Shown: one piece after another, positions 1 through 64,000 of the stretch
Position numbering within the stretch: the stretch's first letter is position 1
Layout of the letters: every line of letters starts with the position of its first letter
Source of the DNA: a phage
Direction: 5' to 3' (one strand)
Length of the DNA: 64,000 nucleotides
Sequence record: PZ445527.1
Translations under genes and position numbers: made by a program
Notes under the pieces: model-generated
What the model saw: the letters and a program-made list of their open reading frames with translations, nothing else
The model's database searches: none
What the model was told of the DNA's origin: nothing

Positions 1-37
1 TTCCTCGATTAATAATTCATTTACTTTCTCTCTCATA

Positions 38-241
38 TTAGATACTCTCACAACTAAGGTGGAAACATTCGTAAGCATCCCCAGTAAACTCTTTATCTTG
101 TAATAAACACTTAGCCTGGTCTTCCGGTACTCCAGCATCTAATAATTGTTGTTTACTTGGCTTTTCAGCAAATACCTTTACAAAATACTCGCCATCCTGA
201 TTATACTCATTTATATCTCTAGTAAGGACATATACTTGCAT
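38..241 (-). CDS. hypothetical protein
   Basis: 67 aa ORF on the dominant minus coding strand; no recognisable motif. Confidence 0.4.
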   Translation of the reverse strand: MQVYVLTRDINEYNQDGEYFVKVFAEKPSKQQLLDAGVPEDQAKCLLQDKEFTGDAYECFHLSCESI

Positions 242-297
242 TTAAAGTTCCTTGAAAACATAAAAGGCCAGAACAATTAAGTCCTGGCCTCCTAAAA

Positions 298-669
298 TTA
301 ATGAAGTTGTTTACCACTTCTTAACATAGTGGCCGTTTCCATAAGACCTAGCGTAGCATCACGCTTATTGATCTGTTTACCAAGTTCATCAGTACGTTTA
401 CTGATGTAAGCATTAATAGCCATATTCATAGCTGTAGCGAGATCTTCTTTGGTTATCTCTTCATCGTCTAAAGCTAATTTAGCCAAAGAATCAAATGTGC
501 TAGAGAGTCCTATAAGATCTGAGGTTTCTCCAGCCAAAATAGGATTAATATTATCTACTGTTACTTCTAGCATGGAGTTGACAATATCTTCACCGTCTAT
601 TAGACCAGTTTCAATATTACTCTCCCACTCCTTCATCTGCTCCAATAATGGATTTTTCTTTTCTGTCAT
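298..669 (-). CDS. hypothetical protein (start moved to internal Met MTEKK)
   Basis: ORF 298..735; upstream part overlaps the 3-prime end of ORF 617..1078, so internal ATG at 669 preferred. Confidence 0.5.
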   Translation of the reverse strand: MTEKKNPLLEQMKEWESNIETGLIDGEDIVNSMLEVTVDNINPILAGETSDLIGLSSTFDSLAKLALDDEEITKEDLATAMNMAINAYISKRTDELGKQINKRDATLGLMETATMLRSGKQLH

Positions 670-1078
670 GGTAGAGGTTTCCTGTGTCAGTCGGTAAGAA
701 GGATGATTGCGTTTTAGGTGGATGTTGCTTAGCAATCCAGTTAAGAATCAGCACGCGACTAGGAACAATATCGGTGTTATACCAAAAATCGTGAACCCAT
801 TGACGAGCGTCTTCAAACTTACCAAATTTATATGCTTTCTTAAACAATTCAAATCCAAAACAATCTGGTGTAAAGTCTACTTCGCGATATTGAATTACTT
901 TAGAACCAGTTAGGTCTTGGATCGCTGCATTAATTTCTGTATGTGAGAATTTTGTTTCATGAAACTTATTAAAGAATCGGTAGTTGAAGCGTCCGTTCGT
1001 TTCGACAAACAACTGGATGAAAAGATCGTTAAATTGGTTATCAAACCAGTAATTCTGTAGTTGTTGTAGTGCTGTCAT
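617..1078 (-). CDS. hypothetical protein
   Basis: 153 aa ORF, minus strand. Confidence 0.55.
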   Translation of the reverse strand: MTALQQLQNYWFDNQFNDLFIQLFVETNGRFNYRFFNKFHETKFSHTEINAAIQDLTGSKVIQYREVDFTPDCFGFELFKKAYKFGKFEDARQWVHDFWYNTDIVPSRVLILNWIAKQHPPKTQSSFLPTDTGNLYHDRKEKSIIGADEGVGE

Positions 1079-1275
1079 TTACGAACCCCGTTAATCGCCA
1101 TAATGATGCCTTCGTACATAAAAGGAAGTAGCCCAGAAGTATAGAATATACTTTCCGTTATTCCTAGATGTCGAAAAAGTACATTAAATAACGCTGTTAG
1201 AAATACAATCTGAGGCAATAATACAAAATACTCAGTTACAATCTTTGGTGCCTGATAAACAAGACGTTTTATCAT
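1075..1275 (-). CDS. small hydrophobic protein
   Basis: 66 aa ORF with hydrophobic core; start overlaps neighbouring stop. Confidence 0.45.
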   Translation of the reverse strand: MIKRLVYQAPKIVTEYFVLLPQIVFLTALFNVLFRHLGITESIFYTSGLLPFMYEGIIMAINGVRK

Positions 1276-1374
1276 TGTTTTTAAGTCTCCTTATTACTTT
1301 GGCCTGCTCCACAATAATGAAAACTGCGAGCACTAATAGTGCTATTAGCCCCGCAGTAATTGGTACTAAATCAA

Positions 1375-1719
1375 TCATGGGAGACGCCATACGTAATTAG
1401 CTGTCTGTAGGACCATAGGAGTACCATTATGGTGCATTACTACAGACGTTGGAGAGTAACTATTCGCCAGTTCTGTACGAACCATCTCACGTTCTTCTCC
1501 AGTTTCAATATTTTTAACAACCACCTTCATTTTGAGAGGTGTCAGTTCAGAGAGCGGTTTCCAAGAGTCCTCAATTTCAATTCCTACCTTTTTCTCAATT
1601 AACATGAGAACTTCTAGTGTATCATCTGGAATACTAATATTATTATTTACAAACTGTAACAGCTCATGCAAAGTATTTAATTCGTTGAAATTAAGTTTCA
1701 TCTTTAAGAATATCCTCAA
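1375..1719 (-). CDS. hypothetical protein
   Basis: 114 aa ORF. Confidence 0.5.
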   Translation of the reverse strand: MRIFLKMKLNFNELNTLHELLQFVNNNISIPDDTLEVLMLIEKKVGIEIEDSWKPLSELTPLKMKVVVKNIETGEEREMVRTELANSYSPTSVVMHHNGTPMVLQTANYVWRLP

Positions 1720-1936
1720 TCATATCACAGGACTGTTGCAATTCGTCAGCAATGCGCTTAACATCGGTCTTCGTCACTTTACCGATTAACATCACTAGTA
1801 GCATAGAAAATATAACAAGGGGAACTGGAATAACAAATAATGCTACCTTAACTACATTCTTTGGTGCCCATGTATGGTATTTAGTAACTAGAACTCCCAC
1901 CACGATTAGATAAAATGCTAGAATAAACATCATCAT
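1691..1936 (-). CDS. small membrane protein
   Basis: 81 aa, two hydrophobic segments. Confidence 0.5.
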   Translation of the reverse strand: MMMFILAFYLIVVGVLVTKYHTWAPKNVVKVALFVIPVPLVIFSMLLVMLIGKVTKTDVKRIADELQQSCDMIEDILKDET

Positions 1937-2214
1937 TTTTTAATCTCCGTAATTATCTGTGCACGCATTACTTTATTAGGTAATTTTGTATTCCCAGCTA
2001 TTGCTTCAATATTATTTAGTTTTTCTTTAAGAATATCTGAGCGTCTTTGTGCTAATTCAATATCTTGCTCTTGCTCTAGTAACCGGTGGTGTAGCCCATC
2101 ATTAGTAATGAGCATACTTTCCATGTTTTTTCGTGCGTTTACAATCCCAATAACTCCACCAATCGCTACTAGCGTAGTAAGAACCAGTAACCCAATAAGA
2201 ATTTCAATCAACAT
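1933..2214 (-). CDS. hypothetical protein with N-terminal TM segment
   Basis: 93 aa; N-terminal hydrophobic helix then charged coiled-coil-like region. Confidence 0.5.
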   Translation of the reverse strand: MLIEILIGLLVLTTLVAIGGVIGIVNARKNMESMLITNDGLHHRLLEQEQDIELAQRRSDILKEKLNNIEAIAGNTKLPNKVMRAQIITEIKK

Positions 2215-2377
2215 TAAATGTCCTTACATTTTTCATTGTTTGGAACTAGTTTACACATCTCCACATTTAACTCGTGGATAGAATTGTCTAGTTCTTCTAA
2301 ACGTGTGTGAAGAAAAACTATACTATATATTAACACTCCTAAAAGGAGTGACAGCATAAAAATGGATAGTCTTTCCA

Positions 2378-2656
2378 TTATTTCTTACCTTTCAGTTGTT
2401 TAACTTCACGCTCAAAGCTAGCTGCACGGCGTTCTGCCACTGCTTGATGCTCCTTAGCAAAGCGTGCCTCTTGTTTTGCTAAGTTAAAGGCCATAGCGTT
2501 CTTGTTAAGAGAATCATACATCTTCTTCATCGCCGGAATAGACATTTTCATCAGTTGCCCCTCAAATCCTTGCATGTCGAGGAGAATTGCTAATACATTG
2601 GCCATTTCAGTCTTGGTAAGGTTAGAGGCGTCGAAGTCTTTAGTCATGTTTTCCAT
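2378..2656 (-). CDS. hypothetical protein
   Basis: ORF 2378..2674; start placed at MENMT Met 7 nt after GAGAGAGG RBS, downstream of promoter at 2689..2717. Confidence 0.55.
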   Translation of the reverse strand: MENMTKDFDASNLTKTEMANVLAILLDMQGFEGQLMKMSIPAMKKMYDSLNKNAMAFNLAKQEARFAKEHQAVAERRAASFEREVKQLKGKK

Positions 2657-2688
2657 TAGAATTTCCTCTCTCATTAATTTATGAACTT

Positions 2689-2717
2689 ATTATACAGAAT
2701 TTTGAGGTTTAAAGCAA
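2689..2717 (-). promoter_or_regulatory. sigma70-type promoter
   Basis: TTGCTT, 17 nt spacer, TATAAT, leader AAGTTCATAAATTAATGAGAGAGG. Confidence 0.6.
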
Positions 2718-2734
2718 CTGAATTTTTTAATTAC

Positions 2735-3166
2735 TTACCAATCGTTAACAACACCAGAGAACTCAGAAGCAAAAACTTTCTCAAATTTTTCTGCAATTTC
2801 AGGATGATCCTTACAGATCAACTCAATACATGCTTCTGGAGTCATTCCTTCGTCTTCAGGATCACCATAATACTTGTCCCAAAGATCGTCAGGGATGATG
2901 TGCTCTGCCAAATCTTGGAAAGAGATTAGCTGATAACGTTCTGCTTCCTCAGGGATAAGGATTTCACAAAGATCTTTATCTATATCACTACGGTAATCAG
3001 CAATTAGCAGGGCATTGCAAGCATGACACTCCCAAACCATCAAGCGTTCAGAAATAGAATTAGACTTATCCTGAATGTAGGACTGAAACAGGGTTCGAAA
3101 AGTAGCTTTAACTTGTTCAAACTTATCTGCTGCTGCAAAAACTAGAGCTTTATCAACTTTGTTCAT
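2735..3166 (-). CDS. hypothetical protein
   Basis: 143 aa ORF preceded by promoter at 3197..3225. Confidence 0.55.
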   Translation of the reverse strand: MNKVDKALVFAAADKFEQVKATFRTLFQSYIQDKSNSISERLMVWECHACNALLIADYRSDIDKDLCEILIPEEAERYQLISFQDLAEHIIPDDLWDKYYGDPEDEGMTPEACIELICKDHPEIAEKFEKVFASEFSGVVNDW

Positions 3167-3196
3167 TTTGTTTCCTTCTCATCAATTTATAAAGTA

Positions 3197-3225
3197 ATTA
3201 TACAGAAACTTAGGCATTTTAGCAA
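3197..3225 (-). promoter_or_regulatory. sigma70-type promoter
   Basis: TTGCTA, 17 nt spacer, TATAAT. Confidence 0.6.
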
Positions 3226-3333
3226 ATAAAACTTTTAATTAAAATGCCTAATCCTGTACTAATAGCAATACAAATGATTATAAGTATTGCTACTGCTTGT
3301 ATGACTCGTTTAATGATAACCTCAGCTATATAC

Positions 3334-3855
3334 TTAGACATTTAACATCCAGCTAGTTTTATCATGGGAAGTATACTTACCACTCATGATGTCTTCCAGG
3401 CGTACTGGTGATTTTGCATACTCTACACAAACGTTAATATAACGAGGGTCTCCCATTAACTCAAAGTGAGTATGCCCATGTAAGTTCTTTTTACCCCTCA
3501 GCTCCTCTGGATGTACTGGAGCATGGGAAAGCCAAAAGTTTTTATACTTAACTAGGGATTGTACATTATCTACTACTCCTACTAAGTCTTTGAAAGATAA
3601 CCCTTCTCGTTCTAAGTCGTGGTTCCCCAAAACTAATATAGTTCTAACATTGCTAAAGAGTTTTTCGAACTTTTCCAAACCATTTCTAGATACAAATGCA
3701 TCTCCTAAAATATAAAATACTGTACGCTTATCTTTCATGGATGTAATAGTATCCATAATAAATTCATCATGCTCTTCCATAGTAGAGAAGATTGGTCTGA
3801 ATTTAGTAATATTTGCATGTCCTAAATGGAGATCACTCCAAAAGCAAACTTTCAT
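3334..3855 (-). CDS. calcineurin-like metallophosphoesterase
   Basis: 173 aa; metal-ligand motifs DLHLGH, GDAF, GNHD, GHTH typical of metallophosphoesterases. Confidence 0.7.
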   Translation of the reverse strand: MKVCFWSDLHLGHANITKFRPIFSTMEEHDEFIMDTITSMKDKRTVFYILGDAFVSRNGLEKFEKLFSNVRTILVLGNHDLEREGLSFKDLVGVVDNVQSLVKYKNFWLSHAPVHPEELRGKKNLHGHTHFELMGDPRYINVCVEYAKSPVRLEDIMSGKYTSHDKTSWMLNV

Positions 3856-4718
3856 TAAAGGATCCTCTGTACACCACAGCTATTATTTTTGTCAGTGGTA
3901 AATGCTGTGATTTTGCCAGTTTCATCATTAACCTGCGCAACCGTCAACTGCCCGTTGAAAACACCGCCAGTATCAAGATAAACACGGTTTTTATAAAGAA
4001 GTGGGTAAGGTACTCCAGTATGCCCGTGAAACACGAAATCTATCCCTTTAACTTCTGGCACTTCCACCATATATTCTTCTTTAAATCCTGCATAACGCTG
4101 GAAATAGGGGTGTTCCTCAACATTTTTAGACAAGTGGAAGCCTATTTCTTGGATTACATCTCGATCCCATAAATATGGTTCAACATGGTATCCAGGAGGG
4201 TCATGTGGGTCTTCCTTAGCTGCTTCTACTTGTGCAATAAGGTTATCCCATACTGGGGTTTCAACTTCGTTACCACATTCTTTGTACATAAAAGGTACAC
4301 CACCATGAACAACACCATATTTCTTGCCACGATGTTTAACAGTTAGGAATACTGGCATTTTTTCAGCCATGTCTTCGGCAATATTTTTAATGGTATCTGC
4401 ATCTAGTTCATTCATAGCCCACATACCACCGTTATACATCCAGTTAGCCCAATCTCCTACAATCATAAACTGGTCATGATTTCCACGAACGCTACAGAAA
4501 CGTGGATTATACAGGAATTTGGCTAAAACTTGTAGGTTCTGCGTGCCTCGATCAATTAAATCTCCCACGCATACAACGCAATCTTTCTTGCCGTTATAGC
4601 CAGCTAATTGTAGTGCATCTTCTAGCAAATCGTTGCATCCATGAATATCACCAACAAAGAATAAGTTAACATCATCAGGTACTACTAGTGTTTTATGTAC
4701 ATTAAATTCTTTTTTCAT
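3855..4718 (-). CDS. serine/threonine protein phosphatase (PPP family)
   Basis: Motifs GDIHG, GDLIDRG, GNHD as in lambda-type PPP phosphatases; ATG at 4718 sits 2 nt after upstream stop. Confidence 0.8.
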   Translation of the reverse strand: MKKEFNVHKTLVVPDDVNLFFVGDIHGCNDLLEDALQLAGYNGKKDCVVCVGDLIDRGTQNLQVLAKFLYNPRFCSVRGNHDQFMIVGDWANWMYNGGMWAMNELDADTIKNIAEDMAEKMPVFLTVKHRGKKYGVVHGGVPFMYKECGNEVETPVWDNLIAQVEAAKEDPHDPPGYHVEPYLWDRDVIQEIGFHLSKNVEEHPYFQRYAGFKEEYMVEVPEVKGIDFVFHGHTGVPYPLLYKNRVYLDTGGVFNGQLTVAQVNDETGKITAFTTDKNNSCGVQRIL

Positions 4719-4720
4719 AA

Positions 4721-4966
4721 TTATTCCCAAATAACATTTAAAATAGTTGTACCATAGTTATTCGATAGTTTGAGAGTATAACCCTCTTTATTGAGGGCTT
4801 TTATAGCCTCATAACTAATTTCGTCACGATTAAGCTGTACAAAGGAACCTCCAATCTCGACAGAAGATACTATCCTCCGCTTAACCCATCTATACGTTTT
4901 CTTTCGGCTCTTAAGGAGTGCAGCTCTATTAACCCTAGCTAAATGTTTTGCTTGCTCTGCTAACAT
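4721..4966 (-). CDS. hypothetical basic protein
   Basis: 81 aa ORF downstream of promoter 4994..5022. Confidence 0.5.
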   Translation of the reverse strand: MLAEQAKHLARVNRAALLKSRKKTYRWVKRRIVSSVEIGGSFVQLNRDEISYEAIKALNKEGYTLKLSNNYGTTILNVIWE

Positions 4967-4993
4967 TTAATCCTCCTATCAATCTATATAAAT

Positions 4994-5022
4994 ATTATAC
5001 CAAAATTTTTAGCAAAAAGCAA
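4994..5022 (-). promoter_or_regulatory. sigma70-type promoter
   Basis: TTGCTT, 17 nt spacer, TATAAT. Confidence 0.55.
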
Positions 5023-5030
5023 GTAAAATA

Positions 5031-5057
5031 AAAGCCTGATCCGCTAAGATCAGGCTT
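5031..5057 (-). terminator. rho-independent terminator
   Basis: Perfect hairpin AAGCCTGATC-CGCTAA-GATCAGGCTT with T-rich tail on minus strand. Confidence 0.7.
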
Positions 5058-5063
5058 GGTTTA

Positions 5064-5360
5064 TTAATCCTCTGGATTATCATCCAGGAAATTTTTAATA
5101 GCTTCGTGCATAGTTTCCTTACGAAGCTGACGTCCAATCAAAATATGGTTAGCTTCTACTCGACCATTAGGTAAGCGATCTGCCAGAACTACTACAGGTA
5201 CTTGACGTACACCAAATTTCTGCATTAATTCTGTATTATCAGTCTCTTTATGGACTTCCAAGTTATAGTCATTGACTACTTTATCAAATACTGGCTCGAA
5301 AAGAGCACAAGGACGACACGTGGAACCTTTTAATAAATAAATAATTTTGCTCATATACAC
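5064..5360 (-). CDS. thioredoxin/glutaredoxin-like protein
   Basis: 98 aa with CRPC (CxxC) motif near N-terminus; followed by hairpin terminator. Confidence 0.55.
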   Translation of the reverse strand: MYMSKIIYLLKGSTCRPCALFEPVFDKVVNDYNLEVHKETDNTELMQKFGVRQVPVVVLADRLPNGRVEANHILIGRQLRKETMHEAIKNFLDDNPED

Positions 5361-5367
5361 TCCTATT

Positions 5368-5907
5368 TTACTTGTTAAGCTCTTCTAAATCTGGTATATA
5401 TCCAAGAAACTCCTCAATTAAAGCGTACTCCCCAGCAATCTCCTGTCTAGACTTATTCGCTAAGTCTACTGCCAGAGCTAAGTCTTCATAATTGAAGGTT
5501 CCTTTCATACGTTTTCGGCCTGTTTCATCCGTAATTTGAACTCTCCATTTCTGCCTATCTTTAGCCCACATAACATTTGCATATCCAGATTTGGACTTTC
5601 TATGCTTCTTATTACGACAATTTTGTGGTTTAGATGCAGAACGTAAGTTTTTCCATCGGTTATTTTGTGGATTTCTATCTATGTGATCCACAAATTCAGG
5701 TATATATCCTTCCATATATAGGAAGGCCCATCTATGGGCTCCCTGCCTCTCCCCTTCCACCATTATCATTATGTAATCATTGTTATATAGAGTTCCAGCT
5801 TCCATTCCCCTCTTTACATACTGATTATTACCATCTATCTTCCAGGTAAATATCCCGGTTTCTGGATTATATTCTAGTAATTCTTTTAGTCTTTCTTGAG
5901 TGATCAC
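5368..5907 (-). CDS. HNH homing endonuclease (HNH plus AP2-like domain)
   Basis: AHRWAFLYMEGYIPEFVDHIDRNPQNNRWKNLR HNH motif; paralog of ORFs at 29152 and 55085. Confidence 0.8.
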   Translation of the reverse strand: MITQERLKELLEYNPETGIFTWKIDGNNQYVKRGMEAGTLYNNDYIMIMVEGERQGAHRWAFLYMEGYIPEFVDHIDRNPQNNRWKNLRSASKPQNCRNKKHRKSKSGYANVMWAKDRQKWRVQITDETGRKRMKGTFNYEDLALAVDLANKSRQEIAGEYALIEEFLGYIPDLEELNK

Positions 5908-6308
5908 AATTTATTAATGGCCTCTAAGAAGTTTTTCATGCACTTAACAGTTGCGGTGCTGAGGTCTAGAGTAGTTCCTAAACATTCTGTTAATGCTGCC
6001 TGGTAAGGCGCTTTTAAACGCCCTTCAGGGACTTCTACCTTTTTGTAGGTTTTATTCTTTACTTTATCTAGCATAGCTTCAAGAACATTGAGAGGCAACT
6101 TCGCACCCTCAATATTCACACCAAGCATTTCGGTCAGCATGTTATTAAGATCAATACGAGTAAGTTTCTTGCCTTTAGACATAGTAGTTCCTGCCTTCTT
6201 CTCAAGTTTTTTACGCTCTGGTGAATCGAGGTCACGTAATGCGATGTTCAACTCATATGGAGCCATGTTATAATGTTCCGCCATTTGAGTGTAGAAACGA
6301 TCAGACAT
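5904..6308 (-). CDS. hypothetical protein
   Basis: 134 aa ORF downstream of promoter 6341..6369. Confidence 0.55.
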   Translation of the reverse strand: MSDRFYTQMAEHYNMAPYELNIALRDLDSPERKKLEKKAGTTMSKGKKLTRIDLNNMLTEMLGVNIEGAKLPLNVLEAMLDKVKNKTYKKVEVPEGRLKAPYQAALTECLGTTLDLSTATVKCMKNFLEAINKL

Positions 6309-6340
6309 AGTATATACCTCTCTTAACTAATTTATGTATA

Positions 6341-6369
6341 TATTATATAATAACTAGGGCTAAAAGTCA
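6341..6369 (-). promoter_or_regulatory. sigma70-type promoter
   Basis: TTGACT, 17 nt spacer, TATAAT. Confidence 0.6.
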
Positions 6370-6383
6370 ACTACTTTTTTATC

Positions 6384-6800
6384 TTAATCTACTGCATGTA
6401 TAAATCTTTTCCTAACTAGATACATAGTTATTGGGTAAATTGAGTACATAAGTATAGGGGAGAAAAGGGTGAAATACGCTGTAACTCCCCCAGCTAACAT
6501 CAAAGGTATTAATGCTAGAGTAAGGGCCATAAGAATCATACCGAATGAAACAGCCAAAGCTATGGATATAGGATTCTCTAGTTCCATCCATAACCAACAA
6601 TATTTCGTATCTCTGTGGCAATTGCATTTACAAACGCCGAATAAACCCATAATTATATACTCTAGTCCGTGAATAACCTTTATTAATAAGCTATTTCGGG
6701 TAGTTAATGCAATGATAGTAAAGACTATCATTAAAACGAATACTACTAGACTTATTTTCCAAATACCTAGCAGCATCATAGTGAATAGTTCTGCAAACAT
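6384..6800 (-). CDS. integral membrane protein
   Basis: 138 aa with about four hydrophobic helices. Confidence 0.5.
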   Translation of the reverse strand: MFAELFTMMLLGIWKISLVVFVLMIVFTIIALTTRNSLLIKVIHGLEYIIMGLFGVCKCNCHRDTKYCWLWMELENPISIALAVSFGMILMALTLALIPLMLAGGVTAYFTLFSPILMYSIYPITMYLVRKRFIHAVD

Positions 6801-6840
6801 GGCTTTCTCCTATCTTCAAAAGTTATTAAAGCCCCCTTTG

Positions 6841-6866
6841 CCTAAAAAGGCGGGAGTATTCCCGCC
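6841..6866 (-). terminator. rho-independent terminator after endolysin gene
   Basis: Hairpin GGCGGGA-GTAT-TCCCGCC followed by TTTTT on minus strand. Confidence 0.7.
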
Positions 6867-6875
6867 GTATCTTAC

Positions 6876-7289
6876 TTAAATCAATTCTATATGTGGGCCA
6901 TCAAAAGTACCACGTTGGATTTCATCCTTATAACTTCCGTTCTGGTTCCAATCACCACCCCATCTAATCTTTACCCCTAGCTCTTCTGCTGCCTTAAAGA
7001 AGGCATCTGCCACTAATTTGAATGATTCTAAATCATTCCAATCAATCTTCCCATTTTTAAGAGGAGCAAAGTCAACGGCCAGCCCTTGTACGTGTTTTGA
7101 CTTGCTCGGGTCTTTTAAAAACGAGGTTCCATTCTTAATATTTTGGGCGCTTTGTTCTAAGGAACGTAATCCTTCTGTAATTGTAAAATCATATGGGCTT
7201 AATTCTAAAGCTCTATGAGTTACTCTTACTAAATCTGGATGAACACCCTTTAATCTATCTAAACTTCTTTTACTAAATTTAAAACTCAT
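6876..7289 (-). CDS. lys: endolysin, L-alanyl-D-glutamate peptidase (M15-type)
   Basis: 137 aa; matches the size and sequence character I recall for T5 endolysin; followed by hairpin terminator. Confidence 0.85.
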   Translation of the reverse strand: MSFKFSKRSLDRLKGVHPDLVRVTHRALELSPYDFTITEGLRSLEQSAQNIKNGTSFLKDPSKSKHVQGLAVDFAPLKNGKIDWNDLESFKLVADAFFKAAEELGVKIRWGGDWNQNGSYKDEIQRGTFDGPHIELI

Positions 7290-7942
7290 ATTGACCTACC
7301 TAAAGACCTCTGTTGTGGGGAACAGAGCTTTGCTAAATATTCCTTGAACTGTTCAGAATCAGCTGTATCTACCGGATTATCTTTCCAAGCAATACCAATG
7401 TACCCAGCATAGATATTTTTTAGATTGAAGTATGGACAAGTGTATATGTAATTAAAAGTAATGTTTTTAAACGCAGGTATATTTAACCCCATATATTTAT
7501 TTACTCTTACACTTAAATCCGATGCGTAGTTAAAGCCCTCTAAATGACGTCTGTATAATTCAGACGTTTTATTTACCGCTTTATCGGCCAAGTCAGCCCT
7601 ATCTAATTGCGCATTACTTTCCCATGCAATAATATTGGAATAATCATTGATAGCATCTGGTTTATACTTGACTACAAAAACAGCATCTGCACCCGTCTGA
7701 GAGAAGAGAACCATGCTCTTTTCCCTCGCCACATTAGGGAAGTTATCTATCCTCTGGGTTTGTAAATCCTGTAAAACTGCAGACGTGGAAAAAGTCTTTA
7801 AGAATGACATCACTTCACTAGTATTACTAACGAATAAGAAAATAATGACAGCAACTAAGATAGTTAGCAGACGTTTAAGAAGCGATGCTGGGTCTTTCGC
7901 TTCTTGGAGCAGTACTGTTAATAATTGTAAGAACTTTTCCAA
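7286..7942 (-). CDS. holin (putative)
   Basis: Immediately upstream of and overlapping endolysin; single TM segment LLTILVAVIIFLFV; start placed at TTG 8 nt after AGGAGG giving 218 aa. Confidence 0.6.
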   Translation of the reverse strand: MEKFLQLLTVLLQEAKDPASLLKRLLTILVAVIIFLFVSNTSEVMSFLKTFSTSAVLQDLQTQRIDNFPNVAREKSMVLFSQTGADAVFVVKYKPDAINDYSNIIAWESNAQLDRADLADKAVNKTSELYRRHLEGFNYASDLSVRVNKYMGLNIPAFKNITFNYIYTCPYFNLKNIYAGYIGIAWKDNPVDTADSEQFKEYLAKLCSPQQRSLGRSI

Positions 7943-8098
7943 TTTGTAACCTCCTCTAACCAGTACCATTATACTAATTTTGGAGGAAAATTTCAATGGG
8001 TTTTTAAATGTTATACTTGGAGCACAAAATTATGTCGTTGTCAAGAAGAATTTTAGATAAAAGAAAAGCCAGGGTACTTAACCCTGGCTTAAAATTAC

Positions 8099-8698
8099 TT
8101 ACTCTTCGTTGCGCTCCTCGGATTGAGGTAACTGCGCTTTATTATATTGCTCAGATCGATATTTTGCCAAGATTTCAATACGTTTATGGATTTCCTTGCT
8201 ATCTAGATAGATATTTTTGTTGTCTTTTACCATCTCGTCGATTTCATCTATTGAGAAGAACGGATAGTAGACATCTAGCATCATATCTTCTACGAACTTG
8301 TTGTAAGATTCATAGGCTTTCTTGATTTCTTGACCTTTCTCACAGAACCCGCCAGAGAACGTGTGTCCCATTAGCGTAGCATGTGGATGTACTACCCATC
8401 CATGACAAGATAGGAAAATTGTGCAGTAAGCAGAAGCACTAGGACCAATCAGGTGTCCTATAACTGTTCCACGGCAATTAGCAATTAAGTTAGATAACTG
8501 TGCAGCGGTATCAACATAGCCACCAGGGCCATTAATCATCAGATTAATTTCATCGTCCTCATTTGCCTGCATAAGTACCATTGATAAATCACGGTATTCA
8601 TCCGGCGGACCAAGTTCTTCATCAAAGAAAAAGGTATACTCGTTAGATTGGCGAATAGAGTGGAACAGGTTAGTCTTTTCTTCTTTTTTATTAGTCAT
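8099..8698 (-). CDS. ClpP-like serine protease
   Basis: 199 aa with GPSASAY and HPHATLMGH segments resembling ClpP catalytic Ser and His regions. Confidence 0.65.
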   Translation of the reverse strand: MTNKKEEKTNLFHSIRQSNEYTFFFDEELGPPDEYRDLSMVLMQANEDDEINLMINGPGGYVDTAAQLSNLIANCRGTVIGHLIGPSASAYCTIFLSCHGWVVHPHATLMGHTFSGGFCEKGQEIKKAYESYNKFVEDMMLDVYYPFFSIDEIDEMVKDNKNIYLDSKEIHKRIEILAKYRSEQYNKAQLPQSEERNEE

Positions 8699-8710
8699 AG
8701 CGATCCTTGA

Positions 8711-9463
8711 TTATCCAACTAGTGGTTCTAGCTCTAAGTCACAGAAGTTATACACTTCTAGTTTAAGGTTATTGATACCATCGAATTTATTAACTAATTC
8801 ATGAGTAATATATTTTGCAGGAATACCACTTTCAGATGGATGATCTGATTTAATAGTGAACTTCTGCTCAGCGGGCACTACATTTACTAGTAAAGAATCC
8901 ATATCTAAATGGTTTGTTTCTCTGAGTAACTCTCCTTCATTGGGGAATCTCACATCTGTTATTACGGCGACATCTGGGTCGTCTTTAGCGATGGATTGCT
9001 CCAGAATTATGAGCCAAATGCGTTCATGTACTAGCTGCCTTCCTAGCTCTGTTCCTACGAGCTGTAACATTTTTCTCGGAGAAATAAATAAACTATAAAG
9101 TCCATCTTCTTTATTCTCTGAGATAAGTTGTTGAGGATTAAGATATTTTTCCTCAAAAATAGGCCAAACGTACGAGAAGTCCTCAAACTTATCGATACCA
9201 TATTTAAACCATACGTCTCTAGCTCGCTCCAATTGATATTGTGTGACCGTAAACCATTGGTCAATCTCTTTCCCCCTGCGCTCTCCTAGAAACTCTGGAG
9301 TTACCCCGAGGATTACGGATGCAAGCTCATAAACTGGTTTAGCAAAACTGTAACGACGTGGTAAACACGTTGGATACGTGTCATTACACCAATCGATAAT
9401 TAATTTTGCAACGGTATCTTTTCCTGCACCTGCCTCGCCATGTAAACCTACTAATACTGACAT
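8711..9463 (-). CDS. deoxynucleoside monophosphate kinase
   Basis: 250 aa; P-loop GEAGAGKDT at N-terminus; size and sequence as T5 dNMP kinase. Confidence 0.8.
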   Translation of the reverse strand: MSVLVGLHGEAGAGKDTVAKLIIDWCNDTYPTCLPRRYSFAKPVYELASVILGVTPEFLGERRGKEIDQWFTVTQYQLERARDVWFKYGIDKFEDFSYVWPIFEEKYLNPQQLISENKEDGLYSLFISPRKMLQLVGTELGRQLVHERIWLIILEQSIAKDDPDVAVITDVRFPNEGELLRETNHLDMDSLLVNVVPAEQKFTIKSDHPSESGIPAKYITHELVNKFDGINNLKLEVYNFCDLELEPLVG

Positions 9464-9816
9464 TAATCTTTCCTATTGTTAATGGGTGGATAGTAAATTA
9501 AGCAACGTTTTTCTTGTAAATCTTGGCGATAGAAGCAAACCATACTAGTCAATCGTGAGATATATGAATATTCTGCCTCCCGACATTTTGCTAACATATT
9601 CCAATCTTTATATGGTACAACAACTACTACACCATCTTCGCCATTTGTAGCTAATTTCTTTTCGAATTTGAAATCAAAGCTACAAGGCTGAAGTCCTTTA
9701 GGCCAATCTACATGAGCTGTTGGTAGCTCATGTGTAGGTTCTGGCTTTACTTCTTGTGCACAGCCTGTGATTGTGATTGCGGCTGTGAGCAGTATTCCAC
9801 ACTTCCAGTTAAACAT
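9463..9816 (-). CDS. lipoprotein (candidate o-spanin)
   Basis: Signal peptide with lipobox ITGC; start embedded in the 3-prime end of the upstream TM/coiled-coil ORF. Confidence 0.5.
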   Translation of the reverse strand: MFNWKCGILLTAAITITGCAQEVKPEPTHELPTAHVDWPKGLQPCSFDFKFEKKLATNGEDGVVVVVPYKDWNMLAKCREAEYSYISRLTSMVCFYRQDLQEKRCLIYYPPINNRKD

Positions 9817-10190
9817 GCTAATCTTTCCTCGAACTCCTTACTCTGCTTTTTAGCAATTAATGTAACCAATCCAGGCTTTGCAGCTATAATATCTTGACGA
9901 CTAAGTGCTTTATCAAGCTGGGAGATCTTCTTATCAAGATCTTGTTGGGAAATATTATGGAAAGTGAAATATTGATTCATACGTGTTTCACGTTGTTCAC
10001 TTTCAACTTTAATCTTGTTTAAGGAAGTTTCTAGAGTAGAGATCTTTTTAGTAGCTACTGCAAGATCACCTGATAGAGTCTCAACCTTATTAACTAAGTG
10101 ATAAGCACCGAATCCGATGCCTATCGCTAGACCTGCTCCCAGGATATACCATTTACCTTGCCATAGAGAACTAATAAAGTTTTTTATCAT
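9747..10190 (-). CDS. TM plus coiled-coil protein (candidate i-spanin)
   Basis: N-terminal TM helix WYILGAGLAIGIGFGAY followed by coiled-coil-like region; overlaps downstream lipoprotein gene by 70 nt. Confidence 0.5.
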   Translation of the reverse strand: MIKNFISSLWQGKWYILGAGLAIGIGFGAYHLVNKVETLSGDLAVATKKISTLETSLNKIKVESEQRETRMNQYFTFHNISQQDLDKKISQLDKALSRQDIIAAKPGLVTLIAKKQSKEFEERLACLTGSVEYCSQPQSQSQAVHKK

Positions 10191-10867
10191 CTTTTCATAT
10201 TCCTGAATGACGTAACCGTATCAAATCCATGTGCTGCTAGGCGGTCTTTATCAGAAGTGGTAATAATATCTGGTTCTCCTGTTCCAAGTACACCCCAAAT
10301 ATACTGCTCGATTCTTTGGTGCAGCCGATATAGGTTAGGTTCCACACTCTGCCACGGAATACCTGATAGGTGTAGACGCGGATTAGTTATAACCTTGAAG
10401 TATTTATTGTTATCTTTATCATTTGGAACTAATGAATCTAGAACTGCTAACGGTACTCTTAACTCAGTTAAGGCTTCTTCAGCTTTGGGGGTAACTTCTT
10501 CTTGCCATGCTAAGATAGACTCTTTTGGCTTCCCCCTATTTATGTCTAGCAAAGAAAACCCTGTTGACCATCCCTTCTCCTCCAAAATTTCTAACGCCTC
10601 GTCCAAACTGAAGGTTTTTACTTGGGTATCCAGTACATCAATGTGGTATAACCAGTAAATCTCCCCAGCTAGGAAGAAAGGCAAAATTTTAAAGTAGCCA
10701 ATCTTTCCCTCAATACGAGCAATCCTACGTTCTTGCATGATCATATAGTTGTCATCATCTGGGGCTTTTATTGTTAGCTCTTCAGTTTTACGTTCCCAAA
10801 CGCGATCGGGGTCGAACAAACTGTTCTGCAAATCATACACATCTACGAATTTAGAGATGATTCTCAT
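10187..10867 (-). CDS. hypothetical protein
   Basis: 226 aa ORF downstream of promoter 10899..10927. Confidence 0.55.
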   Translation of the reverse strand: MRIISKFVDVYDLQNSLFDPDRVWERKTEELTIKAPDDDNYMIMQERRIARIEGKIGYFKILPFFLAGEIYWLYHIDVLDTQVKTFSLDEALEILEEKGWSTGFSLLDINRGKPKESILAWQEEVTPKAEEALTELRVPLAVLDSLVPNDKDNNKYFKVITNPRLHLSGIPWQSVEPNLYRLHQRIEQYIWGVLGTGEPDIITTSDKDRLAAHGFDTVTSFRNMKR

Positions 10868-10898
10868 ATTTAATCCTCTTGCCTCAATCTATGAATAT

Positions 10899-10927
10899 AT
10901 TATACAAAAGTTTGGGCATCTATGCAA
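10899..10927 (-). promoter_or_regulatory. sigma70-type promoter
   Basis: TTGCAT, 17 nt spacer, TATAAT. Confidence 0.6.
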
Positions 10928-10940
10928 CTAAAATTTTATT

Positions 10941-10977
10941 ACAAAAATAGCCCAGTCGCAAAAGTGCAGGCTGGGCT
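10941..10977 (-). terminator. rho-independent terminator
   Basis: Hairpin AGCCCAG...CTGGGCT followed by ATTTTTGT on minus strand. Confidence 0.55.
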
Positions 10978-11021
10978 TTGTCATTATTTGCTTTTGCTAG
11001 TAAGTTGACTTAGTGTCAATC

Positions 11022-11402
11022 TTATGTAATATTAGTTTCTCTAGCTTTGCGTAGTACCCCTGCATTTCTCCATAACTTAATATCGTCTACTGTTTCTTTA
11101 TAAGGAGCTATGGTAAAACCTAGTGGGCCAGCACTAAATAATCCTAAGAATCCTATTGCACGCATATAGAATAAACATTCTTCGCCTGTCATTTCTTCAA
11201 CTGCTTTTCTTTGTTTTTCGTTTTCAAACTCGTGATCCTTGTTGTCTATACGAAGGTGTTTAATGAACCATTCAGCAGAATATTCATCTAAGTGTCTAAG
11301 TATGGCTACTGCATACCCAGCACCAATTAAAAACCAAGTGGTAACAAGAATTAATACTATAGTCATATCATCTCCAGTTAAGGTCAGCGACCAACTCACC
11401 AC
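11022..11402 (-). CDS. membrane protein
   Basis: 126 aa with two or more hydrophobic helices. Confidence 0.5.
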   Translation of the reverse strand: MVSWSLTLTGDDMTIVLILVTTWFLIGAGYAVAILRHLDEYSAEWFIKHLRIDNKDHEFENEKQRKAVEEMTGEECLFYMRAIGFLGLFSAGPLGFTIAPYKETVDDIKLWRNAGVLRKARETNIT

Positions 11403-11476
11403 TTACCGCACTAAGGGGCACGACTCCCTTATCCGTAACAGTTGCAGGTGACGCAACTCGGTCCTACGCGAGTTCT

Positions 11477-11761
11477 TTAAGTATTCTGCATTTCTGCTTT
11501 AAATTTTCTCATATTACGGGTTTTTCGGTAATAGAAAAATACAGATGTTGGGCCTAAAAGAATGTCTATAATAAATATTGCAGATCTAGCACACCTGAGC
11601 AACGTTTTATCATCAAGAGGTGCTAGGTCTGATGGACGTGTTTTATGTACAACATATAAGATCACATCTTTATTCTTGGAGATGAATAAATCATCTATTA
11701 GACTATAAATAGCAACCACAGAGCCGATGACGAACCAAAGAGCAAATGGAGAAACAATCAT
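11477..11761 (-). CDS. small membrane protein
   Basis: 94 aa, hydrophobic N-terminal half. Confidence 0.5.
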   Translation of the reverse strand: MIVSPFALWFVIGSVVAIYSLIDDLFISKNKDVILYVVHKTRPSDLAPLDDKTLLRCARSAIFIIDILLGPTSVFFYYRKTRNMRKFKAEMQNT

Positions 11762-12054
11762 TTCAGATCCTTTTCATTAATTAAAATATTTGTAAATAAT
11801 GGAGTATTTCCTAAACTCATAGTAGGTCCAAATGTTTTCATAGCTACCCATAACTGCATAGTAATCATGCCATCTTTAATTTCTGGATCTTTATACTCCT
11901 CGATACGTTTTTTAGCAAAGGCAACTACATCTGGAGTGCTGCCATTCTTTATAACATGATCATGCCAAAATTGTGCATCCTCACTACGCAGGAATGTTAA
12001 GATGTCCTTAGTTGCTGGAATCTGCACTGTGCTATTGATGTTTAGCTTTTTCAC
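11758..12054 (-). CDS. hypothetical protein
   Basis: 98 aa ORF, stop/start overlap with neighbours. Confidence 0.5.
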   Translation of the reverse strand: MKKLNINSTVQIPATKDILTFLRSEDAQFWHDHVIKNGSTPDVVAFAKKRIEEYKDPEIKDGMITMQLWVAMKTFGPTMSLGNTPLFTNILINEKDLK

Positions 12055-12451
12055 GTTCTTCTCTCCGACGTTTGCATTCTTTCATCATATGAGCTGCTAC
12101 TACTTCATGGTAGTAGTCATTAATGTTATCTTCTGGCAAGAAATGCTTAATAGTCTCTAGCTGACAAATAACTCGATGAAGATGATTATTTGGTAGACAC
12201 AATTTCATACCTGCAACAAATCCAGAGAAGCCTGGAACACTGAACATGGGTTGGGCTTCTACTCTACCTTCAGAGTTGATATTAAGCTCAATTGAGATAC
12301 CCATTTTCATGCTATAAAGCTGGCAGTATTCCCCATTACCAGATCTTGACCAAATAGTGAAGTCTTCATCAATTTGATCTTGGATTTCTGTAATTGCAAA
12401 TTTAATTCTAGGATCTAAATTATTCATCTTCACCTTCAAAGTCGCAATCAT
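12032..12451 (-). CDS. hypothetical protein
   Basis: 139 aa ORF. Confidence 0.5.
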   Translation of the reverse strand: MIATLKVKMNNLDPRIKFAITEIQDQIDEDFTIWSRSGNGEYCQLYSMKMGISIELNINSEGRVEAQPMFSVPGFSGFVAGMKLCLPNNHLHRVICQLETIKHFLPEDNINDYYHEVVAAHMMKECKRRREEREKAKHQ

Positions 12452-12722
12452 AACGACAAGTAAAAGAACTAGAGCTATTAGTACGTTGAGTAGTTATCTC
12501 ACCGCGTTTGCTAATGGTAATAGCTGGTGTAGAGAAATTTTTGTTAGTGTATACCTCTACTTTACCATTACGTTCCCTAACATCACGAACTTTACCATAC
12601 TCGGTAATAATACCATTCTGTTGTACCCTAACATTCCCATTTTTCATAAAAACTTTGGTAGATGCTAGAGAACCGAAACTAACTGCTGAAACCATCAGTG
12701 CAATAATAAACTTATTCATCAT
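12420..12722 (-). CDS. secreted small protein
   Basis: ORF 12420..12830; start placed at MMNKFIIALMVSAVSFGSLAST signal-peptide Met, which overlaps the upstream stop (ATGATGAATAA). Confidence 0.5.
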   Translation of the reverse strand: MMNKFIIALMVSAVSFGSLASTKVFMKNGNVRVQQNGIITEYGKVRDVRERNGKVEVYTNKNFSTPAITISKRGEITTQRTNSSSSFTCRYDCDFEGEDE

Positions 12723-12993
12723 GGTCTTCCTCATTGCAGTCACGGCATACATCATAATCATTGAAGGAATGTTCGTGGGCTTCACACCACCAAGAACAAG
12801 AATCACAGAGGAATATTTCGGTTTTCTCAAGTGCTTGGCCTAAAAGATCATCAGCTTCCTCAGCAGTAATCTTCAATCCACATACATCTGCCACACGTTC
12901 TTTAATTAAGCGACCTGCCTCATGGTAAGACATACAGGTTCCAACAACACTATGCTCGACAACGTGAATAGCACAGTCTAGACGAGTTTTCAT
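12712..12993 (-). CDS. cysteine-rich small protein
   Basis: 93 aa with multiple Cys pairs (CDSCSWWC, CRDC); RBS GAGAGAGG downstream of promoter 13024..13052. Confidence 0.55.
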   Translation of the reverse strand: MKTRLDCAIHVVEHSVVGTCMSYHEAGRLIKERVADVCGLKITAEEADDLLGQALEKTEIFLCDSCSWWCEAHEHSFNDYDVCRDCNEEDHDE

Positions 12994-13023
12994 TTCAAAC
13001 CTCTCTCATCAATTTATAAATAT

Positions 13024-13052
13024 ATTATAACAAGAAAAGAGAGGTTTAGCAA
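13024..13052 (-). promoter_or_regulatory. sigma70-type promoter
   Basis: TTGCTA, 17 nt spacer, TATAAT, leader ATATTTATAAATTGATGAGAGAGG. Confidence 0.65.
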
Positions 13053-13069
13053 ATGAATTATTTCAGAAA

Positions 13070-13417
13070 TTAGTCGTAGCACCACCATAACCCACGCTTA
13101 CGCATGTCATGATCGCGATTATAGTCGTAATTTTCTGGATCTTTCATCACGCGGTGGAGTTCTTGACGATTCCCTTGACGAACCATTTTATTAGAATGCC
13201 ACTTAACATTCTTACTAATGGAATTCCAGTTATAACCATCCTTTTTCTCATTACGAATGGTTGCTTCCTTCATTTCTTTTTTGATGTCGTCCCAGGATTT
13301 AGCATAAGTAACACGAATCCAGTAGCCATTTTCTTTTAGGAAAGAATATTCTTGAGAGAATTGTTCTTTAGACTTCCACCACTGATCACCAGATTGTTTA
13401 CGATAAGTACGGCTCAT
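13070..13417 (-). CDS. hypothetical protein
   Basis: 115 aa, Trp/Lys-rich. Confidence 0.55.
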   Translation of the reverse strand: MSRTYRKQSGDQWWKSKEQFSQEYSFLKENGYWIRVTYAKSWDDIKKEMKEATIRNEKKDGYNWNSISKNVKWHSNKMVRQGNRQELHRVMKDPENYDYNRDHDMRKRGLWWCYD

Positions 13418-13493
13418 ATTACCTCCATTAAGTCTTTTAAACTAACCTAATGTGGATGAATTTTGTTATACATATATTATGTACCTTTATACA

Positions 13494-13527
13494 GAAAAAC
13501 CCCAGACTACTTATTCAATAGCTGGGG
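13494..13527 (-). terminator. rho-independent terminator
   Basis: Hairpin CCCCAG...CTGGGG followed by TTTTT on minus strand. Confidence 0.6.
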
Positions 13528-13538
13528 TTTGTTATTAA

Positions 13539-13850
13539 TCACAGATCGGGGCGCTTATCTTCTAAACAGTCCGAGCTAATATCTTCTCCGAATCCTACGA
13601 AGCCATCAAATTCATTTGAAATATCCGTAATCATTGCTTCCATTTTCCTAATCTCCGAGGTTTTCATCCCTGCTTTACTATTCTTAAAGTGTTTGCGAGG
13701 ATTCCCGCACATCCAACAAGAACAGATACAAGGAGTAGTAGTGATAATACCTAACCGTTTAGGGCTTTCTTCATGCGGGAAGACTGTCCAATATTTCTTG
13801 CGGTTGTTCTTCACACGTTGCCGGTGATGACGTCTTAATGCTCGATCCAC
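13539..13850 (-). CDS. hypothetical protein with Cys cluster
   Basis: 103 aa; TPCICSCWMCG cysteine cluster; followed by hairpin terminator. Confidence 0.5.
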   Translation of the reverse strand: MDRALRRHHRQRVKNNRKKYWTVFPHEESPKRLGIITTTPCICSCWMCGNPRKHFKNSKAGMKTSEIRKMEAMITDISNEFDGFVGFGEDISSDCLEDKRPDL

Positions 13851-13931
13851 ACATTTCTCCTAAAACTTGGGAGATAAATGGAGTTTGCTCGACTACCTTA
13901 CGTAGTTCGTAGAAACCGTATCCAAGCCCCA

Positions 13932-14300
13932 TTACATCGCCTGAGTAAATGTACGACTAATAACGTCGTTCTGCTGTTCACGCGTCAGTGCGTTAAAACG
14001 CACAGCATAACCAGAAACACGAATGGTTAGCTGAGGATATTTTTCAGGATGTTTCTGAGCATCCAAAAGCTGGTCACGACTTAACACATTGACATTTAGG
14101 TGTTGACCCCCTTCAATTTGAGGGGCGACTTCCACCTTGACTTCACGAAAGGATTCGGGGTCAAAGTGAGGTGTGATACCTTCTAGATCCTCAACTAGAA
14201 CTTTTTGTTTAAGTTCACCATCTTTAGAGTATAATTGAATAATCTGATTATTATGAACAATATTAATTACGCCAGATTTAAGATTTTGATATGCTTTCAT
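13932..14300 (-). CDS. grcA: autonomous glycyl radical cofactor (GrcA/YfiD-like)
   Basis: 122 aa; C-terminus [30 protein letters not shown] carries the glycyl-radical motif RVSGYAV and aligns by eye with E. coli GrcA. Confidence 0.8.
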
Positions 14301-14669
14301 TAGATCTCCCTGATGTTAGAATTTGGCTCAGCTTTTTGTTAACCCAGAAGCAAGATAAAAACTGGAAGGCAGGCTTGCTTTTCTCTTAACCACTAGGCTA
14401 CTTTTGGGTGCTAGCATTCCGGTGAGATTGATGGTCTCGGTTAAGAAGAAAAACACGGGACTTCTGTTTTAACGTCGTGCTCCCGGATTGATGCGACTAC
14501 GTGATTGCTCGCGCTAAGACAATGGCTATCTAAAGTCTTAGCTTCTACATTTATACTCCTGGATAGCATGGAGTTGCAGTCTACTTCCTGCTGTCACGCC
14601 CGGTCATTTATAGAATGTGGACTCTCTTCTCAGCAAGTTCTGGCACTATGGCCTGATCTTCTGTTTGGT

Positions 14670-14745
14670 AGTTAGTAGTGGAATCGAACCAGGTTCCACG
14701 GTTTACAAGACCGTTGCATCGCCAGCAATGCTTTAAGAGCTATCG
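14670..14745 (-). tRNA. tRNA-like element or fragment (anticodon-like loop CTTGTAA, TGT)
   Basis: T-loop GGTTCGATTCC and 3-prime ACCA present with a good anticodon stem-loop, but no pairing 5-prime acceptor strand found; abuts the 3-prime end of the HNH ORF. Confidence 0.3.
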
Positions 14746-15132
14746 TTGTCTTGTTGAAACTCTATTTCTGGCCCTATGCGTAGAGGTCATAGAGTGGCAG
14801 TTAGGGCAGAGAATCTTTAGATTTTCTGGAGAACAGTTAGTTGCATCTCCATCTATATGATCTACCTCAGTTAAAACTGCTCCGTCAATTGGATGTTTCC
14901 CATCCCAACCACATACTTCACAAGCAGTACCACGAGTATCCCACAGCCACTTCCTAACAAAAGGTTTTAATTGTGCAGCTTTACCAGTATAACCAGGTTC
15001 TTCACCTGCCAGCCACTTTAATACTTTTTGCTTTGTCTGGTACTCCTGCTGACAAGCAGGACCACAATACTTACCTGCGGAACCTCTACTTTTAGGTTTT
15101 GTGATTCCGCAATTTAAACAAGTAAACTCCAT
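14740..15132 (-). CDS. HNH endonuclease
   Basis: 130 aa; EVDHIDGDATNCSPENLKILCPNCH HNH motif plus N-terminal Cys pairs. Confidence 0.75.
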   Translation of the reverse strand: MEFTCLNCGITKPKSRGSAGKYCGPACQQEYQTKQKVLKWLAGEEPGYTGKAAQLKPFVRKWLWDTRGTACEVCGWDGKHPIDGAVLTEVDHIDGDATNCSPENLKILCPNCHSMTSTHRARNRVSTRQR

Positions 15133-15296
15133 GTTGCTTCCTATTTCAACGGGATTTCTTTTTCAATAACAAGGGCTTATCAGTCATAACTGTCATTGCC
15201 ATTTGTTGTAGAAATTCAAAGGTGAAGGCTACACGTTCTTCACCAATCTCTACTTCTACACGTTTCTTTTGTTTGTCAACCTTTAATTTTAGGCTA

Positions 15297-15518
15297 TCAG
15301 CCATCTTCGGATTCTCGTTGCTCGGCTACTGCTAGCCAGTCTGGTAAAAGAAACTTAGTACGAAACTCTTCATACGTTTCTTCTGGATAAAAGCTAAAAC
15401 CCCCTTTCTCATCATTCAAGATAACAGAGCCGTCAGTTTGTTCATATGCTCGATATGTTTCTCCAATAATGATAACTCGCTTATCAGTACTTTTATTACG
15501 AAACTCAAAAACGTGCAT
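15297..15518 (-). CDS. hypothetical protein
   Basis: 73 aa ORF within the tRNA region. Confidence 0.45.
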   Translation of the reverse strand: MHVFEFRNKSTDKRVIIIGETYRAYEQTDGSVILNDEKGGFSFYPEETYEEFRTKFLLPDWLAVAEQRESEDG

Positions 15519-15534
15519 AACGTTTCCTTAAAGT

Positions 15535-15610
15535 TGGAGCGGCTAGAGGGAATCGAACCCTACTCAGCGAGGCTTGGAAGGCCTGCGACACAACCCGTGT
15601 GCTTAACCGC
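15535..15610 (-). tRNA. tRNA-Gly (anticodon TCC)
   Basis: Manual fold: acceptor GCGGTTA/TAGCCGC, anticodon loop CTTCCAA, T-loop TTCGATT, encoded CCA. Confidence 0.7.
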
Positions 15611-15618
15611 TTATTGTT

Positions 15619-15692
15619 TGGCAGGGGATATTGGATTTGAACCAATGATCTCGACTTCAAAGGCCGTTGTGCTAACCGTTACACTACTCTCC
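15619..15692 (-). tRNA. tRNA, possibly Gln (anticodon TTG)
   Basis: T-arm ATTGG-TTCAAAT-CCAAT, anticodon loop CTTTGAA, encoded CCA; acceptor stem pairs imperfectly so boundaries and isotype are uncertain. Confidence 0.45.
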
Positions 15693-15784
15693 AATTGTTT
15701 GGCTGGAGTGCCTGATTCAATCCCAGGCACCTTCGGAGTCAGAGGCCGACGACTTGACAATTGATCTACACCTCAAGAATACTA

Positions 15785-16021
15785 TTAACTAGATGCTGGT
15801 TCTGCTGGCTGAGATACAGCAGGCTGTTCTAATGTATCTGGTGCTGATACAGAGAAAAGAGCTTGTAATGCTGCAATATCACGCTCGTAAGTTTCAATAC
15901 GAGTAGTAAGAGTATCTACCATCTGTTTATGATAGGCTAAGTTATTCTGAGATTCATCTCGAAGGGTTTGCAGTTCTGCAAGACGTGTTAACATAATTTC
16001 ACTAATTAAAGCATTACTCAT
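15785..16021 (-). CDS. hypothetical protein
   Basis: 78 aa ORF, helical heptad-like character. Confidence 0.45.
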   Translation of the reverse strand: MSNALISEIMLTRLAELQTLRDESQNNLAYHKQMVDTLTTRIETYERDIAALQALFSVSAPDTLEQPAVSQPAEPASS

Positions 16022-16211
16022 TTGTTTCTCCTAAATTTTCCGGTTCTTCTAAACGTTTGCCTTCATGATCTACTCGAATAACTCCGCATCCTTCGCAAAT
16101 CACAACTGCACCATAACCTTCTTTGACTTCAGCTTCTGTAATCAAACCAGAAAGATCACCAGTATCTCTGCCCCACATATCAATGGAGCATTGTTTGCAG
16201 AAATCAGCCAT
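16014..16211 (-). CDS. small zinc-ribbon-like protein
   Basis: 65 aa with CKQC and CEGC pairs. Confidence 0.45.
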   Translation of the reverse strand: MADFCKQCSIDMWGRDTGDLSGLITEAEVKEGYGAVVICEGCGVIRVDHEGKRLEEPENLGETNE

Positions 16212-16236
16212 ATTTTATTTCCTATTTAAGTTAATT

Positions 16237-16313
16237 TGGGGTGGCTAGTGGAACTCGAATCCACATAGGCCTGATTCACAATCAGGATCATTAACCAATT
16301 ATGATATAGCCAC
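16237..16313 (-). tRNA. tRNA-His (anticodon GTG)
   Basis: Manual fold: acceptor GTGGCTA/TAGCCAC, D-stem TCAT/ATGA, anticodon stem CCTGA/TCAGG with loop TTGTGAA, T-arm GTGGA-TTCGAGT-TCCAC, CCA encoded. Confidence 0.8.
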
Positions 16314-16534
16314 AATTGAAAACTCGCAGGGTTAGCGAAACCATCCTCAATTAGCATGTTCTAGAATACTAATCAAGTTATCTCCTATTGCACGCAGCTC
16401 AAGACGAGTACGAATTTTCAATTGTGGCGGCTCTCAGAAACTCTTCTATTCTAGCCTCAGAAGCTTACCCCCGAACGCATGTCGGGAAAGTCTTTCCAAG
16501 CGCATCAAATAGCACCGTTACACTTTGAGCCATT

Positions 16535-16610
16535 GATGTATCAAGGAATAGAAGGACTTGAACCTTCATGAGTTAGACCATTTAACTCAACCGCTTTTTA
16601 GGGTATATTT
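16535..16610 (-). tRNA. tRNA-like element (unresolved)
   Basis: Perfect T-arm GAAGG-TTCAAGT-CCTTC on minus strand but acceptor and anticodon arms could not be paired by eye. Confidence 0.25.
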
Positions 16611-16679
16611 CTAGGAGTGGATGTTCCTAGTAAACCTATTCGGCAGTCCCGTCTACCAATTCCGGCATATTCCAAGATT

Positions 16680-16774
16680 TGGAGGTAGGTAAGGGGATCG
16701 AACCATTACACCGTATCACTACGGTCAACCGATTTCAAGTCGGAGTCCATCGCCAGCCGTTGGATTGACCTACC
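16680..16774 (-). tRNA. tRNA-Ser (anticodon TGA), class II
   Basis: Acceptor GGTAGGT/ACCTACC perfect, anticodon loop CTTGAAA, long variable arm, CCA encoded. Confidence 0.75.
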
Positions 16775-16786
16775 TTATAAATTGTT

Positions 16787-16871
16787 TGGTGGGTTAGGAG
16801 AGACTCGAACTCTCACGCACTTAAGCAAGGGCTTCTAAGACCCTCGTGGCTACCAATTACACCACTAACCC
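16787..16871 (-). tRNA. tRNA-Leu (anticodon TAG), class II
   Basis: Acceptor GGGTTAG/CTAACCC, anticodon stem AGGGT/GCCCT with loop CTTAGAA, long variable arm, T-arm GAGAG-TTCGAGT-CTCTC, CCA. Confidence 0.75.
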
Positions 16872-16877
16872 CTAATT

Positions 16878-16952
16878 TGGTGGACAGTAGGAGAGTCGAA
16901 CTCCTCACTCCTGAGTGCAAGTCAGGTATTTTCCCAGATAAACTAACCGCCC
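16878..16952 (-). tRNA. tRNA-Ala (anticodon TGC)
   Basis: Acceptor GGGCGGT with G3-U70 wobble, anticodon stem CCTGA/TCAGG with loop CTTGCAC, T-arm AGGAG-TTCGACT-CTCCT, CCA. Confidence 0.75.
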
Positions 16953-17191
16953 AAATTCTTTAATTTACTAAGGCTATTAGCTCGGCGTAACTACAGCACC
17001 TTCGCTTCAAGCGGAAGGAACCGCGTCATCTCGCAAACCCAATACACTATTCAGTTGCCGCTGAATCTAGTGGACTAATCTAGAACTTCTCCCGAGTCGT
17101 AGGGATCGTGCTTTTTGGCAGCCAGTCCTAGGTCGAGCTAATACCTTAGTGAATTATGATGAGGATTTCTCCCATATCAATTTATATAAAT

Positions 17192-17220
17192 ATTATAACA
17201 AGAAATTAATCATCAAGCAA
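17192..17220 (-). promoter_or_regulatory. sigma70-type promoter upstream of non-coding leader and tRNA-Ala/Leu/Ser
   Basis: TTGCTT, 17 nt spacer, TATAAT, then conserved leader ATATTTATATAAATTGA. Confidence 0.65.
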
Positions 17221-17321
17221 TTGAGTTTTTCTTGAAATTGGTAGCGGGTTCCAGTACTGCCCTGGACTTACTTAGCTTATGAGACTAAGAAGAACTCTAT
17301 GCCTTCCACCCGCAATTGTTT

Positions 17322-17400
17322 GGTTATTCTAGACAGGATTCGAACCTGTTATCACTTGTGCGGACTTACGAGAACCATTCTTTCACTCGAATCGAACGAG
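17322..17400 (-). tRNA. tRNA-like element (unresolved)
   Basis: Perfect T-arm ACAGG-TTCGAAT-CCTGT followed by ACCA; remaining arms not confidently paired. Confidence 0.3.
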
Positions 17401-17567
17401 CTTCTGCCCTAGCCAAGCTGGTTTCCCCATCAACCACGCTAGAATGTTTGATTGTTTTCAGTGCAAGAGTCCGAGTCTTGGACACGACCGTTTCGCAAGT
17501 ACATAGGCAGCTTATCATGAGTCAGCACTTCCGAATTGCTAGCCCCGTGTTCTGCACTGAAATTTTA

Positions 17568-17915
17568 TTAGTTTAACCGTAAAGTATTATCTAATTCACC
17601 ATTAATTGTTCGGCATTCCTCTGGAATTGCTGGTGTGGCCTTGTATTCCCACCACTCAGCACCATCATATTCCCCACGTTCTAGCCAAGTTCCGTCGGCA
17701 AACCATACATTACCATAAAGTAATTGTCCACCGTATCCAGAATCATACTCAAAGTCTAGGTTATCAAGAAAATCCTCAATATCTTCTTCTGTATAGCCTA
17801 AAGGTAATACCCAAACTTTTTTATCCCCATAATACCCGAATTCTATTTTAATACACTTAATTTTAGAATTGGTATTTTTTAAGGCAAGTAACAACTCTTC
17901 TTTAGCATTACGCAT
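17568..17915 (-). CDS. hypothetical protein
   Basis: 115 aa ORF between tRNA groups. Confidence 0.5.
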   Translation of the reverse strand: MRNAKEELLLALKNTNSKIKCIKIEFGYYGDKKVWVLPLGYTEEDIEDFLDNLDFEYDSGYGGQLLYGNVWFADGTWLERGEYDGAEWWEYKATPAIPEECRTINGELDNTLRLN

Positions 17916-17940
17916 AGTATATTCTCATACTGAATTAATT

Positions 17941-18017
17941 TGGCGCGACTGATGGGATTTGAACCCACATTCCCTCCCGTGATAGGGGAGTACCATTACC
18001 AAGCCAGCCACGGTCGC
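17941..18017 (-). tRNA. tRNA with unusual anticodon loop CTATCAC (anticodon ATC, isotype uncertain)
   Basis: Acceptor GCGACCG/CAGTCGC, anticodon stem CTCCC/GGGAG, T-arm GTGGG-TTCAAAT-CCCAT, CCA encoded. Confidence 0.6.
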
Positions 18018-18026
18018 ATAATTTAT

Positions 18027-18212
18027 TTACTCAGCTTTGAGTTTTTCAATAGCTGCATTAAGTTCTTTAAGAAACTCTTTTCGTACATTAAGACGATTGA
18101 GACTTACTAGTATATCATGTTTAAGTTCTTCGATGTATTTCTTCTCAACTTCAATATTGTTGATAGTGCTATCACGATGAACTTCTAGCTGCGCAATCAC
18201 ATTCTTGGACAT
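18027..18212 (-). CDS. hypothetical protein
   Basis: 61 aa ORF, charged helical. Confidence 0.4.
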   Translation of the reverse strand: MSKNVIAQLEVHRDSTINNIEVEKKYIEELKHDILVSLNRLNVRKEFLKELNAAIEKLKAE

Positions 18213-18314
18213 GCTTGTTTCCTCAGTTATTAATGAAAATGGTATCTGTGGCTGAATTAGATGTCAGCAATGATAGCTGGTTGGCTACCGGTTTACTTAA
18301 CTCTACACAGAATT

Positions 18315-18397
18315 TGGCGGGCCGTGTAGGATTCGAACCTACGTTGTCTTTCGACACGGATTAACAATCCGCCGCCAAACCGCTTGGCTAACGACCC
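18315..18397 (-). tRNA. tRNA-Asn-like (anticodon GTT) with extended variable arm
   Basis: Acceptor GGGTCGT/ACGGCCC, D-stem GCCA/TGGC, anticodon stem GCGGA/TCCGT loop TTGTTAA, 13-nt variable hairpin, T-arm GTAGG-TTCGAAT-CCTAC, CCA. Confidence 0.6.
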
Positions 18398-18552
18398 TAA
18401 AAAATTTATATTGCTGACTAGGGTTTTCACCTAGACGGAGTTAGCACCGTAGCGTGTAGCGGCATACCTCTCCAAACCGTGCCTCATCTTTCAATTACGG
18501 AGACAGTGTTCCTACGCGTGCCTGAATTGATTTAACAATTCTTTCAGCAAAT

Positions 18553-18628
18553 TGGACGACCGCATGAGGATTGAACTCACATAAAAAGGATTTGCAATCC
18601 TTCGCCTAAGCCATTCAGCCAACGGTCG
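18553..18628 (-). tRNA. tRNA-Cys (anticodon GCA)
   Basis: Acceptor CGACCGT/GCGGTCG, anticodon stem AAGGA/TCCTT loop TTGCAAA, T-arm GTGAG-TTCAATC-CTCAT, CCA. Confidence 0.75.
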
Positions 18629-18806
18629 ATTTATCTTGTTTTTCGAGATCTTCAAACTCTAAATCATTGAAGTTCCCTAGAGTACGGGTATAGAACCCAT
18701 CCCCTGCGTCATAGCCTGATTTACCACAATCACACATTTTAAATTCGCGCAGGTGTGTGAAAACATGTTCAGAACCACAACACTTAAATCTAACTAATCG
18801 TTTCAT
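18615..18806 (-). CDS. small Cys-containing protein
   Basis: 63 aa; CCGSEH and CDCG motifs; 3-prime end overlaps tRNA-Cys by about 14 nt; promoter at 18835..18863. Confidence 0.4.
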   Translation of the reverse strand: MKRLVRFKCCGSEHVFTHLREFKMCDCGKSGYDAGDGFYTRTLGNFNDLEFEDLEKQDKSTVG

Positions 18807-18834
18807 TAGCTTCTCCAGTTCAATTTATGTAATT

Positions 18835-18863
18835 ATTATATAGAACTTTTGGGAACTAAGCAA
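18835..18863 (-). promoter_or_regulatory. sigma70-type promoter
   Basis: TTGCTT, 17 nt spacer, TATAAT. Confidence 0.6.
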
Positions 18864-19145
18864 CTACATTTTTTAAGAATTTGATGCCTTTCTTTTTCTT
18901 CTTATATTTCCACGTTAATGGATTCTGTCGATTATGAACGCTTGAGATCTTTGTCTCGTCAAAGTTCTTCAATATCATGTAATCACAAGATAATTGTTCT
19001 AGTGGAATGTGATCACCGTCAAAAGCGTATACATAAGGCTGTTGACTAGCACGATAATGATAGACTTTGTTAATTCTACGTTTCAGCGACTTATCCGCGC
19101 AGTAAATAAAGAAGTTTTAAGGGTGCATCAGCATCTCCTTCAATT

Positions 19146-19229
19146 TGGTGCATCGTGCTGGATTTGAACCACCAACCCCGAAGGGCACGGATTTACAGAC
19201 CGCTGCAATAGCCATTCTGCCAACGATGC
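19146..19229 (-). tRNA. tRNA-Tyr (anticodon GTA), class II
   Basis: Acceptor GCATCGT/ACGATGC, D-stem GCAG/TTGC, anticodon stem GCGGT/TCCGT loop CTGTAAA, long variable arm, CCA. Confidence 0.8.
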
Positions 19230-19357
19230 ACATTTAAAAGTATTCAAATACTAGTTTAAACACTTTTAAATATGTTTCCAAATTAGATAACTATTATACC
19301 AAGTTTTAAGGCACTGAGCAAGTCAGATTTTGAAGAACTTGCTCAGTGCTGTATTAG

Positions 19358-19642
19358 TTAGTCGAACTTAGGAGTGACAGATAAGGAGAACGGAAGTTCA
19401 AAAACTTCTTCACCCTCATTACTAACGGTAACTACACGACCTTTAAGTTCAGACATTAAAATATCAATATCAGCTTTTGCATCTGGAGCCATGCCAGCTT
19501 CAATACATTTAGCTTTAACTTCCGGTAAAAGCTCTACGTTATAGAGATAGAGCCACTCAATCTCACCTTCCCAGTCTTCCCAGTCTTCCCAGGATTTGCA
19601 GATTGCACTTTCAATACCAGTTGCTACAACACGATTTTGCAT
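19358..19642 (-). CDS. hypothetical acidic protein
   Basis: 94 aa with WEDWEDWEGEIEW repeat; promoter 19673..19702 upstream. Confidence 0.5.
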   Translation of the reverse strand: MQNRVVATGIESAICKSWEDWEDWEGEIEWLYLYNVELLPEVKAKCIEAGMAPDAKADIDILMSELKGRVVTVSNEGEEVFELPFSLSVTPKFD

Positions 19643-19672
19643 TCGTTAACTCCTTCATCAATTTATATAACT

Positions 19673-19702
19673 ATTATACCAGAAATTTAAAGCAAAAGGC
19701 AA
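19673..19702 (-). promoter_or_regulatory. sigma70-type promoter
   Basis: TATAAT with TTGCCT 18 nt upstream. Confidence 0.5.
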
Positions 19703-19732
19703 GTACATTTTTAAAAATTCTGTTTGGAGGAG

Positions 19733-19939
19733 CTAAACTCCAGATTCTTCTGCCAAGTCTAGACTAATAAGAGTTATAGCCATAATTGCTGCACCGTGTT
19801 CTTTTTCTCCGGTGTTTTTAGCAGAGTCTATAATATCCTTAATCTGTTCGTAATAACTTTTTACTTCTTGTTCAATGCCTGCCTCGGCTATCATGCCTTT
19901 AGTCATGAGTCGTTGCATGGTAATTTCAGTATTAGCCAT
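19733..19939 (-). CDS. hypothetical protein
   Basis: 68 aa ORF. Confidence 0.45.
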   Translation of the reverse strand: MANTEITMQRLMTKGMIAEAGIEQEVKSYYEQIKDIIDSAKNTGEKEHGAAIMAITLISLDLAEESGV

Positions 19940-20114
19940 GTTGTTTCTCCAGTTTCATTTTTAATAGTTTACAAATGAAATCAACGTCTTCATCCGTGCC
20001 TAGATCTCTATCTTCAAGGGTTGCCTTGAAATTTTTTGTTAGTTCCATAAGAATAACTTCCCTGGAACGACGTGTTGGCGGGGGTGGATGTCTATACATC
20101 TTATTTCCTTAATT

Positions 20115-20189
20115 TGGTGGGTCGGAGGAGAATCTAACTCCTACTCGTTAGCTTATGAGGCCACCGCTTTAACTTTAAGCTACCGACCC
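20115..20189 (-). tRNA. tRNA-Met or Ile2 (anticodon CAT)
   Basis: Acceptor GGGTCGG/CCGACCC perfect, D-stem GCTT/AAGC, anticodon loop CTCATAA, T-arm AGGAG-TTAGATT-CTCCT, CCA. Confidence 0.75.
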
Positions 20190-20195
20190 TATGTT

Positions 20196-20284
20196 TGGCG
20201 GAAGAAGTGGGAATCGAACCCACAAGGCTATATTTCAAACCGACAGATTAGCAATCTGCTGCAATACCGTTATGCTATTCTTCC
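20196..20284 (-). tRNA. tRNA-Ser (anticodon GCT), class II
   Basis: Acceptor GGAAGAA/TTCTTCC, anticodon stem GCAGA/TCTGT loop TTGCTAA, long variable arm, T-arm GTGGG-TTCGATT-CCCAC, CCA. Confidence 0.8.
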
Positions 20285-20298
20285 GAATTTATAAATAT

Positions 20299-20327
20299 AT
20301 TATATTAGAAATTTAGCTTCATAGCAA
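20299..20327 (-). promoter_or_regulatory. sigma70-type promoter directly upstream of tRNA-Ser(GCT)/tRNA-Met
   Basis: TTGCTA, 17 nt spacer, TATAAT, with the tRNA 5-prime end about 15 nt downstream. Confidence 0.65.
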
Positions 20328-20823
20328 GAAAATTTTTCAAGTTTTCGGTAGACATCTCATCCACATCTACAGGAGAAACAAATCCATTTAATTGTCTAGC
20401 AAATTTTTTACCAGCAGGATCATTATCCCCAACAGCTACCAATTTAAAAGGTAGTAATTTCAATTGCTTTAATAGCGCTTTTCCTGGAGAAGAACCCAAC
20501 ATTGCCAAGGCTGGATAACCAGCGTTATGTAACGCAACTGCCTTAAATACAGATTCAGCAATCAATACCACTTTTTCATCTCCATTGAGAGTTTCTAGTC
20601 CCCATACACACTGTGTAGTAGAATAAGTAAAATATCTAGCTTCAAAGGGGCACTTACCATGACCTTTTGGAGCAGAAGGATTATAAGTCTGATAGCCTCT
20701 CAACATCCCAGAGAAGTCATACAATGGGACTGTTAGCCATCCTTCCGGGCTTAACCAGCAATGATATTTATCTGTATCAAACCCTCTAGATAAGAGATGT
20801 TCTGTTAGTTCATCAACAGTCAT
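20305..20823 (-). CDS. hypothetical protein (possible Toprim-like fold)
   Basis: 172 aa; VAVGDNDPAGKKF resembles a DxD Toprim motif, assignment tentative. Confidence 0.5.
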   Translation of the reverse strand: MTVDELTEHLLSRGFDTDKYHCWLSPEGWLTVPLYDFSGMLRGYQTYNPSAPKGHGKCPFEARYFTYSTTQCVWGLETLNGDEKVVLIAESVFKAVALHNAGYPALAMLGSSPGKALLKQLKLLPFKLVAVGDNDPAGKKFARQLNGFVSPVDVDEMSTENLKNFLAMKLNF

Positions 20824-20860
20824 ATTTGATCCCCTAGTTAGTTGTATAAATACATTATAC

Positions 20861-20894
20861 AGAAAAGCCCTGCGCTCTCCAGTGAACGCAGGGC
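20861..20894 (-). terminator. rho-independent terminator
   Basis: Stem GCCCTGCG...CGCAGGGC followed by T-run on minus strand, after SPFH gene stop. Confidence 0.55.
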
Positions 20895-20919
20895 TTACTT
20901 CGAATATTACGTGTGGGTA

Positions 20920-21867
20920 TTACTTGTTACGCATATCCATAATCATTTGGCCATCGTAACCAGTGCCAACCACAGTCTGCGGTACACCACCTTGATACTT
21001 CTGAGCACGAATCATTTCAACTTCTAGTTGCTTCCAGCGAATCATCTCAGGAGTAATGGTACGTTGCAGAGCGGCGTTAGCTTCAGCTTCTTTCTTAGCT
21101 GCGTACAGTTTAGCATCTGCATCACGTTCGTTTGCAATAGCTTGGTTGTTACGAGCTTCACGATCTGCTTCTGCTTGTTTAACCTTCTGCTGTGCTTCTT
21201 GTTCAACACGAGCCAACTCAGCTTTCGCAGCATTAACTTGTTCTTCACGAACTTTGGTATTCTGTACCTGTTCCATGATTACAGGCGGCAAAGTAATATC
21301 CTGAAGGAACACTTGCTTAACTGTGTAACCATAAGGGCGTGCATACTCTTCAACTTCCTGTTGAATTGCAGTTTGCAATTGAGCCTGAATTTTAGCATCA
21401 AACAAATCTTGTGCTTTAGGTACAGACTTACCAAACTCACGAATAGTAGACAGTAATTTTTCAGTTACATACTTGTCTAGTGCCTGATCCTGAGTACCTG
21501 CATTAATACGGTTAATCGGTGCCTTAGAACCATCAAACTGCAACATAACAGTCAGGTCAACAGTGGATTTAAACTTATCCTGACTAGGAACCTGAAGTTT
21601 ATCTAATTTTACAGCAATATCTTTTGTACTGAAAGTATCGAAAGATGCAAACGGGTTTACAATATGGAAACCAGGTAATACTGGATTAGGGTCTACTTTA
21701 CCAAGAAATGTTTGGGTTTTAACCGTACCATCAGAAACAATAGTATATGAATTAAAAGCTAGGATTAAACCTGCTAAACCAACTACAGCACCAATACCCC
21801 AACGTTTAATAGTACGGATTACTTTCTGCTCAGAAGTCAGTTCTTTCATATTTTTAGTAGCAAACAT
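20920..21867 (-). CDS. SPFH/band-7 (HflK/C, stomatin-like) domain protein
   Basis: 315 aa; N-terminal TM helix, SPFH-like core, long Ala/Gln/Glu-rich coiled-coil C-terminus. Confidence 0.65.
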   Translation of the reverse strand: MFATKNMKELTSEQKVIRTIKRWGIGAVVGLAGLILAFNSYTIVSDGTVKTQTFLGKVDPNPVLPGFHIVNPFASFDTFSTKDIAVKLDKLQVPSQDKFKSTVDLTVMLQFDGSKAPINRINAGTQDQALDKYVTEKLLSTIREFGKSVPKAQDLFDAKIQAQLQTAIQQEVEEYARPYGYTVKQVFLQDITLPPVIMEQVQNTKVREEQVNAAKAELARVEQEAQQKVKQAEADREARNNQAIANERDADAKLYAAKKEAEANAALQRTITPEMIRWKQLEVEMIRAQKYQGGVPQTVVGTGYDGQMIMDMRNK

Positions 21868-21901
21868 ATATTTCCTTTGTTTTAGTTACAGTTAATAAAA
21901 T

Positions 21902-21976
21902 TGGCCGAGGTGACAGGATTCGAACCTGCATAAAGGAATTTAGAAGACTCCTGCCTCTCCCTTAGACTACACCCCG
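21902..21976 (-). tRNA. tRNA-Arg (anticodon TCT)
   Basis: Acceptor CGGGGTG/CACCTCG, D-stem GTCT/AGGC, anticodon stem GGAGT/ATTCC loop CTTCTAA, T-arm GCAGG-TTCGAAT-CCTGT, CCA. Confidence 0.8.
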
Positions 21977-22479
21977 TTTAAGTATTTTTAAGAACTCTCG
22001 TAAAAACTCTTAAAAATACAGACGATACCGGGAGAGTCATAAGTCTCACTCATTAAGTATTTCAAGACAAAATACAGTAACGTCTATTATTTTCCAGTTT
22101 AAGTCAGGGTGACTTAGTGGTTATGTCCTGCGGTATATTGAGGACTCGGTTAGGCTTGGGGTCATGACTTCCCGCCTTTTGCTGCTACTCAACAGGAGTT
22201 ATCGCGAATTACCTGTGCTATTGTGCACCATTAGTGACATCTCTCATGCCAGCATTTCCCACTTTGTGGATAGCTTGAAAAACTACTCCGATACGGAGAA
22301 AGAACTTCACTATCCTAGAATACCTTCTAAAGTTCTTCTTTAGCCTGGACATAGTTAAATCGTAATAAAACTATTCAGCAGACCGGTTGGTTAGTCTGGA
22401 ACCAACTACCGCGTGGTTTAGGCAGTGCGCAACTAACCTCGGAAGCTTTTACGTTAAAAGCACCAGTTATCCAGTTCTT

Positions 22480-22552
22480 ACCGACCGTAGGATTCGAACC
22501 TACATCTTCCACCAGTTACGGCTTGATAATACCAATTATACTAGGACGGCAG
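22480..22552 (-). tRNA. tRNA-like element, possibly degenerate
   Basis: Canonical T-arm GTAGG-TTCGAAT-CCTAC and D-loop AATTGGTA, but no convincing anticodon stem and no encoded CCA. Confidence 0.3.
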
Positions 22553-22626
22553 TGTTACTACATAAGTGATTTCCACACCCCACTATTTATAAATTAGAAA
22601 AGAATTACTCTCTAATTTATGAATAT

Positions 22627-22655
22627 ATTATACAGAATTTATAAGCATTTAGCAA
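22627..22655 (-). promoter_or_regulatory. sigma70-type promoter reading into the tRNA-like element and non-coding region
   Basis: TTGCTA, 17 nt spacer, TATAAT. Confidence 0.6.
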
Positions 22656-22663
22656 ATGAATTT

Positions 22664-23098
22664 TTAGAAAAACTCGCTAGCAATCAAGGCGGCTGTTTTA
22701 CCATCATAACGCCCTGTAAACTCTGCCTTAATAGTTTTCATTAAGAGAGCTTTGGTAATACCTGGGTTTAGCTTAACCAATTCTGCAAAGTATTTACGAA
22801 TTTCAGTTTCAGTTAACTGTTGCAGTGCATAATCATGCTCTAAACGCGCTAAAAGATCTAAGTATTCAGCATCAGGGGTATAGTCAACATTCGATTTTTC
22901 AGCAGCAATCCGTGTATTCTCAATTGCTTTGAATTGTGATTTCAACCAGTTAGTAAACTCCAGCTCAGTTACGCAATCTTTATCAATACGTTGCAGGTCT
23001 CCTAGAACCGTACTTAGATGCTTAACTGATACAGCGTCACCACTTTTGCGAGCAGCTTCAATCAACTCTCGCAGTACATAAAGCATATTCATGCCCAT
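22664..23098 (-). CDS. hypothetical protein
   Basis: 144 aa ORF. Confidence 0.55.
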   Translation of the reverse strand: MGMNMLYVLRELIEAARKSGDAVSVKHLSTVLGDLQRIDKDCVTELEFTNWLKSQFKAIENTRIAAEKSNVDYTPDAEYLDLLARLEHDYALQQLTETEIRKYFAELVKLNPGITKALLMKTIKAEFTGRYDGKTAALIASEFF

Positions 23099-23099
23099 T

Positions 23100-23270
23100 A
23101 TTTCATCCCCAATGCTTGGTTGAAAGATTGTTCCGTCATAACTGCTGAGACTTTGGCGAAATCAAACTTTTTAGGGTTAGTAGTGATCTCAGCAACGTTG
23201 GAAGTTTTAACAGTTTTCGTAGTACGAATACCGCGAGTGTTAACACCAATGACGATCAAGTTTTTCATAT
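23100..23270 (-). CDS. small hypothetical protein (below 60 aa track cutoff)
   Basis: ATG at 23270 preceded by GAGAGGAAG RBS and promoter 23300..23328; about 56 aa ending just before the next gene start. Confidence 0.4.
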
Positions 23271-23299
23271 TTCGCTTCCTCTCATTAATTTATGAAAGT

Positions 23300-23328
23300 A
23301 TTATACAGAAGTTTAAGTATTTAAGCAA
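23300..23328 (-). promoter_or_regulatory. sigma70-type promoter
   Basis: TTGCTT, 17 nt spacer, TATAAT. Confidence 0.6.
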
Positions 23329-23336
23329 ATAAATTT

Positions 23337-23786
23337 TTAAGTTTTAGTGACAACAGGCTTATAAAATGTATGTCCCTTAATCTTAGTTGTTTTCTTAAAC
23401 TTCTTTGTCCAGTACGGTTTATCTTTACCACTATGGAAGTATAAAGCTCCATGTGTAGGATCTTGTGGTAAATCAACGTAGTATATCACTCTAGCTAAAT
23501 TCTTGGCGGTTTTCCAAGCCTCATCGGTTTTATCAACTTTTGGTCTCTTAGATACCCAAGAGAACTGGTTAGACTGATATACTACTTTACAGTAGGAATC
23601 TGGGAATTTACCGGAGTTTACACGGTTTTTAGTAACATGTGCAATCGCCGTCATTCCCTTTATGCCCTCACCACGACTTTCGAAATAGATATTTTTAGCA
23701 ATGCAATCTATTTCTTTTGCATCGTGCGATGCCTGACTACTAAAGCTGAAGGTAAGGGCAGCTACTAAAAGCAAAGCTGCCTTCAT
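23337..23786 (-). CDS. secreted cell-wall hydrolase (SleB/CwlJ-like)
   Basis: 149 aa; signal peptide then NIYFESRGE...TAIAHVTKNR...YQSNQFSW resembling the SleB/CwlJ hydrolase domain. Confidence 0.6.
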   Translation of the reverse strand: MKAALLLVAALTFSFSSQASHDAKEIDCIAKNIYFESRGEGIKGMTAIAHVTKNRVNSGKFPDSYCKVVYQSNQFSWVSKRPKVDKTDEAWKTAKNLARVIYYVDLPQDPTHGALYFHSGKDKPYWTKKFKKTTKIKGHTFYKPVVTKT

Positions 23787-23798
23787 TCTTTTTACTCC

Positions 23799-24620
23799 TT
23801 AAAATAGATCATATTCTAATCTATTGGGATTTTCTCGGTATCCATAAGACGTAAGAGTACCCCTCATATACTCTGCGTCAACAGGATTAGATGTTACTAG
23901 AACCACTTTTAGTGGTCTTTGACCTAAAAATAGTATATGATCTAATAAGTCTTTTCCTTGTACCTCTGGATCTCCTAAATCTGAGTCCATAAATAAATAG
24001 GATCCTGTGAAACTAAATATATCTGATAGTTCCAGCGCACCTATAACTGTACGACAAATAATGGACATTTCAGGTAGATCTCTAACATCGTCTATTAGAA
24101 TATTGGTCTGCTTCCCAATTTCTGCATTACATAAACCATTTACTAGTTTTTCTCTTTCCCCTTTAGCTTGTTCGAAAGTGGTGAAGCCAGGAGATACGAA
24201 AAACTTTCCACCTAATGTAATGCTATACACAAAACCCTCTGGGAGTAGTTCTACACCTACGGTTTTATTAGTATTAATCCTATTTAACTTAAAATTTGTC
24301 TCTCTTAGATTAATAATTCTGTTATCCCACGGTATAGTATTTATATGGTCGATCATATAAGGCGGCTCTTCACCATAATGGAGCAACCACGCTATTCGGT
24401 GTCCATAAATAATTGTGGGTTTATTATCTAAGAGCAAACTAACTCTGATGTACCCATCAGAGTTCTTACTACATATTTCTCTCCCAGCATATAGGGTGTG
24501 CCAAGTTTTATTCTTGTATTTATTAGGCTTATAAAATAATTTACCGGTATAAGGATTATACTCTATAATTTCTCGAATATAATCTATATATGGTAGTATT
24601 TGTTTTTGTAATTTACCCAT
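23799..24620 (-). CDS. HNH homing endonuclease (HNH_3-like)
   Basis: 273 aa; GHRIAWLLHYGEEPPYMIDHINTIPWDNRIINLR; own promoter at 24651..24679. Confidence 0.7.
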   Translation of the reverse strand: MGKLQKQILPYIDYIREIIEYNPYTGKLFYKPNKYKNKTWHTLYAGREICSKNSDGYIRVSLLLDNKPTIIYGHRIAWLLHYGEEPPYMIDHINTIPWDNRIINLRETNFKLNRINTNKTVGVELLPEGFVYSITLGGKFFVSPGFTTFEQAKGEREKLVNGLCNAEIGKQTNILIDDVRDLPEMSIICRTVIGALELSDIFSFTGSYLFMDSDLGDPEVQGKDLLDHILFLGQRPLKVVLVTSNPVDAEYMRGTLTSYGYRENPNRLEYDLF

Positions 24621-24650
24621 AATAGCCTCGTTTCATCAATTTAAAAATAT

Positions 24651-24679
24651 ATTATACAGATAACTTAGTAAATTAGCAA
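24651..24679 (-). promoter_or_regulatory. sigma70-type promoter
   Basis: TTGCTA, 17 nt spacer, TATAAT. Confidence 0.6.
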
Positions 24680-25062
24680 ATACATTTTTAAATTGTGAAA
24701 CTAGTAAACCGATAAACAGCCTAGAGGCGCCACAGGCCATATCTTACGAGCCATGTACCTTTGATCTAGGGTTTGAATCATCAACGAATACTTTGCATCT
24801 TTTAGCTTTAGAAGTTTAGAAGTTTGAGTTCTTTAAACTTTTCAGCTTTCATACTTAAATGTTGATCTTTGAAGTTGTGTCGGTAATATCAACGACGCTT
24901 TGTTTTTACGTGTCAGATTAAGTGTCTGATGTAATAAACATAATCTCCAATAGATTATACTTTATAGTATGGTCAGCGGTCTTATTTAACCTCGTATTTC
25001 AACCGCTGCTGCGAGGTAAGATGCTTGGGCTTTCGTCTACCGATTTACTAGCTTTTAAATTA

Positions 25063-25701
25063 TTACTCTACTTCAATGAAGGTAGAGGCGTTAGACTCGG
25101 ACAGAACAAAGTCAACATTTGTTGCAAAGTCCTGATATTCCTCGTCATGCTGTTTAATCAGCTTCTCCAGCTCCAGCGGATCAATCAAGAATGGAGTATT
25201 CTTGAGTTCCAACAGGTTGAGCTGCATTTTAACTTCATCTTCGGAAGTTTTCTTATCGCGGGTAGCCATGCTATCCTGCAAACGCTCATATTTAGCATCA
25301 AACTGTGCTTTCTGCGTATTAAACTTAACTGTAGCGGCATGGAACTGCTTACGCATGTTAGCCAGCAGCTGAGCTTTAAGCTCCATAGAACGCTTAGCTT
25401 CAATTGCTTCCGCAACAGTCATCTTACGAGAGCCAATCTCAACGATTGTTTCCGCATTGCTTTTAATCAGAGCAGCTTTGATACGATCACGCTGGGACAT
25501 CATATCCAGCAGAGACTGGAAATCAGTCTTAATACGGGTAGACAGATCAGCTACTTCGATTGCAGCGCCAACTACAACCTGGTTTTTATCCTTACCTTCA
25601 CCAACAGCGATCAGAAGCTGTTGTTCAGTAGCTTTACGGATTTTAGCTTCCAGAGATTTGATGGTTGCCAGAGCACGAGTTTTAGAAATACGAGTAGTCA
25701 T
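25063..25701 (-). CDS. hypothetical protein
   Basis: 212 aa charged helical ORF on the coding strand. Confidence 0.55.
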   Translation of the reverse strand: MTTRISKTRALATIKSLEAKIRKATEQQLLIAVGEGKDKNQVVVGAAIEVADLSTRIKTDFQSLLDMMSQRDRIKAALIKSNAETIVEIGSRKMTVAEAIEAKRSMELKAQLLANMRKQFHAATVKFNTQKAQFDAKYERLQDSMATRDKKTSEDEVKMQLNLLELKNTPFLIDPLELEKLIKQHDEEYQDFATNVDFVLSESNASTFIEVE

Positions 25702-25754
25702 TATTTGCTTCCTTATATGAAGTTTGAGATTTGAATTTGTTTAAAGTTGGTCTA

Positions 25755-25937
25755 TTACAGACCAATTGCCAGCAGAGTGCGTAGAACAGTATCGTTACTG
25801 TTATCAATTTTAGGATTAGCACGATTTAGCAGATCAAAGATCTTCTGGACACCTGATTGACGTTCAGCCATACGACGGCTACCCAGATTACGAGTAGCTT
25901 TCTTACCATTTTTACGAACATTTTTAGATACTGGCAT
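25755..25937 (-). CDS. small basic protein
   Basis: 60 aa, Lys/Arg-rich; promoter 25978..26007. Confidence 0.45.
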   Translation of the reverse strand: MPVSKNVRKNGKKATRNLGSRRMAERQSGVQKIFDLLNRANPKIDNSNDTVLRTLLAIGL

Positions 25938-25977
25938 ATTTGTTTTCCTTTTATTGTTCTCTCAAATTTATGAATAT

Positions 25978-26007
25978 ATTATACAGAATTTTGGGGGCCG
26001 GAAGCAA
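25978..26007 (-). promoter_or_regulatory. sigma70-type promoter
   Basis: TTGCTT, 18 nt spacer, TATAAT. Confidence 0.55.
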
Positions 26008-26008
26008 A

Positions 26009-26710
26009 TCAAATTTTCATTTTTTCGATCATAGCTGCAACACAATAGCTCTCAACTAAGGCATCGAATGCTGGGTCATGTTTAACTGGGTAGATCCCAT
26101 AACGAATGGTGTCCATCTTCTCCATTTTAGCTTTTGCCCAGCTAATCCCCTCTGCTTCTAGGTCTTTGTAGTTATAACCAGCCTGCATCCAGAGATTGCG
26201 GAGAGATCGAACATTACCCAAGTTCCAGAATTTCCACGGAACTATTTCTTCATTGGTTCCAGCATGGAAAGTGTTTGCAGAGTAGATAGTCATATCAAAC
26301 TCTGGGCCGTTGCCATAATACAAAGCATTCTCTCCTAGAGCCAACTCCATAATATTTTGAGCCATAGAGTAAGCAGCATAGTTAGAGCCGAGTTTATTAG
26401 TACAATGATGTTTACCGTTTTGGAATGCAATCAGCTTTGGATTACGTTCGTTCATAGCTTCCATAATGTGGAGAGCAGACGGACTATTTTTAGCTTGATC
26501 CATCCAGAATGCTAGAGTAGATGCTGTAACTTTAGCACCAGAATTAAACTGATCTTGCACATCCAAAGTAACAAATACTAGATCAGGATCTTTATCAATT
26601 CCGTGCATAGCCACAAAAGCGAAAGAAGGCATTGCGATATGAGTAGTACCACAATCTCCTGGAGTTCCTAGAGATTCAATATCTAGCATACCAAATGGTT
26701 TTACTTTCAT
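26009..26710 (-). CDS. DEDD-type 3-prime-5-prime exonuclease (putative)
   Basis: 233 aa; N-terminal MLDIESLG (Exo I D-x-E) and C-terminal HDPAFDAL (H-x4-D) consistent with DEDDh exonucleases. Confidence 0.55.
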   Translation of the reverse strand: MKVKPFGMLDIESLGTPGDCGTTHIAMPSFAFVAMHGIDKDPDLVFVTLDVQDQFNSGAKVTASTLAFWMDQAKNSPSALHIMEAMNERNPKLIAFQNGKHHCTNKLGSNYAAYSMAQNIMELALGENALYYGNGPEFDMTIYSANTFHAGTNEEIVPWKFWNLGNVRSLRNLWMQAGYNYKDLEAEGISWAKAKMEKMDTIRYGIYPVKHDPAFDALVESYCVAAMIEKMKI

Positions 26711-26738
26711 AACTTATCCTTTATTGTGTAGAAAACTA

Positions 26739-26960
26739 TTAAAGAGCTGTCTCTTTAATAGACTCCCACTTCTTGGGGTCTTTAAAACCAGGAAGCATAC
26801 CCTCACTGACATCCCAGTTCTCCTCCACATAGAGGTCCTCTAAGTCTAACTCATCTACTGCTAGATCCATTACCTCATGACTAGAAAGTCGTGTATAATC
26901 CCTAGCTGACTTATGGGTACTAGCACGGTTAAAATCATTCTTTGCTACAAAATTACGCAT
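26739..26960 (-). CDS. hypothetical protein
   Basis: 73 aa ORF. Confidence 0.4.
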   Translation of the reverse strand: MRNFVAKNDFNRASTHKSARDYTRLSSHEVMDLAVDELDLEDLYVEENWDVSEGMLPGFKDPKKWESIKETAL

Positions 26961-26969
26961 AGTTTCTCC

Positions 26970-26993
26970 AAATAAGAGGGGCTTTCGCCCCCT
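26970..26993 (-). terminator. rho-independent terminator
   Basis: GC-rich hairpin AGGGGGC...GCCCCCT with T-rich tail on minus strand. Confidence 0.5.
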
Positions 26994-27001
26994 GATTTAA
27001 A

Positions 27002-27217
27002 TCACTTGCCCAGCAGTTTAAGGATATTTTCCATAATAGTTTGGGCAGATTTTTCACTCTTGTTGGTTTCAGCCAACTTTAAAGCGAGTTCTTCCTGCTG
27101 TTTCTGAATATCCGCAGCAATTTTTTGATCAGCCTCAATACGAGCTTGAAGCTCATCAGTGATAGTGGTAAAGGAAGCAACGATTTCAGTAACAGAACGT
27201 GGTTTCTTAGAGAACAT
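27002..27217 (-). CDS. hypothetical protein
   Basis: 71 aa ORF, helical. Confidence 0.4.
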   Translation of the reverse strand: MFSKKPRSVTEIVASFTTITDELQARIEADQKIAADIQKQQEELALKLAETNKSEKSAQTIMENILKLLGK

Positions 27218-27280
27218 AAAAATATCCTTGATTAGTTAGAGAATTAGTAGATTCTAGGGGCAGAAGCCCCTATTTATCTA

Positions 27281-27796
27281 TTACTTCGCTTTACGTTTAC
27301 GAGCTGGTTTAGCAGATTTACGAGCAGAATCACCCGTGAACTTAATGCCTACACCGTAACACAGAGCACGAACATTATCTTTACTATACTCTACGCCAAA
27401 GATATTTGGCTTAACAGAACCAAACTGTCCACGAGTATCACGCAATACATCTGCCGTTGGTTTGCGTTTCTGGTTAACTGCTTTCTCGTAATCTTTCATG
27501 GCCATGCCATTACGAGGGAACAATTCTGCTCCAGCATTGAAACTCAGTGCTACGGGAACAGATTTGTGACCGTAACCCTGTACATAGGTCACAAGGCGGG
27601 TTACAGAACGAGTAGCATTCTTAGCCTTCGGCTTTTGACGAATCGGAGCCGGACGATTCAGTGCCTGTGCAGCTTGAGCATCAGTAGGGTGCTTGCGCAG
27701 GTGGCGTTCCAGACGAGCTTTGCGGTTAGCCTCAGTCTGAGGGAAAGTTTTAACTGTAGTAGCTGCTTGAGTTTTTGCGTTTTTCTGCTTAGCCAT
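27281..27796 (-). CDS. basic protein, possibly nucleic-acid binding
   Basis: 171 aa, Lys/Arg-rich termini; promoter 27835..27863. Confidence 0.5.
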   Translation of the reverse strand: MAKQKNAKTQAATTVKTFPQTEANRKARLERHLRKHPTDAQAAQALNRPAPIRQKPKAKNATRSVTRLVTYVQGYGHKSVPVALSFNAGAELFPRNGMAMKDYEKAVNQKRKPTADVLRDTRGQFGSVKPNIFGVEYSKDNVRALCYGVGIKFTGDSARKSAKPARKRKAK

Positions 27797-27834
27797 TATT
27801 TGTTTTCCTTTTTGTTTATCAATTTATGAAGTAT

Positions 27835-27863
27835 ATTATACGGTAATTTGAAGCGTTTAGCAA
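27835..27863 (-). promoter_or_regulatory. sigma70-type promoter
   Basis: TTGCTA, 17 nt spacer, TATAAT. Confidence 0.6.
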
Positions 27864-27871
27864 ATGAATTT

Positions 27872-28321
27872 TTAATTTATTAACTGTAAGCTTCTTTTAA
27901 TTTCAGACCTTACCTGCATCAAAAGAACTCCTAAAGTATTGTCCCCGATGCCTCGGCAAACACCCCAATATGTATCTCCCCAGGTATTTCCTTCGATCAA
28001 AGTTGCATTTTTTGTTGCTAACAGTTTGTCCCTCAAATCAGGGATTGCAAACTTTAACCGTAAAAGCTCTAGCATTACGTCATCTTTTACCTTATCCCAG
28101 TCAGAGCGCAGAGTTAATTTACGTCCCCTACGTTTGGCAACTCCTGCATTTAGGGAGCGCAGTACATGAGCTACATCATCTTTTTGGTCGGATTTCATAG
28201 CCTGAAAAGCATGTTCTACAGTATCAGCATGCCATATCTCATTTAGATATTCGAAAGTAATTGGTGATAAATAAAAGTTAGATAAAAAACTATAAGTACC
28301 TTTAAATTCAGTAATCTTCAT
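27872..28321 (-). CDS. NADAR (YbiA-like, DUF1768) domain protein
   Basis: 149 aa; FYLSPITFEY...EHAFQAMK...GNTWGDTYWG resembles the NADAR/YbiA family. Confidence 0.6.
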   Translation of the reverse strand: MKITEFKGTYSFLSNFYLSPITFEYLNEIWHADTVEHAFQAMKSDQKDDVAHVLRSLNAGVAKRRGRKLTLRSDWDKVKDDVMLELLRLKFAIPDLRDKLLATKNATLIEGNTWGDTYWGVCRGIGDNTLGVLLMQVRSEIKRSLQLIN

Positions 28322-28602
28322 TTTTTACGCCCCGCATCTTTAGCCTCCTCGGCTGTATAGATATACTGATAAGCCCCTTTGGAGTAGGCTGGAGCAGTAC
28401 ACATTTTCTTACGCTCAATCTCTTCTTGAGCTTTTCTTTCGCGTTCAGCTAATTCTTCATCCAGATAAACTAAACGTTGTTCTGGAGGAGGTGGAAGACG
28501 TGTTTCTGGCTCACCAATATTAGCCTTTCTTATTTGACGAGGTGATTGTGCACGTTTTCTCAACGGTTTAAATCCTAATGAATTTGAGTTATAAATTCGC
28601 AT
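28318..28602 (-). CDS. hypothetical protein
   Basis: 94 aa ORF; promoter 28630..28658. Confidence 0.45.
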   Translation of the reverse strand: MRIYNSNSLGFKPLRKRAQSPRQIRKANIGEPETRLPPPPEQRLVYLDEELAERERKAQEEIERKKMCTAPAYSKGAYQYIYTAEEAKDAGRKK

Positions 28603-28629
28603 AAAGCCCTCCTCACTTTCAATACGAAT

Positions 28630-28658
28630 ATTATACTAAATTAGAGGGCTTTAAGCAA
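28630..28658 (-). promoter_or_regulatory. sigma70-type promoter
   Basis: TTGCTT, 17 nt spacer, TATAAT. Confidence 0.6.
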
Positions 28659-28678
28659 GAAGATTTTTAATTTATTTA

Positions 28679-29155
28679 TCACATCTCGGCAAGTTCTTGC
28701 TCAGTAATAACAGTATTACATAATGCGTCAACTTCTTCATTACCTCTAATACCTGAGTGCCCTTTAACCTTAATAAAGGTAGGGTTAGTATTATGAAAAT
28801 TAATATACTGTTGGGTTAGTTTAAATGCTTCTTGCCATAGTTCTAAATTGAGAGGAGCTTCACCATCTCCCTTCTTCCAGCCTTTCTTCTGCCAAGACCA
28901 CATCCAGCTTTCCATACCATTTTTACAGTATGCAGAATCAGTGTAGATTATAACTGGACGTTTATCATTCTTAGTAGCCCAGCGCAGAACTTCAACAATA
29001 GCTGTAAGTTCCATTTCATTGTTTGTGGTTTTTGGACTGAAACCCGACTTAGAACCCAAACGTTCGTCATTAGGATCATAAACTACGAAACCCCAAGCAC
29101 CTAAACCAGGATTACCTTTACAAGCCCCATCTGTATATATATGAAATGTACTCAT
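28679..29155 (-). CDS. rnhA: ribonuclease H
   Basis: 158 aa; IYTDGAC...EMELTAI...YTDSAY...HSG...EVD typical RNase HI catalytic motifs. Confidence 0.85.
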   Translation of the reverse strand: MSTFHIYTDGACKGNPGLGAWGFVVYDPNDERLGSKSGFSPKTTNNEMELTAIVEVLRWATKNDKRPVIIYTDSAYCKNGMESWMWSWQKKGWKKGDGEAPLNLELWQEAFKLTQQYINFHNTNPTFIKVKGHSGIRGNEEVDALCNTVITEQELAEM

Positions 29156-29694
29156 TTATTAAGTTCCTCTAAAATAGGGGGTGGTTTTGTGGAATCAAAA
29201 GTTTCTATAACAGCGTTTTTACCGTGTAACTGTAGACGAAGTTCATTGGCACATTGAATGGCGGATTCTAGGTCTTTGTACTCAAAATAACCACCATATA
29301 CTGACTTTTTATCGGAGTCTCTAACATGTACTTGCCATTTCTGATTTTGCCTATTCCAGCTAATTCCTAGATAACCAGATTTACTTCTAGTGGTTTTATT
29401 TCTCTGATTCTCTTGGTAATTAGATTTCCTGAGATTAATCCATCTATTATCATCTCGTATGCGGTTTATGTGGTCTACCATTTCCGGTAGATAGCCTTCC
29501 ATATAGAGAAATGCTAGCTGATGCGCATAATATGGATTTTTATCCACGGATATAGTTATATATCCGTCTTTTCTTAGATGACCAGCAATACTTCCTATTT
29601 TTCCGTTTCTACCCCTGACTCCCGTCCTTCTAGTAAATATTCCGGTATCGGGGTTATAATCGAATAGTTCTTTTAATCTTTCTTGTGTGATCAT
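29152..29694 (-). CDS. HNH homing endonuclease (HNH plus AP2-like)
   Basis: 180 aa; N-terminus MITQERLKELFDYNPDTGIFT shared with ORFs at 5368 and 55085. Confidence 0.8.
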   Translation of the reverse strand: MITQERLKELFDYNPDTGIFTRRTGVRGRNGKIGSIAGHLRKDGYITISVDKNPYYAHQLAFLYMEGYLPEMVDHINRIRDDNRWINLRKSNYQENQRNKTTRSKSGYLGISWNRQNQKWQVHVRDSDKKSVYGGYFEYKDLESAIQCANELRLQLHGKNAVIETFDSTKPPPILEELNK

Positions 29695-30074
29695 TCATCT
29701 AACCATCCTATGTCTATACTAAGTAATGCTTTTATTCCTGTAATACCTGTACCATAGGTATTATATCGAATAGCACTTCTGCTCTTTACTTCAAGTATAT
29801 TTTCATACTCTGTATTTTCTAGAATTTCTGTAGATATACCTAAATATCCTGATTGATCTTCCTCGTCCCAACCCATATCTTCTAGAAGATTTAGACGTAA
29901 TTCTACCTTCTCATCTCCATTGCCTACAGAGTAGTAGTCTTCTAAAGTCCTGAATTTAGAAGTGATAGAGTCTAGTATTAATAATATCTGTTCCTTAGTA
30001 ATAGTTTCTTTATCACCCTGTAAGTAATTGGAGTAATTCAGAAGGGCTTGTTCTAATTCAATTTCTTTACTCAT
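29691..30074 (-). CDS. hypothetical acidic protein
   Basis: 127 aa ORF. Confidence 0.5.
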   Translation of the reverse strand: MSKEIELEQALLNYSNYLQGDKETITKEQILLILDSITSKFRTLEDYYSVGNGDEKVELRLNLLEDMGWDEEDQSGYLGISTEILENTEYENILEVKSRSAIRYNTYGTGITGIKALLSIDIGWLDE

Positions 30075-30174
30075 TTTATTATCCTTTTGTACTTATTGAG
30101 TATATTATATTTAAAATTATACCTAATAAGCAGGTACAATTTCAAATATAATAGCCCCGAAAGGGCTATTTGAG

Positions 30175-31014
30175 TTAAGAAGACATCTTAGCTTTAAGAG
30201 CTGGGTGAGGATCATACCCCTCCAAATGGAATGACCAAGCTGCCGTATTATTTTCTAGTAAGTCGTAAAGATCTACAAATTCTGGCATTACTAGAGTCGG
30301 TAAAGGACGAGGTTTACGTTTTACCTGTTCTTCTACCTGTTCCATGTGGTCATTATAGATATGAGTATCGCCGCCACTAAAGATAAGGTAGCGAGGTTTT
30401 AATCCTGTCAGTTTTGCTAATATATGCGTTAATAAAGCATAACTAGCAATGTTGAAAGGTAAACCGAGGAAACAATCCACAGAACGTTGTGTCCATTTAA
30501 GATCTAGGTATCCATCGTTACTTACATAGCACTGGAAGCCGTAGTGACAGGGTGGTAATGCCATTTTATCAAGTTCAGCTACGTTCCATGCAGATACTAG
30601 GTGTCTGCGACCATGTGGGTTATTTTTGAGTCCCTCAATAAGTTCTATAATCTGATCTCGTCCACCAAAGTTGCGCCATTGTTTACCATATACTGGCCCT
30701 AGATTACCTTTGTCATAACCCATACTTATGGCTTGGTCTTCGTAGTTTGGAGTCCATATAGTCCATTGCCCCTCATCACACCCAAAAGTGAATACACGTA
30801 GATCATGAAGATTTGTGGAACCAGACAAGAACCATAAAAGTTCTCCTACTACTGATTTCCAGGCCAGGCGTTTAGTAGTTACAGCCGGGAACCCTTCACG
30901 TAGATCGAACTTAGCATAGGAATCAAAAATTGAAACTGTGCCTGTTCCTGTACGGTCATTACGGGGTTCACCTAGTAAAATTACATCTGTCAAAATTTTT
31001 AAGTATTGTTGCAT
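30175..31014 (-). CDS. thyA: thymidylate synthase
   Basis: 279 aa; conserved ThyA active-site region PPCHYGFQCYV. Confidence 0.9.
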   Translation of the reverse strand: MQQYLKILTDVILLGEPRNDRTGTGTVSIFDSYAKFDLREGFPAVTTKRLAWKSVVGELLWFLSGSTNLHDLRVFTFGCDEGQWTIWTPNYEDQAISMGYDKGNLGPVYGKQWRNFGGRDQIIELIEGLKNNPHGRRHLVSAWNVAELDKMALPPCHYGFQCYVSNDGYLDLKWTQRSVDCFLGLPFNIASYALLTHILAKLTGLKPRYLIFSGGDTHIYNDHMEQVEEQVKRKPRPLPTLVMPEFVDLYDLLENNTAAWSFHLEGYDPHPALKAKMSS

Positions 31015-31547
31015 TAATAAGTAACCAATTCCTGTACAAATCGCAGGCTGTTATCACTGTTTGCGCCAACTGCATAGACTAATCGAGTGGATTCATAGTT
31101 ATAATCCAGTATCATACTATCTAGGTGTGTATCTGCCTCTAGCTTCTGTTCGCTAAAGATTGTAGATACAAAAGCACTTTCAATATGCCCATGTTGGTAC
31201 ATTTCTAGAAGAAGACTAGCTCCACCTAGAACTACTGTTTGCTGATCTTTTAGAAAGGTAGGTAATGTATCACCTATCATTGATATGGGAGTGTAAATAT
31301 CGTGTGTAATATCGTCTGGCAGTGGACGATCAGCACGAATAAATAGGTCAGAAGCTCCAATCATACGTTCCCTAACGGTATATGGAAGAGCTAAATAAGT
31401 ACCCGCACCAATGATGATATTATCGGGATTCAACACGTCCAGTTGGGAATAGAAAGCATTCAGCTCTTCCTTGAAGGAGCCCCAAGGAAGCTTACCCCGG
31501 AGGCCGAACTCCCCATTCGGCCCAACTGCATACATTGCTGTAATCAT
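31014..31547 (-). CDS. dihydrofolate reductase
   Basis: 177 aa; N-terminal MITAMYAVGPNGEFG and position between thyA and nrdB. Confidence 0.8.
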   Translation of the reverse strand: MITAMYAVGPNGEFGLRGKLPWGSFKEELNAFYSQLDVLNPDNIIIGAGTYLALPYTVRERMIGASDLFIRADRPLPDDITHDIYTPISMIGDTLPTFLKDQQTVVLGGASLLLEMYQHGHIESAFVSTIFSEQKLEADTHLDSMILDYNYESTRLVYAVGANSDNSLRFVQELVTY

Positions 31548-32689
31548 AGGAAATCTCCAAATTCATTACCCAAATCTTTCAGGGTATCCATAGACGTTTC
31601 TGTGACTTGACCTACACGGTAGGCTGCACCAATCTGGATTTCTTGTGGAGCAGGCTGTAGAGAGGTAGTATCCAACCAGTTCATGATCCACGGAATAGGG
31701 TTTTTGGTGATTACTGGTAAGTGACTAGGCCATTCTACACCAATGTGCATAAATGCATTACGCCCCACAAAGTACAGATATTCTTCTAGAAGTTCTGCAT
31801 TCAAACCAATCAGACTACGACCTTTGAAGATGAAATGACCCCATTCAATTTCAGTTTTCAGAGTTTTCAGGAGCTGTGCTGGTGCTTTAGCCACTGCTTC
31901 ATCTACCAGATCTTTGTCAAACTGCTGGAACATAATCTGGATGATTGTTTTAGACATCTGCGTGTGAAGGGCCTCATCCTTAGCAATCAACTGCAGATTT
32001 TTAGCAATACCTTGCAGAATATCGTTCTCTGCTAACGCAAAGGTACATGCAAAGGATGCGTAGAACTGCATTGCTTCCAGACCGTAGATTGCAAAATAAG
32101 CATCTAACAGTTTAGCCTGAGTTTCACGCTTAACTTCAGGGAACTCAGTTTCTGGGTATGTATTGTCACCACGATGATCACGTACTGCGATGAAATACTG
32201 ACCTAACTGGTACAGTTCATCAAATAGTTCAACAGAATCTGCGATACGTGCAAATGCTTCTTGGTTTTTAGTTACAGAATCAATAAATTCTGCCGGATCA
32301 GTCAACACATTACGAATAATATTGCTATAGGCACGACTATGCAGGTCTTCAAAGTAGCTCCACTGTTTTAGCATTCCTTCCAGTTCAGGGCGGCTTACAA
32401 GCGGCATAATAGCTGCTTCAGGTGCGCGACTAATGAAAGAATCTGTTTGGGTCTGCCATGCTAAGTTCAGGAGTGTAATTTCCTGAATTTCACGAGGGAG
32501 GTTAGGCCATTGTTTCTTATCAGCCTCTAAACTGATTTCTGTCTCAGTCCAAAATTGAGAGCGTTGCAGAAGTGCCAGACGCTCTAATTCTGGATGTGCT
32601 ACGCGTACATAATCTGCGATACCTAGAGAATCGCCCAGGAAAAGATCAGCGTTAGTATGATCCCAATTCAGGTTTAGTAAAGTAGTCAT
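31544..32689 (-). CDS. nrdB: ribonucleotide reductase small subunit
   Basis: 381 aa; iron-ligand and tyrosyl-radical region typical of class Ia R2. Confidence 0.9.
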   Translation of the reverse strand: MTTLLNLNWDHTNADLFLGDSLGIADYVRVAHPELERLALLQRSQFWTETEISLEADKKQWPNLPREIQEITLLNLAWQTQTDSFISRAPEAAIMPLVSRPELEGMLKQWSYFEDLHSRAYSNIIRNVLTDPAEFIDSVTKNQEAFARIADSVELFDELYQLGQYFIAVRDHRGDNTYPETEFPEVKRETQAKLLDAYFAIYGLEAMQFYASFACTFALAENDILQGIAKNLQLIAKDEALHTQMSKTIIQIMFQQFDKDLVDEAVAKAPAQLLKTLKTEIEWGHFIFKGRSLIGLNAELLEEYLYFVGRNAFMHIGVEWPSHLPVITKNPIPWIMNWLDTTSLQPAPQEIQIGAAYRVGQVTETSMDTLKDLGNEFGDFL

Positions 32690-32720
32690 TGATTTTCCTC
32701 TTTCTCACTATTTCAGGAAT

Positions 32721-32749
32721 ATTATAGCAAATCAGATAGCGATTAGCAA
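32721..32749 (-). promoter_or_regulatory. sigma70-type promoter upstream of nrdB
   Basis: TTGCTA, 17 nt spacer, TATAAT. Confidence 0.6.
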
Positions 32750-32755
32750 GTAAAA

Positions 32756-33262
32756 TTATAAACTATCAAGCTCCAATAGTTTAGCATCACGCCATTCTAT
32801 AGCATCCTCTAATTCTTTAAATGTTTTTGTATATTTTACGCCTTTACGAGCTATCTGGACTTGATATGATCCACTAGCTTTTTGATGAATATTTTTAATA
32901 CCTAGCTTATTGTCTTTATGCGCCCCGACATTCTTTCCGTTACTGAATCTATCAGAAGCTACTAGGTTAATAGCTCTATTATCATGTCGTATTCTATTAT
33001 CGTGGTCTACTTCAGGTGGCAGATACCCATGAATTTTAGCAAAGATTACCCTATGGGCTAAGTAGGGGTATCCTTTAATATTTAATACTATATATCCTGT
33101 AGATTTATCTAAGGAGCCTGCTGGTTTTCCGGCATATTTGGTATTAAATGTTTTATTATCTCTAGGTCTATGAGTCAATATTCCAGTATATGGATCATAA
33201 TCAAATAATTTAGCTACCTCTAGATGATCTTCTAATGTTTTTGACATAATTATAATTTCCAA
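32756..33262 (-). CDS. HNH homing endonuclease
   Basis: 168 aa; AHRVIFAKIHGYLPPEVDHDNRIRHDNRAINL; sits between nrdA and nrdB. Confidence 0.75.
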   Translation of the reverse strand: MEIIIMSKTLEDHLEVAKLFDYDPYTGILTHRPRDNKTFNTKYAGKPAGSLDKSTGYIVLNIKGYPYLAHRVIFAKIHGYLPPEVDHDNRIRHDNRAINLVASDRFSNGKNVGAHKDNKLGIKNIHQKASGSYQVQIARKGVKYTKTFKELEDAIEWRDAKLLELDSL

Positions 33263-33311
33263 CCAATTAGTATAAAAATAAGAGGGTTATAATTAACCCT
33301 CTTTACTAGTT

Positions 33312-36300
33312 TTATAAGGTGCAGCCACCTGAAGAACATCCTGTAGTTTCTCCAGCTCCTCCACCATTCGCAGTGTTAAAGTTAGCATAATACCAGGTTT
33401 TTATACCATACTTAACCGCAGTCATAAAGTCACGAACTACTACTGGGCCAGGGATGATTTCATTCTCGAATTTAGAGTAATCATAATACATCTGGAAACT
33501 TGATGACTGACTCAAGAATTTTTGGTAAACGGCGTTCCACTTGATCCACTCAATACGATCTACATCATAGGCCAGTTTATAGCTCATGAGAGTATCCCAA
33601 TCAGTTGCACCTGGGGCAATTGCAATTACTTTATTCACTGCACTACCCTTGATAGATACAATCTTACGAGGTGGTTCAATAGAGTTAGTAACGCCTAACA
33701 GAACAGAGGAACTTTCTCCCGGCATCTGCGCAGTCAGAACAGAGTTACGCATACCGTATTTCAGAATGTCTGCACGCAGAGATTCCCAATCCATTTCTAG
33801 ACCTACGGATACCAGCTCATCAACAGTTTTCTTATACGTGTCGATTACCAGAATTCCTTTGGATGGTTTAGTACGATTAAACCATTCACATGCACCTTGT
33901 TCTTTAGCCAGACGTACAGAGGCTTTATGTAGGAAGTAAGACAGTTTTTCAGCTTCACGATGAATCCAGTTACGTGCTTCAACGCCTTCATAAGCCAAAC
34001 CTTCCGCCGCCATTGCACCTGCTGCGTTCATCAGACCAATACCAACATTACGACGTTTCTTAGCCGTATATTCCATAGTTGGGAACGGATAATCCTGAAT
34101 TTCAATGATGGTATCAACGAATTTCAGGAGGATGTAGCAAGTTTTCTCCCACTCAGCCAGAGATTCCATGCGTCCTAGTACAACACCACCTAAGTTACAC
34201 AGAGATACTTCACCAATATCCTCTGGCTTCATTTGATCAAGCTGCTCTTTTGTCTTATACAGCTCTGTGATATGATGGAACGGGCGTGTAGGCTGAGTAA
34301 TTTCTACACAGTTACCCGCTAAAATGCCATTAAATACACCTAAGTTTAATTTAGGTTCTGTAAAGCAATAAGTATCACTAATACGACCAGTAAACTCAAC
34401 GTTAGTTACAGTTACAAAACGGGTTGCGTCTCTATTGGGGCGTGTTAGGTTTAAGAGTTTCTCTTTATCCAAAGAGAGTCCTAAATCTTTAAGTTTCCAG
34501 AAGCCACTACTCCCCACAATAAGCCTACTAGTCTCCTTGCAGTGGTATAGTTTACTAGTACCAGTACCATCTGGTAACTCGTGGTCACCTTCTTTGCGTC
34601 CTAAAATAATCTTGCTAGTAACCCCCAATTCTAGTAACAAATCCTTCACTTTACTTAGAAAATCAGGCTCTGCCGAAGCAACCACAATACTAGGAGTTGT
34701 GCCATTTTTCTGTATGCAGCCATCTGCATCTAAATATCCCTCTAACCATTTGATACGGCTATCAATAGTATACTCTGGGCCAGGTACAAAATACTTCGGC
34801 ATTAAATCAGACTTAACAATATAGCTCAGTCTACCTGTGCTGTCCAGTAATCCACTTCCCTGAATTTCTGCGTCAATTTTATCCACTAATGGTAGTTTGC
34901 CACCTTTTTCATAGAAGTACAGCTTAGGTTCTCCATGTCTTCCATAAGTTCCATCTCCAGTGAAGAAACCGTTAGTATAAGGAGATTTTAGTACCATATT
35001 TCCATGATCTACAATAGGATTACTAAATTTAGGCATTTTCATACCTACTTGCAAGTCTACTGCTCGTACCTCTTCTAGCCCCTGTTTGAAAGAGGTACGA
35101 CGATCCTCTCTGACATATTTGGGCTGGTGGTAGAACTTATGATAAAGAGTAGATTCAATAGTAGATCCATCAGAGAATGTGATTTTTATCAACTCCTGAG
35201 CTTCCCCAGTTTTAGTAGGGATAACTGTTGACCATTCTTGTCCGTTCCAAATCTCTACTTCTTTACCAACTAAATCAATAATCTCTATGTTACCATTTTT
35301 GGTTAAAATTTTTGTTTCTGGAGCTACACAAAGGTTTGTCATACGGATTGGATCAAGGAAGTTACCGTGACGATTAGATTCCCCGATGTGGTGCGCATAC
35401 ATACGTCCTGTTTCCATTCGGATACGTAGCCAAGTATCTAGGATTTCTTTTGCAGAGACTTTAGGAGCTGCTGGAACTGTTTTTCCTTCGTGGTCGATCT
35501 TTGTAAGAGATGCCACACGTTTCTCCGCTGCCACGTAGATTTCTTCAAATTTAGCCTCGTCATCACTATAAAACGCTTCATGAACTTCTGGAGCATAGAA
35601 GTATGACATTAGCGTAATATCTTCATTTTTCAGATAACGTTTTAACAAAAGATTGTTGAAGCTCAGAGAATAATCCATCTTATCAATTTTATTCTCGTCT
35701 GTAGCACGTTGTTGCTTAACCTGCATCAACTGAATGATTTCAGGGTCAAAGTATGGATAAGACACTGTAGCAGAACCACCACGAGTTTGCTGAGTATTGG
35801 CCTTTACTGAGCGATCAATGTGTCGATAATATGGCAGTTTTCCGGAATGCGGGAATGCCCCATTTCGCACCGGATCAGCAATTGATCTGCTTTCAAGATG
35901 ATACCCGATTCCCGCTCTGGCTGCAACCATTTTGAAGACGATGTGCTCGGCGGTGTCGATTGAATCCAACGTGTCAGTGGAATCCACGAGGCAGCAACTA
36001 GCAAATCCACGGTCACTAGAGCGCAGACCAACCAGTGGCGGCGTAGGAACGTTGATTTTGTGGAGCGACATTGCGTTGTAGAGGTCGATTGCATCTAGAA
36101 TTGTCCAGTTAGGTTGAGATAACATCGCCATTGCCATACCCATGTAGGCAAACTGCGGAGTTTCATAAATTTCACCAGTGGCTATGTTGCGGCGGGAATA
36201 CTTATCAAAGAACTGCTTCAGTCCACCACTAGTAAAAAGACGGTCACGATCATGGTCGATAACCTGATTCAGAGCTTCAAATTGCTCATCGGTAATCCAT

Positions 36301-36659
36301 GCACTCATGTCTTCCCATGCACCTACGCTAACCATGTGGTCATGGAAGAAGCGCAGAGAAGGTGGTTCGAAGGAATCATAAAGGCGTTTACGCATTTGCG
36401 CAAGACGTAATTCCTTTGCTGGCACATCGTATGCTGGGTTATCTTTGATAAGGCTTTCAGCAGCCTTAATTAATGCGTCCATCAGAGTGTCGGAATCTAC
36501 AACCCCTTTAGGCAGAGTTTTTTGAGCAGCCATAGTAATGGCTGACCAACTTACATCAACTGTTTTGCAACCATACTCTGCCCAACCATTGAGTTTTTCA
36601 GGAGCAAAGTCTTCTACAGTACCGTCACGTTTAATTACTTTTTCAATGCGATGGCTCAT
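33312..36659 (-). CDS. nrdA: ribonucleotide reductase large subunit with in-frame intein
   Basis: ORF 33312..36764; start placed at MSHRIEKVIKRDG Met by comparison with NrdA N-termini; class Ia R1 motifs throughout; about 340 extra residues inserted at the NLC active-site motif. Confidence 0.9.
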   Translation of the reverse strand: MSHRIEKVIKRDGTVEDFAPEKLNGWAEYGCKTVDVSWSAITMAAQKTLPKGVVDSDTLMDALIKAAESLIKDNPAYDVPAKELRLAQMRKRLYDSFEPPSLRFFHDHMVSVGAWEDMSAWITDEQFEALNQVIDHDRDRLFTSGGLKQFFDKYSRRNIATGEIYETPQFAYMGMAMAMLSQPNWTILDAIDLYNAMSLHKINVPTPPLVGLRSSDRGFASCCLVDSTDTLDSIDTAEHIVFKMVAARAGIGYHLESRSIADPVRNGAFPHSGKLPYYRHIDRSVKANTQQTRGGSATVSYPYFDPEIIQLMQVKQQRATDENKIDKMDYSLSFNNLLLKRYLKNEDITLMSYFYAPEVHEAFYSDDEAKFEEIYVAAEKRVASLTKIDHEGKTVPAAPKVSAKEILDTWLRIRMETGRMYAHHIGESNRHGNFLDPIRMTNLCVAPETKILTKNGNIEIIDLVGKEVEIWNGQEWSTVIPTKTGEAQELIKITFSDGSTIESTLYHKFYHQPKYVREDRRTSFKQGLEEVRAVDLQVGMKMPKFSNPIVDHGNMVLKSPYTNGFFTGDGTYGRHGEPKLYFYEKGGKLPLVDKIDAEIQGSGLLDSTGRLSYIVKSDLMPKYFVPGPEYTIDSRIKWLEGYLDADGCIQKNGTTPSIVVASAEPDFLSKVKDLLLELGVTSKIILGRKEGDHELPDGTGTSKLYHCKETSRLIVGSSGFWKLKDLGLSLDKEKLLNLTRPNRDATRFVTVTNVEFTGRISDTYCFTEPKLNLGVFNGILAGNCVEITQPTRPFHHITELYKTKEQLDQMKPEDIGEVSLCNLGGVVLGRMESLAEWEKTCYILLKFVDTIIEIQDYPFPTMEYTAKKRRNVGIGLMNAAGAMAAEGLAYEGVEARNWIHREAEKLSYFLHKASVRLAKEQGACEWFNRTKPSKGILVIDTYKKTVDELVSVGLEMDWESLRADILKYGMRNSVLTAQMPGESSSVLLGVTNSIEPPRKIVSIKGSAVNKVIAIAPGATDWDTLMSYKLAYDVDRIEWIKWNAVYQKFLSQSSSFQMYYDYSKFENEIIPGPVVVRDFMTAVKYGIKTWYYANFNTANGGGAGETTGCSSGGCTL
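34311..35330 (-). mobile_element. intein with LAGLIDADG homing endonuclease inside nrdA
   Basis: Insert begins with Cys (CVAPET), ends GILAGN followed by +1 Cys of extein NL-CVEITQP; contains GFFTGDGTYG and LEGYLDADGC motifs. Confidence 0.8.
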
Positions 36660-36803
36660 TTGGTTTTCCTTTTTATAGTTATCAGGATTTAAGGAATATT
36701 CTACATTATTATTGGTCATTAGGCAAATAAAATTTTCTGATAGAAAAGGCCCGAGTATTTTCATACCCAGGCCCTCTGTGTTGTCAGTCTAGTTTTTGGC
36801 CAC

Positions 36804-37001
36804 TTAAGTTCTCAGCAGAATATCTATCGAGGTACTTAGTTCACTATAATTGAAGGGCCGATTTGGATTTGAGGTTACAATTTTCCACGCTAGGGTAGTC
36901 TTAGGACTTTCTTCCCCTTCCTTACGTGTAATCATATTAGCAGCGCTCAGTGAAGTACGATGTATTTTAGTTTTTCGGTGTAGATGTACAACGTCTCCCA
37001 T
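36804..37001 (-). CDS. small hypothetical protein
   Basis: ATG 2 nt after phoH stop, preceded by GGGGAAGG RBS; low confidence. Confidence 0.3.
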   Translation of the reverse strand: MGDVVHLHRKTKIHRTSLSAANMITRKEGEESPKTTLAWKIVTSNPNRPFNYSELSTSIDILLRT

Positions 37002-37002
37002 A

Positions 37003-37755
37003 TTACACCTTCCCCATGTCTTTAAAAATATCGTAGAATGCTTTAGACTCAGCAGAACGAACGTTATCAATTAATTCGATCATTGAGAATGGAGCATTTT
37101 CATATTTCTCATAAACTTCCATAAGAAGTGCTAGACCTGAGTCACCTTTAATGTCTTTCTGAGCTATATCCCCGCAGATAATCAAACGGCAGTCTTGTCC
37201 TACACGAGTTAGGAGACAAACCATTGCCTCAACGGAAATATTCTGAGCTTCATCGACAATTACATAGGAGTTGTTGAAAGTTCTGCCACGAGCATGTTCT
37301 ATAGCCAAAAATTTAATTTTCTGACGTTCGACATATCCCTTATAGGCATGATCACCGATGGCCCATTTCATACCATCAGCTATTGGCTCCAACCAAGGCT
37401 CTAGCTTTTCGGCTAGATCACCAGGAAGCATACCAAGAGACTTACCTAGAGGTTCATTAGGACGTACGAGAATCACTTGCTCAATATCTGAGTGAATGTC
37501 TACGAGTTCCTGAGCTGCAAGAACGGACGGAATAAAGGTTTTACCAGTACCTGGCTCACCGATACCCACAGTCACTGTGTTGTTCTTGATCATATTGATA
37601 TATGATTTTTGCTCGCGGTTTTTACCTACTAGGGATTTAGCAACTGGGTTAGCGTAATCATTAGAAAAATCAGCCTGAATTACGTTATTCTCATATTTGT
37701 TGCCACGCTTTCTTGAACCATTGCGGTTCTCTCTTTTTTGACGTGCTTTTCCCAT
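37003..37755 (-). CDS. phoH: PhoH-like ATPase
   Basis: Walker A GEPGTGKT and VIVDEAQN Walker B; start at MGKARQ Met after AGGAGTG RBS. Confidence 0.85.
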   Translation of the reverse strand: MGKARQKRENRNGSRKRGNKYENNVIQADFSNDYANPVAKSLVGKNREQKSYINMIKNNTVTVGIGEPGTGKTFIPSVLAAQELVDIHSDIEQVILVRPNEPLGKSLGMLPGDLAEKLEPWLEPIADGMKWAIGDHAYKGYVERQKIKFLAIEHARGRTFNNSYVIVDEAQNISVEAMVCLLTRVGQDCRLIICGDIAQKDIKGDSGLALLMEVYEKYENAPFSMIELIDNVRSAESKAFYDIFKDMGKV

Positions 37756-37830
37756 AAATAACACTCCTATAGTGTACTTCGCTTCTAACAGAGGATCAAC
37801 AAAAGATCTTGTTTATCAACTTACAAATAT

Positions 37831-37859
37831 ATTATACCAGTATATACAGTAAAAAGCAA
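37831..37859 (-). promoter_or_regulatory. sigma70-type promoter upstream of phoH
   Basis: TTGCTT, 17 nt spacer, TATAAT. Confidence 0.6.
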
Positions 37860-38030
37860 CTACAATTTTAAATAAGCCTATGATATTGCATTTAAATAAA
37901 AAATTTGCTTGCTTATAGAGGTAGAAATATGATACTAGATAATCATTTATTTATATGTAAAAATACTATGCTGTATAGCATCAATAAAAATTGATAAAAA
38001 TCAAAAGTCAAATAGTATTAGAAAAATGTA
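37860..38030. promoter_or_regulatory. AT-rich divergent intergenic region with palindromes at the strand switch
   Basis: No ORF; AT-rich; contains palindrome ATGCTGTATAGCAT; lies between outward-facing promoters. Confidence 0.35.
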
Positions 38031-38031
38031 G

Positions 38032-38060
38032 TTGACGTATGGGGTGGAATTATGTATAAT
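38032..38060 (+). promoter_or_regulatory. sigma70 promoter
   Basis: TTGACG, 17 nt spacer, TATAAT, then AAGGAG RBS and ATG at 38082. Confidence 0.7.
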
Positions 38061-38081
38061 ATGTGAATTAAGGAGAATTTA

Positions 38082-38747
38082 ATGGTAAGAAAGAAAATAA
38101 CTACAGAAGATGTGAACTTAGCACTTGCTCCCAGAGGAATAATTATGCTAAGCACGTATATATCAGCTAAATCCAATGCTATATTTAAGTGCTCTAATGG
38201 GCATAGTTGGGAGGCTAGAGTAGATAATGTAAAAGGTGGGAGAGGTTGCCCTTATTGTGCTAGTCGTACTTTAGATCTTAAAGAGGTAAATGAATCCTTA
38301 GCTGCTCGTGGAATAAAGATGGAAGGTAAATACATCAATTCTAAGAGTAAAATTATGTTCAGCTGTGAGAATGATCATAGGTGGGAGTCTACCCTTGATA
38401 GTGTTAGAAATCATAATTCTGGTTGTCCTATATGTTTATTAGAGAAGGATAATTATCCTACTAACGTATATATTTTAGTAAGTAGTATGGGAACCAAAAT
38501 AGGGATGTCTAGCAGAACTAAAGATAGACTCAGAGATATTAAAACTTCTTCTAACATACATGATTTAAAAATATTTAAGGAATATAGCTTTTCAGATAGA
38601 TCAAAAGCTGTGCGTATTGAAAGAGAAGCCCATTTACAGTTTAAGGAATATAATTGTCAGTACAAAGATTTTGATGGTGCTACAGAATTTTTTAGTATTG
38701 AGCCAGAAGTAGTAGCAAGGTTTATTGAGGAAATAATTAATGAATAA
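38082..38747 (+). CDS. zinc-ribbon plus T5orf172/GIY-YIG-like nuclease-domain protein (putative homing endonuclease)
   Basis: 221 aa; two CxxGHxW...CPxC zinc-ribbon repeats and C-terminal region VYILVSS...RLRDIKTS...REAHLQFKEY resembling the T5orf172 domain. Confidence 0.55.
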   Translation: MVRKKITTEDVNLALAPRGIIMLSTYISAKSNAIFKCSNGHSWEARVDNVKGGRGCPYCASRTLDLKEVNESLAARGIKMEGKYINSKSKIMFSCENDHRWESTLDSVRNHNSGCPICLLEKDNYPTNVYILVSSMGTKIGMSSRTKDRLRDIKTSSNIHDLKIFKEYSFSDRSKAVRIEREAHLQFKEYNCQYKDFDGATEFFSIEPEVVARFIEEIINE

Positions 38748-40587
38748 AGATGAATTGATTAGAAACTGCAAAGAAATTATTGAGGGTTCTGCTGATGAAG
38801 AGCTTCTCTTTAATAATGCGAATAAACCCTCTGAGCGTTTCCCTACACAAAGGGATATGCTTGCAGGGGAATTGAGTAAATATCTGATTCTAGAAGAAAT
38901 GCCAATTCAGATTCGAAATGCTCATATGATTGGAGATATTCATTTCCATGATGCTGACTATGCTGCATTAGGCATGACTAACTGTTGCCTAGTAGCCCTG
39001 GAAGATATGTTGAAAAATGGTATGAAAGTTGGTAATGCTGAAATTAGTACACCAAATTCTATTACTACTGCGGCGGCTATTACTGCTCAGATTATCACTC
39101 AGGTTAGCTCCCATCAGTATGGTGGTACTTCTGTAGATCGCCTTGATGAAGTATTAGCCCCTTATGTTCGTAAGTCCTATGATAAAAATCATGCGTTTGC
39201 AAAACGTTGGACTAAGGATGAAGCTAAAGCATCTGTAATGGCTACGGAGATGACTGAAAAAGAAGTCTATGACGCTTGCCAGGGTTTAGAATATGAAATC
39301 AATACCATGTTCAACTCTAACGGTCAGAGTCCATTTATTACCTTTGGTTTTGGTCTAGGAACTTCTTGGGAAGCACGTCTAGTACAGAAAGCAATACTGA
39401 AAGTACGCATGGATGGTTTAGGTATCAATAAACGTACAGCTATCTTCCCGAAACTGGTATTTGTACTTCGTGATGGCGTAAATATGAAACCAGGGGATGT
39501 TAATTATGACATCAAGAAGTTAGCTATGAAATGTACTGCTGAACGTATGTATCCAGATTATATCAGCTATGATAAGGTTGTGGAAGTTACTGGAGACTAT
39601 AAAGTTTCTATGGGCTGCCGTTCATTCCTAGCTGCTGCAGAAGATGGTGAAACTGCCGGTCGTAATAACTTAGGTGTTGTTTCTGTAAACTTGCCTAGAA
39701 TTGCTATCGAAGCTGAAGGAAATATTGACCTATTCTTTGATTTGCTTGAGCTACGTGTAGATACAGCATTAAAAGCGTTGGAGTGGAGAGTTGATCGCTT
39801 AAAATACATTCAAGCTAAAGCTGCACCCATCCTCTATATGTCAGGAGCCTTTGGATTACGCTTAGGGCCTGATGAATATGTATTCGATCATTTCTATAAC
39901 CGTGCTTCTGTATCTCTAGGGTATATTGGTTGCCATGAAATGCTACAGTTCATGTTTGGCAAAGATGTAGACACAATGTCCGAGACCTGCATCAAGTTTG
40001 TTCAGCGTGTATTGCAGTACATGCGGGATAGAGTCGATCAGAAGAAGGAAGAAACTAAGTTAGGTTATAGCCTGTATGCTACACCATCAGAGTCCCTATG
40101 TGATCGCTTTTGTCGTCTAGACCGTGAATATTTCCCGGAGCATGAAGATATTCTGTCCAAAGGATACTACACTAACTCTCACCACCTTGATGTGGAACGT
40201 AAAGTTGCCCCTAACGTGAAATTTGATTATGAATCTAACTTTACTCCGATTGCTTCTGGTGGGTGTATCTCTTATGTAGAACTACCAGATATGAAACGAT
40301 TCCCGGATGCACTGGAATGGGTTATTAATTATGCTGCTAGTAAGGTTCATTACTTCGGTATTAATACTCCAGTGGATTCCTGTGGTAAATGTGGATTCTT
40401 AGGTGAAACAGTAGCATCCGAAGATGGATTCAAGTGCCCTATCTGTGGTAATCATGACCCTGAAACTCTTGAAGTAACTCGTCGAGTTTGTGGGTATCTT
40501 GGAAATCCAGGTGCTCGTCCGTTTAACCCAGGAAAACAACATGAGGTTATGGGCAGGGTGAAACATCAGGATATTCGAGCTAAATAA
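38740..40587 (+). CDS. nrdD: anaerobic ribonucleoside-triphosphate reductase (class III)
   Basis: 615 aa; C-terminal glycyl-radical motif RVCGYLG; size similar to phage NrdD. Confidence 0.85.
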   Translation: MNKDELIRNCKEIIEGSADEELLFNNANKPSERFPTQRDMLAGELSKYLILEEMPIQIRNAHMIGDIHFHDADYAALGMTNCCLVALEDMLKNGMKVGNAEISTPNSITTAAAITAQIITQVSSHQYGGTSVDRLDEVLAPYVRKSYDKNHAFAKRWTKDEAKASVMATEMTEKEVYDACQGLEYEINTMFNSNGQSPFITFGFGLGTSWEARLVQKAILKVRMDGLGINKRTAIFPKLVFVLRDGVNMKPGDVNYDIKKLAMKCTAERMYPDYISYDKVVEVTGDYKVSMGCRSFLAAAEDGETAGRNNLGVVSVNLPRIAIEAEGNIDLFFDLLELRVDTALKALEWRVDRLKYIQAKAAPILYMSGAFGLRLGPDEYVFDHFYNRASVSLGYIGCHEMLQFMFGKDVDTMSETCIKFVQRVLQYMRDRVDQKKEETKLGYSLYATPSESLCDRFCRLDREYFPEHEDILSKGYYTNSHHLDVERKVAPNVKFDYESNFTPIASGGCISYVELPDMKRFPDALEWVINYAASKVHYFGINTPVDSCGKCGFLGETVASEDGFKCPICGNHDPETLEVTRRVCGYLGNPGARPFNPGKQHEVMGRVKHQDIRAK

Positions 40588-40594
40588 GCTAATC

Positions 40595-40630
40595 AGCCAG
40601 GTTGCTAGTCGACCTGGCTTTTATTTTATT
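40595..40630 (+). terminator. rho-independent terminator after nrdD
   Basis: Hairpin AGCCAGGT...ACCTGGCT followed by TTTTATTTTATTT. Confidence 0.7.
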
Positions 40631-40658
40631 TGCTTTCAGCTAAAAATATATGTATAAT
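40630..40658 (+). promoter_or_regulatory. sigma70 promoter
   Basis: TTGCTT, 17 nt spacer, TATAAT, leader ATAAATTTGAGAGGAG. Confidence 0.7.
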
Positions 40659-40686
40659 AGATTTATAAATTTGAGAGGAGAAGACT

Positions 40687-41067
40687 ATGAAAGTAAAACC
40701 CTATATAGTTGAGTCTACGTGCGGGAGTTTCCATCTAGGAGTGGATGATATTGCAGAAGCTATCTTTGCTGCTACAGGTGATTACTCCCATATAGGGGGT
40801 GCTGCATACCCCACCGTTATTGGTGATTGGGCGGAAACAAATCTAGATGTATCACCATATAGCTCACATTGCTTGTTTGATGAAGACAGAGATGAGGTAA
40901 AATGTAATCTTGAATTTGTATACAATAGAGTACTAAAAGTCTATCAACACAGTGTTGAGGGATATGAAGATATTACTGGAAGTATTAAACAATATCTTAA
41001 AGATGTATACTCTAATTTTTCTGATGAAGACCTGGAAACAGTTGCAGTGGAGTTTAATAATGACTAA
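40687..41067 (+). CDS. hypothetical protein
   Basis: 126 aa ORF with RBS GAGAGGAG. Confidence 0.5.
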   Translation: MKVKPYIVESTCGSFHLGVDDIAEAIFAATGDYSHIGGAAYPTVIGDWAETNLDVSPYSSHCLFDEDRDEVKCNLEFVYNRVLKVYQHSVEGYEDITGSIKQYLKDVYSNFSDEDLETVAVEFNND

Positions 41068-41293
41068 GAATGTGAAACACCTTAAATATCGCTTAATCTA
41101 TAACGGACGTATGGAAACTGAAGAGCTAGCTCAATTAGCTATTAACTCTAGTGAGGTTATGGTGCGTGCGCTAGCAATTGAAAAGTTGCGTGCTTCTTAT
41201 GAAAGCCGTATTATGCAACTGGAGGAAACCCTTTATGGGCTTCTTGAATCAGAAGCTAAAAGCAACCCAGAGGATAGACCTACTAAGCAATAA
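41060..41293 (+). CDS. hypothetical protein
   Basis: ORF 40952..41293; ATG at 41060 overlaps upstream stop (ATGACTAA), giving 77 aa. Confidence 0.45.
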   Translation: MTKNVKHLKYRLIYNGRMETEELAQLAINSSEVMVRALAIEKLRASYESRIMQLEETLYGLLESEAKSNPEDRPTKQ

Positions 41294-41347
41294 AAGGTAT
41301 GCATATTATGGAATAATTTTACCCCAAAACATTATCGAAGGATTTAA

Positions 41348-42187
41348 GTGAGGAACTGTACAGTGCGTAGATTAATTATTATTAGCGGTGCAGGTTTGAG
41401 CGTTGAAAGTGGTGTACGAGCCTTCCGTACTGATACTGCTAGTGGTAAAGCATTGTGGGATGATTATGACTTAGAAGAGGTATGTAATATTCATGCCTTT
41501 CGTGGTAATTTTTATCATAAAACCCATATGTTTTACAACAAGCGTCGTGAAGAGCTAAAAACTATTGAACCCAATCTTGCGCATCTTCGTATTGGTGAGT
41601 GGTATAAACAATACCCAGGTCAAGTAGTAAACTTGACTACTAACGTCGATGACCTTATTGAGCGTGCTGGCGTTCCGCATAGTGACATTCTACATATTCA
41701 TGGGTATTTAAAAGAGGTTGTTGTAGCTGACAGCTACAATAGCAGTAATAAACGAGTTATTGATGTTGGGTATAGCTCTATTGACCCAGATGATTATAAA
41801 TGGGTTAAACCTAATGTAATCTTCTTTGGTGAGCATGCTCCAGCGTACGCAGAAATGTACAATATTTTTGATGGTATTACCAGTCAAGATATGATCGTTG
41901 TAGTTGGTTGCTCTAACCAAGTAATTAACTTCTACTGGGAATTATTCCCTGTTCTTAATTTGACTGCTGCCAAATTAATGGTAGTTAACTACTATGATAG
42001 TGCCCTAGCGACAGAGCCAGGCTATCAAGGTATGACTCGTAGTGAGATGTACCAGCTGGAAGAACGCGGTATCCCTTACTGGAGTAAAGGGGCTGTAGAT
42101 GCCTTCAGTGACCCTGATTTTATTACTCGTGTAGAAGCTCATCTAGAGGGTAGACCTTATATGCCGGGGAAACAAATATGTCCATAA
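41348..42187 (+). CDS. Sir2-like NAD-dependent protein (deacetylase/ADP-ribosyltransferase family)
   Basis: 279 aa; Sir2-type Rossmann motif GAGLSVESGVRAFR, VIFFGE and VVVGCS segments; no obvious Cys4 zinc module. Confidence 0.65.
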   Translation: MRNCTVRRLIIISGAGLSVESGVRAFRTDTASGKALWDDYDLEEVCNIHAFRGNFYHKTHMFYNKRREELKTIEPNLAHLRIGEWYKQYPGQVVNLTTNVDDLIERAGVPHSDILHIHGYLKEVVVADSYNSSNKRVIDVGYSSIDPDDYKWVKPNVIFFGEHAPAYAEMYNIFDGITSQDMIVVVGCSNQVINFYWELFPVLNLTAAKLMVVNYYDSALATEPGYQGMTRSEMYQLEERGIPYWSKGAVDAFSDPDFITRVEAHLEGRPYMPGKQICP

Positions 42188-42360
42188 TTAAATCTGTGTA
42201 TACACACCCTGATGATATATTTGTATGGGCGGATGGTAGTTGGTGCTATCGCTGTGAGCTGTGGGAAATGGACTATAAATCCGATGACTATGGTGTCATA
42301 TATGTTGATACGGTTGAGTATGATACGTTCTTAGAAAGGGACAAAAGTGGAAATAAGTAA
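42178..42360 (+). CDS. small hypothetical protein
   Basis: 60 aa ORF. Confidence 0.4.
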   Translation: MSIIKSVYTHPDDIFVWADGSWCYRCELWEMDYKSDDYGVIYVDTVEYDTFLERDKSGNK

Positions 42361-42855
42361 TACTCCGATTATTTTTCTAGACATTGATGGGGTGCTCAAT
42401 TCGAGCATCTCCCACCATCATGCACCTGATGATGAAAAGATTTTCTTTGGAAGTGACTGGGTTTTCAAACCGCTTCTCAAGGCTTTTCAGGACTTTATTC
42501 GTCCTTCTCCGATAATGATTGTTGGAGTATCCTCATGGTTCTCTGTCAGGAATGAGGTGGAGAACGTTCACATTATGACCGGATTAGGTCTTATCGATCG
42601 TTTTCTAGGTACAACGGATTTTACAGGGGGGTGGATTATCTAGGGGTAATTCTGTTCTTCGTTTCGTTGAAAAGCATAAGCTCAAACATTGGTGTGTGCT
42701 GGATGATGCTGGTGCTATGATGTATCAGTATCCAACAGTTATAGTCAATGGTAGGACTGGGATAAATCTTCAAGATTTAAAAGCTGTTAGCTATATGCTA
42801 GAATTTAGCCCAGATCTTGAAATGTGTAAATCCTTACAACAATTTAAGGTGTAAA
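42347..42855 (+). pseudogene. HAD-like phosphatase/nucleotidase interrupted by a frameshift at a G6 tract
   Basis: N-terminal ORF 42347..42643 has HAD motif I FLDIDGVLN; continuation with WCVLDD motif is open in a different frame from 42609; frames meet at GGGGGG 42626..42631. Confidence 0.5.
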
Positions 42856-42856
42856 T

Positions 42857-43285
42857 ATGTTCAATAATGTATTCTCTAAAGAAGCTAACCCAATTTTGGT
42901 TAACTTTTGGCGTACTCTTCCAGCCAACCTATACAATGAGGCTATTAATGCTCTGAAAATATGGTGTGAGAATAATGAAATCTCCTTTGCTTTTAAAGGT
43001 GAGATTGAAGAGGCTCCGTGTATTGGTTTAATTGTGCAGGTGGAGGATGGTCTTGAAGAGATTGTCGGCTGGAAAGAGTTAGATGAAATGGGCTTGGTTT
43101 TTGCATTAAACTATAAGCTGTTTATGCCTAATAAACACCGTATTGTTGTTAATTATAAAACCAGTGAATCTCCTGGTTTTCAAGTTAATGAACGGTATGG
43201 TTGGTCTTACTCACCAGAAGAGGTAAATGATGGTATCCAAAAACTTCGCCGTTTTGGTTATCAAATTCCGGGTTTAACTGCCTAA
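42857..43285 (+). CDS. hypothetical protein (tandem paralog A)
   Basis: 142 aa; shares conserved block with the next ORF. Confidence 0.55.
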   Translation: MFNNVFSKEANPILVNFWRTLPANLYNEAINALKIWCENNEISFAFKGEIEEAPCIGLIVQVEDGLEEIVGWKELDEMGLVFALNYKLFMPNKHRIVVNYKTSESPGFQVNERYGWSYSPEEVNDGIQKLRRFGYQIPGLTA

Positions 43286-43294
43286 GGAGGCACA

Positions 43295-43681
43295 ATGGAA
43301 CAAGTATATTGGCGTCAGATTGATCCTAGTTTAGTGAAGCGTGCAGAGAAGCTGCTACAACGTTGGTTGGGGGTAAGACAAGCCTCCTTCACTTTTCCGG
43401 AGCAGCAAACGGATGATCCCTGTATTGGTGTTTTCCTATCAGGCTACGCTAGGGAATTGGATTGGAATGAGTTGTCTGCTATGGGTTTAATTGTTGCACT
43501 AAATTTCTTTTTGTTCCATCCACGTGGTTTGGCCATATGTCGTGTGCCTGATGACGGTTGTTCGCCCCATCTTTTACAGGTGAAAGATGATACTTGGGAG
43601 TACACTCCAGATATTCTCAAAGAAGCCAAAGAACAATTGAATCGTGTTGGAATCTATGTTCCAGGCCTGAATGATGAATGA
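43295..43681 (+). CDS. hypothetical protein (tandem paralog B)
   Basis: 128 aa; similar to preceding ORF; RBS AAGGAGG. Confidence 0.55.
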   Translation: MEQVYWRQIDPSLVKRAEKLLQRWLGVRQASFTFPEQQTDDPCIGVFLSGYARELDWNELSAMGLIVALNFFLFHPRGLAICRVPDDGCSPHLLQVKDDTWEYTPDILKEAKEQLNRVGIYVPGLNDE

Positions 43682-43704
43682 TTTTTATTAGCTGAACTCT
43701 AATT

Positions 43705-43730
43705 GCCGAGTCATTTTGGCTCGGTTTTCT
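43705..43730 (+). terminator. rho-independent terminator
   Basis: Hairpin GCCGAG...CTCGG followed by TTTTCT. Confidence 0.55.
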
Positions 43731-43772
43731 CTATGCTCAAAGACACTGGTAGCAGCCCCTGGAAAAATCTAC

Positions 43773-43801
43773 TTGCATGATGCTCAAAATCTTGATATAA
43801 T
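43773..43801 (+). promoter_or_regulatory. sigma70 promoter preceding a long non-coding leader
   Basis: TTGCAT, 17 nt spacer, TATAAT; no ORF of 60 aa or more until 44396. Confidence 0.65.
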
Positions 43802-44395
43802 ATTTATATTGAATTGAGAGACATTAGTAAAAATTGATTTTGCTAATTTTTCTTAGTGAAGCTGACAAGGGATTTACGGCGAGAGGAATCGATGACCCGT
43901 AAATAGCTGCATAAGGTACGTTGCTAGAGCTTTACGAAAAAGTTTTTTCTTGTTTACAATCCGCGATACGGAACAGTTAGGCTGCCCCATTAAGGGTTGT
44001 TTTAACTATTACTAGTGTTTATATTGCATTAGTTAATCTTCAATTAAGTGATCTGTGTACCCTGAATTCGGAAAGGTAAATCCAAACCGTGCATATTTAG
44101 CTCGTTATATAGGCAGAGTTTTATATGGGGGTGCGAACGAAAAGAGCAGCGAATGGCGGCACGTACAGTAGTCACCTACCAATAGGATAGTGAGGACAAA
44201 TAGAATCGGCTTAGCGGCCAATGACCTAGGTTCTATTCTGTATATGAGCGAAGAGAGCACAGCACTGAGATATGATAACTTATTCATATTGTTTGATGAT
44301 AATTGATGTTTACGTAAATAGTAGTAATAGTTGTTCTATTCTTTCTGAATAGTCCTAAAGAAAAGATTTCGATTAACCAACACAGGAGTATTATT

Positions 44396-47185
44396 GTGTT
44401 TTCTATCCTCCAAGGTCACGCCGGGTTTTCTCGTGATTTAGCAACAGGTATTTGGCGAGAAATCAAAGCGGAAGATTATACCTTTGCCAAGCGATTCTCG
44501 AAAGAGCATCCAGAAGGTAAACCAGCTTCTATGCCCTTCAAATTTGATGTAATAGAAGAGCACGACCCACAAAGCCTTGCAGAAATGTTACCACTTATGA
44601 GACGTTTAACGTCTGACCCTCATATCGTTGCGGTACGAGGTCGATGTCTTGCACCTAAAAATAATGTGCGACGTAAGAAAGATAACTTTAATGTATCTAA
44701 TCCTAGTAATATTATTGCTATGGACGTGGATGGTATCCTAGATACCGGTGGGTACGACAAATTTAACCTTGTTGGTATGGCCCGCCACATTATTAAGATG
44801 TTGAATAGTATTAGTGAGGATATGTTTCCTCTTGATGCAGGCTTTATAGCTCATGCATCGTCTTCGGCTGGGCTAAAACCAGGTATCCGAATGCACTTAA
44901 TGCTAGAATCTAACGTCAAGGTAACTCAGGGTCAGCTAAAGTTCTTATTTACATCTATCAATGATAGTAGTAAGCAAAAATTTGGTTTTGATATTGCCGA
45001 CCTAGCTTATTATTCATCTGTCCAGCTCCACTATTTTGCCAACCCCTTATTTAGCGATGGTATTGTTGATCCGTTTAAAGCGGAGAGTAAGCCACGTCTG
45101 GTGTATGTTAAAGGTTCGAAAGTAAATTTGCCCAATAATCTGGTTGACTATGAAACAACTAGAGGGGAGTTTAAAGAGGAATTCTACTCTTTACTCGATC
45201 AAATTAAAGGCAAAAAGATTGCTTCCGATAAAGTAGAAGAAACCATTAGCGAGTTAGAAGAGGCTGATGATGGAGTGTACTTGCGTATTATCCCCAAACT
45301 ATACCATAGAGCATTAGAGGATGGTGTTGATTTTGAATGGCTAGAACGTGAGATTAAACCAGCTTTATCTGAATATATTGCAACTAAAGATAACAGCCGT
45401 AATATTCAAGATTACTTTAATAACGGTCGTAAGCAGGCTCTCAAAGCGTTTGTTAATAATTCTAAACGTGAGATTCCATTAAATCTGAAAGGTGTTCCAC
45501 TTAAGAAATTAGAAGTGGATTCTCCACCAGAAGTTCCATACCTGAAGATTAACATTGTGCCCCCAAAAGGCCATATAACATTTGTTAAGGCAAGTCTTGG
45601 TACTGGTAAAACTACGGCAGTAACTAAATGGCTGGACGCAGGTGTTCTTCCGGGCAACTTTTTAGCAGTTACAAATACTAGAGCACTGGTATCTTCAAAT
45701 GCTAAGAAATTTAGTGCAGGACAATATGATAAGTCTGTAGATATGCTTAATTTTAAACGTGGAGCTATTGATCGTATGTCCACAACTATTCACTCTTTAC
45801 ATAAGTTCAAAAGTTTTATTGGGCAAATAGACACCATTTTTATTGATGAATGTGACGCTGTAATGAATGACCTATTATTCGCCCCAGTTGTTAAGCAACG
45901 TCGCGAGTGTATTCAAGTTCTACGTGACATCCTCATGACAGCTAAGACTGTAATCTTATCCGATGGTGATATTAGTGCGGAAACAATTGAAGCATATGGT
46001 TCTTTGATTGAGTTCGATAAACCAGTTGCATTCTATAATCATCACCGTAAGATGCTGTCAAAAGCTCATGCTTATGAGTTCCCTGATGAATCTAGTATTT
46101 GGGTTGCACTTCAGACCTCTCTAGAGATGGGTGAGAAATCTATTCTGGTATCTGATTGTGGGCCGGATGAACTGAATGAGAAGGGCATGGCGTTGCGTCG
46201 TAATACGGGTGCGTTAGTTAAGGAAATCCACTCAAACTCTACGTCTGATGTAGATATTCGACGTATTCTGGATTACACAACTAATGAGTTAATTGACCAA
46301 CAAATTGATTGCTTATTATGTAGTCCATCCGTAACGAGTGGTGTTGACTTCAACTATTTTGATAACGTATTCGTTATTACTAGAACCTCAAACCAAGCGC
46401 CAAACATGCGTTTTCAAGCAATCAGGCGCGACCGTGGTGCTCAGAATATCTATTATTTTATTGATAAATCCACTAGTGGGTTCTCTGCAGGTTCTGAACA
46501 ATATAATATTGATGAAGGTTGGCTGGAGTTAGCACAGCAATTATACGCACGTCGCAGAGAGCTGGAATCTAGGAACTATACTAGTACTTTACGTTATTAT
46601 TTGCTTGATCAGGGTGCAACTATTGATATTTTCAGCGAAAGCTGGGGAACTATTGAAGGTGCTGGTAAAGAGTACACAGAAGAGCGAATCAAAGCTATTC
46701 TGCACTCAACTCCTGATTATTGTGCTCCACGTCATGCGGATGCGTATGAAGCTAAACTACTTCTTGTCCGCTATTATCATCTTGAGTCTATTAAAGATGT
46801 AACAGTTGAGCATGTTGAACAATATATCAAAGATAAGCCGAATGATCGAGCTGCATTCTTCCATAAGATGCACGAGATGTTCTGGGAAGATATTAAGAAG
46901 TGTTCAAATGTGACCATTAAACCATTCATAGAAGCTCTGAAGGGTAAGAAGAAGGACTTCTTCCTTAAAACAGGTCAGAGTGCTAACCCAAAATATGCTA
47001 GAATGTATCTTGGTATGATGGGTATTGGTAAGGATATGAACACTGAAAATATTGTAGACTGGTACAGAACCTATTGTAAAATCGAGTGTATGCCAATTCC
47101 TTTCAAATTCATGACAGAGGAAGAGAAGGCTATGGCAGAAGAAGTAATGTCAGAGCTAGGTGCTAGAAATGACAGTGAAGAATAA
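44396..47185 (+). CDS. large replication-associated P-loop protein (T5 D2-like)
   Basis: 929 aa; GTG start 7 nt after CAGGAG RBS; Walker A ASLGTGKTT and Walker B FIDECD; position upstream of ligase/helicase/primase/polymerase. Confidence 0.65.
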   Translation: MFSILQGHAGFSRDLATGIWREIKAEDYTFAKRFSKEHPEGKPASMPFKFDVIEEHDPQSLAEMLPLMRRLTSDPHIVAVRGRCLAPKNNVRRKKDNFNVSNPSNIIAMDVDGILDTGGYDKFNLVGMARHIIKMLNSISEDMFPLDAGFIAHASSSAGLKPGIRMHLMLESNVKVTQGQLKFLFTSINDSSKQKFGFDIADLAYYSSVQLHYFANPLFSDGIVDPFKAESKPRLVYVKGSKVNLPNNLVDYETTRGEFKEEFYSLLDQIKGKKIASDKVEETISELEEADDGVYLRIIPKLYHRALEDGVDFEWLEREIKPALSEYIATKDNSRNIQDYFNNGRKQALKAFVNNSKREIPLNLKGVPLKKLEVDSPPEVPYLKINIVPPKGHITFVKASLGTGKTTAVTKWLDAGVLPGNFLAVTNTRALVSSNAKKFSAGQYDKSVDMLNFKRGAIDRMSTTIHSLHKFKSFIGQIDTIFIDECDAVMNDLLFAPVVKQRRECIQVLRDILMTAKTVILSDGDISAETIEAYGSLIEFDKPVAFYNHHRKMLSKAHAYEFPDESSIWVALQTSLEMGEKSILVSDCGPDELNEKGMALRRNTGALVKEIHSNSTSDVDIRRILDYTTNELIDQQIDCLLCSPSVTSGVDFNYFDNVFVITRTSNQAPNMRFQAIRRDRGAQNIYYFIDKSTSGFSAGSEQYNIDEGWLELAQQLYARRRELESRNYTSTLRYYLLDQGATIDIFSESWGTIEGAGKEYTEERIKAILHSTPDYCAPRHADAYEAKLLLVRYYHLESIKDVTVEHVEQYIKDKPNDRAAFFHKMHEMFWEDIKKCSNVTIKPFIEALKGKKKDFFLKTGQSANPKYARMYLGMMGIGKDMNTENIVDWYRTYCKIECMPIPFKFMTEEEKAMAEEVMSELGARNDSEE

Positions 47186-47402
47186 AAAATGGGAAACAAG
47201 GAAGCTTCCAGTAAAAGAACGTAAAGTTCCTGTTTATGATACTTCGGAAAAGCTATGTAGGGTGGTTCCTGCTAGACTAGCTGGCATCCCTAACATATCC
47301 GAGTGGTTACTTAAACAACGGAGGACTAACGTATCTCTTCGCATAGGGTTTGAGTTAGATAAAGTATATGCTGAACTTTCTTCTTTGCTCAAGGAACAAT
47401 AA
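47169..47402 (+). CDS. small basic protein
   Basis: ORF 47160..47402 fills the gap between the large protein and the HNH gene; ATG at 47169 after AGGTG. Confidence 0.35.
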   Translation: MTVKNKKWETRKLPVKERKVPVYDTSEKLCRVVPARLAGIPNISEWLLKQRRTNVSLRIGFELDKVYAELSSLLKEQ

Positions 47403-47974
47403 TGTTTATAAGAATTCCTAAATTTCCTGACTATGCAGTGAATGAAAATGGAGAGGTGTATTCTTTTCTCTCCTACAAGTTTCTTACTCCAGGTCAAAAT
47501 ACTGCTGGGTACTTACAAGTTAATTTAATGAAGGACGGTCCCCCTATAAATATGAGGGTGCATAGGTTAGTAGCCTATTGTTTTGGACTACTTCCTGGGT
47601 TAGAATCAGAATTGGTAGTAGACCATATAAATGATGATAAGTTAGATCCTAGACTATCTAACTTGCAGGTATTAACCTACAGAGCTAATGCAATAAAATT
47701 TCATAATAAAAATTGGAGAGAACATCCAGATTTCCTAGTAGAAATTAAGAAATTAGAAAGTATGGGCATAACTAAAGCAGCTGCATCCTATAGGCGCAAG
47801 GCTATGCTTAAATACATTGTGGCTGTTCCCTCTAGTGATACTCTAACCTTAGAATTAATAGAATCTACATATCAGAAAACCAATTCTTGGAGAAAAACTG
47901 CTAGAGTGCTTGGATTTAAAAGCGCCCCAGCTATTCTTTATAGATATAACAAGCTGAAAGCAGCTTCTTTATAA
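47402..47974 (+). CDS. HNH homing endonuclease
   Basis: 190 aa; HRLVAYCFGLLPGLESELVVDHINDDKLDPRLSNLQ HNH motif. Confidence 0.7.
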   Translation: MFIRIPKFPDYAVNENGEVYSFLSYKFLTPGQNTAGYLQVNLMKDGPPINMRVHRLVAYCFGLLPGLESELVVDHINDDKLDPRLSNLQVLTYRANAIKFHNKNWREHPDFLVEIKKLESMGITKAAASYRRKAMLKYIVAVPSSDTLTLELIESTYQKTNSWRKTARVLGFKSAPAILYRYNKLKAASL

Positions 47975-47980
47975 ATTTAT

Positions 47981-48009
47981 TTGCATAGTTCAAAAAATTT
48001 CTGTATAAT
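47981..48009 (+). promoter_or_regulatory. sigma70 promoter, close match to T5 PN25
   Basis: TTGCAT, 17 nt spacer, TATAAT, AGATTCATAAATTTGAGAGAGGAGTTTAAATATG; this leader and ATGGCCGGTTCTCGCAGAAAG start match the T5 N25 promoter region as I recall it. Confidence 0.8.
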
Positions 48010-48040
48010 AGATTCATAAATTTGAGAGAGGAGTTTAAAT

Positions 48041-48745
48041 ATGGCCGGTTCTCGCAGAAAGAAACATATCCATGAAATCCCGGATGAAGTCTTTAAAAAA
48101 GTTATAGAGCATCTGGAGAACGGTGGTACTAAGAAAGCAGCATGTGAAATGCTCGGCGTATCATCCAATCCGACTATGGAAAGGATGATAGAAGAGTGGC
48201 AAGATCGCCAAATTCAAGTTGCCGAGATGAAGAAAAAGAAACGTGGTACACTCATTGAAGGTATTGAGTTGGCCAACGTTATTGAACAGTATCTATCTGG
48301 TGATTCTTTTGAAGAGATTGCCGATCGTAATTACCGCTCTGTAGCAATGGTTAAATCCGTTCTGGAACGCTATGGTGCTCTGCTTCGTTTGAACGATATT
48401 GTAGATCCATTGAATCCACCAATTATTCCTGATGATGCTGTAGCAGAAGAATTTGAGGTAGGTGAGCTTGTTTGGGTTCCTGGATACCAGTGTATCGGTG
48501 AAATCAAAAAAGCAATGGATAACCCTGTTGGTTGTTACCGTGTATGGCTTCTATCAGAAGGCAAACAACAGAACGTTCATTATATGAATTATGAATTAGC
48601 TTCTGTAAAGCATTTGGAAAAGCTAGGGGTAGACGTAAAATCTCTGGGGTATAAATGGTCCCGGGAAGAAGTTATCACACTGATTAACGAAGCTGTTAAG
48701 GCCGCCTTGAAACTTGATAAAGAAAAAGGAAAACGCCGTGAGTAG
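48041..48745 (+). CDS. early protein with helix-turn-helix-like region
   Basis: 234 aa directly behind the PN25-like promoter; N-terminal GGTKKAACEMLGVS looks HTH-like. Confidence 0.6.
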   Translation: MAGSRRKKHIHEIPDEVFKKVIEHLENGGTKKAACEMLGVSSNPTMERMIEEWQDRQIQVAEMKKKKRGTLIEGIELANVIEQYLSGDSFEEIADRNYRSVAMVKSVLERYGALLRLNDIVDPLNPPIIPDDAVAEEFEVGELVWVPGYQCIGEIKKAMDNPVGCYRVWLLSEGKQQNVHYMNYELASVKHLEKLGVDVKSLGYKWSREEVITLINEAVKAALKLDKEKGKRRE

Positions 48746-48974
48746 ACTAACTGATTTACTTAAAGATGGAGATGTAAAATATCTCCAACGGGATAGCTGG
48801 GAAAATAATAAAGAGTATACTGTACTATTGAAGTTTGACGTAGACAGTAATACTGTACGCCAATACGTGTGGATGCCTTCAGACACTACTCTGCTGCCTA
48901 GTGATGAAGAGGTTGAATTAACACTAGATGAAGCTCTAGCGGATGATTGGGAGATTGTTGAGCTAGATGTGTAG
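48738..48974 (+). CDS. hypothetical protein
   Basis: ORF 48714..48974; GTG at 48738 follows AAGGAAA RBS. Confidence 0.4.
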   Translation: MSRLTDLLKDGDVKYLQRDSWENNKEYTVLLKFDVDSNTVRQYVWMPSDTTLLPSDEEVELTLDEALADDWEIVELDV

Positions 48975-48995
48975 CAATTACCGAAAAATTTCAGT

Positions 48996-49024
48996 TGCTT
49001 AATCCTACAATTCTTGATATAATA
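48996..49024 (+). promoter_or_regulatory. sigma70 promoter
   Basis: TTGCTT, 17 nt spacer, TATAAT. Confidence 0.65.
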
Positions 49025-49080
49025 TTCTCATAGTTTGAAAGAACTATTCTGTTTAATTCTTAATTAAGGAAATATAAAAT

Positions 49081-49491
49081 ATGACTACTCCAACTCAGTG
49101 GACTGATGAACTGTTCGAAAAAATGTCTTCCGAATATGTTGCTCGTATGGAGCAATTCCCAGAGGATGAACGTCCGAGTGTTAGCATGGAAATTGTTAGC
49201 GAAATTGCCCAGGAAAATGGTGTAACTCCGAACGGTTTTCGTATGAAGCTGACTAAAGCAGGTTTGTATATCAAGAAAGCTGCTGGTTCTACTTCTAAAT
49301 CTAGCGCATCTACTGGAGAAAAAGCTTCCGGTGGTTCTCGTACCTCCAAAGCCCAGGCCCATGCCGACCTTCGTTCAGCATTCTCTGACGCTGGCTTAGC
49401 ACCAGATTTTCTGGATGACGCAATTATCGACAAACTGACCGGTAAAGCGGCCGCTCATCTGGCAGAAGCAATCCGAGCTATCACTAAGTAA
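49081..49491 (+). CDS. hypothetical protein
   Basis: 136 aa; Ser/Ala-rich low-complexity middle. Confidence 0.55.
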   Translation: MTTPTQWTDELFEKMSSEYVARMEQFPEDERPSVSMEIVSEIAQENGVTPNGFRMKLTKAGLYIKKAAGSTSKSSASTGEKASGGSRTSKAQAHADLRSAFSDAGLAPDFLDDAIIDKLTGKAAAHLAEAIRAITK

Positions 49492-49505
49492 TAGGGAGAT
49501 TATAC

Positions 49506-49793
49506 ATGAACAAACAAGAAATTATCTCCGCATGTGAAGCCTATAATGAATTCTATCTCCATTATGAGAAACTACGCCAAAAAGGTACTACGTATCTTCA
49601 GGGTACTATGGATTTTTCTGATAAGTACCTAAGTAAACGTTTTGCCCAGGAGCGTATCCGTCAACCAAAAGATGACGAAATTCTAGTGTTTAGTCGCACT
49701 AATGACAGCTTCCGTTTTATTCCTGTAGCGAAAGTTCGTCGTGTGACTAGCCTCCAATCAGAGTTAGATCGTGCTTCTCCAGTAGGCCGATAA
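49506..49793 (+). CDS. hypothetical protein
   Basis: 95 aa ORF followed by hairpin terminator. Confidence 0.5.
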   Translation: MNKQEIISACEAYNEFYLHYEKLRQKGTTYLQGTMDFSDKYLSKRFAQERIRQPKDDEILVFSRTNDSFRFIPVAKVRRVTSLQSELDRASPVGR

Positions 49794-49803
49794 GAAAACA
49801 ATT

Positions 49804-49828
49804 AGCCCCTATATGGGGCTTTTTGTGT
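49804..49828 (+). terminator. rho-independent terminator
   Basis: Hairpin AGCCCC...GGGGCT followed by TTTTTGTG. Confidence 0.6.
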
Positions 49829-49843
49829 ATTTGGGATATGTAA

Positions 49844-50152
49844 ATGAGCGAACAGGTAAATCAAAACTATGAGGGACACGTTGATGACCAGTCCATCATA
49901 CTTTGGGAGAAGGAGGGGGAACAAGTAAGATTAACAGTATCTGAATTTCGTGGGAATCTATACATGGGTATTCGTTACTGGCTTCTTGATATTAATGATG
50001 AGTGGTTTCCAACGAAATCTGGCTTCTCTTTTCCTTACACCCTAGAAACAACATCACAGCTTTTCTATGCGTTTACACAGATTCTTAGCGAATCTGAGGT
50101 TTTACATGAAGTACAGAAACGAGCTGAAGAACTCAAAGCCAAGAATGCCTAG
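49844..50152 (+). CDS. hypothetical protein
   Basis: 102 aa ORF. Confidence 0.5.
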   Translation: MSEQVNQNYEGHVDDQSIILWEKEGEQVRLTVSEFRGNLYMGIRYWLLDINDEWFPTKSGFSFPYTLETTSQLFYAFTQILSESEVLHEVQKRAEELKAKNA

Positions 50153-50169
50153 TTCTTGGCTTTTTCTTT
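50138..50169 (+). terminator. rho-independent terminator
   Basis: Hairpin GCCAAGAA...TTCTTGGC followed by TTTTTCTTT. Confidence 0.65.
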
Positions 50170-50179
50170 ATAAATGTAT

Positions 50180-50208
50180 TTGCTTTCAACTCAGTTTTGT
50201 TATATAAT
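50180..50208 (+). promoter_or_regulatory. sigma70 promoter upstream of ligase A
   Basis: TTGCTT, 17 nt spacer, TATAAT. Confidence 0.7.
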
Positions 50209-50239
50209 ATTTATATAAATTAATGAGAGATATAAATAA

Positions 50240-51211
50240 ATGACTAATGTAAAAGAATTTATTAAACGCTGTCAAGAAGCATATTATCAAGGCATGTCTT
50301 TAATCTCTGATGAAGAATATGATCGTCTGGTAAAACGCTTCCCGTTAGAGGAAGAGATCGGGCCTAAGGGTGATATTCCACACCTATATCGTATGTATTC
50401 TTTACAGAAAGTTTATTATAATCGTGGGGATAAACCACCATTCAATCCTTTAGGTCAGGTGGAAACCGATAAGTTAGATGGTTGTGCAATTTCTCTGCTA
50501 TATATTAACGGTGAATTTGTTCAAGCATTAACCCGTGGTAACGGTATTCTGGGGAATGATGTCACAAGCAACGTAAGATTGCTGAACATCCCTAAAAAGA
50601 TTTCCCAAAAAGTACCTACCCAAATCACTGGTGAAGTTCTAATTACAAAGGAAGTAGAAAATAAACGTAACTTTGCCTCTGGTGCTATTAACCTCAAAGA
50701 TAGCAATGATTTTGTACAACGCATTGGAGAAGGCGGTTTAATTTTTGTTGCTTATGGTATCCAATGTTCTGCTGAATCTGTAGGTATTACAGAAGCATAC
50801 TTAAAAGATATGCTTTGGCTAGAGAATGAGAACTTCTTAACAGTTGTTAATGTACGTTCCTTCTTTAAATGGATTCCAACCGACGGTAAAGTTGTTCGTA
50901 TTAATGATAATAATAAATTCTTCCGCGAAGGGTGGACTAATAAATTCCCTCGTGGAGCATTCGCTATTAAAGAGGATGAAGAAGGCGAGATTACAACTCT
51001 TACTAAAGTTGAATGGGCGACAGGAGCGTCTGGTAAAGTAACTCCAGTTGGTTATTTCGAACCGGTAATTATTGATGATGCAGTTATTACAAAAGCCACC
51101 CTTAATAATGTAGATTATATTAAATCACTAGATTTAGAGATCGGATGTCAGATTAGAGTAGTACGTGCAGGCGGTGTGATACCAAAGATTGTGGAAAGAG
51201 TTTATGAATAG
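50240..51211 (+). CDS. ligA: NAD-dependent DNA ligase, N-terminal part (adenylation and OB domains)
   Basis: 323 aa; adenylation motif KLDGCAISL; ends where bacterial LigA continues into its Zn finger. Confidence 0.85.
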   Translation: MTNVKEFIKRCQEAYYQGMSLISDEEYDRLVKRFPLEEEIGPKGDIPHLYRMYSLQKVYYNRGDKPPFNPLGQVETDKLDGCAISLLYINGEFVQALTRGNGILGNDVTSNVRLLNIPKKISQKVPTQITGEVLITKEVENKRNFASGAINLKDSNDFVQRIGEGGLIFVAYGIQCSAESVGITEAYLKDMLWLENENFLTVVNVRSFFKWIPTDGKVVRINDNNKFFREGWTNKFPRGAFAIKEDEEGEITTLTKVEWATGASGKVTPVGYFEPVIIDDAVITKATLNNVDYIKSLDLEIGCQIRVVRAGGVIPKIVERVYE

Positions 51212-51845
51212 CGGAGTTTATCCACTGATAGTAAAAGGATATAAATATGTTGGCTATTCCAGAAATATTGATAGAAGGTTTAAGGAGCATACATATACTT
51301 ATGTTACTAATCTAGGTCATATAGACTCCCATATCCCGAGAAACTTACTAGGTGTACAGGTACAGAAGTCAGATATAAGCATAGAAATTCTAGAGTATAT
51401 TTCTCCGGAAGAGAGTACTGATGTATTTTTAAGGGCAGAAGATTTGTGGATACAGAGGATTTGTCCAGAGCTAAATACAAACGTTCCTTTATCTAACTTA
51501 GTCGAAGCAGTAGAATATTGTATTTCAAACCCATCTGAAACGTATAAATCAGCGGCCTCAAAGTTCAACATTACACCTAAAATGTTAGAGCATGTTGCCT
51601 CTGGAGGATATAACTCCTTAGGATGCATTTTATCAAGAAGTACTTTAGAACTATTTCGTAGTAAGAAATATAAAGAACTAATATTAGTACACGAAAATGG
51701 GGCTAGGTTTGTAGCGACGTCTTACCTTGAATTACATAGATTATCTGGGCTAGATAGGCATAGAATATCTGACCTACATAAAGGCAAGTACCCCACCTTT
51801 AAAGGGTGGACCCTTTTAACCCCATCTACCATATCGGAATTATAA
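51204..51845 (+). CDS. GIY-YIG homing endonuclease
   Basis: ORF 51189..51845; GVYPLIVKGYKYVGYSRNIDRRFKEH GIY-YIG motif; start at MNSG Met overlapping ligA end. Confidence 0.75.
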   Translation: MNSGVYPLIVKGYKYVGYSRNIDRRFKEHTYTYVTNLGHIDSHIPRNLLGVQVQKSDISIEILEYISPEESTDVFLRAEDLWIQRICPELNTNVPLSNLVEAVEYCISNPSETYKSAASKFNITPKMLEHVASGGYNSLGCILSRSTLELFRSKKYKELILVHENGARFVATSYLELHRLSGLDRHRISDLHKGKYPTFKGWTLLTPSTISEL

Positions 51846-51946
51846 AGTGGTTATTGACATTTTCGCCGCTTAGGTATATACTATTATCATTCAGTTGAGG
51901 GATAGAAAGTTATGGCGAGGGTAAGCAAAGTTAATTAAAATTGTAG

Positions 51947-51975
51947 TTGCTAAATGCTTAAATACTTGCTATAAT
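51947..51975 (+). promoter_or_regulatory. sigma70 promoter upstream of ligase B
   Basis: TTGCTA, 17 nt spacer, TATAAT, leader ATTTATATAAATTGATAAGGAAG. Confidence 0.7.
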
Positions 51976-52002
51976 ATTTATATAAATTGATAAGGAAGAA
52001 AT

Positions 52003-52773
52003 TTGATGAAAATCGAAATTCCAACACAATGTCCCTCTTGTGGTTCTAAGCTAGATCTTGTCAACGGACAATTATTCTGTCGTAATAAGTCCAACTGTCC
52101 AGCGCAATCAAGTAAGTTAATTGAGAACTTCTGTACAAAAATGAAGTTAAAGGGCTTTGGCCCAAAAACTATTGAGAAGCTGGAGCTGACGAAGATTTCA
52201 GAACTATTTTACCTAACCGAAGAAGATTTGGTTAGAGCCGTGGGTAGCAAGGTTGCCGCTAAGTTAATTAGCGAATTAAATACTAAAGTTCGCGGAGACA
52301 TTGACTTTGGTTCAGTTCTCGGTTCTTTAGGAATCCCTCTGATTGGAGAGGTTGCAGCAAAGAAATTATCCCAAAATTGCACTAGCTTCCACGATGTGAA
52401 GGCTGACGGCAAGGCTGGAGAAAACTATAAAGCCTGGCTAAATTCCCCACAAGGCAAGGATGTAATCGAATTACCGTGGAAATTCTCAAAGGGTGTTAAA
52501 GCTGACATCATTACTGATGGTCTAGTAGCTCAACCAAATGGAATCGCGGTATGTATTACCGGATCTTTGCAAGATTTTGCAAATAGAACGGATGCAACAA
52601 ACTATTTAGAAAGTCTAGGGTATACGGTTAAGAAATCCGTTACTAAAGACGTCAAATACCTAATCTGTGAGGATGAATCAAAACGTTCTTCCTCATCTTA
52701 TAAGAAAGCCGAAACGAATGGGATAGAAATCCTGTCGATTAAAGAACTATTGGAGAAAAATAATAATGTCTAA
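52003..52773 (+). CDS. ligB: NAD-dependent DNA ligase, C-terminal part (Zn finger, HhH, BRCT)
   Basis: 256 aa; begins with Zn-finger Cys cluster CPSCGS...C...C corresponding to the LigA Zn finger. Confidence 0.85.
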   Translation: MMKIEIPTQCPSCGSKLDLVNGQLFCRNKSNCPAQSSKLIENFCTKMKLKGFGPKTIEKLELTKISELFYLTEEDLVRAVGSKVAAKLISELNTKVRGDIDFGSVLGSLGIPLIGEVAAKKLSQNCTSFHDVKADGKAGENYKAWLNSPQGKDVIELPWKFSKGVKADIITDGLVAQPNGIAVCITGSLQDFANRTDATNYLESLGYTVKKSVTKDVKYLICEDESKRSSSSYKKAETNGIEILSIKELLEKNNNV

Positions 52774-53533
52774 ACTGAACTGGAACGTAGAAGGTGTAAC
52801 CGAGTCTCTGAAAGCAAAAGCCACTGCTCTGGGTGTTGCTGTAATCTCTCAAGAACAAGTAGCTGCTATCGCTGCTGAACTGGCCGCTGAAACTGGTAAA
52901 GATGTTACCGCTCGCTCTGTTGGCTCTAAACTGCGTAAAGAAGGTTTTGAAGTACAAAAAGCTAACGAAGTACAGAAATCCCCGTGGACTCCTGAGCAGG
53001 AAGCTGAACTGGTTGATTTCCTGAACGCTCATGCTGGTCAGTATACCTATGCTGAAATCGCTGCTGCTGTAGCTGGTGGTCAGTTCGGTGCTAAGCAGGT
53101 ACAGGGTAAGATTCTGAGTCTGGAAATGACCGCTTCTGTTAAACCAACCGAAAAAGCTGCTGCTGTTCGTTCCTTCACTCCGGATGAAGAAACTGATTTT
53201 GTTAATCAGGTTGTTGCTGGTGCTACTATTGAAGCTATCGCTGCTCACTTCGGTCGTAATATCAAGCAGATCCGTGGTAAAGCTCTGAGCCTGCTTCGTG
53301 AAGGTCGTATCGCTGCTATGCCGGTACAGGAAACCTCAAGTGCTAAAACTCGTGAAGATCTGTTAGAAGGTCTGGATCTGGTTAACATGACTGTTGCTGA
53401 GATCGCTGAGAAAACTGGTAAGTCTGAGCGTGGTGTTAAATCTATGCTGTCTCGTCGTGGTCTGGTTGCTAAGGACTATGATGGTGCCGCTAAGCGTGCT
53501 AAACTGGATGCAAAAGCTGCGGCTGCTGAATAA
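52766..53533 (+). CDS. abundant DNA-binding protein (T5 D5-like), tentative
   Basis: 255 aa, Ala-rich; three internal repeats of a short HTH-like motif; strongly biased codon use. Confidence 0.55.
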   Translation: MSKLNWNVEGVTESLKAKATALGVAVISQEQVAAIAAELAAETGKDVTARSVGSKLRKEGFEVQKANEVQKSPWTPEQEAELVDFLNAHAGQYTYAEIAAAVAGGQFGAKQVQGKILSLEMTASVKPTEKAAAVRSFTPDEETDFVNQVVAGATIEAIAAHFGRNIKQIRGKALSLLREGRIAAMPVQETSSAKTREDLLEGLDLVNMTVAEIAEKTGKSERGVKSMLSRRGLVAKDYDGAAKRAKLDAKAAAAE

Positions 53534-53615
53534 TCTGGTAAATTAAACCTAAGGGGTGGGGGCTATGCCTCTACCCCTTTTTGCATTTAGAAGGCACGAA
53601 AGCGTGCAAAGGAGA

Positions 53616-55088
53616 ATGACCTTGTTTAACGTGCAAGCTGTAGTGTTGAAGATGCTTCTAGCTTCCGAACAGAAGCAAATAGCATTGGAAACATTCTCAA
53701 AACTGCATAAAGATCATTTTAATGACGCTTTCTCCTCAATTTACCAAGCCGTCCAGAATTATTATAAAAAATATAACGCAATGCCGTCCATTGACGCACT
53801 TATGCTTGAGGCCAATAGGAACGCCCGCCTTTCTCAAGCTCTAGTCGTCTTAGCTAACACTCAAATTCCAGAAGTTAGCATGGAACAGGCACTTGAAGTC
53901 CTAGAGGCCGAGTATACACAGGATTTATTCCTGAAGCTTCTAGAAACAGACGTGCTTCAAGATTTAACAATGCTGGATCAGGGAGAAATTCTTAACCGAG
54001 TTGCCTCCCTTCACTTAAAATTAGAAGAGAAAGTAACGAATACTGGAAAAGTATTCAACGCAGATAACATGCGTATTTTCCAGAGAGAAGAAGATACCAA
54101 ACTGAACTTAATCGCTCTTGGTATTTGTAATGAGTTCGACGCTCAAATTGGTTTAGCTCGCACAGAAACGTTACTGCTTGGTGGTTGGCGTGGTACTGGT
54201 AAATCCATTATCTGTTCAAACATACAGGTTCAGCAATATTTGAATGGAGATATTGCTCCATACTTCTCAATTGAGATGAAAGAACATGAAGTATTTAGAC
54301 GTAATCTAGCCATGTTAGCTGGTGTATCAGCACTAGCAATGCGTAATAATACTCTAGAAGGCGCAGCTCTGTTGAGATTAGCCAGAACTAGAGCTAGGAT
54401 GTTTAATGGTGGTGAAGAGCTTTTCGATAACTTCGTTAAACAGTACACAATGGCTAAGATGAGTGATTTCTACGATATGGAAAGTAAGCTAATAGAAGGA
54501 TATGAGCTACATACTCCTATGATTATTGTTTATGATCCTGAGCTGTCTATTACAACAGTTGACGTAGAATTAAATAAATTAGTTGCTAGATATGGGGATA
54601 AAGTTACAGTAGCTTTACTGGACTATATTAACCAAACCCGACTTCCAGACTCTAAAACCATTGATATGTATGACTGGAAAGAACAGATGGTTGTTAGCTC
54701 GTCTTTCAAATCTATCTGCCAGAAACATAACGTGGCTGGTGTAGCCCCTTACCAGATTGATCAAGATGGTAGAACACGTATGTCAAAGGGGATTCTTGAT
54801 TCCGCAGACATGGCTGCTAATCTTAATGCTGCAAAAGCTGATAATGGTCAAGGTGCTATTATGTTTGACTTCGTTAAGACTCGTTCTTCTGATAGCGTGA
54901 AGTTTATGCCTAAAATGAACTGGGAAACCCTACGGATGGATAACACTACCAACCTAGCAATGGAAGATATATCTCAAATGGAAGCTGAGTTCGTTATCCC
55001 TATTGAGAAGGATAAGCCGGCTCAATCTAAACGTGCTAAGAAAGACAAAGCTGAAAATTCAACAGGTGAACAGGCCAGCGATATATGA
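53616..55088 (+). CDS. DnaB-like replicative helicase
   Basis: ORF 53556..55088; start at MTLFNVQ Met 4 nt after AAGGAG; Walker A GWRGTGKS. Confidence 0.8.
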   Translation: MTLFNVQAVVLKMLLASEQKQIALETFSKLHKDHFNDAFSSIYQAVQNYYKKYNAMPSIDALMLEANRNARLSQALVVLANTQIPEVSMEQALEVLEAEYTQDLFLKLLETDVLQDLTMLDQGEILNRVASLHLKLEEKVTNTGKVFNADNMRIFQREEDTKLNLIALGICNEFDAQIGLARTETLLLGGWRGTGKSIICSNIQVQQYLNGDIAPYFSIEMKEHEVFRRNLAMLAGVSALAMRNNTLEGAALLRLARTRARMFNGGEELFDNFVKQYTMAKMSDFYDMESKLIEGYELHTPMIIVYDPELSITTVDVELNKLVARYGDKVTVALLDYINQTRLPDSKTIDMYDWKEQMVVSSSFKSICQKHNVAGVAPYQIDQDGRTRMSKGILDSADMAANLNAAKADNGQGAIMFDFVKTRSSDSVKFMPKMNWETLRMDNTTNLAMEDISQMEAEFVIPIEKDKPAQSKRAKKDKAENSTGEQASDI

Positions 55089-55615
55089 TAACACAGGAAC
55101 GACTAAAAGAACTGTTTGACTACTCCCCAGAGACTGGGGAGTTTACTAGAAAAGTATCTAGAGGCAATCAGAAAGCTGGTAGTATTGCGGGTACTCTAGA
55201 TAGTGGATACATACGGATAAGGGTAGATAGAAAATTATACTTTGCACACCAACTAGCCTTCCTATACATGGAAGGATATATGCCAGAGGAAGTAGACCAT
55301 ATTAATCGAATTACTTGGGATAATAGATGGATTAATATTAGGCCATCCACCCGGCAAGAAAATAGCAGAAATAAAACAGCTAGAAGTAAATCTGGATACT
55401 TGGGAGTTTTCTGGTTTAAGCGGGATCACAAATGGCATGTAAGAGTAGTAAATTCTATGGGAGAAAAAGTTCACGGTGGGCTCTTTAATTACGCAGATCT
55501 AAAGCTTGCAGTCACTAAAGCCAATGAACTACGTCTACAATTACATGGAGAAAATGCTGTTCAAGAGATCTTTGATCCAACTAAGTATCCTTCACTGGAG
55601 GAGTTAAATTCATGA
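55085..55615 (+). CDS. HNH homing endonuclease (HNH plus AP2-like)
   Basis: 176 aa; N-terminus MITQERLKELFDYSPETGEFT, paralog of ORFs at 5368 and 29152. Confidence 0.8.
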   Translation: MITQERLKELFDYSPETGEFTRKVSRGNQKAGSIAGTLDSGYIRIRVDRKLYFAHQLAFLYMEGYMPEEVDHINRITWDNRWINIRPSTRQENSRNKTARSKSGYLGVFWFKRDHKWHVRVVNSMGEKVHGGLFNYADLKLAVTKANELRLQLHGENAVQEIFDPTKYPSLEELNS

Positions 55616-56502
55616 GTAGAATAACAGAATTACTTGATCTTAAGGGAATTGAGTATAAAGATACTGGTGGAGATATTTTAATCTGTTGCTTAAATCCAGA
55701 TCATGACGATAAACACCCAAGTTTGCGTATTGACCCTGAAACAGGTATTATGCACTGCTTGAGTTGTGGCTTCGGTAAAGGTATACCGAGCATTTACCAT
55801 TATTTTAATGAGACTCAGTACCGACAGTCCCCAAGACTATCGCAAGTACGTAAAAAGATTTCAGAGATTAGGAATGGATCAACGAATCTTGCAATTCCTG
55901 AATCTGCTTACCTTTTCGAAGGTGATTTCCGAGGTATAAGTTCTAAGACCTTGAAGAAATATTTTGCTTTCCAACACCAAGCAGACTGGGAAGGCAGAAT
56001 TGTATTCCCAATCACAGATGCTGTTGGACGCAATATCCTATTTTTGGGTCGTTCTATAAACAGTTCTGCCCCTCCTAAATACTTAGTAAAACCAAAACAA
56101 GTTTCACCCCCAATTTTTCCTGTACGATATAATACTCCAGTTCTTATTCTAGTTGAAGGCATCTTTGATATGCTGAACCTAGAGGATAATGGTATAGACT
56201 ATGCTTCTTGCTGCTTTGGTACACATCAGTTTACTTCGGATAACATTGCAGATAAGTTCAGTCCTTATATTATTGCCGGTGTAAAAGTTGTTGTTATCTT
56301 ACTAGATAATGATGCTTCTGGTAATAAAGCCGCACAAGCATTGGCCAAGCTAATTCGTACAAAAACACGTTTAACACCTGTAGTTGCTAACTTCTTACTT
56401 CCAGAGGGTAAGGATCCTGGTGATTTAAATAAAGAAGAAGTCGATACGTTAGCAAAACGTATTGAAATTTTAGTTGCTGAATCGCTTAAAGATTTGGTAT
56501 AA
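55612..56502 (+). CDS. DNA primase (DnaG-like zinc finger plus Toprim)
   Basis: 296 aa; CCLNPDHDDKHPSLRID...HCLSCGFGKG zinc finger; Toprim LVEGIFD...LLDNDASGNKAA. Confidence 0.85.
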   Translation: MSRITELLDLKGIEYKDTGGDILICCLNPDHDDKHPSLRIDPETGIMHCLSCGFGKGIPSIYHYFNETQYRQSPRLSQVRKKISEIRNGSTNLAIPESAYLFEGDFRGISSKTLKKYFAFQHQADWEGRIVFPITDAVGRNILFLGRSINSSAPPKYLVKPKQVSPPIFPVRYNTPVLILVEGIFDMLNLEDNGIDYASCCFGTHQFTSDNIADKFSPYIIAGVKVVVILLDNDASGNKAAQALAKLIRTKTRLTPVVANFLLPEGKDPGDLNKEEVDTLAKRIEILVAESLKDLV

Positions 56503-56564
56503 TATATTGGTAAGTTAGAGAAGAAACATTGAAGTTATACTTACTTACCAAGAGGAGATTAAAT

Positions 56565-59132
56565 TTGAAAATCGCAGTAGTTGATAAAGCTCTAAACAAC
56601 ACTCGTTATGATAAACATTTCCAGCTATACGGCGAGGAAGTTGATGTATTCCATATGTGTAATGAGAAGTTGTCCGGTCGTTTGCTCAAAAAGCATATTA
56701 CTATCGGGACTCCAGAAAACCCATTTGACCCGAATGATTATGATTTTGTTATACTGGTAGGTGCCGAACCTTTTCTGTACTTTGCAGGTAAGAAAGGTAT
56801 TGGTGATTATACCGGTAAACGTGTAGAGTATAATGGATATGCTAACTGGATTGCTAGTATCAGCCCAGCCCAGTTACACTTTAAACCTGAAATGAAACCA
56901 GTTTTTGATGCAACAGTAGAGAATATCCACGATATTATCAATGGTCGTGAGAAGATTGCAAAAGCTGGTGATTACCGTCCTATTACTGGTCCTGACGAGG
57001 CAGAAGAATATATCAAGATGGTATATAATATGGTTATCGGACCTGTCGCATTCGACTCCGAAACCTCAGCACTATACTGTCGAGATGGTTATCTGCTTGG
57101 TGTTTCTATATCTCACCAAGAGTATCAGGGTGTATATATTGATTCTGATTGTCTCACAGAGGTTGCAGTATATTATCTCCAGAAAATTCTGGATAGTGAA
57201 AACCACACTATTGTTTTTCACAACTTGAAGTTTGATATGCACTTTTATAAGTACCACCTGGGACTTACTTTTGATAAAGCACATAAAGAACGCAGGCTCC
57301 ATGATACCATGTTGCAGCACTATGTTCTAGATGAACGTCGTGGTACTCATGGCTTGAAATCTCTAGCAATGAAGTATACCGATATGGGTGACTATGACTT
57401 CGAACTAGATAAGTTCAAAGATGATTACTGCAAAGCACATAAAATCAAGAAAGAAGATTTCACCTATGATTTAATTCCGTTTGATATTATGTGGCCTTAC
57501 GCTGCGAAAGATACAGATGCCACCATACGTTTGCACAACTTCTTCTTACCAAAGATTGAGAAGAATGAAAAACTTTGCAGTCTGTATTACGATGTTTTGA
57601 TGCCTGGTTGCGTATTCTTGCAGCGTGTTGAAGATCGTGGTGTACCTATTTCTATCGATCGTTTAAAAGAAGCTCAGTATCAGTTAACCCATAATCTGAA
57701 TAAAGCCCGTGAGAAACTGTACACTTATCCGGAAGTTAAACAGCTAGAACAAGATCAGAATGAAGCGTTTAACCCGAACTCTGTTAAGCAACTTCGTGTT
57801 CTTCTGTTCGATTATGTTGGTTTGACTCCAACTGGTAAGTTAACAGATACTGGGGCAGATTCTACGGATGCAGAAGCTCTGAATGAACTGGCTACGCAGC
57901 ATCCAATTGCTAAAACTCTACTAGAGATTCGTAAGCTGACTAAGCTGATCTCTACTTATGTTGAGAAGATTCTACTGAGTATTGATGCAGATGGTTGCAT
58001 TCGTACTGGTTTCCATGAACATATGACTACTTCTGGTCGTCTGAGTTCTTCTGGTAAACTGAACCTGCAACAGTTGCCCCGCGATGAATCTATTATCAAG
58101 GGTTGTGTAGTAGCTCCTCCAGGATATCGTGTAATCGCATGGGACTTAACAACTGCGGAAGTTTATTATGCTGCTGTTCTATCTGGGGATAGAAATATGC
58201 AACAGGTATTTATCAACATGAGAAATGAACCTGATAAATACCCAGACTTCCACTCTAACATCGCACACATGGTATTTAAGCTCCAATGCGAACCTCGTGA
58301 TGTTAAAAAGTTATTTCCAGCTCTGCGTCAAGCAGCTAAAGCAATCACCTTTGGTATTCTGTATGGTTCTGGCCCAGCTAAAGTAGCTCATTCTGTTAAC
58401 GAAGCTCTTCTGGAGCAGGCTGCTAAGACAGGCGAACCGTTTGTAGAGTGTACTGTTGCAGATGCTAAAGAGTACATTGAAACTTACTTCGGTCAGTTCC
58501 CGCAGCTTAAGCGTTGGATTGATAAGTGCCACGATCAGATAAAGAATCATGGATTTATCTACAGTCACTTTGGTCGTAAACGTCGTCTGCATAATATCCA
58601 CTCCGAAGACCGTGGTGTTCAGGGTGAAGAAATCCGTTCTGGATTTAACGCAATCATTCAGTCTGCTTCTTCTGATAGTCTCCTTTTAGGTGCTGTAGAT
58701 GCAGATAATGAGATCATTTCTCTTGGCCTAGAACAAGAGATGAAGATTGTTATGCTGGTTCATGACTCCGTAGTTGCTATTGTTCGTGAAGACTTGATCG
58801 ACCAATACAATGAAATCCTGATTCGTAATATTCAGAAAGACCGTGGTATCAGTATTCCTGGCTGTCCGATTGGTATTGATTCAGATTCTGAAGCTGGAGG
58901 TTCTCGTGACTACTCTTGTGGTAAGATGAAGAAACAGCACCCATCAATCGCTTGTATTGATGATGATGAATATACTCGTTATGTCAAGGGTGTATTACTT
59001 GATGCAGAGTTCGAGTATAAGAAACTAGCTGCAATGGATAAAGAGCATCCAGATCATAGCAAGTACAAGGATGATAAGTTTATTGCTGTATGTAAAGATT
59101 TGGATAACGTGAAAAGGATTCTCGGTGCTTAA
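56565..59132 (+). CDS. DNA polymerase, family A with 3-prime-5-prime exonuclease domain
   Basis: ORF 56529..59132; TTG at 56565 follows AGAGGAG and gives 855 aa; Pol A motif B KAITFGILYGSG and motif C LVHDS. Confidence 0.9.
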   Translation: MKIAVVDKALNNTRYDKHFQLYGEEVDVFHMCNEKLSGRLLKKHITIGTPENPFDPNDYDFVILVGAEPFLYFAGKKGIGDYTGKRVEYNGYANWIASISPAQLHFKPEMKPVFDATVENIHDIINGREKIAKAGDYRPITGPDEAEEYIKMVYNMVIGPVAFDSETSALYCRDGYLLGVSISHQEYQGVYIDSDCLTEVAVYYLQKILDSENHTIVFHNLKFDMHFYKYHLGLTFDKAHKERRLHDTMLQHYVLDERRGTHGLKSLAMKYTDMGDYDFELDKFKDDYCKAHKIKKEDFTYDLIPFDIMWPYAAKDTDATIRLHNFFLPKIEKNEKLCSLYYDVLMPGCVFLQRVEDRGVPISIDRLKEAQYQLTHNLNKAREKLYTYPEVKQLEQDQNEAFNPNSVKQLRVLLFDYVGLTPTGKLTDTGADSTDAEALNELATQHPIAKTLLEIRKLTKLISTYVEKILLSIDADGCIRTGFHEHMTTSGRLSSSGKLNLQQLPRDESIIKGCVVAPPGYRVIAWDLTTAEVYYAAVLSGDRNMQQVFINMRNEPDKYPDFHSNIAHMVFKLQCEPRDVKKLFPALRQAAKAITFGILYGSGPAKVAHSVNEALLEQAAKTGEPFVECTVADAKEYIETYFGQFPQLKRWIDKCHDQIKNHGFIYSHFGRKRRLHNIHSEDRGVQGEEIRSGFNAIIQSASSDSLLLGAVDADNEIISLGLEQEMKIVMLVHDSVVAIVREDLIDQYNEILIRNIQKDRGISIPGCPIGIDSDSEAGGSRDYSCGKMKKQHPSIACIDDDEYTRYVKGVLLDAEFEYKKLAAMDKEHPDHSKYKDDKFIAVCKDLDNVKRILGA

Positions 59133-59622
59133 TTTCAAATTGCCCGTCTATGCGTTACGGGCATTTGTATCAATTGAGCAAGAAGGTGATTATTCCGTAA
59201 TTACAACAAGATATAATAAATATGTCCTAGATAACAGGAAGTTGCCTGGCACTTTTTCTCAACGTAGACTTATTCTATTTGAGAAACGGAAAGAATTACC
59301 ATACAAGCTCTATCCTATTAGAGGTAGAATATCAATGTTGTCTCAATTAGTTGGGTCAAAGCGTAACCAATTTATAGATTCTGATGGAAATCTTATTAAT
59401 TGGAAGAAAACTACGTTCTACGATGTTGTCACCTCTAAAGTTTTGCATTCAGCTAGAATTTATAATGGAAAATACCAATGCTATGTGGCTAAAGTCCCTT
59501 ATCCATTTGTATTATCCTATGTTCCAGCTTATATAAGCTATATTCTGGTAAATAATAGCCCTGTTATTTATCAAGTCCATCAAGAGGAGCCTGAAATTCC
59601 TAGACTTAGAATAAAATTATGA
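59125..59622 (+). CDS. hypothetical protein
   Basis: 165 aa ORF between polymerase and helicase. Confidence 0.5.
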   Translation: MLNFKLPVYALRAFVSIEQEGDYSVITTRYNKYVLDNRKLPGTFSQRRLILFEKRKELPYKLYPIRGRISMLSQLVGSKRNQFIDSDGNLINWKKTTFYDVVTSKVLHSARIYNGKYQCYVAKVPYPFVLSYVPAYISYILVNNSPVIYQVHQEEPEIPRLRIKL

Positions 59623-60971
59623 AGGTTGTTATATCTAATAAAGCCTATTTCAAGCCCGATGATGAACTTTGGGATTATTGTAGTAAGCAAACCACTTATC
59701 ACATAGAGACAATGACTAGTAAATACCCTATTATGTATAAGAATAGTGGTGTTGTTGCCAAAGAGATTAAGTGGATTCCTATTACGCGTCTGGACTTATT
59801 AGATGCTAAAGGAATAAAATACGAATTAGTCGATAAACGCACATTAGCTCCGGTAGATATACCAAAACCGTCGTTTAAACTGCGTGAAGAAGATCAGCTT
59901 CCAATATACGAAGAATGCGATGATACCTGTATTATTAATGGTAAGCCTGGGTTTGGTAAAACTATCCTAGCACTTGCACTTGCGTATAAATTTAGTCAGA
60001 AAACTTTGGTAATCTGTACAAATACATCCATTCGTGAAATGTGGGCGGCAGAAGTTCGTAAATGGTTTGGGTTTGAACCAGGCATCATAGGTTCTGGAAA
60101 GTACAATATTGATCCACCCATTGTGGTTAGTAATATTCAAACAGTGAATAAACATGCGAATAATCTTTCTAAAGTATTCGGTACTGTTATAGTTGATGAA
60201 GTTCACCATTGTGTGGCTACAACTTTCACTAACTTCCTAGAAATATCATGTGCTCGCTATAAAATTGGACTATCCGGTACACTAAAACGAAAAGATGGTC
60301 TACAAGTTATGTTCAAAGATTTCTTTGGATATAAGATATTTAGCCCACCGGTTAATAATACTGTTGCACCTACAATCCATAGGTACTCCGTGCCTGTTGA
60401 GCTATCAGGAAACCAAAACGTACCGTGGGCATTACGTGCTAACGATGTGTATAACCATCCTGAATACCGAGAGACTATTATAAACCTAGCACATCTATAT
60501 GTGAATATGGGGCATAAAGTACTCATTGTAAGTGATAGAACAGAGTTAATCCAAACAGTACTAGAAGCACTATCTCAGCGAGGCGTCACAACCTATGAGA
60601 TTATTGGCGCAACCCCCCTTGATGATCGATTAAAAATTCAGGAAGATATAGCAAAAGGTGGCCCTTGTGTACTTGCAGCAGCTCAAAGTATCTTCTCTGA
60701 AGGTATTTCCCTTAATGAGCTATCTTGTTTAATAATGGGAAGCCTCATTAATAATGAATCTCTCATTGAACAGCTTGCAGGCCGTGTTCAACGTATTGTC
60801 GATGGTAAACTCGACCCTATTGTTGTAGATCTAATTATGAAAGGTGGCACTGGACTAAGACAGGCTTCTGGGCGTATGGCAGTATATCGTAACAACGGGT
60901 GGAAAACTATTACTATGACTCCGGAGAAAGCAGTTCAATTAGCTAAAATTGCATTTGGCAACAGCTTATAA
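59619..60971 (+). CDS. SF2 ATP-dependent DNA helicase (T5 D10-like)
   Basis: 450 aa; Walker A GKPGFGKT, DEVH box VIVDEVHH, C-terminal helicase motifs. Confidence 0.8.
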   Translation: MKVVISNKAYFKPDDELWDYCSKQTTYHIETMTSKYPIMYKNSGVVAKEIKWIPITRLDLLDAKGIKYELVDKRTLAPVDIPKPSFKLREEDQLPIYEECDDTCIINGKPGFGKTILALALAYKFSQKTLVICTNTSIREMWAAEVRKWFGFEPGIIGSGKYNIDPPIVVSNIQTVNKHANNLSKVFGTVIVDEVHHCVATTFTNFLEISCARYKIGLSGTLKRKDGLQVMFKDFFGYKIFSPPVNNTVAPTIHRYSVPVELSGNQNVPWALRANDVYNHPEYRETIINLAHLYVNMGHKVLIVSDRTELIQTVLEALSQRGVTTYEIIGATPLDDRLKIQEDIAKGGPCVLAAAQSIFSEGISLNELSCLIMGSLINNESLIEQLAGRVQRIVDGKLDPIVVDLIMKGGTGLRQASGRMAVYRNNGWKTITMTPEKAVQLAKIAFGNSL

Positions 60972-60983
60972 ATGATGTATAAT
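60955..60983 (+). promoter_or_regulatory. sigma70 promoter (first of a tandem pair)
   Basis: TTGGCA, 17 nt spacer, TATAAT, leader ATATACATAAATTTGAGAGAG; followed by hairpin TTCGGA...TCCGAA. Confidence 0.6.
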
Positions 60984-61054
60984 ATATACATAAATTTGAG
61001 AGAGAAAGTTTCGGATTGATAAGAAAGTCCGAAGCAGAAAAATAAAAATTTTAG

Positions 61055-61084
61055 TTGCTAAATTCTCTCGAAATCTAGTATAAT
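61055..61084 (+). promoter_or_regulatory. sigma70 promoter (second of a tandem pair)
   Basis: TTGCTA, 18 nt spacer, TATAAT, leader ATATACATAAATTCGAGGAG. Confidence 0.6.
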
Positions 61085-61191
61085 ATATACATAAATTCGA
61101 GGAGAAAACAAAAATTAAATTCTTCGATTATGAAAAGCTATACTTACTAGCTAGAGGAAATTCCGACTTAATTATTAGGCTATTCAAAAGA

Positions 61192-61476
61192 ATGCTTACA
61201 GAGCCTGATGCTCACCAATTATTGGTCGGTTCCTCATTCATTTTGAATGAATCAACAATAGTTGATAATCCAAATAAATTGTCTAATAGACAACTGGCAG
61301 AATATCTAGGAATTTTAAGTCTACGAAATTATGCCGAATACAAGTTTACAAACGATCCTAGTTTGGACATACAATATGTTCCAGTATGGATACCACGTTT
61401 AGTAATCGACACTAACCCACTAATCGCAATTAACAAATCGAAATTAATCTTTAAAGAGGAAATAAAATATGGCTAA
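61192..61476 (+). CDS. hypothetical protein
   Basis: 94 aa ORF; weak RBS. Confidence 0.4.
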   Translation: MLTEPDAHQLLVGSSFILNESTIVDNPNKLSNRQLAEYLGILSLRNYAEYKFTNDPSLDIQYVPVWIPRLVIDTNPLIAINKSKLIFKEEIKYG

Positions 61477-62242
61477 GTCTTGGGGCGAAACTACTGGCGG
61501 TTCTAACGATAAAATCGAATTCCTGAAGTTCAACAACGGTATCACTCGTGTTCGTATCGTTTCTGGTGTTCTTCCACGTTATGTCTACTGGCTGACTAAT
61601 AAAGAAGGTAGCGTAGCTCCTTTTGAATGTCTCCGTTTTAACCGCGACAAAGAGAGCTTTGTTCGTGGTAAAGCTGATCCAGTTCATGAGATGGGCTTCT
61701 TTGAGAAAGAGCTGGATAAAGATGGTAATCGAGTTCCGCTGAAACCGAAGAAAAACTATATCGCTTTTGTTATCGACCGTTCTGATAACAAACTGAAAGT
61801 AATGGAAGTCAAAGCTACTATTCTGAAAGGCATCCAGTCTATCATGAAGCAGTTGAATCTGGCAACTCCGTTTGATATTGATATTTCTATCGAGAAAAAA
61901 GGCAAAGGTTTCGATACTGAGTATGATGTACAGCAGATTGCTGCTATGCAGTTCCAGATTAAGCTGCAAGATCCTAACAGTGCAGAGTCTAAGCAATATG
62001 CTGCGGATGTAGATCTGATCGGTGAAGCTATGTGTGATGAAGATGGCGACATCATTAAGTTCGAGAAAGTTCCTTCTCTGGAACAAACCTATCCGGTCCC
62101 TACCTATGAAGAGCAGAAAGAAGCAATTCAAGCCTTCATGGAAGGTCGTGAGAATAAAGATGATGATGCCAAATCTGGTAACAGCAATGCTGGTTCCCAG
62201 AAAGGTATTGACCAAGAAGCTGCAAGCGATCTGGATGACTAA
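61469..62242 (+). CDS. acidic-tailed protein, possible ssDNA-binding/replication accessory (T5 D11-like)
   Basis: 257 aa; biased codon use; acidic C-terminal tail ending DLDD. Confidence 0.5.
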   Translation: MAKSWGETTGGSNDKIEFLKFNNGITRVRIVSGVLPRYVYWLTNKEGSVAPFECLRFNRDKESFVRGKADPVHEMGFFEKELDKDGNRVPLKPKKNYIAFVIDRSDNKLKVMEVKATILKGIQSIMKQLNLATPFDIDISIEKKGKGFDTEYDVQQIAAMQFQIKLQDPNSAESKQYAADVDLIGEAMCDEDGDIIKFEKVPSLEQTYPVPTYEEQKEAIQAFMEGRENKDDDAKSGNSNAGSQKGIDQEAASDLDD

Positions 62243-62248
62243 TAAATA

Positions 62249-62275
62249 GAGGGGCTTCGGCCCCTTTCTTTTTAA
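62249..62275 (+). terminator. rho-independent terminator
   Basis: Hairpin AGGGGC-TTCG-GCCCCT followed by TTCTTTTT. Confidence 0.7.
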
Positions 62276-62278
62276 CAT

Positions 62279-63256
62279 ATGAGAATATTATTTAGTGCTG
62301 ATCATCATATTAAGCTGGGCCAAGATAAGATACCCAAAGAATGGCAGAAGCGTCGCTTCCTGATGCTAGGAGAACGGTTAAATGATATATTCCATAATCA
62401 TAACTGTGATCTTCATATTATTGGTGGTGATTTATTTGATCATTCCGACCCGTCGTCGGAAGAAGTAGAACTTCTAGAAAAATTTATGTCTAGGCTAGAT
62501 CATATAGGAATGGTATTTACAGGTAATCATGAATTAATAACTAAAACTATTTCATGTCTGTACCATTATGCGGGAGTTATTAATAAAGTAACTAGTGGGA
62601 AGTGGGAAGTAATTACCAAACCATATCGTTCCCTTGAATTTGATATTGTCCCATATGATGAGATTCATAAACCCAAGTGGAAACCTGCTGAATCAAAACT
62701 ATGTTTCACGCATGTTCGTGGTGAAATCCCTCCACATGTAAAACCAGAAATTGATCTAACTAAGTACAACTGTTATGATACTGTAATTGCTGGAGATTTA
62801 CATTCTTATACTAATAGCCAGACTATCGGATCTACTAGACTTCTCTACCCAGGGTCTCCATTAACTACATCGTTCCATAGAGAACGCACAAAAGGTACAA
62901 ATGGTTGCTTTATCATTGATACCGATACATTAAAAGTAGAATGGATTGAACTAGGTGATTTACCACAACTGATTCGTAAAACAATCGGAGCAGGTGAAGA
63001 AATGGAACCTAGTGATTATGATCGTGTAGTCTACGAAGTTACTGGTGACGTTGTTCAATTAAAGTCTATCAAAGACTCTGATTTATTAGATAAGAAGATT
63101 AACCATCGAGTTACTAAAGACGCTAAGTTAAATCTTGTTGATCTTGATATGTTGGGCGAACTTGAACTTTACTTCCGTGAAGTCGAGAAGCTATCTCAAG
63201 GCGACATTGATAGAATCTTGGCTAGAGCTGCGAAATATGTCAAAGATTACAATTAA
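62279..63256 (+). CDS. SbcD/Mre11-like nuclease (T5 D12-like)
   Basis: 325 aa; metallophosphoesterase motifs FSADHH, GGDLFDH, GNHE. Confidence 0.8.
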   Translation: MRILFSADHHIKLGQDKIPKEWQKRRFLMLGERLNDIFHNHNCDLHIIGGDLFDHSDPSSEEVELLEKFMSRLDHIGMVFTGNHELITKTISCLYHYAGVINKVTSGKWEVITKPYRSLEFDIVPYDEIHKPKWKPAESKLCFTHVRGEIPPHVKPEIDLTKYNCYDTVIAGDLHSYTNSQTIGSTRLLYPGSPLTTSFHRERTKGTNGCFIIDTDTLKVEWIELGDLPQLIRKTIGAGEEMEPSDYDRVVYEVTGDVVQLKSIKDSDLLDKKINHRVTKDAKLNLVDLDMLGELELYFREVEKLSQGDIDRILARAAKYVKDYN

Positions 63257-64000
63257 GACACTAAAATTTAGTAACGTTATGTCTTACGGTAAGGACATCG
63301 TAATTCATTTCGATAAGAATCCAGTTACTCAACTAATTGGTGGCAATGGGCTAGGGAAATCCACCATCGCTACTGTTATCGAGGAATTGTTTTATAACAA
63401 GAACTCTCGAGGTATCAAGAAGGATGCTCTATTCTCTTGGAATGCCCCTAAGAAAGAATATGATATGCACGCTTATTTCTCGAAAGATGATGATGAGTAT
63501 GAATTGCATAAAGTAGTTAAATCAACTGCTAAGGTTACACTCATTAAGAATGGAGAAGATATTAGTGGGCATACGGCAACCCAAACATATAAGATGATTG
63601 AAGAAATTATGGGTGGTGACTTTCAAACGTTCACCAAACTGATTTATCAATCAGTGGGTTCCAACCTAGATTTTCTAAAAGCAACAGATGCAACACGTAA
63701 GGCTTTTCTTGTCAACTTGTTTAATCAAGAACAATACAAAGAAATGTCGGAAACTATTAAGGCTGACCGTAAAGAAATAGCAAATACCTTAAATAATTTG
63801 CAGGGCCAAATGGCTGTAATTACGAAAATCCTTAATGGAAAAAATAATCTAGGAACTTTGCAGGAACCTGTAGAAGTACCGGAGTTTGATGAAGAGCCAT
63901 TAGCACAAGAACTTACTGAATCGAAAATTAAGGCGGCATTAGCCAAGTCTCAAGAGGCTAATATTACTAAGTTGCGTAATTTGGACAAAGCTGTACAAGT
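63237..64000 (+). CDS. SbcC/Rad50-like ATPase (T5 D13-like), 5-prime partial
   Basis: ATG at 63237 overlaps sbcD end; N-terminal Walker A GGNGLGKST; ORF runs off the window end. Confidence 0.8.
   Translation, partial: MSKITIKTLKFSNVMSYGKDIVIHFDKNPVTQLIGGNGLGKSTIATVIEELFYNKNSRGIKKDALFSWNAPKKEYDMHAYFSKDDDEYELHKVVKSTAKVTLIKNGEDISGHTATQTYKMIEEIMGGDFQTFTKLIYQSVGSNLDFLKATDATRKAFLVNLFNQEQYKEMSETIKADRKEIANTLNNLQGQMAVITKILNGKNNLGTLQEPVEVPEFDEEPLAQELTESKIKAALAKSQEANITKLRNLDKAVQ

Follow-up and report, generated by a model that had tools for sequence, protein, structure and literature searches.

A predicted exported Hydrolase_2 enzyme, orthologous to T5.083, encoded apart from the lysis cassette of a T5-like phage

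The window, a stretch of 64,000 nucleotides of phage DNA (PZ445527.1), comes from a T5-like phage (Tequintavirus) and encodes a member of the SleB/CwlJ family of cell-wall hydrolases that is the orthologue of T5.083 of phage T5. We consider the following account as a whole likely: the protein would be an exported Hydrolase_2 enzyme with an accessory part in lysis, dispensable in the laboratory. The gene is real, was correctly read in the initial annotation, and is already known from annotation and from published comparative notes. The suggestion made there, that the phage has a second enzyme acting on peptidoglycan besides its M15 endolysin, agrees with the sequence, the predicted fold, the conserved residues, and the precedent of a related phage enzyme, Cwh of Aeromonas phage ASG01, all of which point to a hydrolase of this kind.

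The gene and its translation signals are as follows.

23337..23786, minus strand: hydrolase coding sequence, 149 aa plus stop codon, ATG start; orthologue of T5.083; single-domain Hydrolase_2
23361..23672, minus strand: Pfam Hydrolase_2 envelope (profile match), aa 39-142
23795..23800, minus strand: Shine-Dalgarno sequence AAGGAG, 8 nt 5' of the hydrolase ATG, overlapping the TAA stop of the upstream ORF

Family, fold, and orthology with T5.083

Score, coverage, fold, and motif all place the protein in the Pfam family Hydrolase_2 (PF07486, 'Cell Wall Hydrolase'), which describes the catalytic domain of SleB and CwlJ, and we hold this assignment to be practically certain. It scores 89.5 bits (E = 2.4e-25), where the gathering score of the family is 27 bits, and the alignment spans profile positions 1-100 of 100. 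This is the sole Pfam match in the 149 residues. The sequence also matches PHROG 938, 'endolysin' (E = 5.6e-30), and the SleB catalytic-domain structures 4f55 and 4fet (E = 3e-8 and 1e-7, respectively). An AlphaFold2 model built from 34 homologues has a mean pLDDT of 90.7 and a pTM of 0.82. When searched against the PDB with Foldseek, this model retrieved the same two structures (TM 0.71-0.79, target-normalised; rmsd 2.4-2.9 Å over ~120 columns) and no fold besides SleB catalytic domains with E < 1. The initial annotation had read SleB/CwlJ-like motifs in the protein and had proposed a search against the Hydrolase_2 profile, in which it might have matched no cell-wall hydrolase; the strong match, together with PHROG 938 and the agreement with 4f55 and 4fet in both sequence and fold, bears that reading out.

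A narrower classification, SleB in the strict sense, was rejected on three grounds. Against the NCBIfam equivalog TIGR02869, the protein scores 50.8 bits for a cut-off of 236.5 bits. It has no N-terminal peptidoglycan-binding domain, since just 19 signal residues and ~8 others precede the conserved core. Finally, the enterobacterial hosts of the phage have neither a spore cortex nor muramic-delta-lactam.

The hydrolase is 97% identical (144/149 residues) to T5.083 (YP_006911.1), named 'endolysin' in RefSeq, and nothing of substance differs between the two genes themselves. Its 2.1-kb surroundings match 445 phage records and are 98.8-98.9% identical to those in the Salmonella phages vB_SLGBLB0002 and Shivani (Tequintavirus). 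Full-length copies were found by tblastn in 442 phage records, T5-like phages included, and copies with at least 60% identity in ~520 records; weaker relatives occur in many other phages of Gram-negative bacteria. The copies in T5-like phages come from phages of Escherichia, Salmonella, Shigella, Yersinia, Citrobacter, and Klebsiella, and the recovered T5-like relatives, a Pectobacterium phage among them, are 58-98% identical to the hydrolase. In Demerecviridae records the orthologues carry varied labels: 'cell wall hydrolase', 'cell wall hydrolase SleB', 'putative cell wall hydrolase', 'SleB-like protein', 'spore cortex-lytic enzyme precursor', and 'hypothetical protein'.

Previous reports had noticed this gene in related phages. 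The genome paper of AKFV33, in 2012, counted a 'cell wall hydrolase SleB', the lysozyme, and the holin among the products of the early region (PMC3326045). A comparison of Salmonella phages published in 2024 described in Tequintavirus an M15 endolysin whose gene adjoins that of the holin, together with a distant second 'endolysin' that has a SleB domain, and left undecided which of them these phages mainly use (PMC11180984). A literature search by the locus tag T5.083 found no experimental study of T5.083 itself. In a CRISPRi-ART screen of T5, the gene was nevertheless scored, as 'Not Fit', which means that its knock-down had no measurable cost (PMC11879866 supplement). In the same screen, lys was also 'Not Fit', as were many virion genes known to be essential, whereas the holin C1 was 'Fit'. 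Since only 17 T5 genes were 'Fit', the sensitivity of the screen is low, and the result for T5.083 is weak evidence (PMC11879866).

Signal sequence and conserved residues

The following features of the protein are used below; the cleavage site and the disulfide are predictions.

23730..23786, minus strand: predicted Sec signal peptide, aa 1-19 (MKAALLLVAALTFSFSSQA), putatively cut after Ala19 (S-Q-A/S)
23340..23729, minus strand: mature hydrolase under the predicted cleavage, aa 20-149, ~15.0 kDa, pI 9.7, lysine-rich C-terminus
23703..23705, minus strand: codon of Cys28, probable disulfide partner of Cys66
23679..23681, minus strand: codon of Glu36 in the motif NIYFE36SRGE, putative catalytic glutamate
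23589..23591, minus strand: codon of Cys66, probable disulfide partner of Cys28

The N-terminus reads MK, AALLLVAALTFSF, and SSQA/SHD (the slash marks the predicted cut), and follows the n/h/c pattern of Sec signal peptides: a basic n-region, a hydrophobic core of 13 residues (Kyte-Doolittle 2.96 over 9 aa), and a polar c-region in which Ser occupies -3 and Ala occupies -1. Nearly all the full-length sequences among 81 database homologues begin with a hydrophobic stretch before the conserved core. These two observations are in line with the signal peptide proposed in the initial annotation, which we also predict. Among T5-like relatives (at least ~58% identity), the cleavage site has a small residue at -3 and Ala at -1, and the other positions vary (SQA/S, SHA/T, AYA/T, SYA/S, VQA/Q, AIA/S). 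In an alignment made via the Cwh orthologue of phage pAh6-C, the Ala19 site falls where the 23-aa signal peptide of ASG01 Cwh ends. That peptide was predicted to be cleavable by SignalP 5 (PMC10975977). Judging from these sequence features, export of the hydrolase to the periplasm is very likely. Signal peptidase I would most likely cut after Ala19, a position that rests on heuristics and homology. The protein was rejected as a lipoprotein: neither the signal sequence nor the residues directly behind it include a Cys, and the first Cys is residue 28.

The same segment might be read as the uncleaved anchor of a SAR endolysin, which would stay inactive and tethered to the inner membrane until the holin collapses the membrane potential and sets it free. 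Residues 3-20, 18 in all, carry no charge and are rich in Ala, Ser, and Thr, in the manner of SAR domains, the features of which are known from P1 Lyz and R21. The AlphaFold2 model shows residues 2-36 as a single continuous helix, and the mechanism would explain how the enzyme can be made early without premature lysis. We nonetheless find this reading improbable. The strongly hydrophobic core covers just ~13 residues and is followed by a polar c-region with small residues at -3 and -1, an AXA-like site kept in the T5-like relatives; the N-terminal segment has no Cys for a disulfide caging of the P1 Lyz type; and in ASG01 Cwh the 23-aa signal peptide is called cleavable by SignalP 5.

We analysed residue conservation in 82 sequences, with identities down to 32%. 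Tyr34, Glu36, Arg38, Gly39, Asn54, Arg55, Cys66, Val68, Val69, Gln74, Trp77, His139, and Phe141 are invariant or nearly so. Glu36 is kept in all 81 sequences that cover its column and, in the alignment with 4f55 and 4fet, faces the first Glu of YGESRGE in SleB, which we take, with this alignment, to be the catalytic Glu of that enzyme. The alignment, the invariance, and secondary citations suggest that Glu36 is catalytic. The catalytic glutamate of SleB was reported to be essential for its lytic transglycosylase activity (PMC12331253). Position 28 is Cys in 80 of the 82 sequences (the other 2 have gaps) and Leu in Bacillus SleB, and position 66 is Cys in all 82 and Gly in Bacillus SleB. The two residues probably form a stabilising disulfide in the oxidising periplasm: the conservation of the pair in the exported forms of phages of Gram-negative bacteria, and its absence from the SleB of Gram-positives, fit a periplasmic protein.

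The closest experimental evidence comes from Cwh (ORF72) of the Aeromonas phage ASG01, which consists of a signal peptide and a Hydrolase_2 domain and lyses E. coli when expressed alone, without a holin (PMC10975977). Alanine changes at C34, P68, V57, and V74 of Cwh abolish lysis, and those at E42, N60, R61, C72, V75, and S82 lower it (PMC10975977). We compared Cwh with the hydrolase through gp31, its orthologue in phage pAh6-C (Chaseviridae), which in tblastn is 32% identical to the hydrolase over the N-terminal 84 residues (E = 1e-8). With a constant offset of 6, the Cwh residue numbers map onto C28, E36, V51, N54, R55, P62, C66, V68, V69, and S76. At this offset, and judged via gp31, all the residues mutated in Cwh are identical in the hydrolase, save V54, which is Ile.

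These patterns also bear on whether the gene might be a catalytically dead or decaying remnant, as the lack of a phenotype in the T5 knock-down could suggest. This is very improbable for an intact ORF with a strong ribosome-binding site, whose product is 58-98% identical across T5-like relatives, has copies in T5-like phages of six host genera, keeps its core residues invariant in relatives down to 32% identity, and gives a confident model (pLDDT 90.7).

Position in the early region and transcription

In this part of the window, every gene is encoded on the minus strand. The lysis cassette and the immediate surroundings of the hydrolase gene include the following features.

6876..7289, minus strand: main endolysin, Peptidase_M15_4, EndoT5-type, with no export signal or hydrophobic N-terminus
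7286..7996, minus strand: T-type holin of the lysis cassette
9463..9816 and 9747..10190, minus strand: Rz-like spanins of the lysis cassette
23300..23328, minus strand: equivalent of T5 promoter P-D/E 33, TTGCTT-17-TATAAT, identical to P-D/E 33
23799..24620, minus strand: upstream ORF, 273 aa, HNH_3 nuclease domain fused to a cREC_REC domain
24651..24679, minus strand: T5-type sigma-70 early promoter motif, TTGCTA-17-TATAAT, preceding ORF 23799..24620

The hydrolase gene is 13-16 kb from the genes of the M15 endolysin, the holin, and the spanins, on the same strand, and the part of the genome in which it lies is the counterpart of the early region in T5. The initial annotation had placed it far from the lysis cassette and among early genes, and both statements hold. 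The canonical role of a holin-dependent cassette endolysin was rejected for this protein, which begins with a hydrophobic signal and whose gene is 13-16 kb away from that of the holin; it is the M15 peptidase at 6876..7289 that takes this role.

The hydrolase could be a periplasmic murein-remodelling enzyme that acts early and has little part in the final lysis, for example by hindering superinfecting phages, by relaxing the wall during reprogramming of the infected cell, or by releasing muropeptides. Such a role would suit a gene that is placed in the early region at a distance from the cassette genes (holin, endolysin, and spanins), is conserved across T5-like phages, and yet has no knock-down phenotype in T5. 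It would also suit the distant homologues of unrelated large uncultured phages, which are embedded among nucleotide-metabolism or early-type genes. However, the holin and endolysin genes of T5-like phages are also in the early region, so that location alone says little on timing and does not set the hydrolase apart. Moreover, the sole studied relative of the same architecture, ASG01 Cwh, lyses E. coli by itself, and the specific alternative functions are without direct support. We regard a remodelling enzyme as unlikely.

Another alternative is a virion-associated enzyme that would open the wall at DNA entry. Muralytic virion proteins are common among phages, and Hydrolase_2 domains are found inside large PHROG families of 'endolysin' and structural proteins. 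However, the gene belongs to the early region instead of the structural module, and a Sec signal peptide directs the protein out of the cytoplasm, where virions are assembled. The protein is also absent among the virion proteins identified in AKFV33, for which four gel bands were analysed, and wall penetration in T5 is credited to the tail-tip protein pb2. An enzyme of the virion is extremely improbable.

The hydrolase gene adjoins a tRNA cluster and stands between this cluster and the nucleotide-metabolism genes. Downstream are a DUF7616 gene, a YqeY/GatB-like gene, and tRNAs; an exonuclease gene is found upstream. An Rfam scan of 20000..27000 gave only tRNAs and no RNA element at the hydrolase gene. 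On the downstream side the order is that of T5, where T5.083 is followed by T5.082 (DUF7616) and T5.081 (YqeY-like), with the same flanking promoters. The upstream partner differs: the slot held in T5 by the 105-aa T5.084 is occupied in the window by the 273-aa HNH-cREC fusion at 23799..24620.

We searched for promoters with the motif TTGCT(A/T)-N17-TATAAT, modelled on T5 early promoters. It occurs 20 times in the window, for 1.1 expected, and is always co-oriented with the genes. A generic promoter scan was not enriched over shuffles (7 found for 9.6 expected), so that only the T5-specific motif is informative. The initial annotation gave the hydrolase gene its own nearby promoter, which is correct in part: T5-type motifs do flank the gene, but none is private to it. 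The one at 23300..23328 begins 9 nt past the hydrolase stop and serves the downstream DUF7616 and YqeY-like genes, not the hydrolase. Upstream, the closest motif is the one at 24651..24679, in front of ORF 23799..24620; compared with the T5 promoter annotated before T5.084, it has identical hexamers and differs at 2 spacer positions. Between 23787 and 24650, neither the generic scan nor the T5-motif scan found a promoter. The hydrolase start codon is 12 nt past the end of ORF 23799..24620 and is coupled to its stop. Given the lack of a motif in this interval, the coupled start, and the promoter copies on both sides, the two genes are probably co-transcribed, and the hydrolase most likely comes second in an early transcript of two genes from 24651..24679, with the promoter at 23300..23328 marking the 3' boundary of the unit. 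A terminator-like hairpin at 24441..24464, inside the upstream ORF, was discarded: its T-tract is poor, and such sites occur at chance count.

Proposed role and comparison with known systems

We propose the following scenario. Host RNA polymerase would read the hydrolase gene and the preceding ORF from the early promoter at 24651..24679, and the 149-aa pre-protein would be exported by the Sec system and cut by signal peptidase I after Ala19. This would release to the periplasm a basic, single-domain enzyme of 15 kDa, to be oxidised to its Cys28-Cys66 disulfide form, which could reach the murein without the holin. There it would cleave the murein glycan strands via Glu36, possibly by the lytic transglycosylase reaction of SleB. 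The enzyme would weaken the sacculus, or help to dismantle it, beside the cytoplasmic, holin-dependent M15 L-alanyl-D-glutamate peptidase, and the pair would act on the peptides of the sacculus as well as on its glycans. Under laboratory conditions the hydrolase would be dispensable.

The accessory role in lysis is the part of this scenario on which we are more reserved: we find it somewhat more probable than the contrary. A murein hydrolase that is produced early and exported freely should put the cell at risk of lysing too soon; a low dose, dependence on the membrane potential, or substrate access might restrain it. Secreted lysins of phages of Gram-positive bacteria and SAR endolysins are restrained until the membrane is depolarised. 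In addition, the gene is outside the cassette, and its distant relatives in large phages are not beside holins, and both facts could indicate a function outside lysis. A variant of the scenario, which we judge unlikely, has the hydrolase either as a back-up or partner of EndoT5, pre-placed early in the periplasm and triggered only on depolarisation of the membrane by the holin, or in an early role outside lysis, such as a remodelling of the wall against superinfection. As a back-up of EndoT5, it would explain why the knock-down of the holin costs T5 fitness and that of either muralytic gene alone does not. If the early non-lysis role were true, it would possibly be shared by the look-alikes found among the nucleotide-metabolism genes of unrelated large phages.

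Returning to the accessory lysis enzyme that we favour, this phage, like all T5 relatives, has two chemically different wall-degrading enzymes. The M15 enzyme is a cytoplasmic peptidase that needs a holin, whereas the exported enzyme with the SleB fold is predicted to need none. Its mature, basic 15-kDa domain is a candidate enzybiotic with a fold that is little characterised against Gram-negative murein. Beyond correct annotation, the finding matters little.

Among known systems, ASG01 Cwh resembles the hydrolase in its parts: both have a predicted signal peptide and a single Hydrolase_2 domain, and they share the Cys pair, the Glu, the Asn-Arg, the Pro, the Val-Val, and the Ser discussed above. 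They differ in context, because Cwh is presented as the sole recognisable lysis gene of ASG01, whereas the hydrolase coexists with a holin, an M15 endolysin, and spanins. With SleB and CwlJ of Bacillus the hydrolase shares the fold of the catalytic domain and the motif Y-x-E-(S/A)-R-G-E, and CwlJ is, like the hydrolase, made of a single domain. Bacillus SleB, in contrast, has no equivalent of the Cys28/Cys66 pair and has an N-terminal peptidoglycan-binding domain that the hydrolase lacks. The settings are also different: spore germination for SleB, and for the hydrolase the phage infection of a Gram-negative cell, in a host without the partner YpeB. SleB and CwlJ cut at muramic-delta-lactam, a mark specific to the spore cortex, which is absent from the murein of E. 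coli and Salmonella (PMC13556211), and the bond specificity of SleB is therefore not simply transferable to the hydrolase.

Two other systems resemble the hydrolase in its proposed function and not in descent. Tgl of Kayvirus is a secreted lytic enzyme with lytic-transglycosylase motifs and an early-type promoter, described as an additional endolysin beside LysK (PMC7150955). Like the hydrolase in our scenario, it is a second signal-peptide-bearing muralytic enzyme with an early-type promoter, encoded apart from the main endolysin and proposed to be its partner. However, its motifs are of the IsaA/SceD type, its fold is unrelated, and its host is Gram-positive, so that the analogy is only functional. 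Lys44 of phage fOg44, a phage lysin exported by Sec, likewise shares with the hydrolase its functional logic only.

The hydrolase gene in distant phages and in a T5 knock-down screen

Homologues of the hydrolase are found well beyond its close relatives. Four metagenomic contigs from large uncultured phages (L004, L006, L007, and L008) encode Hydrolase_2 proteins predicted to be exported, with 41-44% identity to that of the window. Their neighbours are genes for ribonucleotide reductase, Thy1, a metallophosphatase, a dGTP diphosphohydrolase, RNase H, and UvdE, and no recognisable holin was seen beside the hydrolase gene in any of the four. T5-like phages are thus not alone in having the gene outside their lysis cassettes.

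In the CRISPRi-ART screen of T5 (PMC11879866), the phage paid a fitness cost when its holin, C1, was knocked down; knock-down of the main M15 endolysin (lys) had no measurable cost, and neither had that of T5.083, the orthologue of the hydrolase. Redundancy between the two wall-degrading enzymes would predict this absence of cost when either lys or T5.083 is targeted alone. The low sensitivity of the screen, which yielded 17 Fit genes, accounts for the result equally well.

Promoter motifs and stretches between coding genes

The motif TTGCT[A/T]-N17-TATAAT, which resembles T5 early promoters, occurs 20 times in the whole window, against 1.1 sites expected by chance. All 16 sites at 2.7-37.9 kb are on the - strand and the four from 40.6 kb on are all on the + strand, a switch that parallels the divergent gene orientation in the window. 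Two stretches between coding genes lie on either side of the hydrolase gene:

21977..22660, - strand: region with the Band_7 'lipoprotein' gene on one side and the YqeY-like gene on the other
24621..25062: 440-nt stretch without a called gene, flanked by the HNH-cREC ORF and the T5.085-like gene

The T5 region matching the first is annotated as a tRNA-Arg together with 'RNAX, stable RNA with unknown functions' (719 nt). At or near this region, Rfam matched only two tRNAs in the window, at 21905..21976 (49 bits) and, weakly, at 22479..22550 (35.5 bits). The second stretch is 97-100% identical among the window, T5, and Salmonella phage Shivani, exceeds the adjacent coding DNA in conservation, and had no match in Rfam.

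The HNH-cREC ORF upstream of the hydrolase gene

The ORF preceding the hydrolase gene has a hairpin inside its coding sequence:

23799..24620, - strand: HNH-cREC ORF, one 273-aa protein
24441..24464, - strand: 10-bp hairpin internal to the HNH-cREC coding sequence

The Shivani record labels this hairpin as a terminator. Its T-tract is poor, and such sites are no more numerous than expected by chance.

Profile matches place an HNH_3 nuclease domain at residues 73-107 of the protein and a cREC_REC 'cyclic-phosphate processing receiver' domain at residues 173-257. The equivalent ORF of phage HildyBeyeler (BASEL record) is labelled 'intein-containing', with residues 3-171 as the intein; the ...GKQ|TN junction lacks the usual His-Asn. 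The T5 counterpart in the same slot, T5.084, has 105 aa and the cREC domain alone, to which the window ORF adds HNH_3. Because the two cREC domains are just 51% identical amid flanking DNA that is 97-100% identical between the window and T5, the sequence comparison suggests that an entire cassette was exchanged or fused at this slot.

Follow-up and report, generated by a model that had tools for sequence, protein, structure and literature searches.

DarT1 ADP-ribosylates guanine in DNA and stops phage replication, and NADAR proteins hydrolyse guanine-ADP-ribose (PMC11543638, PMC11125620). Phage-encoded erasers of DNA ADP-ribosylation explain the escape of some phages from DarTG toxin-antitoxin defence, and this escape bears on phage host range and on the choice of therapeutic phages. 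Johannesman et al. (Nat Commun 2025;16:1598; PMC11825919; preprint PMC11257639) gave the name AdfN^Bas32, AdfN standing for anti-DarT factor NADAR, to the NADAR protein of Bas32 and Bas33, two phages that they describe as "Markadamsvirinae closely related to T5". According to their report, ectopic expression of AdfN^Bas32 in E. coli neutralised DarT1 toxicity without phage infection and, on DarTG1 hosts, allowed three unrelated DarTG1-sensitive phages (RB69, T5 and Bas25) to plaque at full titre again. T5 was reported as a DarTG1-sensitive phage that AdfN^Bas32 rescues in trans, whereas on DarTG2 its plaquing was left unchanged, without rescue. The main text of PMC11825919 describes AdfN^Bas32 through ectopic expression only, and we found in it no purified-enzyme assay, catalytic mutant or Bas32/Bas33 deletion. 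A literature search for AdfN yielded no later paper with an in vitro test or a native-phage deletion of the T5-type protein, and the HIDEN-SEQ preprint covers the adfN of T4 only.

We analyzed a 64,000-nucleotide stretch of phage DNA (sequence record PZ445527.1), referred to here as the window, which belongs to a T5-like phage (Demerecviridae, Markadamsvirinae, Tequintavirus). Against the phage collection, a 24-kb query reached at best ~93% identity over ~83% of its length, and the window genome was not identical to any record there. The ORF listing of the window includes an ORF at 27872..28321 with an ATG start and 149 codons, encoding a protein of 149 aa. It lies on the minus strand, which the preliminary description of this DNA had not given. 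That description had seen hallmarks of the NADAR/YbiA family in the ORF, and the motifs it quoted are present in the translation (SNFYLSPITF, VEHAFQAMK and EGNTWGDTYWG). The profile search against NADAR/DUF1768 that it had proposed placed the protein in NADAR, well over the curated cut-off: Pfam NADAR PF08719 (DUF1768) matched residues 9-142, corresponding to profile positions 9-163 of 163, with 79 bits and an E-value of 6.3e-22 against a gathering score of 35.1. The protein was also matched by phrog_1017, a family of unknown function (E 8e-45), and by E. coli YbiA (PDB 2b3w; E 2.8e-15), and ~1035 homologues at E<=1e-5 were retrieved from a database of 5.8 billion proteins. All four features of the NADAR superfamily were found, namely the profile score, the fold, the catalytic residues and the ADP-ribose-binding residues. 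These results confirm that the NADAR match is far above chance level and place the 149-aa protein in the NADAR superfamily.

We compared the window protein with the deposited NADAR proteins of the two published phages. By BLASTP, it was identical at all 149 residues to bas33_0070 (QXV80081.1) from Bas33 HildyBeyeler and at 147 of 149 residues to bas32_0066 (QXV80247.1) from Bas32 IrisVonRoten, the differences being T9A and K104E (locus tags of the form bas33_xxxx belong to HildyBeyeler and bas32_xxxx to IrisVonRoten). The genes compared occupy positions 4001-4450 of the extracted HildyBeyeler locus and 1202-1651 of the extracted IrisVonRoten locus. Neither of the two variable positions is among the mapped catalytic or ADP-ribose-binding residues. 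Judged by sequence identity, the window protein and AdfN^Bas32 are the same protein. PMC11825919 states that the NADAR proteins of the two phages are identical, with which the two substitutions separating the deposited Bas32 and Bas33 entries are slightly at odds, and the tested clone is named after Bas32, whose deposited sequence is the one with the T9A and K104E differences. With tblastn, the protein was detected at an identity of at least 95% in 96 phage records, 68 of which reached at least 99%. Public annotation of the gene is inconsistent and mostly misleading, most GenBank records still naming it a swarming motility protein, a GTP cyclohydrolase II, an N-glycosidase or a hypothetical protein. 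GenBank PV844355.1 labels an identical gene "antitoxin-like enzyme", and the same gene also appears as "swarming motility protein", "swarming motility protein YbiA", "GTP cyclohydrolase II", "N-glycosidase", "DUF1768", "NADAR family protein" and "hypothetical protein".

To map the active site, we used an alignment of 40 homologues sharing 46-59% identity. Invariant positions in this alignment were F6, L13, S14, N15, F16, E36, Q40, K43, M83, K90, F91, L100, T103, L108, E110, W114, D116, W119, G120, G126, N128, L130, G131, L134 and R138, and the nearly invariant ones included H37, K63, G66, W75 and K79. When the alignment profile was searched against solved structures, only two matched, namely YbiA (2b3w; E 1.8e-36) and the ADP-ribose-bound NADAR of Phytophthora nicotianae (PnNADAR, 8bau; E 1.5e-19). 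Residue roles were taken from Schuller et al. 2023 (PMC11543638), in which the numbering is two lower than the chain index of 8bau. E36 corresponds to the catalytic Glu (PnNADAR E43, E. coli C7 E88), K43 to the catalytic Lys (K50 and K95, respectively) and E110 to the acidic catalytic position (E125 in PnNADAR, D171 in E. coli C7). K63 aligns with PnNADAR K75 and E. coli C7 K115, and K79 with PnNADAR R93. Among the positions that bind the ADP-ribose pyrophosphate, R79 of PnNADAR is matched by R67, as part of the pair G66/R67 (PnNADAR G78/R79), while W75, D116 and W119 match W89, D130 and W133. The predicted active site of the window NADAR is complete. A separate 117-aa variant (P0002; longest contig 109,387 bp) is a form of this NADAR from which residues 51-82 are deleted in frame; as this removes K63, R67 and W75, the variant is probably inactive.

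The AlphaFold2 model built from the same alignment had a pLDDT of 97.3 and a pTM of 0.90. Searching the PDB with Foldseek, we recovered YbiA (2b3w) with a TM score of 0.82, 36% identity and a probability of 1.00, and ADP-ribose-bound PnNADAR (8bau) with a TM score of 0.75 and a probability of 1.00. The DarG1-type NADAR of G. lovleyi (8bat) was only a weak match (TM 0.48, E 1.1). The NADAR fold was defined here as an α-helical core between two small β-sheets, as in YbiA. The core begins at about residue 9, leaving out the N-terminal extension typical of DarT1-associated NADARs. The window protein is a minimal, single-domain, Glu-type, YbiA-like NADAR.

This class separates the window protein from DarG1-like and T4-like NADARs. 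It shares with DarG1 (E. coli C7; G. lovleyi 8bat) the superfamily and the reported neutralisation of DarT1 in uninfected cells, whereas DarG1 carries a β1-β2-α1 N-terminal extension and a catalytic Asp (D171), where the window protein has no extension and Glu110. No darT1 gene or ART domain was found among the genes flanking the window NADAR, which makes it an orphan gene. Membership of the DarG1 group was rejected on the lack of darT1 and of the N-terminal extension, on Glu in place of Asp and on the TM score of 0.48. AdfN^T4 (T4 gp30.3; PF08010, Phage_30_3) is, like the window protein, a phage-encoded orphan NADAR that counters DarTG1. However, T4-type NADARs form a different clade in which His replaces the conserved Glu and which is closest to DarG1-like NADARs. 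In addition, AdfN^T4 has no neutralising effect on DarT1 in the absence of infection and performs poorly outside T-even phages, whereas the Bas32-form protein needs no other phage factor. The Pfam search gave no match between the window NADAR and PF08010, and position 110 is Glu rather than His, so that T4-type AdfN membership was also rejected. The DS-32 anti-phage NADAR (NF053876) was discarded as a further candidate, scoring 45 bits against a cut-off of 240.

Taken together, the gene at 27872..28321 is very probably the AdfN of T5-like phages, a guanine-ADP-ribose DNA glycohydrolase that counters DarT1, an assignment that draws on the ORF, the Pfam match, the identity to Bas33 and Bas32, the AlphaFold and Foldseek results and the published function. 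The reported phenotypes, combined with the intact catalytic site, support a mechanism in which the enzyme strips guanine-linked ADP-ribose from phage DNA as it replicates. In the mechanism we propose, a DarTG1 host would sense infection and the DarT1 toxin would ADP-ribosylate guanines of the phage DNA, blocking replication. AdfN would then cleave the N-glycosidic bond between ADP-ribose and guanine in the DNA, the adducts would disappear and replication could continue. T5-type AdfN would, in this scheme, hydrolyse guanine-ADP-ribose itself and would protect its carrier phages in nature. The preliminary description had proposed the gene as a candidate anti-defence factor, and the DarT1 neutralisation and DarTG1 plaquing reported in PMC11825919 for an identical or near-identical protein bear this out; the rescue test with DarT-type toxins that it had called for was already reported there for the Bas32-type protein, with DarT1 rescued. 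Its broader wording, reversal of DarT-type modification, stands for DarT1, which modifies guanine, but not for the thymidine-modifying DarTG2, against which T5 was not rescued. Its activity is directed specifically at the guanine ADP-ribosylation that DarT1 carries out. The counter-defence reading of this gene is not new, having appeared in print in 2024/2025.

Of the other readings, the one that survives best widens the substrate range. The protein may be a broader de-ADP-ribosylase whose natural targets extend beyond DarT1 guanine adducts to cytidine-ADP-ribose, ADP-ribosylated RNA or soluble ADP-ribose-derived immune signals, DarT1 being one of several defences countered. Glu-type NADAR/YbiA enzymes remove cytidine-ADP-ribose from DNA and RNA, whereas DarG1- and T4-type enzymes do not (PMC12945103), and the window protein is itself Glu-type and YbiA-like. 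According to the argument of Iyer et al. 2022, phage NADARs target mostly low-molecular-weight ADP-ribose derivatives, and NAD/ADP-ribose biology is prominent in this phage, as Sir2 and cREC genes are also present in the window. However, the direct data on the Bas32-type protein are confined to DarT1, with rescue, and DarT2, without rescue, and the wider spectrum would supplement the anti-DarT1 explanation rather than replace it. We regard this reading as improbable. As a more speculative proposal, which we hold only tentatively and think somewhat doubtful, T5-type AdfN might act as a broad eraser of base ADP-ribosylation, on guanine and cytidine and in both DNA and RNA, that Salmonella and E. 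coli T5-like phages keep against ADP-ribosylating defences beyond DarTG1, some of them undiscovered, and the rnh/T5.090 area might be a small hotspot of independent NADAR capture.

We rate a housekeeping role slightly lower still. The protein would then be a YbiA-type N-glycosidase that destroys reactive intermediates of the riboflavin pathway, and its anti-DarT1 effect would be a side activity of overexpression. YbiA and the window protein share a minimal NADAR core, the absence of an N-terminal extension and Glu at the catalytic acid position, E110 being a YbiA-family signature (PMC11543638), and YbiA is the best match among solved structures by sequence, profile and fold. Many of the GenBank names ("N-glycosidase", "GTP cyclohydrolase II", "swarming motility protein YbiA") also imply such a role. 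Against the corresponding family model, TIGR02464 "riboflavin biosynthesis intermediates N-glycosidase", the window protein reaches 66.8 bits, short of the curated cut-off of 73.7. The protein stands alone without a fusion, and no riboflavin genes (ribA/ribD) were seen among the neighbours examined. YbiA is encoded by a LexA-regulated chromosomal gene, whereas the window NADAR is a phage accessory gene, and its patchy presence and absence among near-identical phages resembles a counter-defence gene rather than a metabolic one. The phenotypes also diverge: E. coli YbiA hydrolyses guanine-ADP-ribose in vitro yet gives no DarT1 protection in vivo (PMC11125620), whereas full rescue is reported for the Bas32-type protein (PMC11825919). 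Since YbiA is the nearest characterised relative, family resemblance alone would not predict the phenotype. The YbiA/TIGR02464 equivalog was rejected as the main function on the sub-cut-off score, the missing riboflavin context and the failure of YbiA in DarT1 rescue, and we consider the housekeeping reading very unlikely. That the protein is instead a stoichiometric antitoxin mimic that binds or blocks DarT1 non-enzymatically is a negligible prospect: other phage anti-DarT factors, namely AdfA and the ICP1 antitoxin mimic (PMC11481870), are described as targeting the toxin directly and the main text of PMC11825919 showed us no catalytic mutant of the T5-type protein, but the full set of catalytic and ADP-ribose-binding residues is under strong constraint, the N-terminal extension of DarT1-associated NADARs is missing, AdfN^T4 is reported to require enzymatic activity (Johannesman et al.), and the very different Bas32-type and Bas60-type NADARs are reported to yield the same phenotype (PMC11825919).

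Returning to the anti-DarT1 glycohydrolase, we examined the locus in which its gene lies. The gene order around it matches T5.087-T5.096, with the exonuclease, small ORFs, the T5.089 homologue (DUF7022), the NADAR gene, the T5.090 homologue, rnh, thy, frd, nrdB and nrdA. This block is early in T5, which agrees with the T5 annotation. The AdfN^Bas32 locus likewise has rnh, the T5.090 homologue, NADAR and the T5.089 homologue, and its phage falls in the same group, Tequintavirus. Immediately upstream of the NADAR gene is a gene for a 94-aa protein (28318..28602, minus strand), recognised from its ORF, its PHROG match (phrog_4593, function unknown) and the comparison with T5 as the T5.090 homologue. 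The TGA of this gene overlaps the NADAR ATG by 4 bp (ATGA, 28318-28321), and a G-rich stretch lies 8-12 nt upstream of the NADAR ATG, an arrangement that suggests translational coupling of NADAR to the 94-aa gene. No Pfam family matches the 94-aa protein, whose sequence includes a PPPP motif along with a helix-like segment rich in Lys and Glu; it is conserved in all T5-like loci examined, and one record names it "DksA C4-type domain-containing protein".

Two promoter-like sites, both on the minus strand, flank the module. The first (28630..28658; TTGCTT, 17 nt, TATAAT, preceded by an A/T-rich tract) lies ahead of the 94-aa gene and is conserved with T5: ~100 bp around it align without visible mismatch to the annotated promoter region before T5.090 (NC_005859). 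It is probably the start of the NADAR-carrying transcript. The second (27835..27863; TTGCTA, 17 nt, TATAAT; 10 of 12 consensus matches) lies directly 3' of the NADAR stop codon, in a region almost identical to the stretch of T5 that carries the annotation "promoter P-H 207". This P-H207 homologue would drive the T5.089 homologue (DUF7022) and mark the 3' boundary of the cassette. A generic promoter scan returned 10 promoter-like sites against 10.7 in shuffled sequence, showing no excess, and the site at 28630..28658 fell under its consensus threshold. As the scan did no better than shuffled sequence, our promoter calls rest on conservation with annotated T5 promoters. The placement of NADAR among early genes in the preliminary description holds, given a block homologous to T5.087-T5.096 and the P-H207 homologue immediately downstream. 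These features point to early expression of the NADAR gene, and AdfN would accordingly be expected early in infection as a product of the T5 early block, made downstream of a conserved T5-type promoter and probably coupled to translation of the T5.090 homologue.

We then delimited the segment that varies among T5-like phages. Aligning the window and Bas33 with the empty sites of NBSal003 and T5_ev219 revealed a variable cassette of ~520 bp (27873..28392), made up of the NADAR gene together with an alternative 3' end of the gene upstream; T5-like phages that lack NADAR carry ~75 bp in place of the cassette. Its limits are the NADAR stop codon (27873) on one side and, on the other, a point ~22 codons before the end of the upstream gene (~28390). 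The C-terminal ~22 residues of the 94-aa protein (28318 to ~28390) co-vary with NADAR, reading ...YSKGAYQYIYTAEEAKDAGRKK in carriers and ...YNKGAYQYVSDAEQAKMVGR in empty-site phages. In T5, nothing but P-H207 lies between T5.090 and T5.089, and the absence of NADAR at this locus fits the reported DarTG1 sensitivity of T5.

A 3.7-kb query around the NADAR gene matched 446 phage records, nearly all of them Salmonella/Escherichia T5-like phages. With a 1.5-kb query, 94 of 443 T5-like records covered at least 80% of the query, and most of the other records shown matched in two pieces that together span about two-thirds of the query and lack ~450 bp. In a comparison of four carriers, the NADAR gene was 97-98% identical at the nucleotide level, while the identity of neighbouring genes ranged from 80% to 100%. 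Its GC content is 37.3%, and that of the window is 38.7%. Recent foreign acquisition was rejected, as the GC content is near that of the window, the carriers share 97-98% identity within mosaic flanks and nothing indicates a recent arrival from beyond the T5-like phage gene pool. Judged from these alignments, the NADAR gene is an established accessory module that moves by recombination among T5-like phages. From this distribution, we predict that module-carrying T5-like phages, about one in five records, plaque on DarTG1 hosts, and that T5 and its empty-site relatives do not. The anti-DarTG role of the gene at 27872..28321 being already established in the literature, the practical gain is better annotation. 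What is added here is its accessory status, its position between the T5.090 and T5.089 homologues, the 4-bp overlap, the flanking conserved T5 early promoters and the assignment to the Glu-type, YbiA-like class.

A different NADAR (P0005), 60% identical, occurs in Salmonella phage vB_SenS_UTK0009 (Epseptimavirus), where its place is one gene away, with rnh and the T5.090 homologue on either side (2788-3237, minus strand, in the extracted locus). UTK0009 was the sole carrier of this type in the phage collection, and a second NADAR type as a common alternative allele was rejected on that ground. Its position gives a faint hint of independent NADAR capture in the same neighbourhood, a possible hotspot.

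Between thyA and rnh, the window has an extra HNH endonuclease gene and a phrog_26840 gene, whereas in Bas33 a hypothetical gene of 282 bp is all that lies there. The extra HNH gene is the first of two HNH_3 endonuclease genes among the minus-strand genes at 29152-29694, 29691-30074 and 32756-33262, the phrog_26840 gene being adjacent to it. This pattern points to mobile-endonuclease mosaicism beside the NADAR locus. Farther along, the minus-strand gene at 33312-36764 encodes a ribonucleotide reductase large subunit of 1150 aa, with a LAGLIDADG_3 domain inside the RNR barrel domain; T5 NrdA has 811 aa, and the product is probably an intein-containing NrdA.

Several NAD/ADP-ribose-related genes occur together in this phage, namely NADAR, cREC and Sir2. 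The 273-aa protein encoded at 23799-24620 (minus strand) has a cREC_REC (cyclic-phosphate processing receiver) domain with an embedded HNH_3, and the Bas33 gene at the corresponding position is annotated as intein-containing. Like NADAR, cREC was predicted by Iyer et al. 2022 to process ADP-ribose derivatives. The Sir2-family protein (PF02146, E 2e-24) is encoded on the plus strand at 41348-42187 and is probably the counterpart of T5.102. Finally, 12 tRNA genes are clustered on the minus strand at 15619-21976, among which ARAGORN called a tRNA-Asp (17941-18017) with the unusual anticodon ATC.

Follow-up and report, generated by a model that had tools for sequence, protein, structure and literature searches.

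A probable bifunctional intein between Leu and the catalytic Cys of NrdA in a T5-like phage

In a stretch of 64,000 nucleotides from a T5-like phage (Tequintavirus; sequence record PZ445527.1), hereafter the window, nrdA, the gene for the large subunit of ribonucleotide reductase (RNR), is much longer than normal. What is the additional sequence, does it leave the gene functional, and is it mobile? A preliminary description of this DNA counted about 340 aa in excess and read them as an intein whose LAGLIDADG homing endonuclease splits the NrdA active-site motif. Our analysis bears this reading out: two profile matches (TIGR01445 and LAGLIDADG_3), the predicted fold, intein-free alleles of the same gene and an annotated copy in the phage SelmaRatti all agree. 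We consider it very likely that the block is a bifunctional class 1 intein with a double-motif LAGLIDADG endonuclease, placed inside the N-L-C-x-E motif, after its Leu and before its catalytic Cys.

The inserted block and its host gene

The host protein is a class Ia NrdA (TIGR02506, 569.7 bits against a cut-off of 341). Once the block is removed, the deduced product can be aligned over its whole length with E. coli NrdA (R1; residues 7-759, E 1e-142), with equivalents of the catalytic residues C225, N437, C439, E441 and C462 and of the C-terminal Cys pair; this alignment shows N-L-C-V-E, SLCNL further downstream and CSSGGC at the C-terminus. The first ATG of the open reading frame, at 36764, lies within a terminator-like hairpin (36777-36744; -22.3 kcal/mol by RNA folding, with a U-run after it), which is strong on folding though missing from the terminator scan list. 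The ATG at 36659 has an AAGGA Shine-Dalgarno sequence and agrees with the N-terminus of E. coli NrdA. We therefore prefer it as the start; the leading 35 codons of the 1150-codon frame are then probably untranslated, and the precursor measures 1115 aa and the spliced NrdA 775 aa. A free-standing HNH gene sits between nrdA and nrdB in the window and is extra relative to SelmaRatti.

The inserted block consists of exactly 340 codons (1020 nt), in frame, at residues 479-818 of the frame. It falls to the base where the preliminary description had placed it; location and identity were given correctly there, and the strand, which is minus, was left unstated. The junctions read GNFLDPIRMTNL/CVAPETKILT...GVFNGILAGN/CVEITQPTRPFH (slashes mark the splice junctions), that is, a Cys directly after N-L and an Asn followed by a Cys, as had been claimed. 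In the intein-free nrdA genes of BF23, T5_ev219, phC17 and chee24 precisely this 1020-nt block is missing, at the protein and at the DNA level, and the flanks are otherwise collinear. Across the insertion point these alleles run ...ACAAACCTT/TGTGTTGAAATT..., and relatives such as BF23 and T5_ev219 show RMTNL/CVEITQP uninterrupted, which is the NL-CVEITQP junction that had been predicted. Removal of the block restores N-L-C-V-E, which aligns on N437-L-C439-L-E441 of E. coli NrdA. An in-frame block, precisely absent from orthologues and restoring a host motif on removal, is the behaviour of a class 1 intein. The position directly N-terminal of the thiyl-radical site is described as the most frequent RNR integration point for contiguous inteins (Dassa et al. 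2009, PMC2677866).

Table 1. Features of the nrdA locus in the window
Feature	Position	Strand	Description
nrdA ORF	33312..36764	minus	1150 codons, inserted block included
N-extein of NrdA	35331..36659	minus	443 aa from probable ATG 36659; ATP-cone/all-alpha region and first barrel part
Intein	34311..35330	minus	340 aa, Cys1 ... Gly339-Asn340; HINT splicing domain split around LAGLIDADG endonuclease domain
N-terminal splicing region	35001..35330	minus	Intein residues about 1-110; block A CVAPETKILT with Cys1; block B T61-L-Y-H64 (TxxH)
LAGLIDADG homing endonuclease domain	34431..35000	minus	Intein residues about 111-300; two motifs
LAGLIDADG motif 1			GFFTGDG, intein residues 121-127; catalytic Asp126
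LAGLIDADG motif 2			LEGYLDADG, intein residues 196-204; catalytic Asp203
C-terminal splicing region	34311..34430	minus	Intein residues about 301-340; block F DTYCFTEPKLNLGVF; block G NGILAGN, terminal Asn340
+1 extein Cys codon (TGT)	34308..34310	minus	Splice nucleophile; counterpart, by alignment with E. coli R1 structures, of the thiyl-radical residue C439 in E. coli NrdA
C-extein of NrdA	33312..34310	minus	332 aa and stop; begins CVEITQP, ends with C-terminal CxxxxC redox tail
Terminator-like hairpin after nrdA C-extein	33303..33280

Splicing and endonuclease domains

The N-terminal splicing region is recognised by TIGR01445 (intein N-terminal splicing region; 35.2 bits against a cut-off of 24.5) over intein residues 1-67. 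Block A supplies Cys1 as the nucleophile, within CVAPETK, and the T61-L-Y-H64 of block B is kept in homologues as T.(Y/G/Q/N)H. In an AlphaFold (AF2) model of the intein (pLDDT 87.4, pTM 0.86) this region is built entirely of beta strands, at a pLDDT of about 95, and the C-terminal splicing region contributes strands 307-322, 330-333 and 336-339.

At the C-terminal end the splicing motif is non-canonical, with G-N instead of H-N. Block G reads ...GILAGN/C and ends in relatives with N or Q, followed by C or S; both DTYCFTE and FNGIL(A/T)G(N/Q) are kept across the whole intein family in the homologue alignment. A penultimate His (G:6) is common in class 1 inteins, though not obligatory; here its place is taken by Gly339, as it is by Gly in almost the whole family, and the usual block F His is missing as well. 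Blocks A, B, F and G, which the preliminary description proposed to confirm along with two LAGLIDADG helices, could all be located, both helices included. The window intein gave no match to the C-terminal intein models of Pfam and NCBIfam/TIGR or to Pfam Intein_splicing; PF14890 is present in some of its metagenomic relatives. Gly339 does not exclude intein membership, because functional inteins with residues other than His at G:6 are documented (PMC4031507).

Between the two splicing regions lie both of the LAGLIDADG motifs that had been pointed out earlier, and Pfam LAGLIDADG_3 matches intein residues 194-280 (E 8e-14). Helices 117-126 and 189-203 of the model are each closed by a catalytic acidic residue and followed by beta sheets, and the DSSP pattern fits an alpha-beta-beta-alpha-beta-beta-alpha arrangement repeated twice. 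Asp126 and Asp203 are both kept in relatives at 42-54% identity.

A sequence search of the PDB with the intein yielded no useful match (the best, at E 0.66, was to an unrelated sperm protein), and folds had to be compared instead. The top Foldseek matches were the TliVMA, PhoVMA, PI-SceI, PI-PfuI and PI-TkoII inteins (E 1e-15 to 1e-6, TM about 0.55-0.62), so that the best PDB matches of the model (pLDDT 87) are all inteins, as expected of a HINT fold; the free LAGLIDADG enzymes I-DmoI and I-Tsp061I came next (E about 1e-5). The window intein shares the two-domain architecture of HINT plus double LAGLIDADG with TliVMA/PhoVMA (7qsu, 7qss, 7qst), PI-SceI (1vde), PI-PfuI from a Pyrococcus RNR (1dq3) and PI-TkoII (2cw7), although its sequence identity to the solved intein homing endonucleases is only 11-17%. 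It is also smaller (340 aa against 360-540 aa) and so probably does without the additional DNA-recognition region found in PI-SceI.

Distribution, divergence and predicted activity

The intein is sporadic among T5-like phages: 5 of 529 nrdA records carry it (about 1%) and 524 do not. Besides the window, SelmaRatti and the Salmonella phages SP3, Kenya-K36 and Kenya-K42 have it. In SelmaRatti (GenBank MZ501103.1, bas34_0059) it is annotated as a mat_peptide 'intein' with boundaries identical to those in the window (C...AGN/C). This copy, at the same insertion point of the same gene, is 341 aa long; an indel of one codon and 8 amino-acid substitutions set it apart from the window intein, to which it is 97.7% identical in nt and 97.4% in aa. 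The nrdA exteins of the two phages are more divergent (95.7% nt identity). The three Salmonella phages have the same intein allele, with no intein annotation. RNR genes often contain inteins; the present element is already known and ordinary, since the same intein is annotated in SelmaRatti and occupies the commonest known RNR intein site. SelmaRatti belongs to the BASEL collection (Maffei et al. 2021, PMC8594841), and a literature search for work devoted to the NrdA intein of the T5 group turned up no more than one sentence in the BASEL methods. Megablast gave no match to the intein in 5,426 complete E. coli genomes; it is therefore not a host or prophage element.

Synonymous divergence was compared among four intein copies (window, SelmaRatti, SP3 and Kenya-K36). 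Between these copies dS is 0.05-0.066, or 0.035-0.06 in the N-terminal and endonuclease parts, and in the 50 codons of extein on each side it is 0.19-0.22; the fall is sharp and lies exactly at the intein boundaries. The exteins of intein-plus alleles are mutually no closer than they are to those of intein-minus alleles. Because dS in the intein is 3-5 times below that of the adjacent extein, these sequences indicate horizontal spread of the intein. Values of dN/dS are 0.07-0.27 for the intein and 0.02-0.08 for the extein, and the summed pairwise differences in the endonuclease domain (43 synonymous against 21 non-synonymous) place this domain, by sequence comparison, under purifying selection. 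As both intein and extein are under such selection, the same comparison suggests, indirectly, that splicing works.

In a sample of four intein-plus and four intein-minus alleles, three linked sites (+57, +66 and +69) and two isolated ones (-205 and +405) partition the two allele classes. Within these few sequences no long co-conversion tracts were found around the insertion point, the three linked sites being the extent of the evidence for co-conversion, and the flanks differ right up to the junction. Given the prevalence of about 1% among T5-like records and the non-zero dS between copies, the endonuclease could be weak, or the intein could spread via ordinary recombination.

From this anatomy we infer the following course of events. 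Translation would give a precursor of roughly 125 kDa whose N-L-C-V-E loop is still broken by the intein, after Leu and before the catalytic Cys. Cys1, helped by T61 and H64 of block B, would undergo an N-S acyl shift; the +1 Cys, later to become the site of the thiyl radical, would attack the thioester to form a branched intermediate; cyclisation of Asn340 would release the 38-kDa intein; and an S-N shift would restore the Leu-Cys peptide bond, leaving an 88-kDa NrdA, the same as in intein-free relatives. The calculated masses are 125.5 kDa for the precursor, 37.9 kDa for the free intein and 87.6 kDa for the ligated NrdA. RNR activity should require splicing, as only then is the active-site loop continuous. 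The excised intein may act as a monomeric double-motif LAGLIDADG endonuclease with Asp126 and Asp203 as its catalytic residues. In mixed infections it is predicted to cut an uninterrupted nrdA allele around ...AACCTT/TGTGTT... and to be copied in by recombinational repair, the putative target being the intein-free nrdA of T5 or BF23 around the insertion point ...CCGTATGACAAACCTT/TGTGTTGAAATTACTCAG.... A polymorphic allele in a tractable coliphage group, with intein-free T5/BF23 targets, makes a convenient natural system for studying intein homing and co-conversion in phage co-infections.

The alternative that survives best, although we hold it unlikely, is an intein that splices but whose endonuclease is inactive or nearly so, and which is kept by vertical descent and ordinary phage recombination and not by active homing. 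Such an element would account for the low prevalence, the non-zero dS between copies and the lack of long co-conversion tracts, and homing-cycle theory predicts that the endonuclease decays once the element is fixed. It is harder to reconcile with a catalytic Asp pair and LAGLIDADG helices that are intact here and kept across the more distant relatives, with purifying selection in the endonuclease domain, or with a drop in dS exactly at the intein boundaries, which generic recombination would hardly produce. We give little credence to a second proposal, in which splicing would be conditional, for example redox-gated, and the element a post-translational switch on phage dNTP synthesis, not purely selfish. 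In such a scheme the family-conserved block F Cys322 (DTYCF) might pair with Cys1 or Cys+1 through a disulfide; the +1 nucleophile is also the residue on which the RNR thiyl radical later resides.

That the insertion is dead and non-splicing, with nrdA a pseudogene and RNR function coming from the host or from NrdD, seems very improbable. The two missing histidines and the absence of a C-terminal intein model match would suit it, but the frame of 1115 codons is intact, strong purifying selection acts on the exteins of intein-plus alleles, the splice-junction nucleophiles C1, N340 and C+1 are all present, a G-N or G-Q ending is kept in hundreds of phage nrdA genes, and splicing is known from inteins that have no His at G:6 (PMC4031507). 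Scarcely credible, despite the in-frame continuity and the frequency of introns in phage RNR genes (PMC3653736), is a lineage-specific NrdA domain or a group I intron with its ORF in frame by chance: the block is missing from 524 of the 529 close relatives and likewise from E. coli NrdA, has a HINT and LAGLIDADG fold with canonical Cys1, Asn and Cys+1 junctions, and matches no intron in Rfam at E below 0.1. The intron reading, group I or group II, was dropped on this last result: with E values up to 0.1 allowed, the Rfam scan covering 30000-41000 gave one chance snoRNA-like match and no group I or II intron.

Relatives in other phages

The bifunctional class 1 intein that we favour has relatives at the same NrdA site in six other phage groups, found by phage tblastn at 42-54% aa identity over the full length: Vibrio ICP1 (ORF203), Proteus PM135, Acinetobacter Bestia/AM24, Staphylococcus RP15, the Rheinheimera Barba phages and Vibrio PG07. 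The tblastn search was more informative for relatives than a search of a large protein database, in which the matches were all below 600 aa and mostly metagenomic fragments, T5-like full-length proteins not being among them. Homologues at this level of identity keep C1, TxxH, both catalytic Asp residues, DTYCFTE, a terminal N or Q and the +1 Cys. The phage NrdA inteins at the thiyl-radical site share with the window the xNL/C site, the CVAPET start and a T.YHKF block B, and also NGF(F/Y)(T/S)GDG, LD(A/S)DG and the DTYCFTE block F. A penultimate Gly is common to them, with Met in Bestia, and the C-terminal end is Gln (GQ/C) in most, G-N in the T5-like phages and PM135, and M-N in Bestia.

The RIR1 intein of Chilo iridescent virus (CIV), likened here by description, likewise interrupts the large RNR subunit of a virus and departs from the canonical C-terminal motif; the window intein differs in having the canonical terminal Asn. 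Inteins with an atypical block G do splice, through Gln cyclisation or without a penultimate His (PMC4031507), and for intein chemistry the window provides a mesophilic intein of the Cys1/Cys+1 kind whose penultimate residue is not His. Further relatives of the clade, at 34-38% identity, lie within NrdB, beside the tyrosyl-radical site, which suggests that the clade may have jumped between the two RNR subunit genes.

The finding is also of value for annotation, as some existing entries miss or misplace the intein. The GenBank record of ICP1 annotates an intein in the same gene region, with the feature shifted by two residues; the PM135 record leaves the gene unannotated; and several sister records describe a product of 1138-1422 aa as plain 'ribonucleotide reductase'.

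An intein within the active-site motif of NrdA

The window derives from a T5-like phage (Demerecviridae, Tequintavirus). The 24-kb stretch around the intein is 92-94% identical to Lindwurm, NBSal005, T5_ev219 and similar phages, and nrdA shares 96% identity with its counterpart in Escherichia phage SelmaRatti. The block CVAPETK...GILAGN occupies residues 479-818 of the nrdA ORF and spans exactly 340 codons, at precisely the position assigned to it in the preliminary description. Its context (slashes mark junctions) is ...IRMTNL/CVAPETKILT...GVFNGILAGN/CVEITQP..., which confirms the reported Cys directly after NL and the terminal Asn followed by Cys. The two LAGLIDADG-type motifs described are both present, GFFTGDG at intein residues 121-127 and LEGYLDADG at 196-204.

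The predicted extein junction, NL-CVEITQP, is the one found in the intein-free NrdA of phage BF23 (RMTNL-CVEITQP); in the protein alignment the flanks are identical and are separated by a clean 340-residue gap. The DNA of four intein-free alleles (BF23, T5_ev219, phC17 and chee24) reads ...ACAAACCTT/TGTGTTGAAATT..., with nothing between. After removal of the intein, the deduced protein can be aligned from end to end with E. coli NrdA structures (E 1e-142); its N-L-C-V-E falls on E. coli N437-L-C439-L-E441, and C439 is the thiyl-radical cysteine. Dassa et al. 2009 (PMC2677866) place this insertion point immediately N-terminal of the thiyl-radical site and call it the most frequent one for contiguous RNR inteins. 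The preliminary description is thus borne out in every point; it concerns a discrete structural feature, for which coincidence need not be considered.

Features around the intein, with minus-strand genes listed from high to low coordinates
Feature	Position	Strand
nrdD	from 38740	+
DUF4379/T5orf172 ORF (221 aa)	38082-38747	+
phoH	37003-37764	-
DUF7430 ORF	between phoH and nrdA	-
Hairpin	36744-36777	-
nrdA (long ORF, 1150 aa)	33312-36764	-
Intein block	34311-35330	-
nrdA mosaic 3' end	33312-33760	-
HNH_3 endonuclease gene	32756-33262	-
nrdB	31544-32689	-
frd	31014-31547	-
td	30175-31014	-

Sequence models and predicted structure support the original reading of the block as an intein with a LAGLIDADG homing endonuclease domain that splits the NrdA active-site motif. 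NCBIfam TIGR01445 (intein N-terminal splicing region) matches intein residues 1-67 with 35.2 bits against a curated cut-off of 24.5, Pfam LAGLIDADG_3 matches residues 194-280 (E 8e-14), and the NrdA family models match in two pieces, breaking off and restarting at the block. Splicing blocks A (Cys1), B (T61-x-x-H64), F (DTYCFTEPKLNLGVF) and G (NGILAGN, then Cys+1) could all be located, although F lacks a His and G has a penultimate Gly in place of His, as in almost the whole family. An AlphaFold2 model, for which 15 metagenomic homologues entered the input alignment, has high confidence (mean pLDDT 87.4, pTM 0.86). It comprises an all-beta splicing domain (residues ~1-105 and ~305-340) and a central domain in which two long helices (117-126 and 189-203) each end in a LAGLIDADG motif. 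The first Foldseek matches in the PDB were the intein homing endonucleases TliVMA, PhoVMA, PI-SceI, PI-PfuI (from a Pyrococcus RNR) and PI-TkoII (E 1e-15 to 1e-6), with free-standing LAGLIDADG enzymes such as I-DmoI and I-Tsp061I ranking lower; none of the Rfam intron models matched the intein region.

The first ATG of the nrdA ORF (36764) is buried in a GC-rich hairpin of 15 bp (-22.3 kcal/mol, z = -6.2); with UUUUCUAU after it, this hairpin probably terminates the phoH/DUF7430 unit upstream. Translation more probably begins at ATG 36659, where an AAGGA Shine-Dalgarno sequence precedes the codon and the encoded N-terminus agrees with that of E. coli NrdA; the precursor would then probably have 1115 aa (125.5 kDa), with a computed spliced NrdA of 775 aa (87.6 kDa) and an intein of 37.9 kDa. 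GenBank starts are inconsistent (BF23, 811 aa; SelmaRatti, 1138 aa; SP3 and chee24 from MSHRIEK).

Distribution and divergence of the intein

The window intein is a further copy, in a new T5-like genome, of an already annotated allele. In SelmaRatti, bas34_0059 (MZ501103.1) is labelled 'intein-containing ribonucleoside diphosphate reductase alpha subunit precursor'; its 'intein' mat_peptide boundaries (C...AGN) coincide with those in the window, and the two inteins share 97.7% nucleotide identity. Inteins in the BASEL collection, to which SelmaRatti belongs, were precisely identified at the annotation stage (PMC8594841). The same allele, not labelled as an intein, occurs in SP3 (two records), Kenya-K36 and Kenya-K42, giving 5 of 529 T5-like nrdA records with SelmaRatti included. 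A homologous intein was found by tblastn in 339 phage records, including Proteus PM135 (54% aa) and Acinetobacter, Staphylococcus, Aeromonas, Rheinheimera and Caulobacter phages; the homologue in Vibrio phage ICP1 is annotated as an intein in GenBank. Six aligned representative phages share the identical insertion point (xNL/C), which is the best-known RNR intein site, and keep the CVAPET start, T.YH(K/R)F, both LAGLIDADG motifs with their Asp, and DT(Y/F)C.

Homing of the intein is predicted: D126 and D203, its two catalytic Asp, are still in place and are conserved, and summed pairwise differences in the endonuclease domain are 43 synonymous versus 21 non-synonymous. Among four intein copies (window, SelmaRatti, SP3 and Kenya-K36), dS within the intein is 0.035 for the N-terminal splicing part and reaches 0.060 for the endonuclease part, compared with 0.19 upstream and 0.22 downstream in the 50 extein codons directly flanking the intein; over the whole gene the values are 0.05-0.066 for the intein versus 0.17-0.25 for the extein. 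In their exteins, alleles that share the intein do not resemble each other more closely than they resemble intein-free alleles. The intein copies therefore have a much more recent common ancestor than their host genes, a pattern predicted for an element that spreads horizontally by homing and leaves short co-conversion tracts. Five sites perfectly split intein-bearing from intein-free alleles, and three of them cluster downstream (+57, +66 and +69), which in a sample of four versus four alleles hints at a small co-conversion tract.

It is possible, but in our view unlikely, that the endonuclease is weak or dead and that the intein was spread by ordinary recombination. Low prevalence and the non-zero dS among intein copies would fit such a history, but neither the sharp dS step at the intein boundaries nor the purifying selection seen in the endonuclease domain agrees with it.

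Predicted splicing of the NrdA precursor

The residue set of the window intein fits the standard class-1 splicing pathway (PMC4031507), by which it would be expected to splice. An N-S acyl shift at Cys1, assisted by T61 and H64, would be followed by trans-thioesterification by Cys+1; cyclisation of Asn340 would then free the intein, and an S-N shift would remake the Leu-Cys bond. Because the +1 nucleophile is the catalytic RNR Cys and the N-L-C-x-E loop is broken, the precursor should be inactive and RNR activity dependent on splicing. Exteins of intein-bearing alleles are under strong purifying selection (dN/dS 0.02-0.08), which would indirectly support efficient splicing.

Most relatives end in Gln (GQ/C), not Asn; Asn closes the inteins of the T5-like phages and PM135, as G-N, and that of the Acinetobacter phage, as M-N. 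Functional inteins with a non-His penultimate residue and with a terminal Gln are documented, and in the Chilo iridescent virus RNR intein, which unlike that of the window natively ends in Gln, this Gln gives better splicing than Asn (PMC4031507).

Splicing might be conditional, for example redox-gated via Cys1, Cys+1 and the conserved Cys322, in which case the intein would serve as a switch for dNTP synthesis; we consider this improbable. Still harder to credit is a non-splicing intein in a pseudogenised nrdA, which the selection on the exteins and the intact nucleophiles contradict. We assign next to no probability to an intron acting at the RNA level or to a domain native to NrdA: the alignments, the fold and the lack of Rfam intron matches exclude both.

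Neighbouring mobile genes and related inteins

The free-standing HNH_3 gene (Pfam E 8e-9; probable start ATG 33247) lies between nrdA and nrdB, the position of mobE in T4. Its product is ~99% identical to a 'homing endonuclease' of the intein-free Salmonella phage phC17, and the gene is missing from BF23, T5_ev219 and chee24 as well as from the intein-bearing SelmaRatti, SP3 and Kenya-K36; the two selfish elements therefore assort independently. Over its last ~150 codons, nrdA is strongly mosaic in the T5-like group (mean dS 0.37; 85 summed pairwise non-synonymous differences), as in WNAVYQKFLSQSSSFQ versus WVATMQKFFSQSISTN, the window grouping with SelmaRatti and SP3 with BF23. This mosaic could be a recombination or co-conversion tract tied to the adjacent HNH insertion site. 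The ORF between phoH and nrdD, which overlaps the nrdD start by 8 nt, combines a pair of treble-clef zinc-finger repeats (DUF4379) with a GIY-YIG-like domain (T5orf172/MUG113); it is probably a further gene of the homing-endonuclease-like kind, and a 'putative homing endonuclease' occupies the corresponding position in SelmaRatti.

In NrdB, full-length metagenomic relatives of the intein (P0005, P0006, P0007, P0016 and P0044; 34-38% identity, E as low as 4e-55) interrupt the chain between the His that binds iron and the S-E-T-Y motif, which contains the tyrosyl-radical Tyr (...H/C...GQ/SETY). Two others lie elsewhere, P0013 at (I/L)APT in an RNR alpha chain and P0023 inside a non-RNR protein. 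These locations suggest that the clade has moved from one host site to another, also between the RNR subunits.

The SP3 NrdA (1422 aa; MG387042) carries a second in-frame insert of 304 aa (3979-4890 of locus L002), CYSADTEVLTK...HTTVCGN/S, at ANTQQ/(T/S)RGGS. It has intein-like ends and a +1 Ser changed from Thr, matched nothing in Pfam, and probably represents another intein that is unrelated to the first and lacks annotation; the site is empty in the window (equivalent nt 35786, ORF aa 327). In ICP1 ORF203 (HQ641347, locus L007), the GenBank 'intein' (3007-3990) is two residues off the boundaries implied by the family alignment (3001-3984), which give Cys1...Gln/Cys where the annotation has an Ala start and a C-Q end. 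In PM135 (MG030347, locus L004 1118-4492), a 1125-codon intein-containing nrdA ORF has no CDS annotation, and the RNR large-subunit label stands only on a 207-nt upstream CDS; its intein is the closest relative outside Tequintavirus and likewise ends in G-N/C.

Follow-up and report, generated by a model that had tools for sequence, protein, structure and literature searches.

The stretch of DNA analysed here (the window, 64,000 nucleotides of a T5-like phage) contains, around positions 37860 to 38060, a very AT-rich region at the point where gene orientation changes. A preliminary description of the sequence drew attention to this composition, to a palindrome and to several A-tracts, and pointed to regulator binding or replication initiation as typical uses of such divergent promoter zones. 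The question raised by the locus is which of these features carries a function. The region is very probably a non-coding control zone of a T5-like phage, flanked by two sigma-70 early promoters that face outward. RNA polymerase would start leftward at one of them (P_phoH, predicted start near 37824) to transcribe phoH and the minus-strand early genes, and rightward at the other (P_right, predicted start near 38067) to transcribe a T5orf172-type gene and nrdD; a third and weaker rightward promoter-like element, P_mid, lies within the AT-rich DNA and may be active. The left ~95 nt would be selected across T5-like phages, with a putative UP-element function, and the right ~75 nt would constitute a hypervariable leader, found together with a putative homing-endonuclease gene and subject to exchange among phages. 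The observations presented here show where the promoter elements lie, how they score and how far they are conserved, along with the mosaic make-up of the locus and the statistics of the palindrome.

The window belongs to a member of the Demerecviridae, a T5-like phage that falls in Tequintavirus or close to that genus. A BLAST query with positions 37700-38150 matched 441 phage records, nearly all of them from Escherichia/Salmonella T5-like phages; the gap was aligned for about 35 genomes, and nucleotide diversity was calculated from 28 T5-like genomes. The start of phoH was set at the ATG at 37755, following the annotations of T5, NR01 and DT57C, and the homologous coding sequence is 753 nt long in T5, NR01, DT57C and S114. 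On the other side of the gap, the T5orf172-type gene (38082-38747) is followed by nrdD, their ends overlapping (Table 1). The nrdD gene of the window is 99% identical to the T5-type allele and 60% identical to the NR01/DT57C-type allele, and T5-like phages in general carry one of these two alleles (~60% protein identity). Farther to the left, nrdA (33312-36764, minus strand) encodes 1150 aa, whereas the proteins in the records of T5, NR01 and DT57C have ~776-811 aa; its ribonucleotide reductase barrel domain is split by a LAGLIDADG_3 domain (aa 672-758), and the insertion looks like an intein with a homing endonuclease.

Table 1. Features of the phoH/nrdD gap and its flanks, and versions of the right-half segment among T5-like phages (window coordinates; a dot marks features assigned to neither strand)
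Feature	Coordinates	Strand	Basis or remark
phoH (PhoH-like ATPase) CDS	37003..37755	-	Pfam PhoH, E=1e-61
phoH 5' untranslated leader, RBS GGAG	37756..37824	-	start near 37824 predicted from -10 position
P_phoH core: TTGCTT (37859-37854), 17 nt, TATAAT (37836-37831), ATATT discriminator	37831..37859	-	matrix, homology
Conserved A/T block, about -37 to -81 of P_phoH	37861..37905	.	diversity 4.5-fold below synonymous sites
P_mid, candidate weak promoter: TTGCTT (37909-37914), 16 nt, GATACT (37931-37936)	37909..37936	+	matrix, conservation
27-nt element TATGATACTAGATAATCATTTATTTAT, left border of variable segment	37928..37954	+	27/27 identical in My1
Variable AT-rich leader with five A4-A5 tracts; upstream zone of P_right	37956..38031	.	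BLAST, alignments
Palindrome ATGCTGTATAGCAT (ATGCT-GTAT-AGCAT)	37968..37981	.	judged a chance feature
P_right: TTGACG (38032-38037), 17 nt, TATAAT (38055-38060)	38032..38060	+	11/12 consensus positions
T5orf172-family gene, 221 aa	38082..38747	+	Pfam DUF4379, MUG113, T5orf172, CapR
nrdD, anaerobic ribonucleotide reductase, T5-type allele	38740..40587	+	Pfam NRDD, E=5e-172
Right-half version: T5-type empty site, with second leftward promoter and G+C-rich segment			
Right-half version: DT57C-type empty site			
Right-half versions: three T5orf172-type genes of 221-223, 222 and 267-301 aa			loci L007, L016, L019, L021
Right-half version: HNH endonuclease gene on the opposite strand, phage SSP1			loci L015/L004

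In composition, the region is extreme for this phage. Its G+C content is 22.9% between 37860 and 38060, compared with 38.7% for the whole window, and 24.9% across the ORF-free gap (37765-38081). The lowest 200-nt G+C values of the window begin at 37801-37841, and by nearest-neighbour energy no other 200 nt of the 64 kb are less stable than this stretch. The preliminary description had placed an AT-rich zone of about 170 nt between a phoH promoter on the minus strand and a promoter of the gene at 38082 on the plus strand. Both promoter positions are correct, the G+C content of the zone is the lowest of the window, 172 nt separate the -35 hexamers of the leftward and rightward promoters, and the reading of the locus as a divergent promoter zone of a T5-like phage is supported. 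Gene orientation switches only once in the window, at this site: ORFs and all strong promoters to its left lie on the minus strand, those to its right on the plus strand. The cumulative GC skew has a sharp minimum at 37878.

Troughs in G+C accompany promoters elsewhere in the window as well: 12 of the 15 deepest 100-nt troughs lie no more than 60 nt from the -35 hexamer of a strong promoter, and the 25 nt upstream of the -35 have a mean G+C of 26% over the 32 strong promoters. The gap is AT-rich because it is non-coding, contains two A/T-rich UP-element-like zones and has P_mid inside it. Farther upstream (-61 to -105), DNA of the other 30 strong promoters has a G+C of 38%, equal to the background, and a trough of 170 nt is therefore longer than promoters alone need. 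This is the only place in the window where the upstream zones of two promoters abut in non-coding DNA, and from the far-upstream value found elsewhere it follows that the length of the trough is specific to the back-to-back arrangement. Altogether, the composition trough is real, and it is explained by back-to-back T5 early promoters of a kind already annotated in T5.

To score promoters, a matrix was derived from eight early promoters that lie at other places in the T5 genome, among them P-N25, P-N26 and P-K28a/b. Scanning of the window gave 32 strong sites (score of at least 18), separated by a clear gap from the next ones (13.6 or less), and each of the 32 points the same way as the genes, leftward (minus strand) before 37.9 kb and rightward (plus strand) beyond it. 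P_phoH has the top score of the window (37.7), and its hexamers agree with the T5 early pattern of a TTGCTT or TTGACA -35, a spacer of 17+/-1 nt and a TATAAT -10. It reads ...tttaaaattgtagTTGCTT...TATAATATATTtg, with both of the features sought in an early promoter, an A-rich block upstream of the -35 and an ATATT discriminator, the latter being common among T5 early promoters (PMC7472727). P_right scores 25.8 and ranks 23rd of the 32; its hexamers and the A-rich block agaaaaatgtag that precedes its -35 are those expected of an early promoter, and its discriminator is ATGTG instead of ATATT. The nrdD promoter of T5 itself is also without ATATT, having AGTAG at this place. The nrdD promoter annotated in T5, S114 and PR1 lies where P_right does, and a TTGAC...TATAAT promoter is kept there in T5-like phages, in My1, in DevonBitter and in PR1; a Vibrio T5-like phage was aligned with P_right over the -10 only.

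The same arrangement is found in existing records and in more distant relatives. Two leftward promoters and one rightward promoter are annotated in the homologous gap of the T5 GenBank record (AY543070), and promoters are annotated there in the S114 and PR1 records too. T5-like phages of Pectobacterium, Klebsiella and Providencia retain the divergent phoH/nrdD layout, and the Vibrio T5-like phage has promoter-like sequence upstream of phoH and no annotated nrdD beside it. A second leftward promoter of the T5 kind was not found in the window, where all minus-strand sites in 37900-38030 score 8 or less, and no terminators were found in the gap. Searches of the literature returned no usable transcription-start map or transcript data for the locus.

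Within the AT-rich DNA, P_mid combines a good upstream half with a poor downstream one. Its -35/UP part (AAAAAATTTGC-TTGCTT) scores 13.5, equal to that of P_right, in a layout like that of P-N25, and its -10 scores about 0, for a total of 11.6-13.6 that falls just below the gap separating the strong promoters. The element can alternatively be read as TTGCTT (37905-37910), 17 nt and TATGAT (37928-37933). Across T5-like phages the -35 is invariant, the -10 and the next bases are largely conserved, and the spacer is variable; some relatives have TG directly upstream of the -10 hexamer, making it an extended -10. Pectobacterium phage My1 has the same geometry with a perfect TTGACA -35, and in T5, where the -10 is degraded, P_mid is unannotated. 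At P_phoH, the hexamers are likewise invariant and the spacer variable across 28 genomes. Conserved hexamers around variable spacers at both P_phoH and P_mid are the pattern expected of promoters.

The sequence from the phoH start to ~37955 is common to all Tequintavirus and Epseptimavirus genomes examined, and its diversity varies strongly along its length: 0.10 at phoH third codon positions, 0.005 in the phoH 5' leader, 0.023 in the upstream block 37861-37905 and 0.16 in the P_mid spacer. The block 37861-37905 consists of the UP-element-like zone AATTTTAAAT and far-upstream DNA, and it is nearly invariant; its right end, AAAAAATTT, also serves as the A-rich zone in front of the P_mid -35. 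Judged from these alignments, purifying selection acts on the left ~95 nt (37861-37955) throughout the T5-like phages. At its right end, the 27-nt element TATGATACTAGATAATCATTTATTTAT is shared 27/27 with My1, although the My1 PhoH is only 67% identical and the flanks differ. Other copies of TATGATACTAGATAATCATTTATTTAT were not found: it occurs once per T5-like genome, always at the phoH locus and only in T5-like phages. It is absent from Klebsiella phage DevonBitter, Providencia phage PR1 and the Vibrio T5-like phage, and DevonBitter and PR1 keep divergent phoH/nrdD promoters without it. The 27-nt element is conserved beyond the obvious need of a weak promoter and could be a protein-binding site.

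Several other candidate functions for this DNA were considered and set aside. A Fur box was suggested by GATAATCATT inside the 27-nt element; with at least ~13/19 matches to GATAATGATAATCATTATC taken as the threshold, the best match in the gap was 11/19, compared with a mean maximum of 11.9 in shuffles. Checking of the CRP, LexA and IHF consensus sequences by eye gave half-sites only, at variable positions. A mini-ORF starting at 37929 (MILDNHLFI..., with GAGG 7 nt upstream) has invariant third positions and varying first positions, and has no promoter upstream. For structured RNA, Rfam gave just one sub-threshold match, to the DnaX ribosomal frameshifting element, within phoH (37713-37758, minus strand; 19.6 bits, where the gathering score is 35; E=0.077), and this match at the phoH start is most likely due to chance. 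The phoH leader contains an imperfect 9-bp hairpin (37794-37817, minus strand; GAUAAACAA-GAUCUU-UUGUUGAUC), and DevonBitter has a different small hairpin (GGUC...GACC) at this position. The folding energy of the phoH leader was no better than that of shuffles (z=0.04), and the fold of the putative P_mid leader has a z of -1.7.

To the right of the 27-nt element, conservation stops. Homology to 420 of the 441 records ends at about 37948-37968, and the right-half version present in the window (37951-38090) occurs in only 21 of them. In all records with an annotation under the match or examined individually, this leader adjoins a T5orf172-type gene of 221-223 aa. At least five unrelated versions of the right-half segment exist among T5-like phages (Table 1), and the site immediately before nrdD is a hot spot, holding endonuclease-type genes in some phages and empty in others; the three T5orf172 alleles found there carry two or three zinc-finger modules. 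The 221-aa protein of the window has two treble-clef zinc fingers and a T5orf172/MUG113 domain, and is a putative free-standing homing endonuclease whose gene appears to have been inserted between P_right and nrdD. The segment shows two properties expected of an endonuclease cassette, a nuclease-family domain and presence/absence, with allelic replacement, at one site.

The borders of this segment point to its mobility. Among phages, the T5orf172 segment is found next to either of two left-flank alleles and, at its other end, next to either of two nrdD alleles sharing only 60% identity; the right junction falls in nrdD codons 1-5 (~38745-38757). In the window, an NR01-type T5orf172 segment is joined to a T5-type nrdD at 38740-38757, as seen in comparison with loci L001, L039 and L005. 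The left flank is of the T5/DT57C type, the T5orf172 segment of the NR01 type and nrdD of the T5 type, and the locus is therefore a three-way mosaic. T5-like genomes are reported to differ locally above all through homing endonuclease genes (PMC10644984), a pattern with which the mosaic junctions and the T5orf172/MUG113 protein agree.

The right half of the gap also differs between phages in a short, G+C-rich segment of the CGCG type, often palindromic, that is found in T5 (L005, 1777-1851), My1 (L031) and three further loci (L036-L038). Its carriers are T5, Epseptimavirus, My1 and the Klebsiella, Providencia and Vibrio relatives, with sequences such as CGCGCGTGCGCG and CGCGCATCATGCGCG. It corresponds roughly to positions 37955-37990 of the window and lies directly after a TATAAT-like hexamer, which in T5 belongs to the annotated distal leftward promoter; as a G+C-rich discriminator it recalls those of stringently controlled promoters. 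The window and the NR01-type and DT57C-type phages have lost this segment.

The palindrome lies in this variable half. It exists where the preliminary description had located it, as a single occurrence of ATGCTGTATAGCAT at 37968-37981 with 5-bp arms and a 4-nt spacer, and hairpins of exactly this geometry number 112 in the window. Compared with 1000 dinucleotide shuffles of the gap, neither the number of hairpins (arms of 5 bp or more, loops of up to 8 nt; 9 against 7.5 +/- 3.5 expected, P=0.34) nor the longest hairpin arm (P=0.83) is unusual. The arm motif has 4 matches against 3.0 expected; a looser search allowing up to 3 mismatches gave 20 against 8.4 expected, the closest of which, for example ATTCTGTATAATAT, are the -10 regions of other promoters. 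The palindrome is present in 21 of the 441 related records, and in an alignment of five relatives phage AZ23 has AACGT instead of AGCAT in the right arm with the left arm unchanged; there is therefore no covariation between the arms. A special role for the palindrome is not supported, in view of this lack of conservation, which the preliminary description had listed among the refuting outcomes, of the uncompensated change in AZ23, of the ordinary hairpin statistics and of a motif that does not recur elsewhere in the window. Nor is curvature driven by A-tracts supported: the gap has 9 A/T tracts of 4 nt or more where its composition predicts 6.6 (P=0.15), and curvature, calculated with approximate wedge-model parameters, reaches a local maximum at the 96.5th percentile, outside the 15 strongest peaks of the window. 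The palindrome is without a function that the data support, and is a chance feature of an exchangeable, endonuclease-linked leader.

Three other explanations of the region have to be weighed against that of back-to-back early promoters with a variable leader. It is hardly credible that the palindrome serves as an operator for a dimeric phage or host regulator of one or both promoters. It does sit between two promoters, and the local 41 nt (37955-37995), folded as DNA into three small hairpins of only -4.3 kcal/mol, do so slightly better than shuffles (z=-2.2; 6 of 200 shuffles equal). However, its arms of just 5 bp, in a gap where hairpins are not in excess, are absent from most related records and altered at two positions in AZ23, and their motif is not repeated in the window beyond expectation, the loose matches being -10 regions. 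The position would also be unusual for a repressor (the P_right -35 begins 51 nt downstream of it, and the P_phoH -35 is 109 nt away), the Fur box failed, and a complete LexA or CRP site was not found by eye. Less improbable, and still unlikely, is that the 27-nt element together with the sharp break in homology marks a target or crossover site for exchange of the endonuclease-linked segment, and that the element is conserved through that role. All variants diverge within ~10 nt of 37950, the same T5orf172 segment is combined with two left-flank alleles and with two nrdD alleles of 60% identity, and My1 shares the 27-mer as an isolated identical patch, all of which speaks for this reading. Co-conversion tracts of homing endonucleases usually end at scattered points and not at one sharp border, whereas here a single sharp border is seen; in addition, a cleavage site is putative, and the conservation pattern of the 27-mer also fits a promoter. 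This reading is compatible with the back-to-back promoter explanation.

The remaining alternative is an internal origin of replication, in which the AT-rich stretch would act as a DNA-unwinding element and a transcript from P_mid or P_right might provide the primer for initiation. This seems very unlikely, and its more specific form, in which the strand switch is the internal origin of T5 and P_mid with the 27-nt element fires into the AT-rich DNA to give a transcript that primes bidirectional replication, is if anything a little less probable still. In its favour, the region is the least stable and most AT-rich of the 64 kb, as an unwinding element would be, the sharp GC-skew minimum at 37878 coincides with the sole strand switch, and ~90 nt of AT-rich DNA free of ORFs come after a promoter-like element. 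Electron microscopy reportedly showed bidirectional origins inside the T5 genome (Bourguignon 1976, as cited in PMC3632103), and in the T5-like phage phiLLS an origin was proposed within the early-gene region on the basis of GC skew (PMC5519627). By a rough estimate, the origin proposed for phiLLS would lie a few kb from the homologous site. However, GC skew and AT-richness are here fully confounded with gene orientation and with the upstream zones of promoters. Sites at which an initiator might bind were not found, either as iterons (one weak 27-nt repeat family of 66-74% identity was the only one) or as a cluster of DnaA boxes (93 matches in the window against 82 expected, and 2 one-mismatch matches in the gap). 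An origin should be conserved, yet unrelated sequence replaces the right half in 420 of the 441 records, and P_mid and the 27-nt element are missing in Sugarlandvirus, Priunavirus and a Vibrio relative. Moreover, recombitron editing at several T5 sites showed one strand preference, read as dominant unidirectional replication from one genome end (PMC10055335), which argues against a dominant central bidirectional origin. If it were true, the origin reading would explain why the gene blocks diverge and the GC skew turns exactly here, and it would fill a real gap, because literature searches found no sequence-defined or mapped T5 origin.

For further work on the control zone between the two early promoters, the palindrome can be dropped as a lead, and the conserved promoter-like segment 37909-37954 is the only part of the gap that may repay experiment. 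The distinction between a constrained left half and an exchangeable right half is useful for the engineering of T5-like phages and for the choice of neutral insertion sites. As a discovery the locus carries little weight, because the divergent phoH/nrdD promoters are already annotated and mosaicism linked to homing endonucleases is well described.

Among known systems, the closest are the early promoters of T5 (P-N25, P-N26 and P-K28a/b class) and the annotated pair of divergent phoH/nrdD promoters of T5 itself (AY543070, 53638-53958). P_phoH is almost base-for-base alike in the two phages (T5 53638-53712), with an A-rich block AAAATTGTAG, TTGCTT, 17 nt, TATAAT and ATATT, and P_right occupies the position of the T5 nrdD promoter with the same TTGAC...TATAAT hexamers. 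The P_right spacer and discriminator differ from those of T5 (ATGTG in the window, not the early-type ATATT), T5 has a distal second leftward promoter followed by a G+C-rich segment, whereas the window is without both, and in the window a T5orf172 gene stands between P_right and nrdD. The free-standing homing endonuclease genes of T5-like phages (HNH F-Tfl enzymes, and T5orf172/GIY-YIG-like genes) show the same presence/absence polymorphism at a single intergenic site flanked by conserved genes, with unrelated endonuclease-type genes at that site and mosaic flanks, as here; the feature studied in this case is, however, the leader DNA, and the nuclease role of the adjoining protein is putative. 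The primary origin of T7 and oriF and oriG of T4 are phage origins that combine a promoter with an unwinding element. They resemble the present locus in having a promoter-like element followed by ORF-free, AT-rich intergenic DNA, but the AT-rich segment downstream of P_mid is not conserved.
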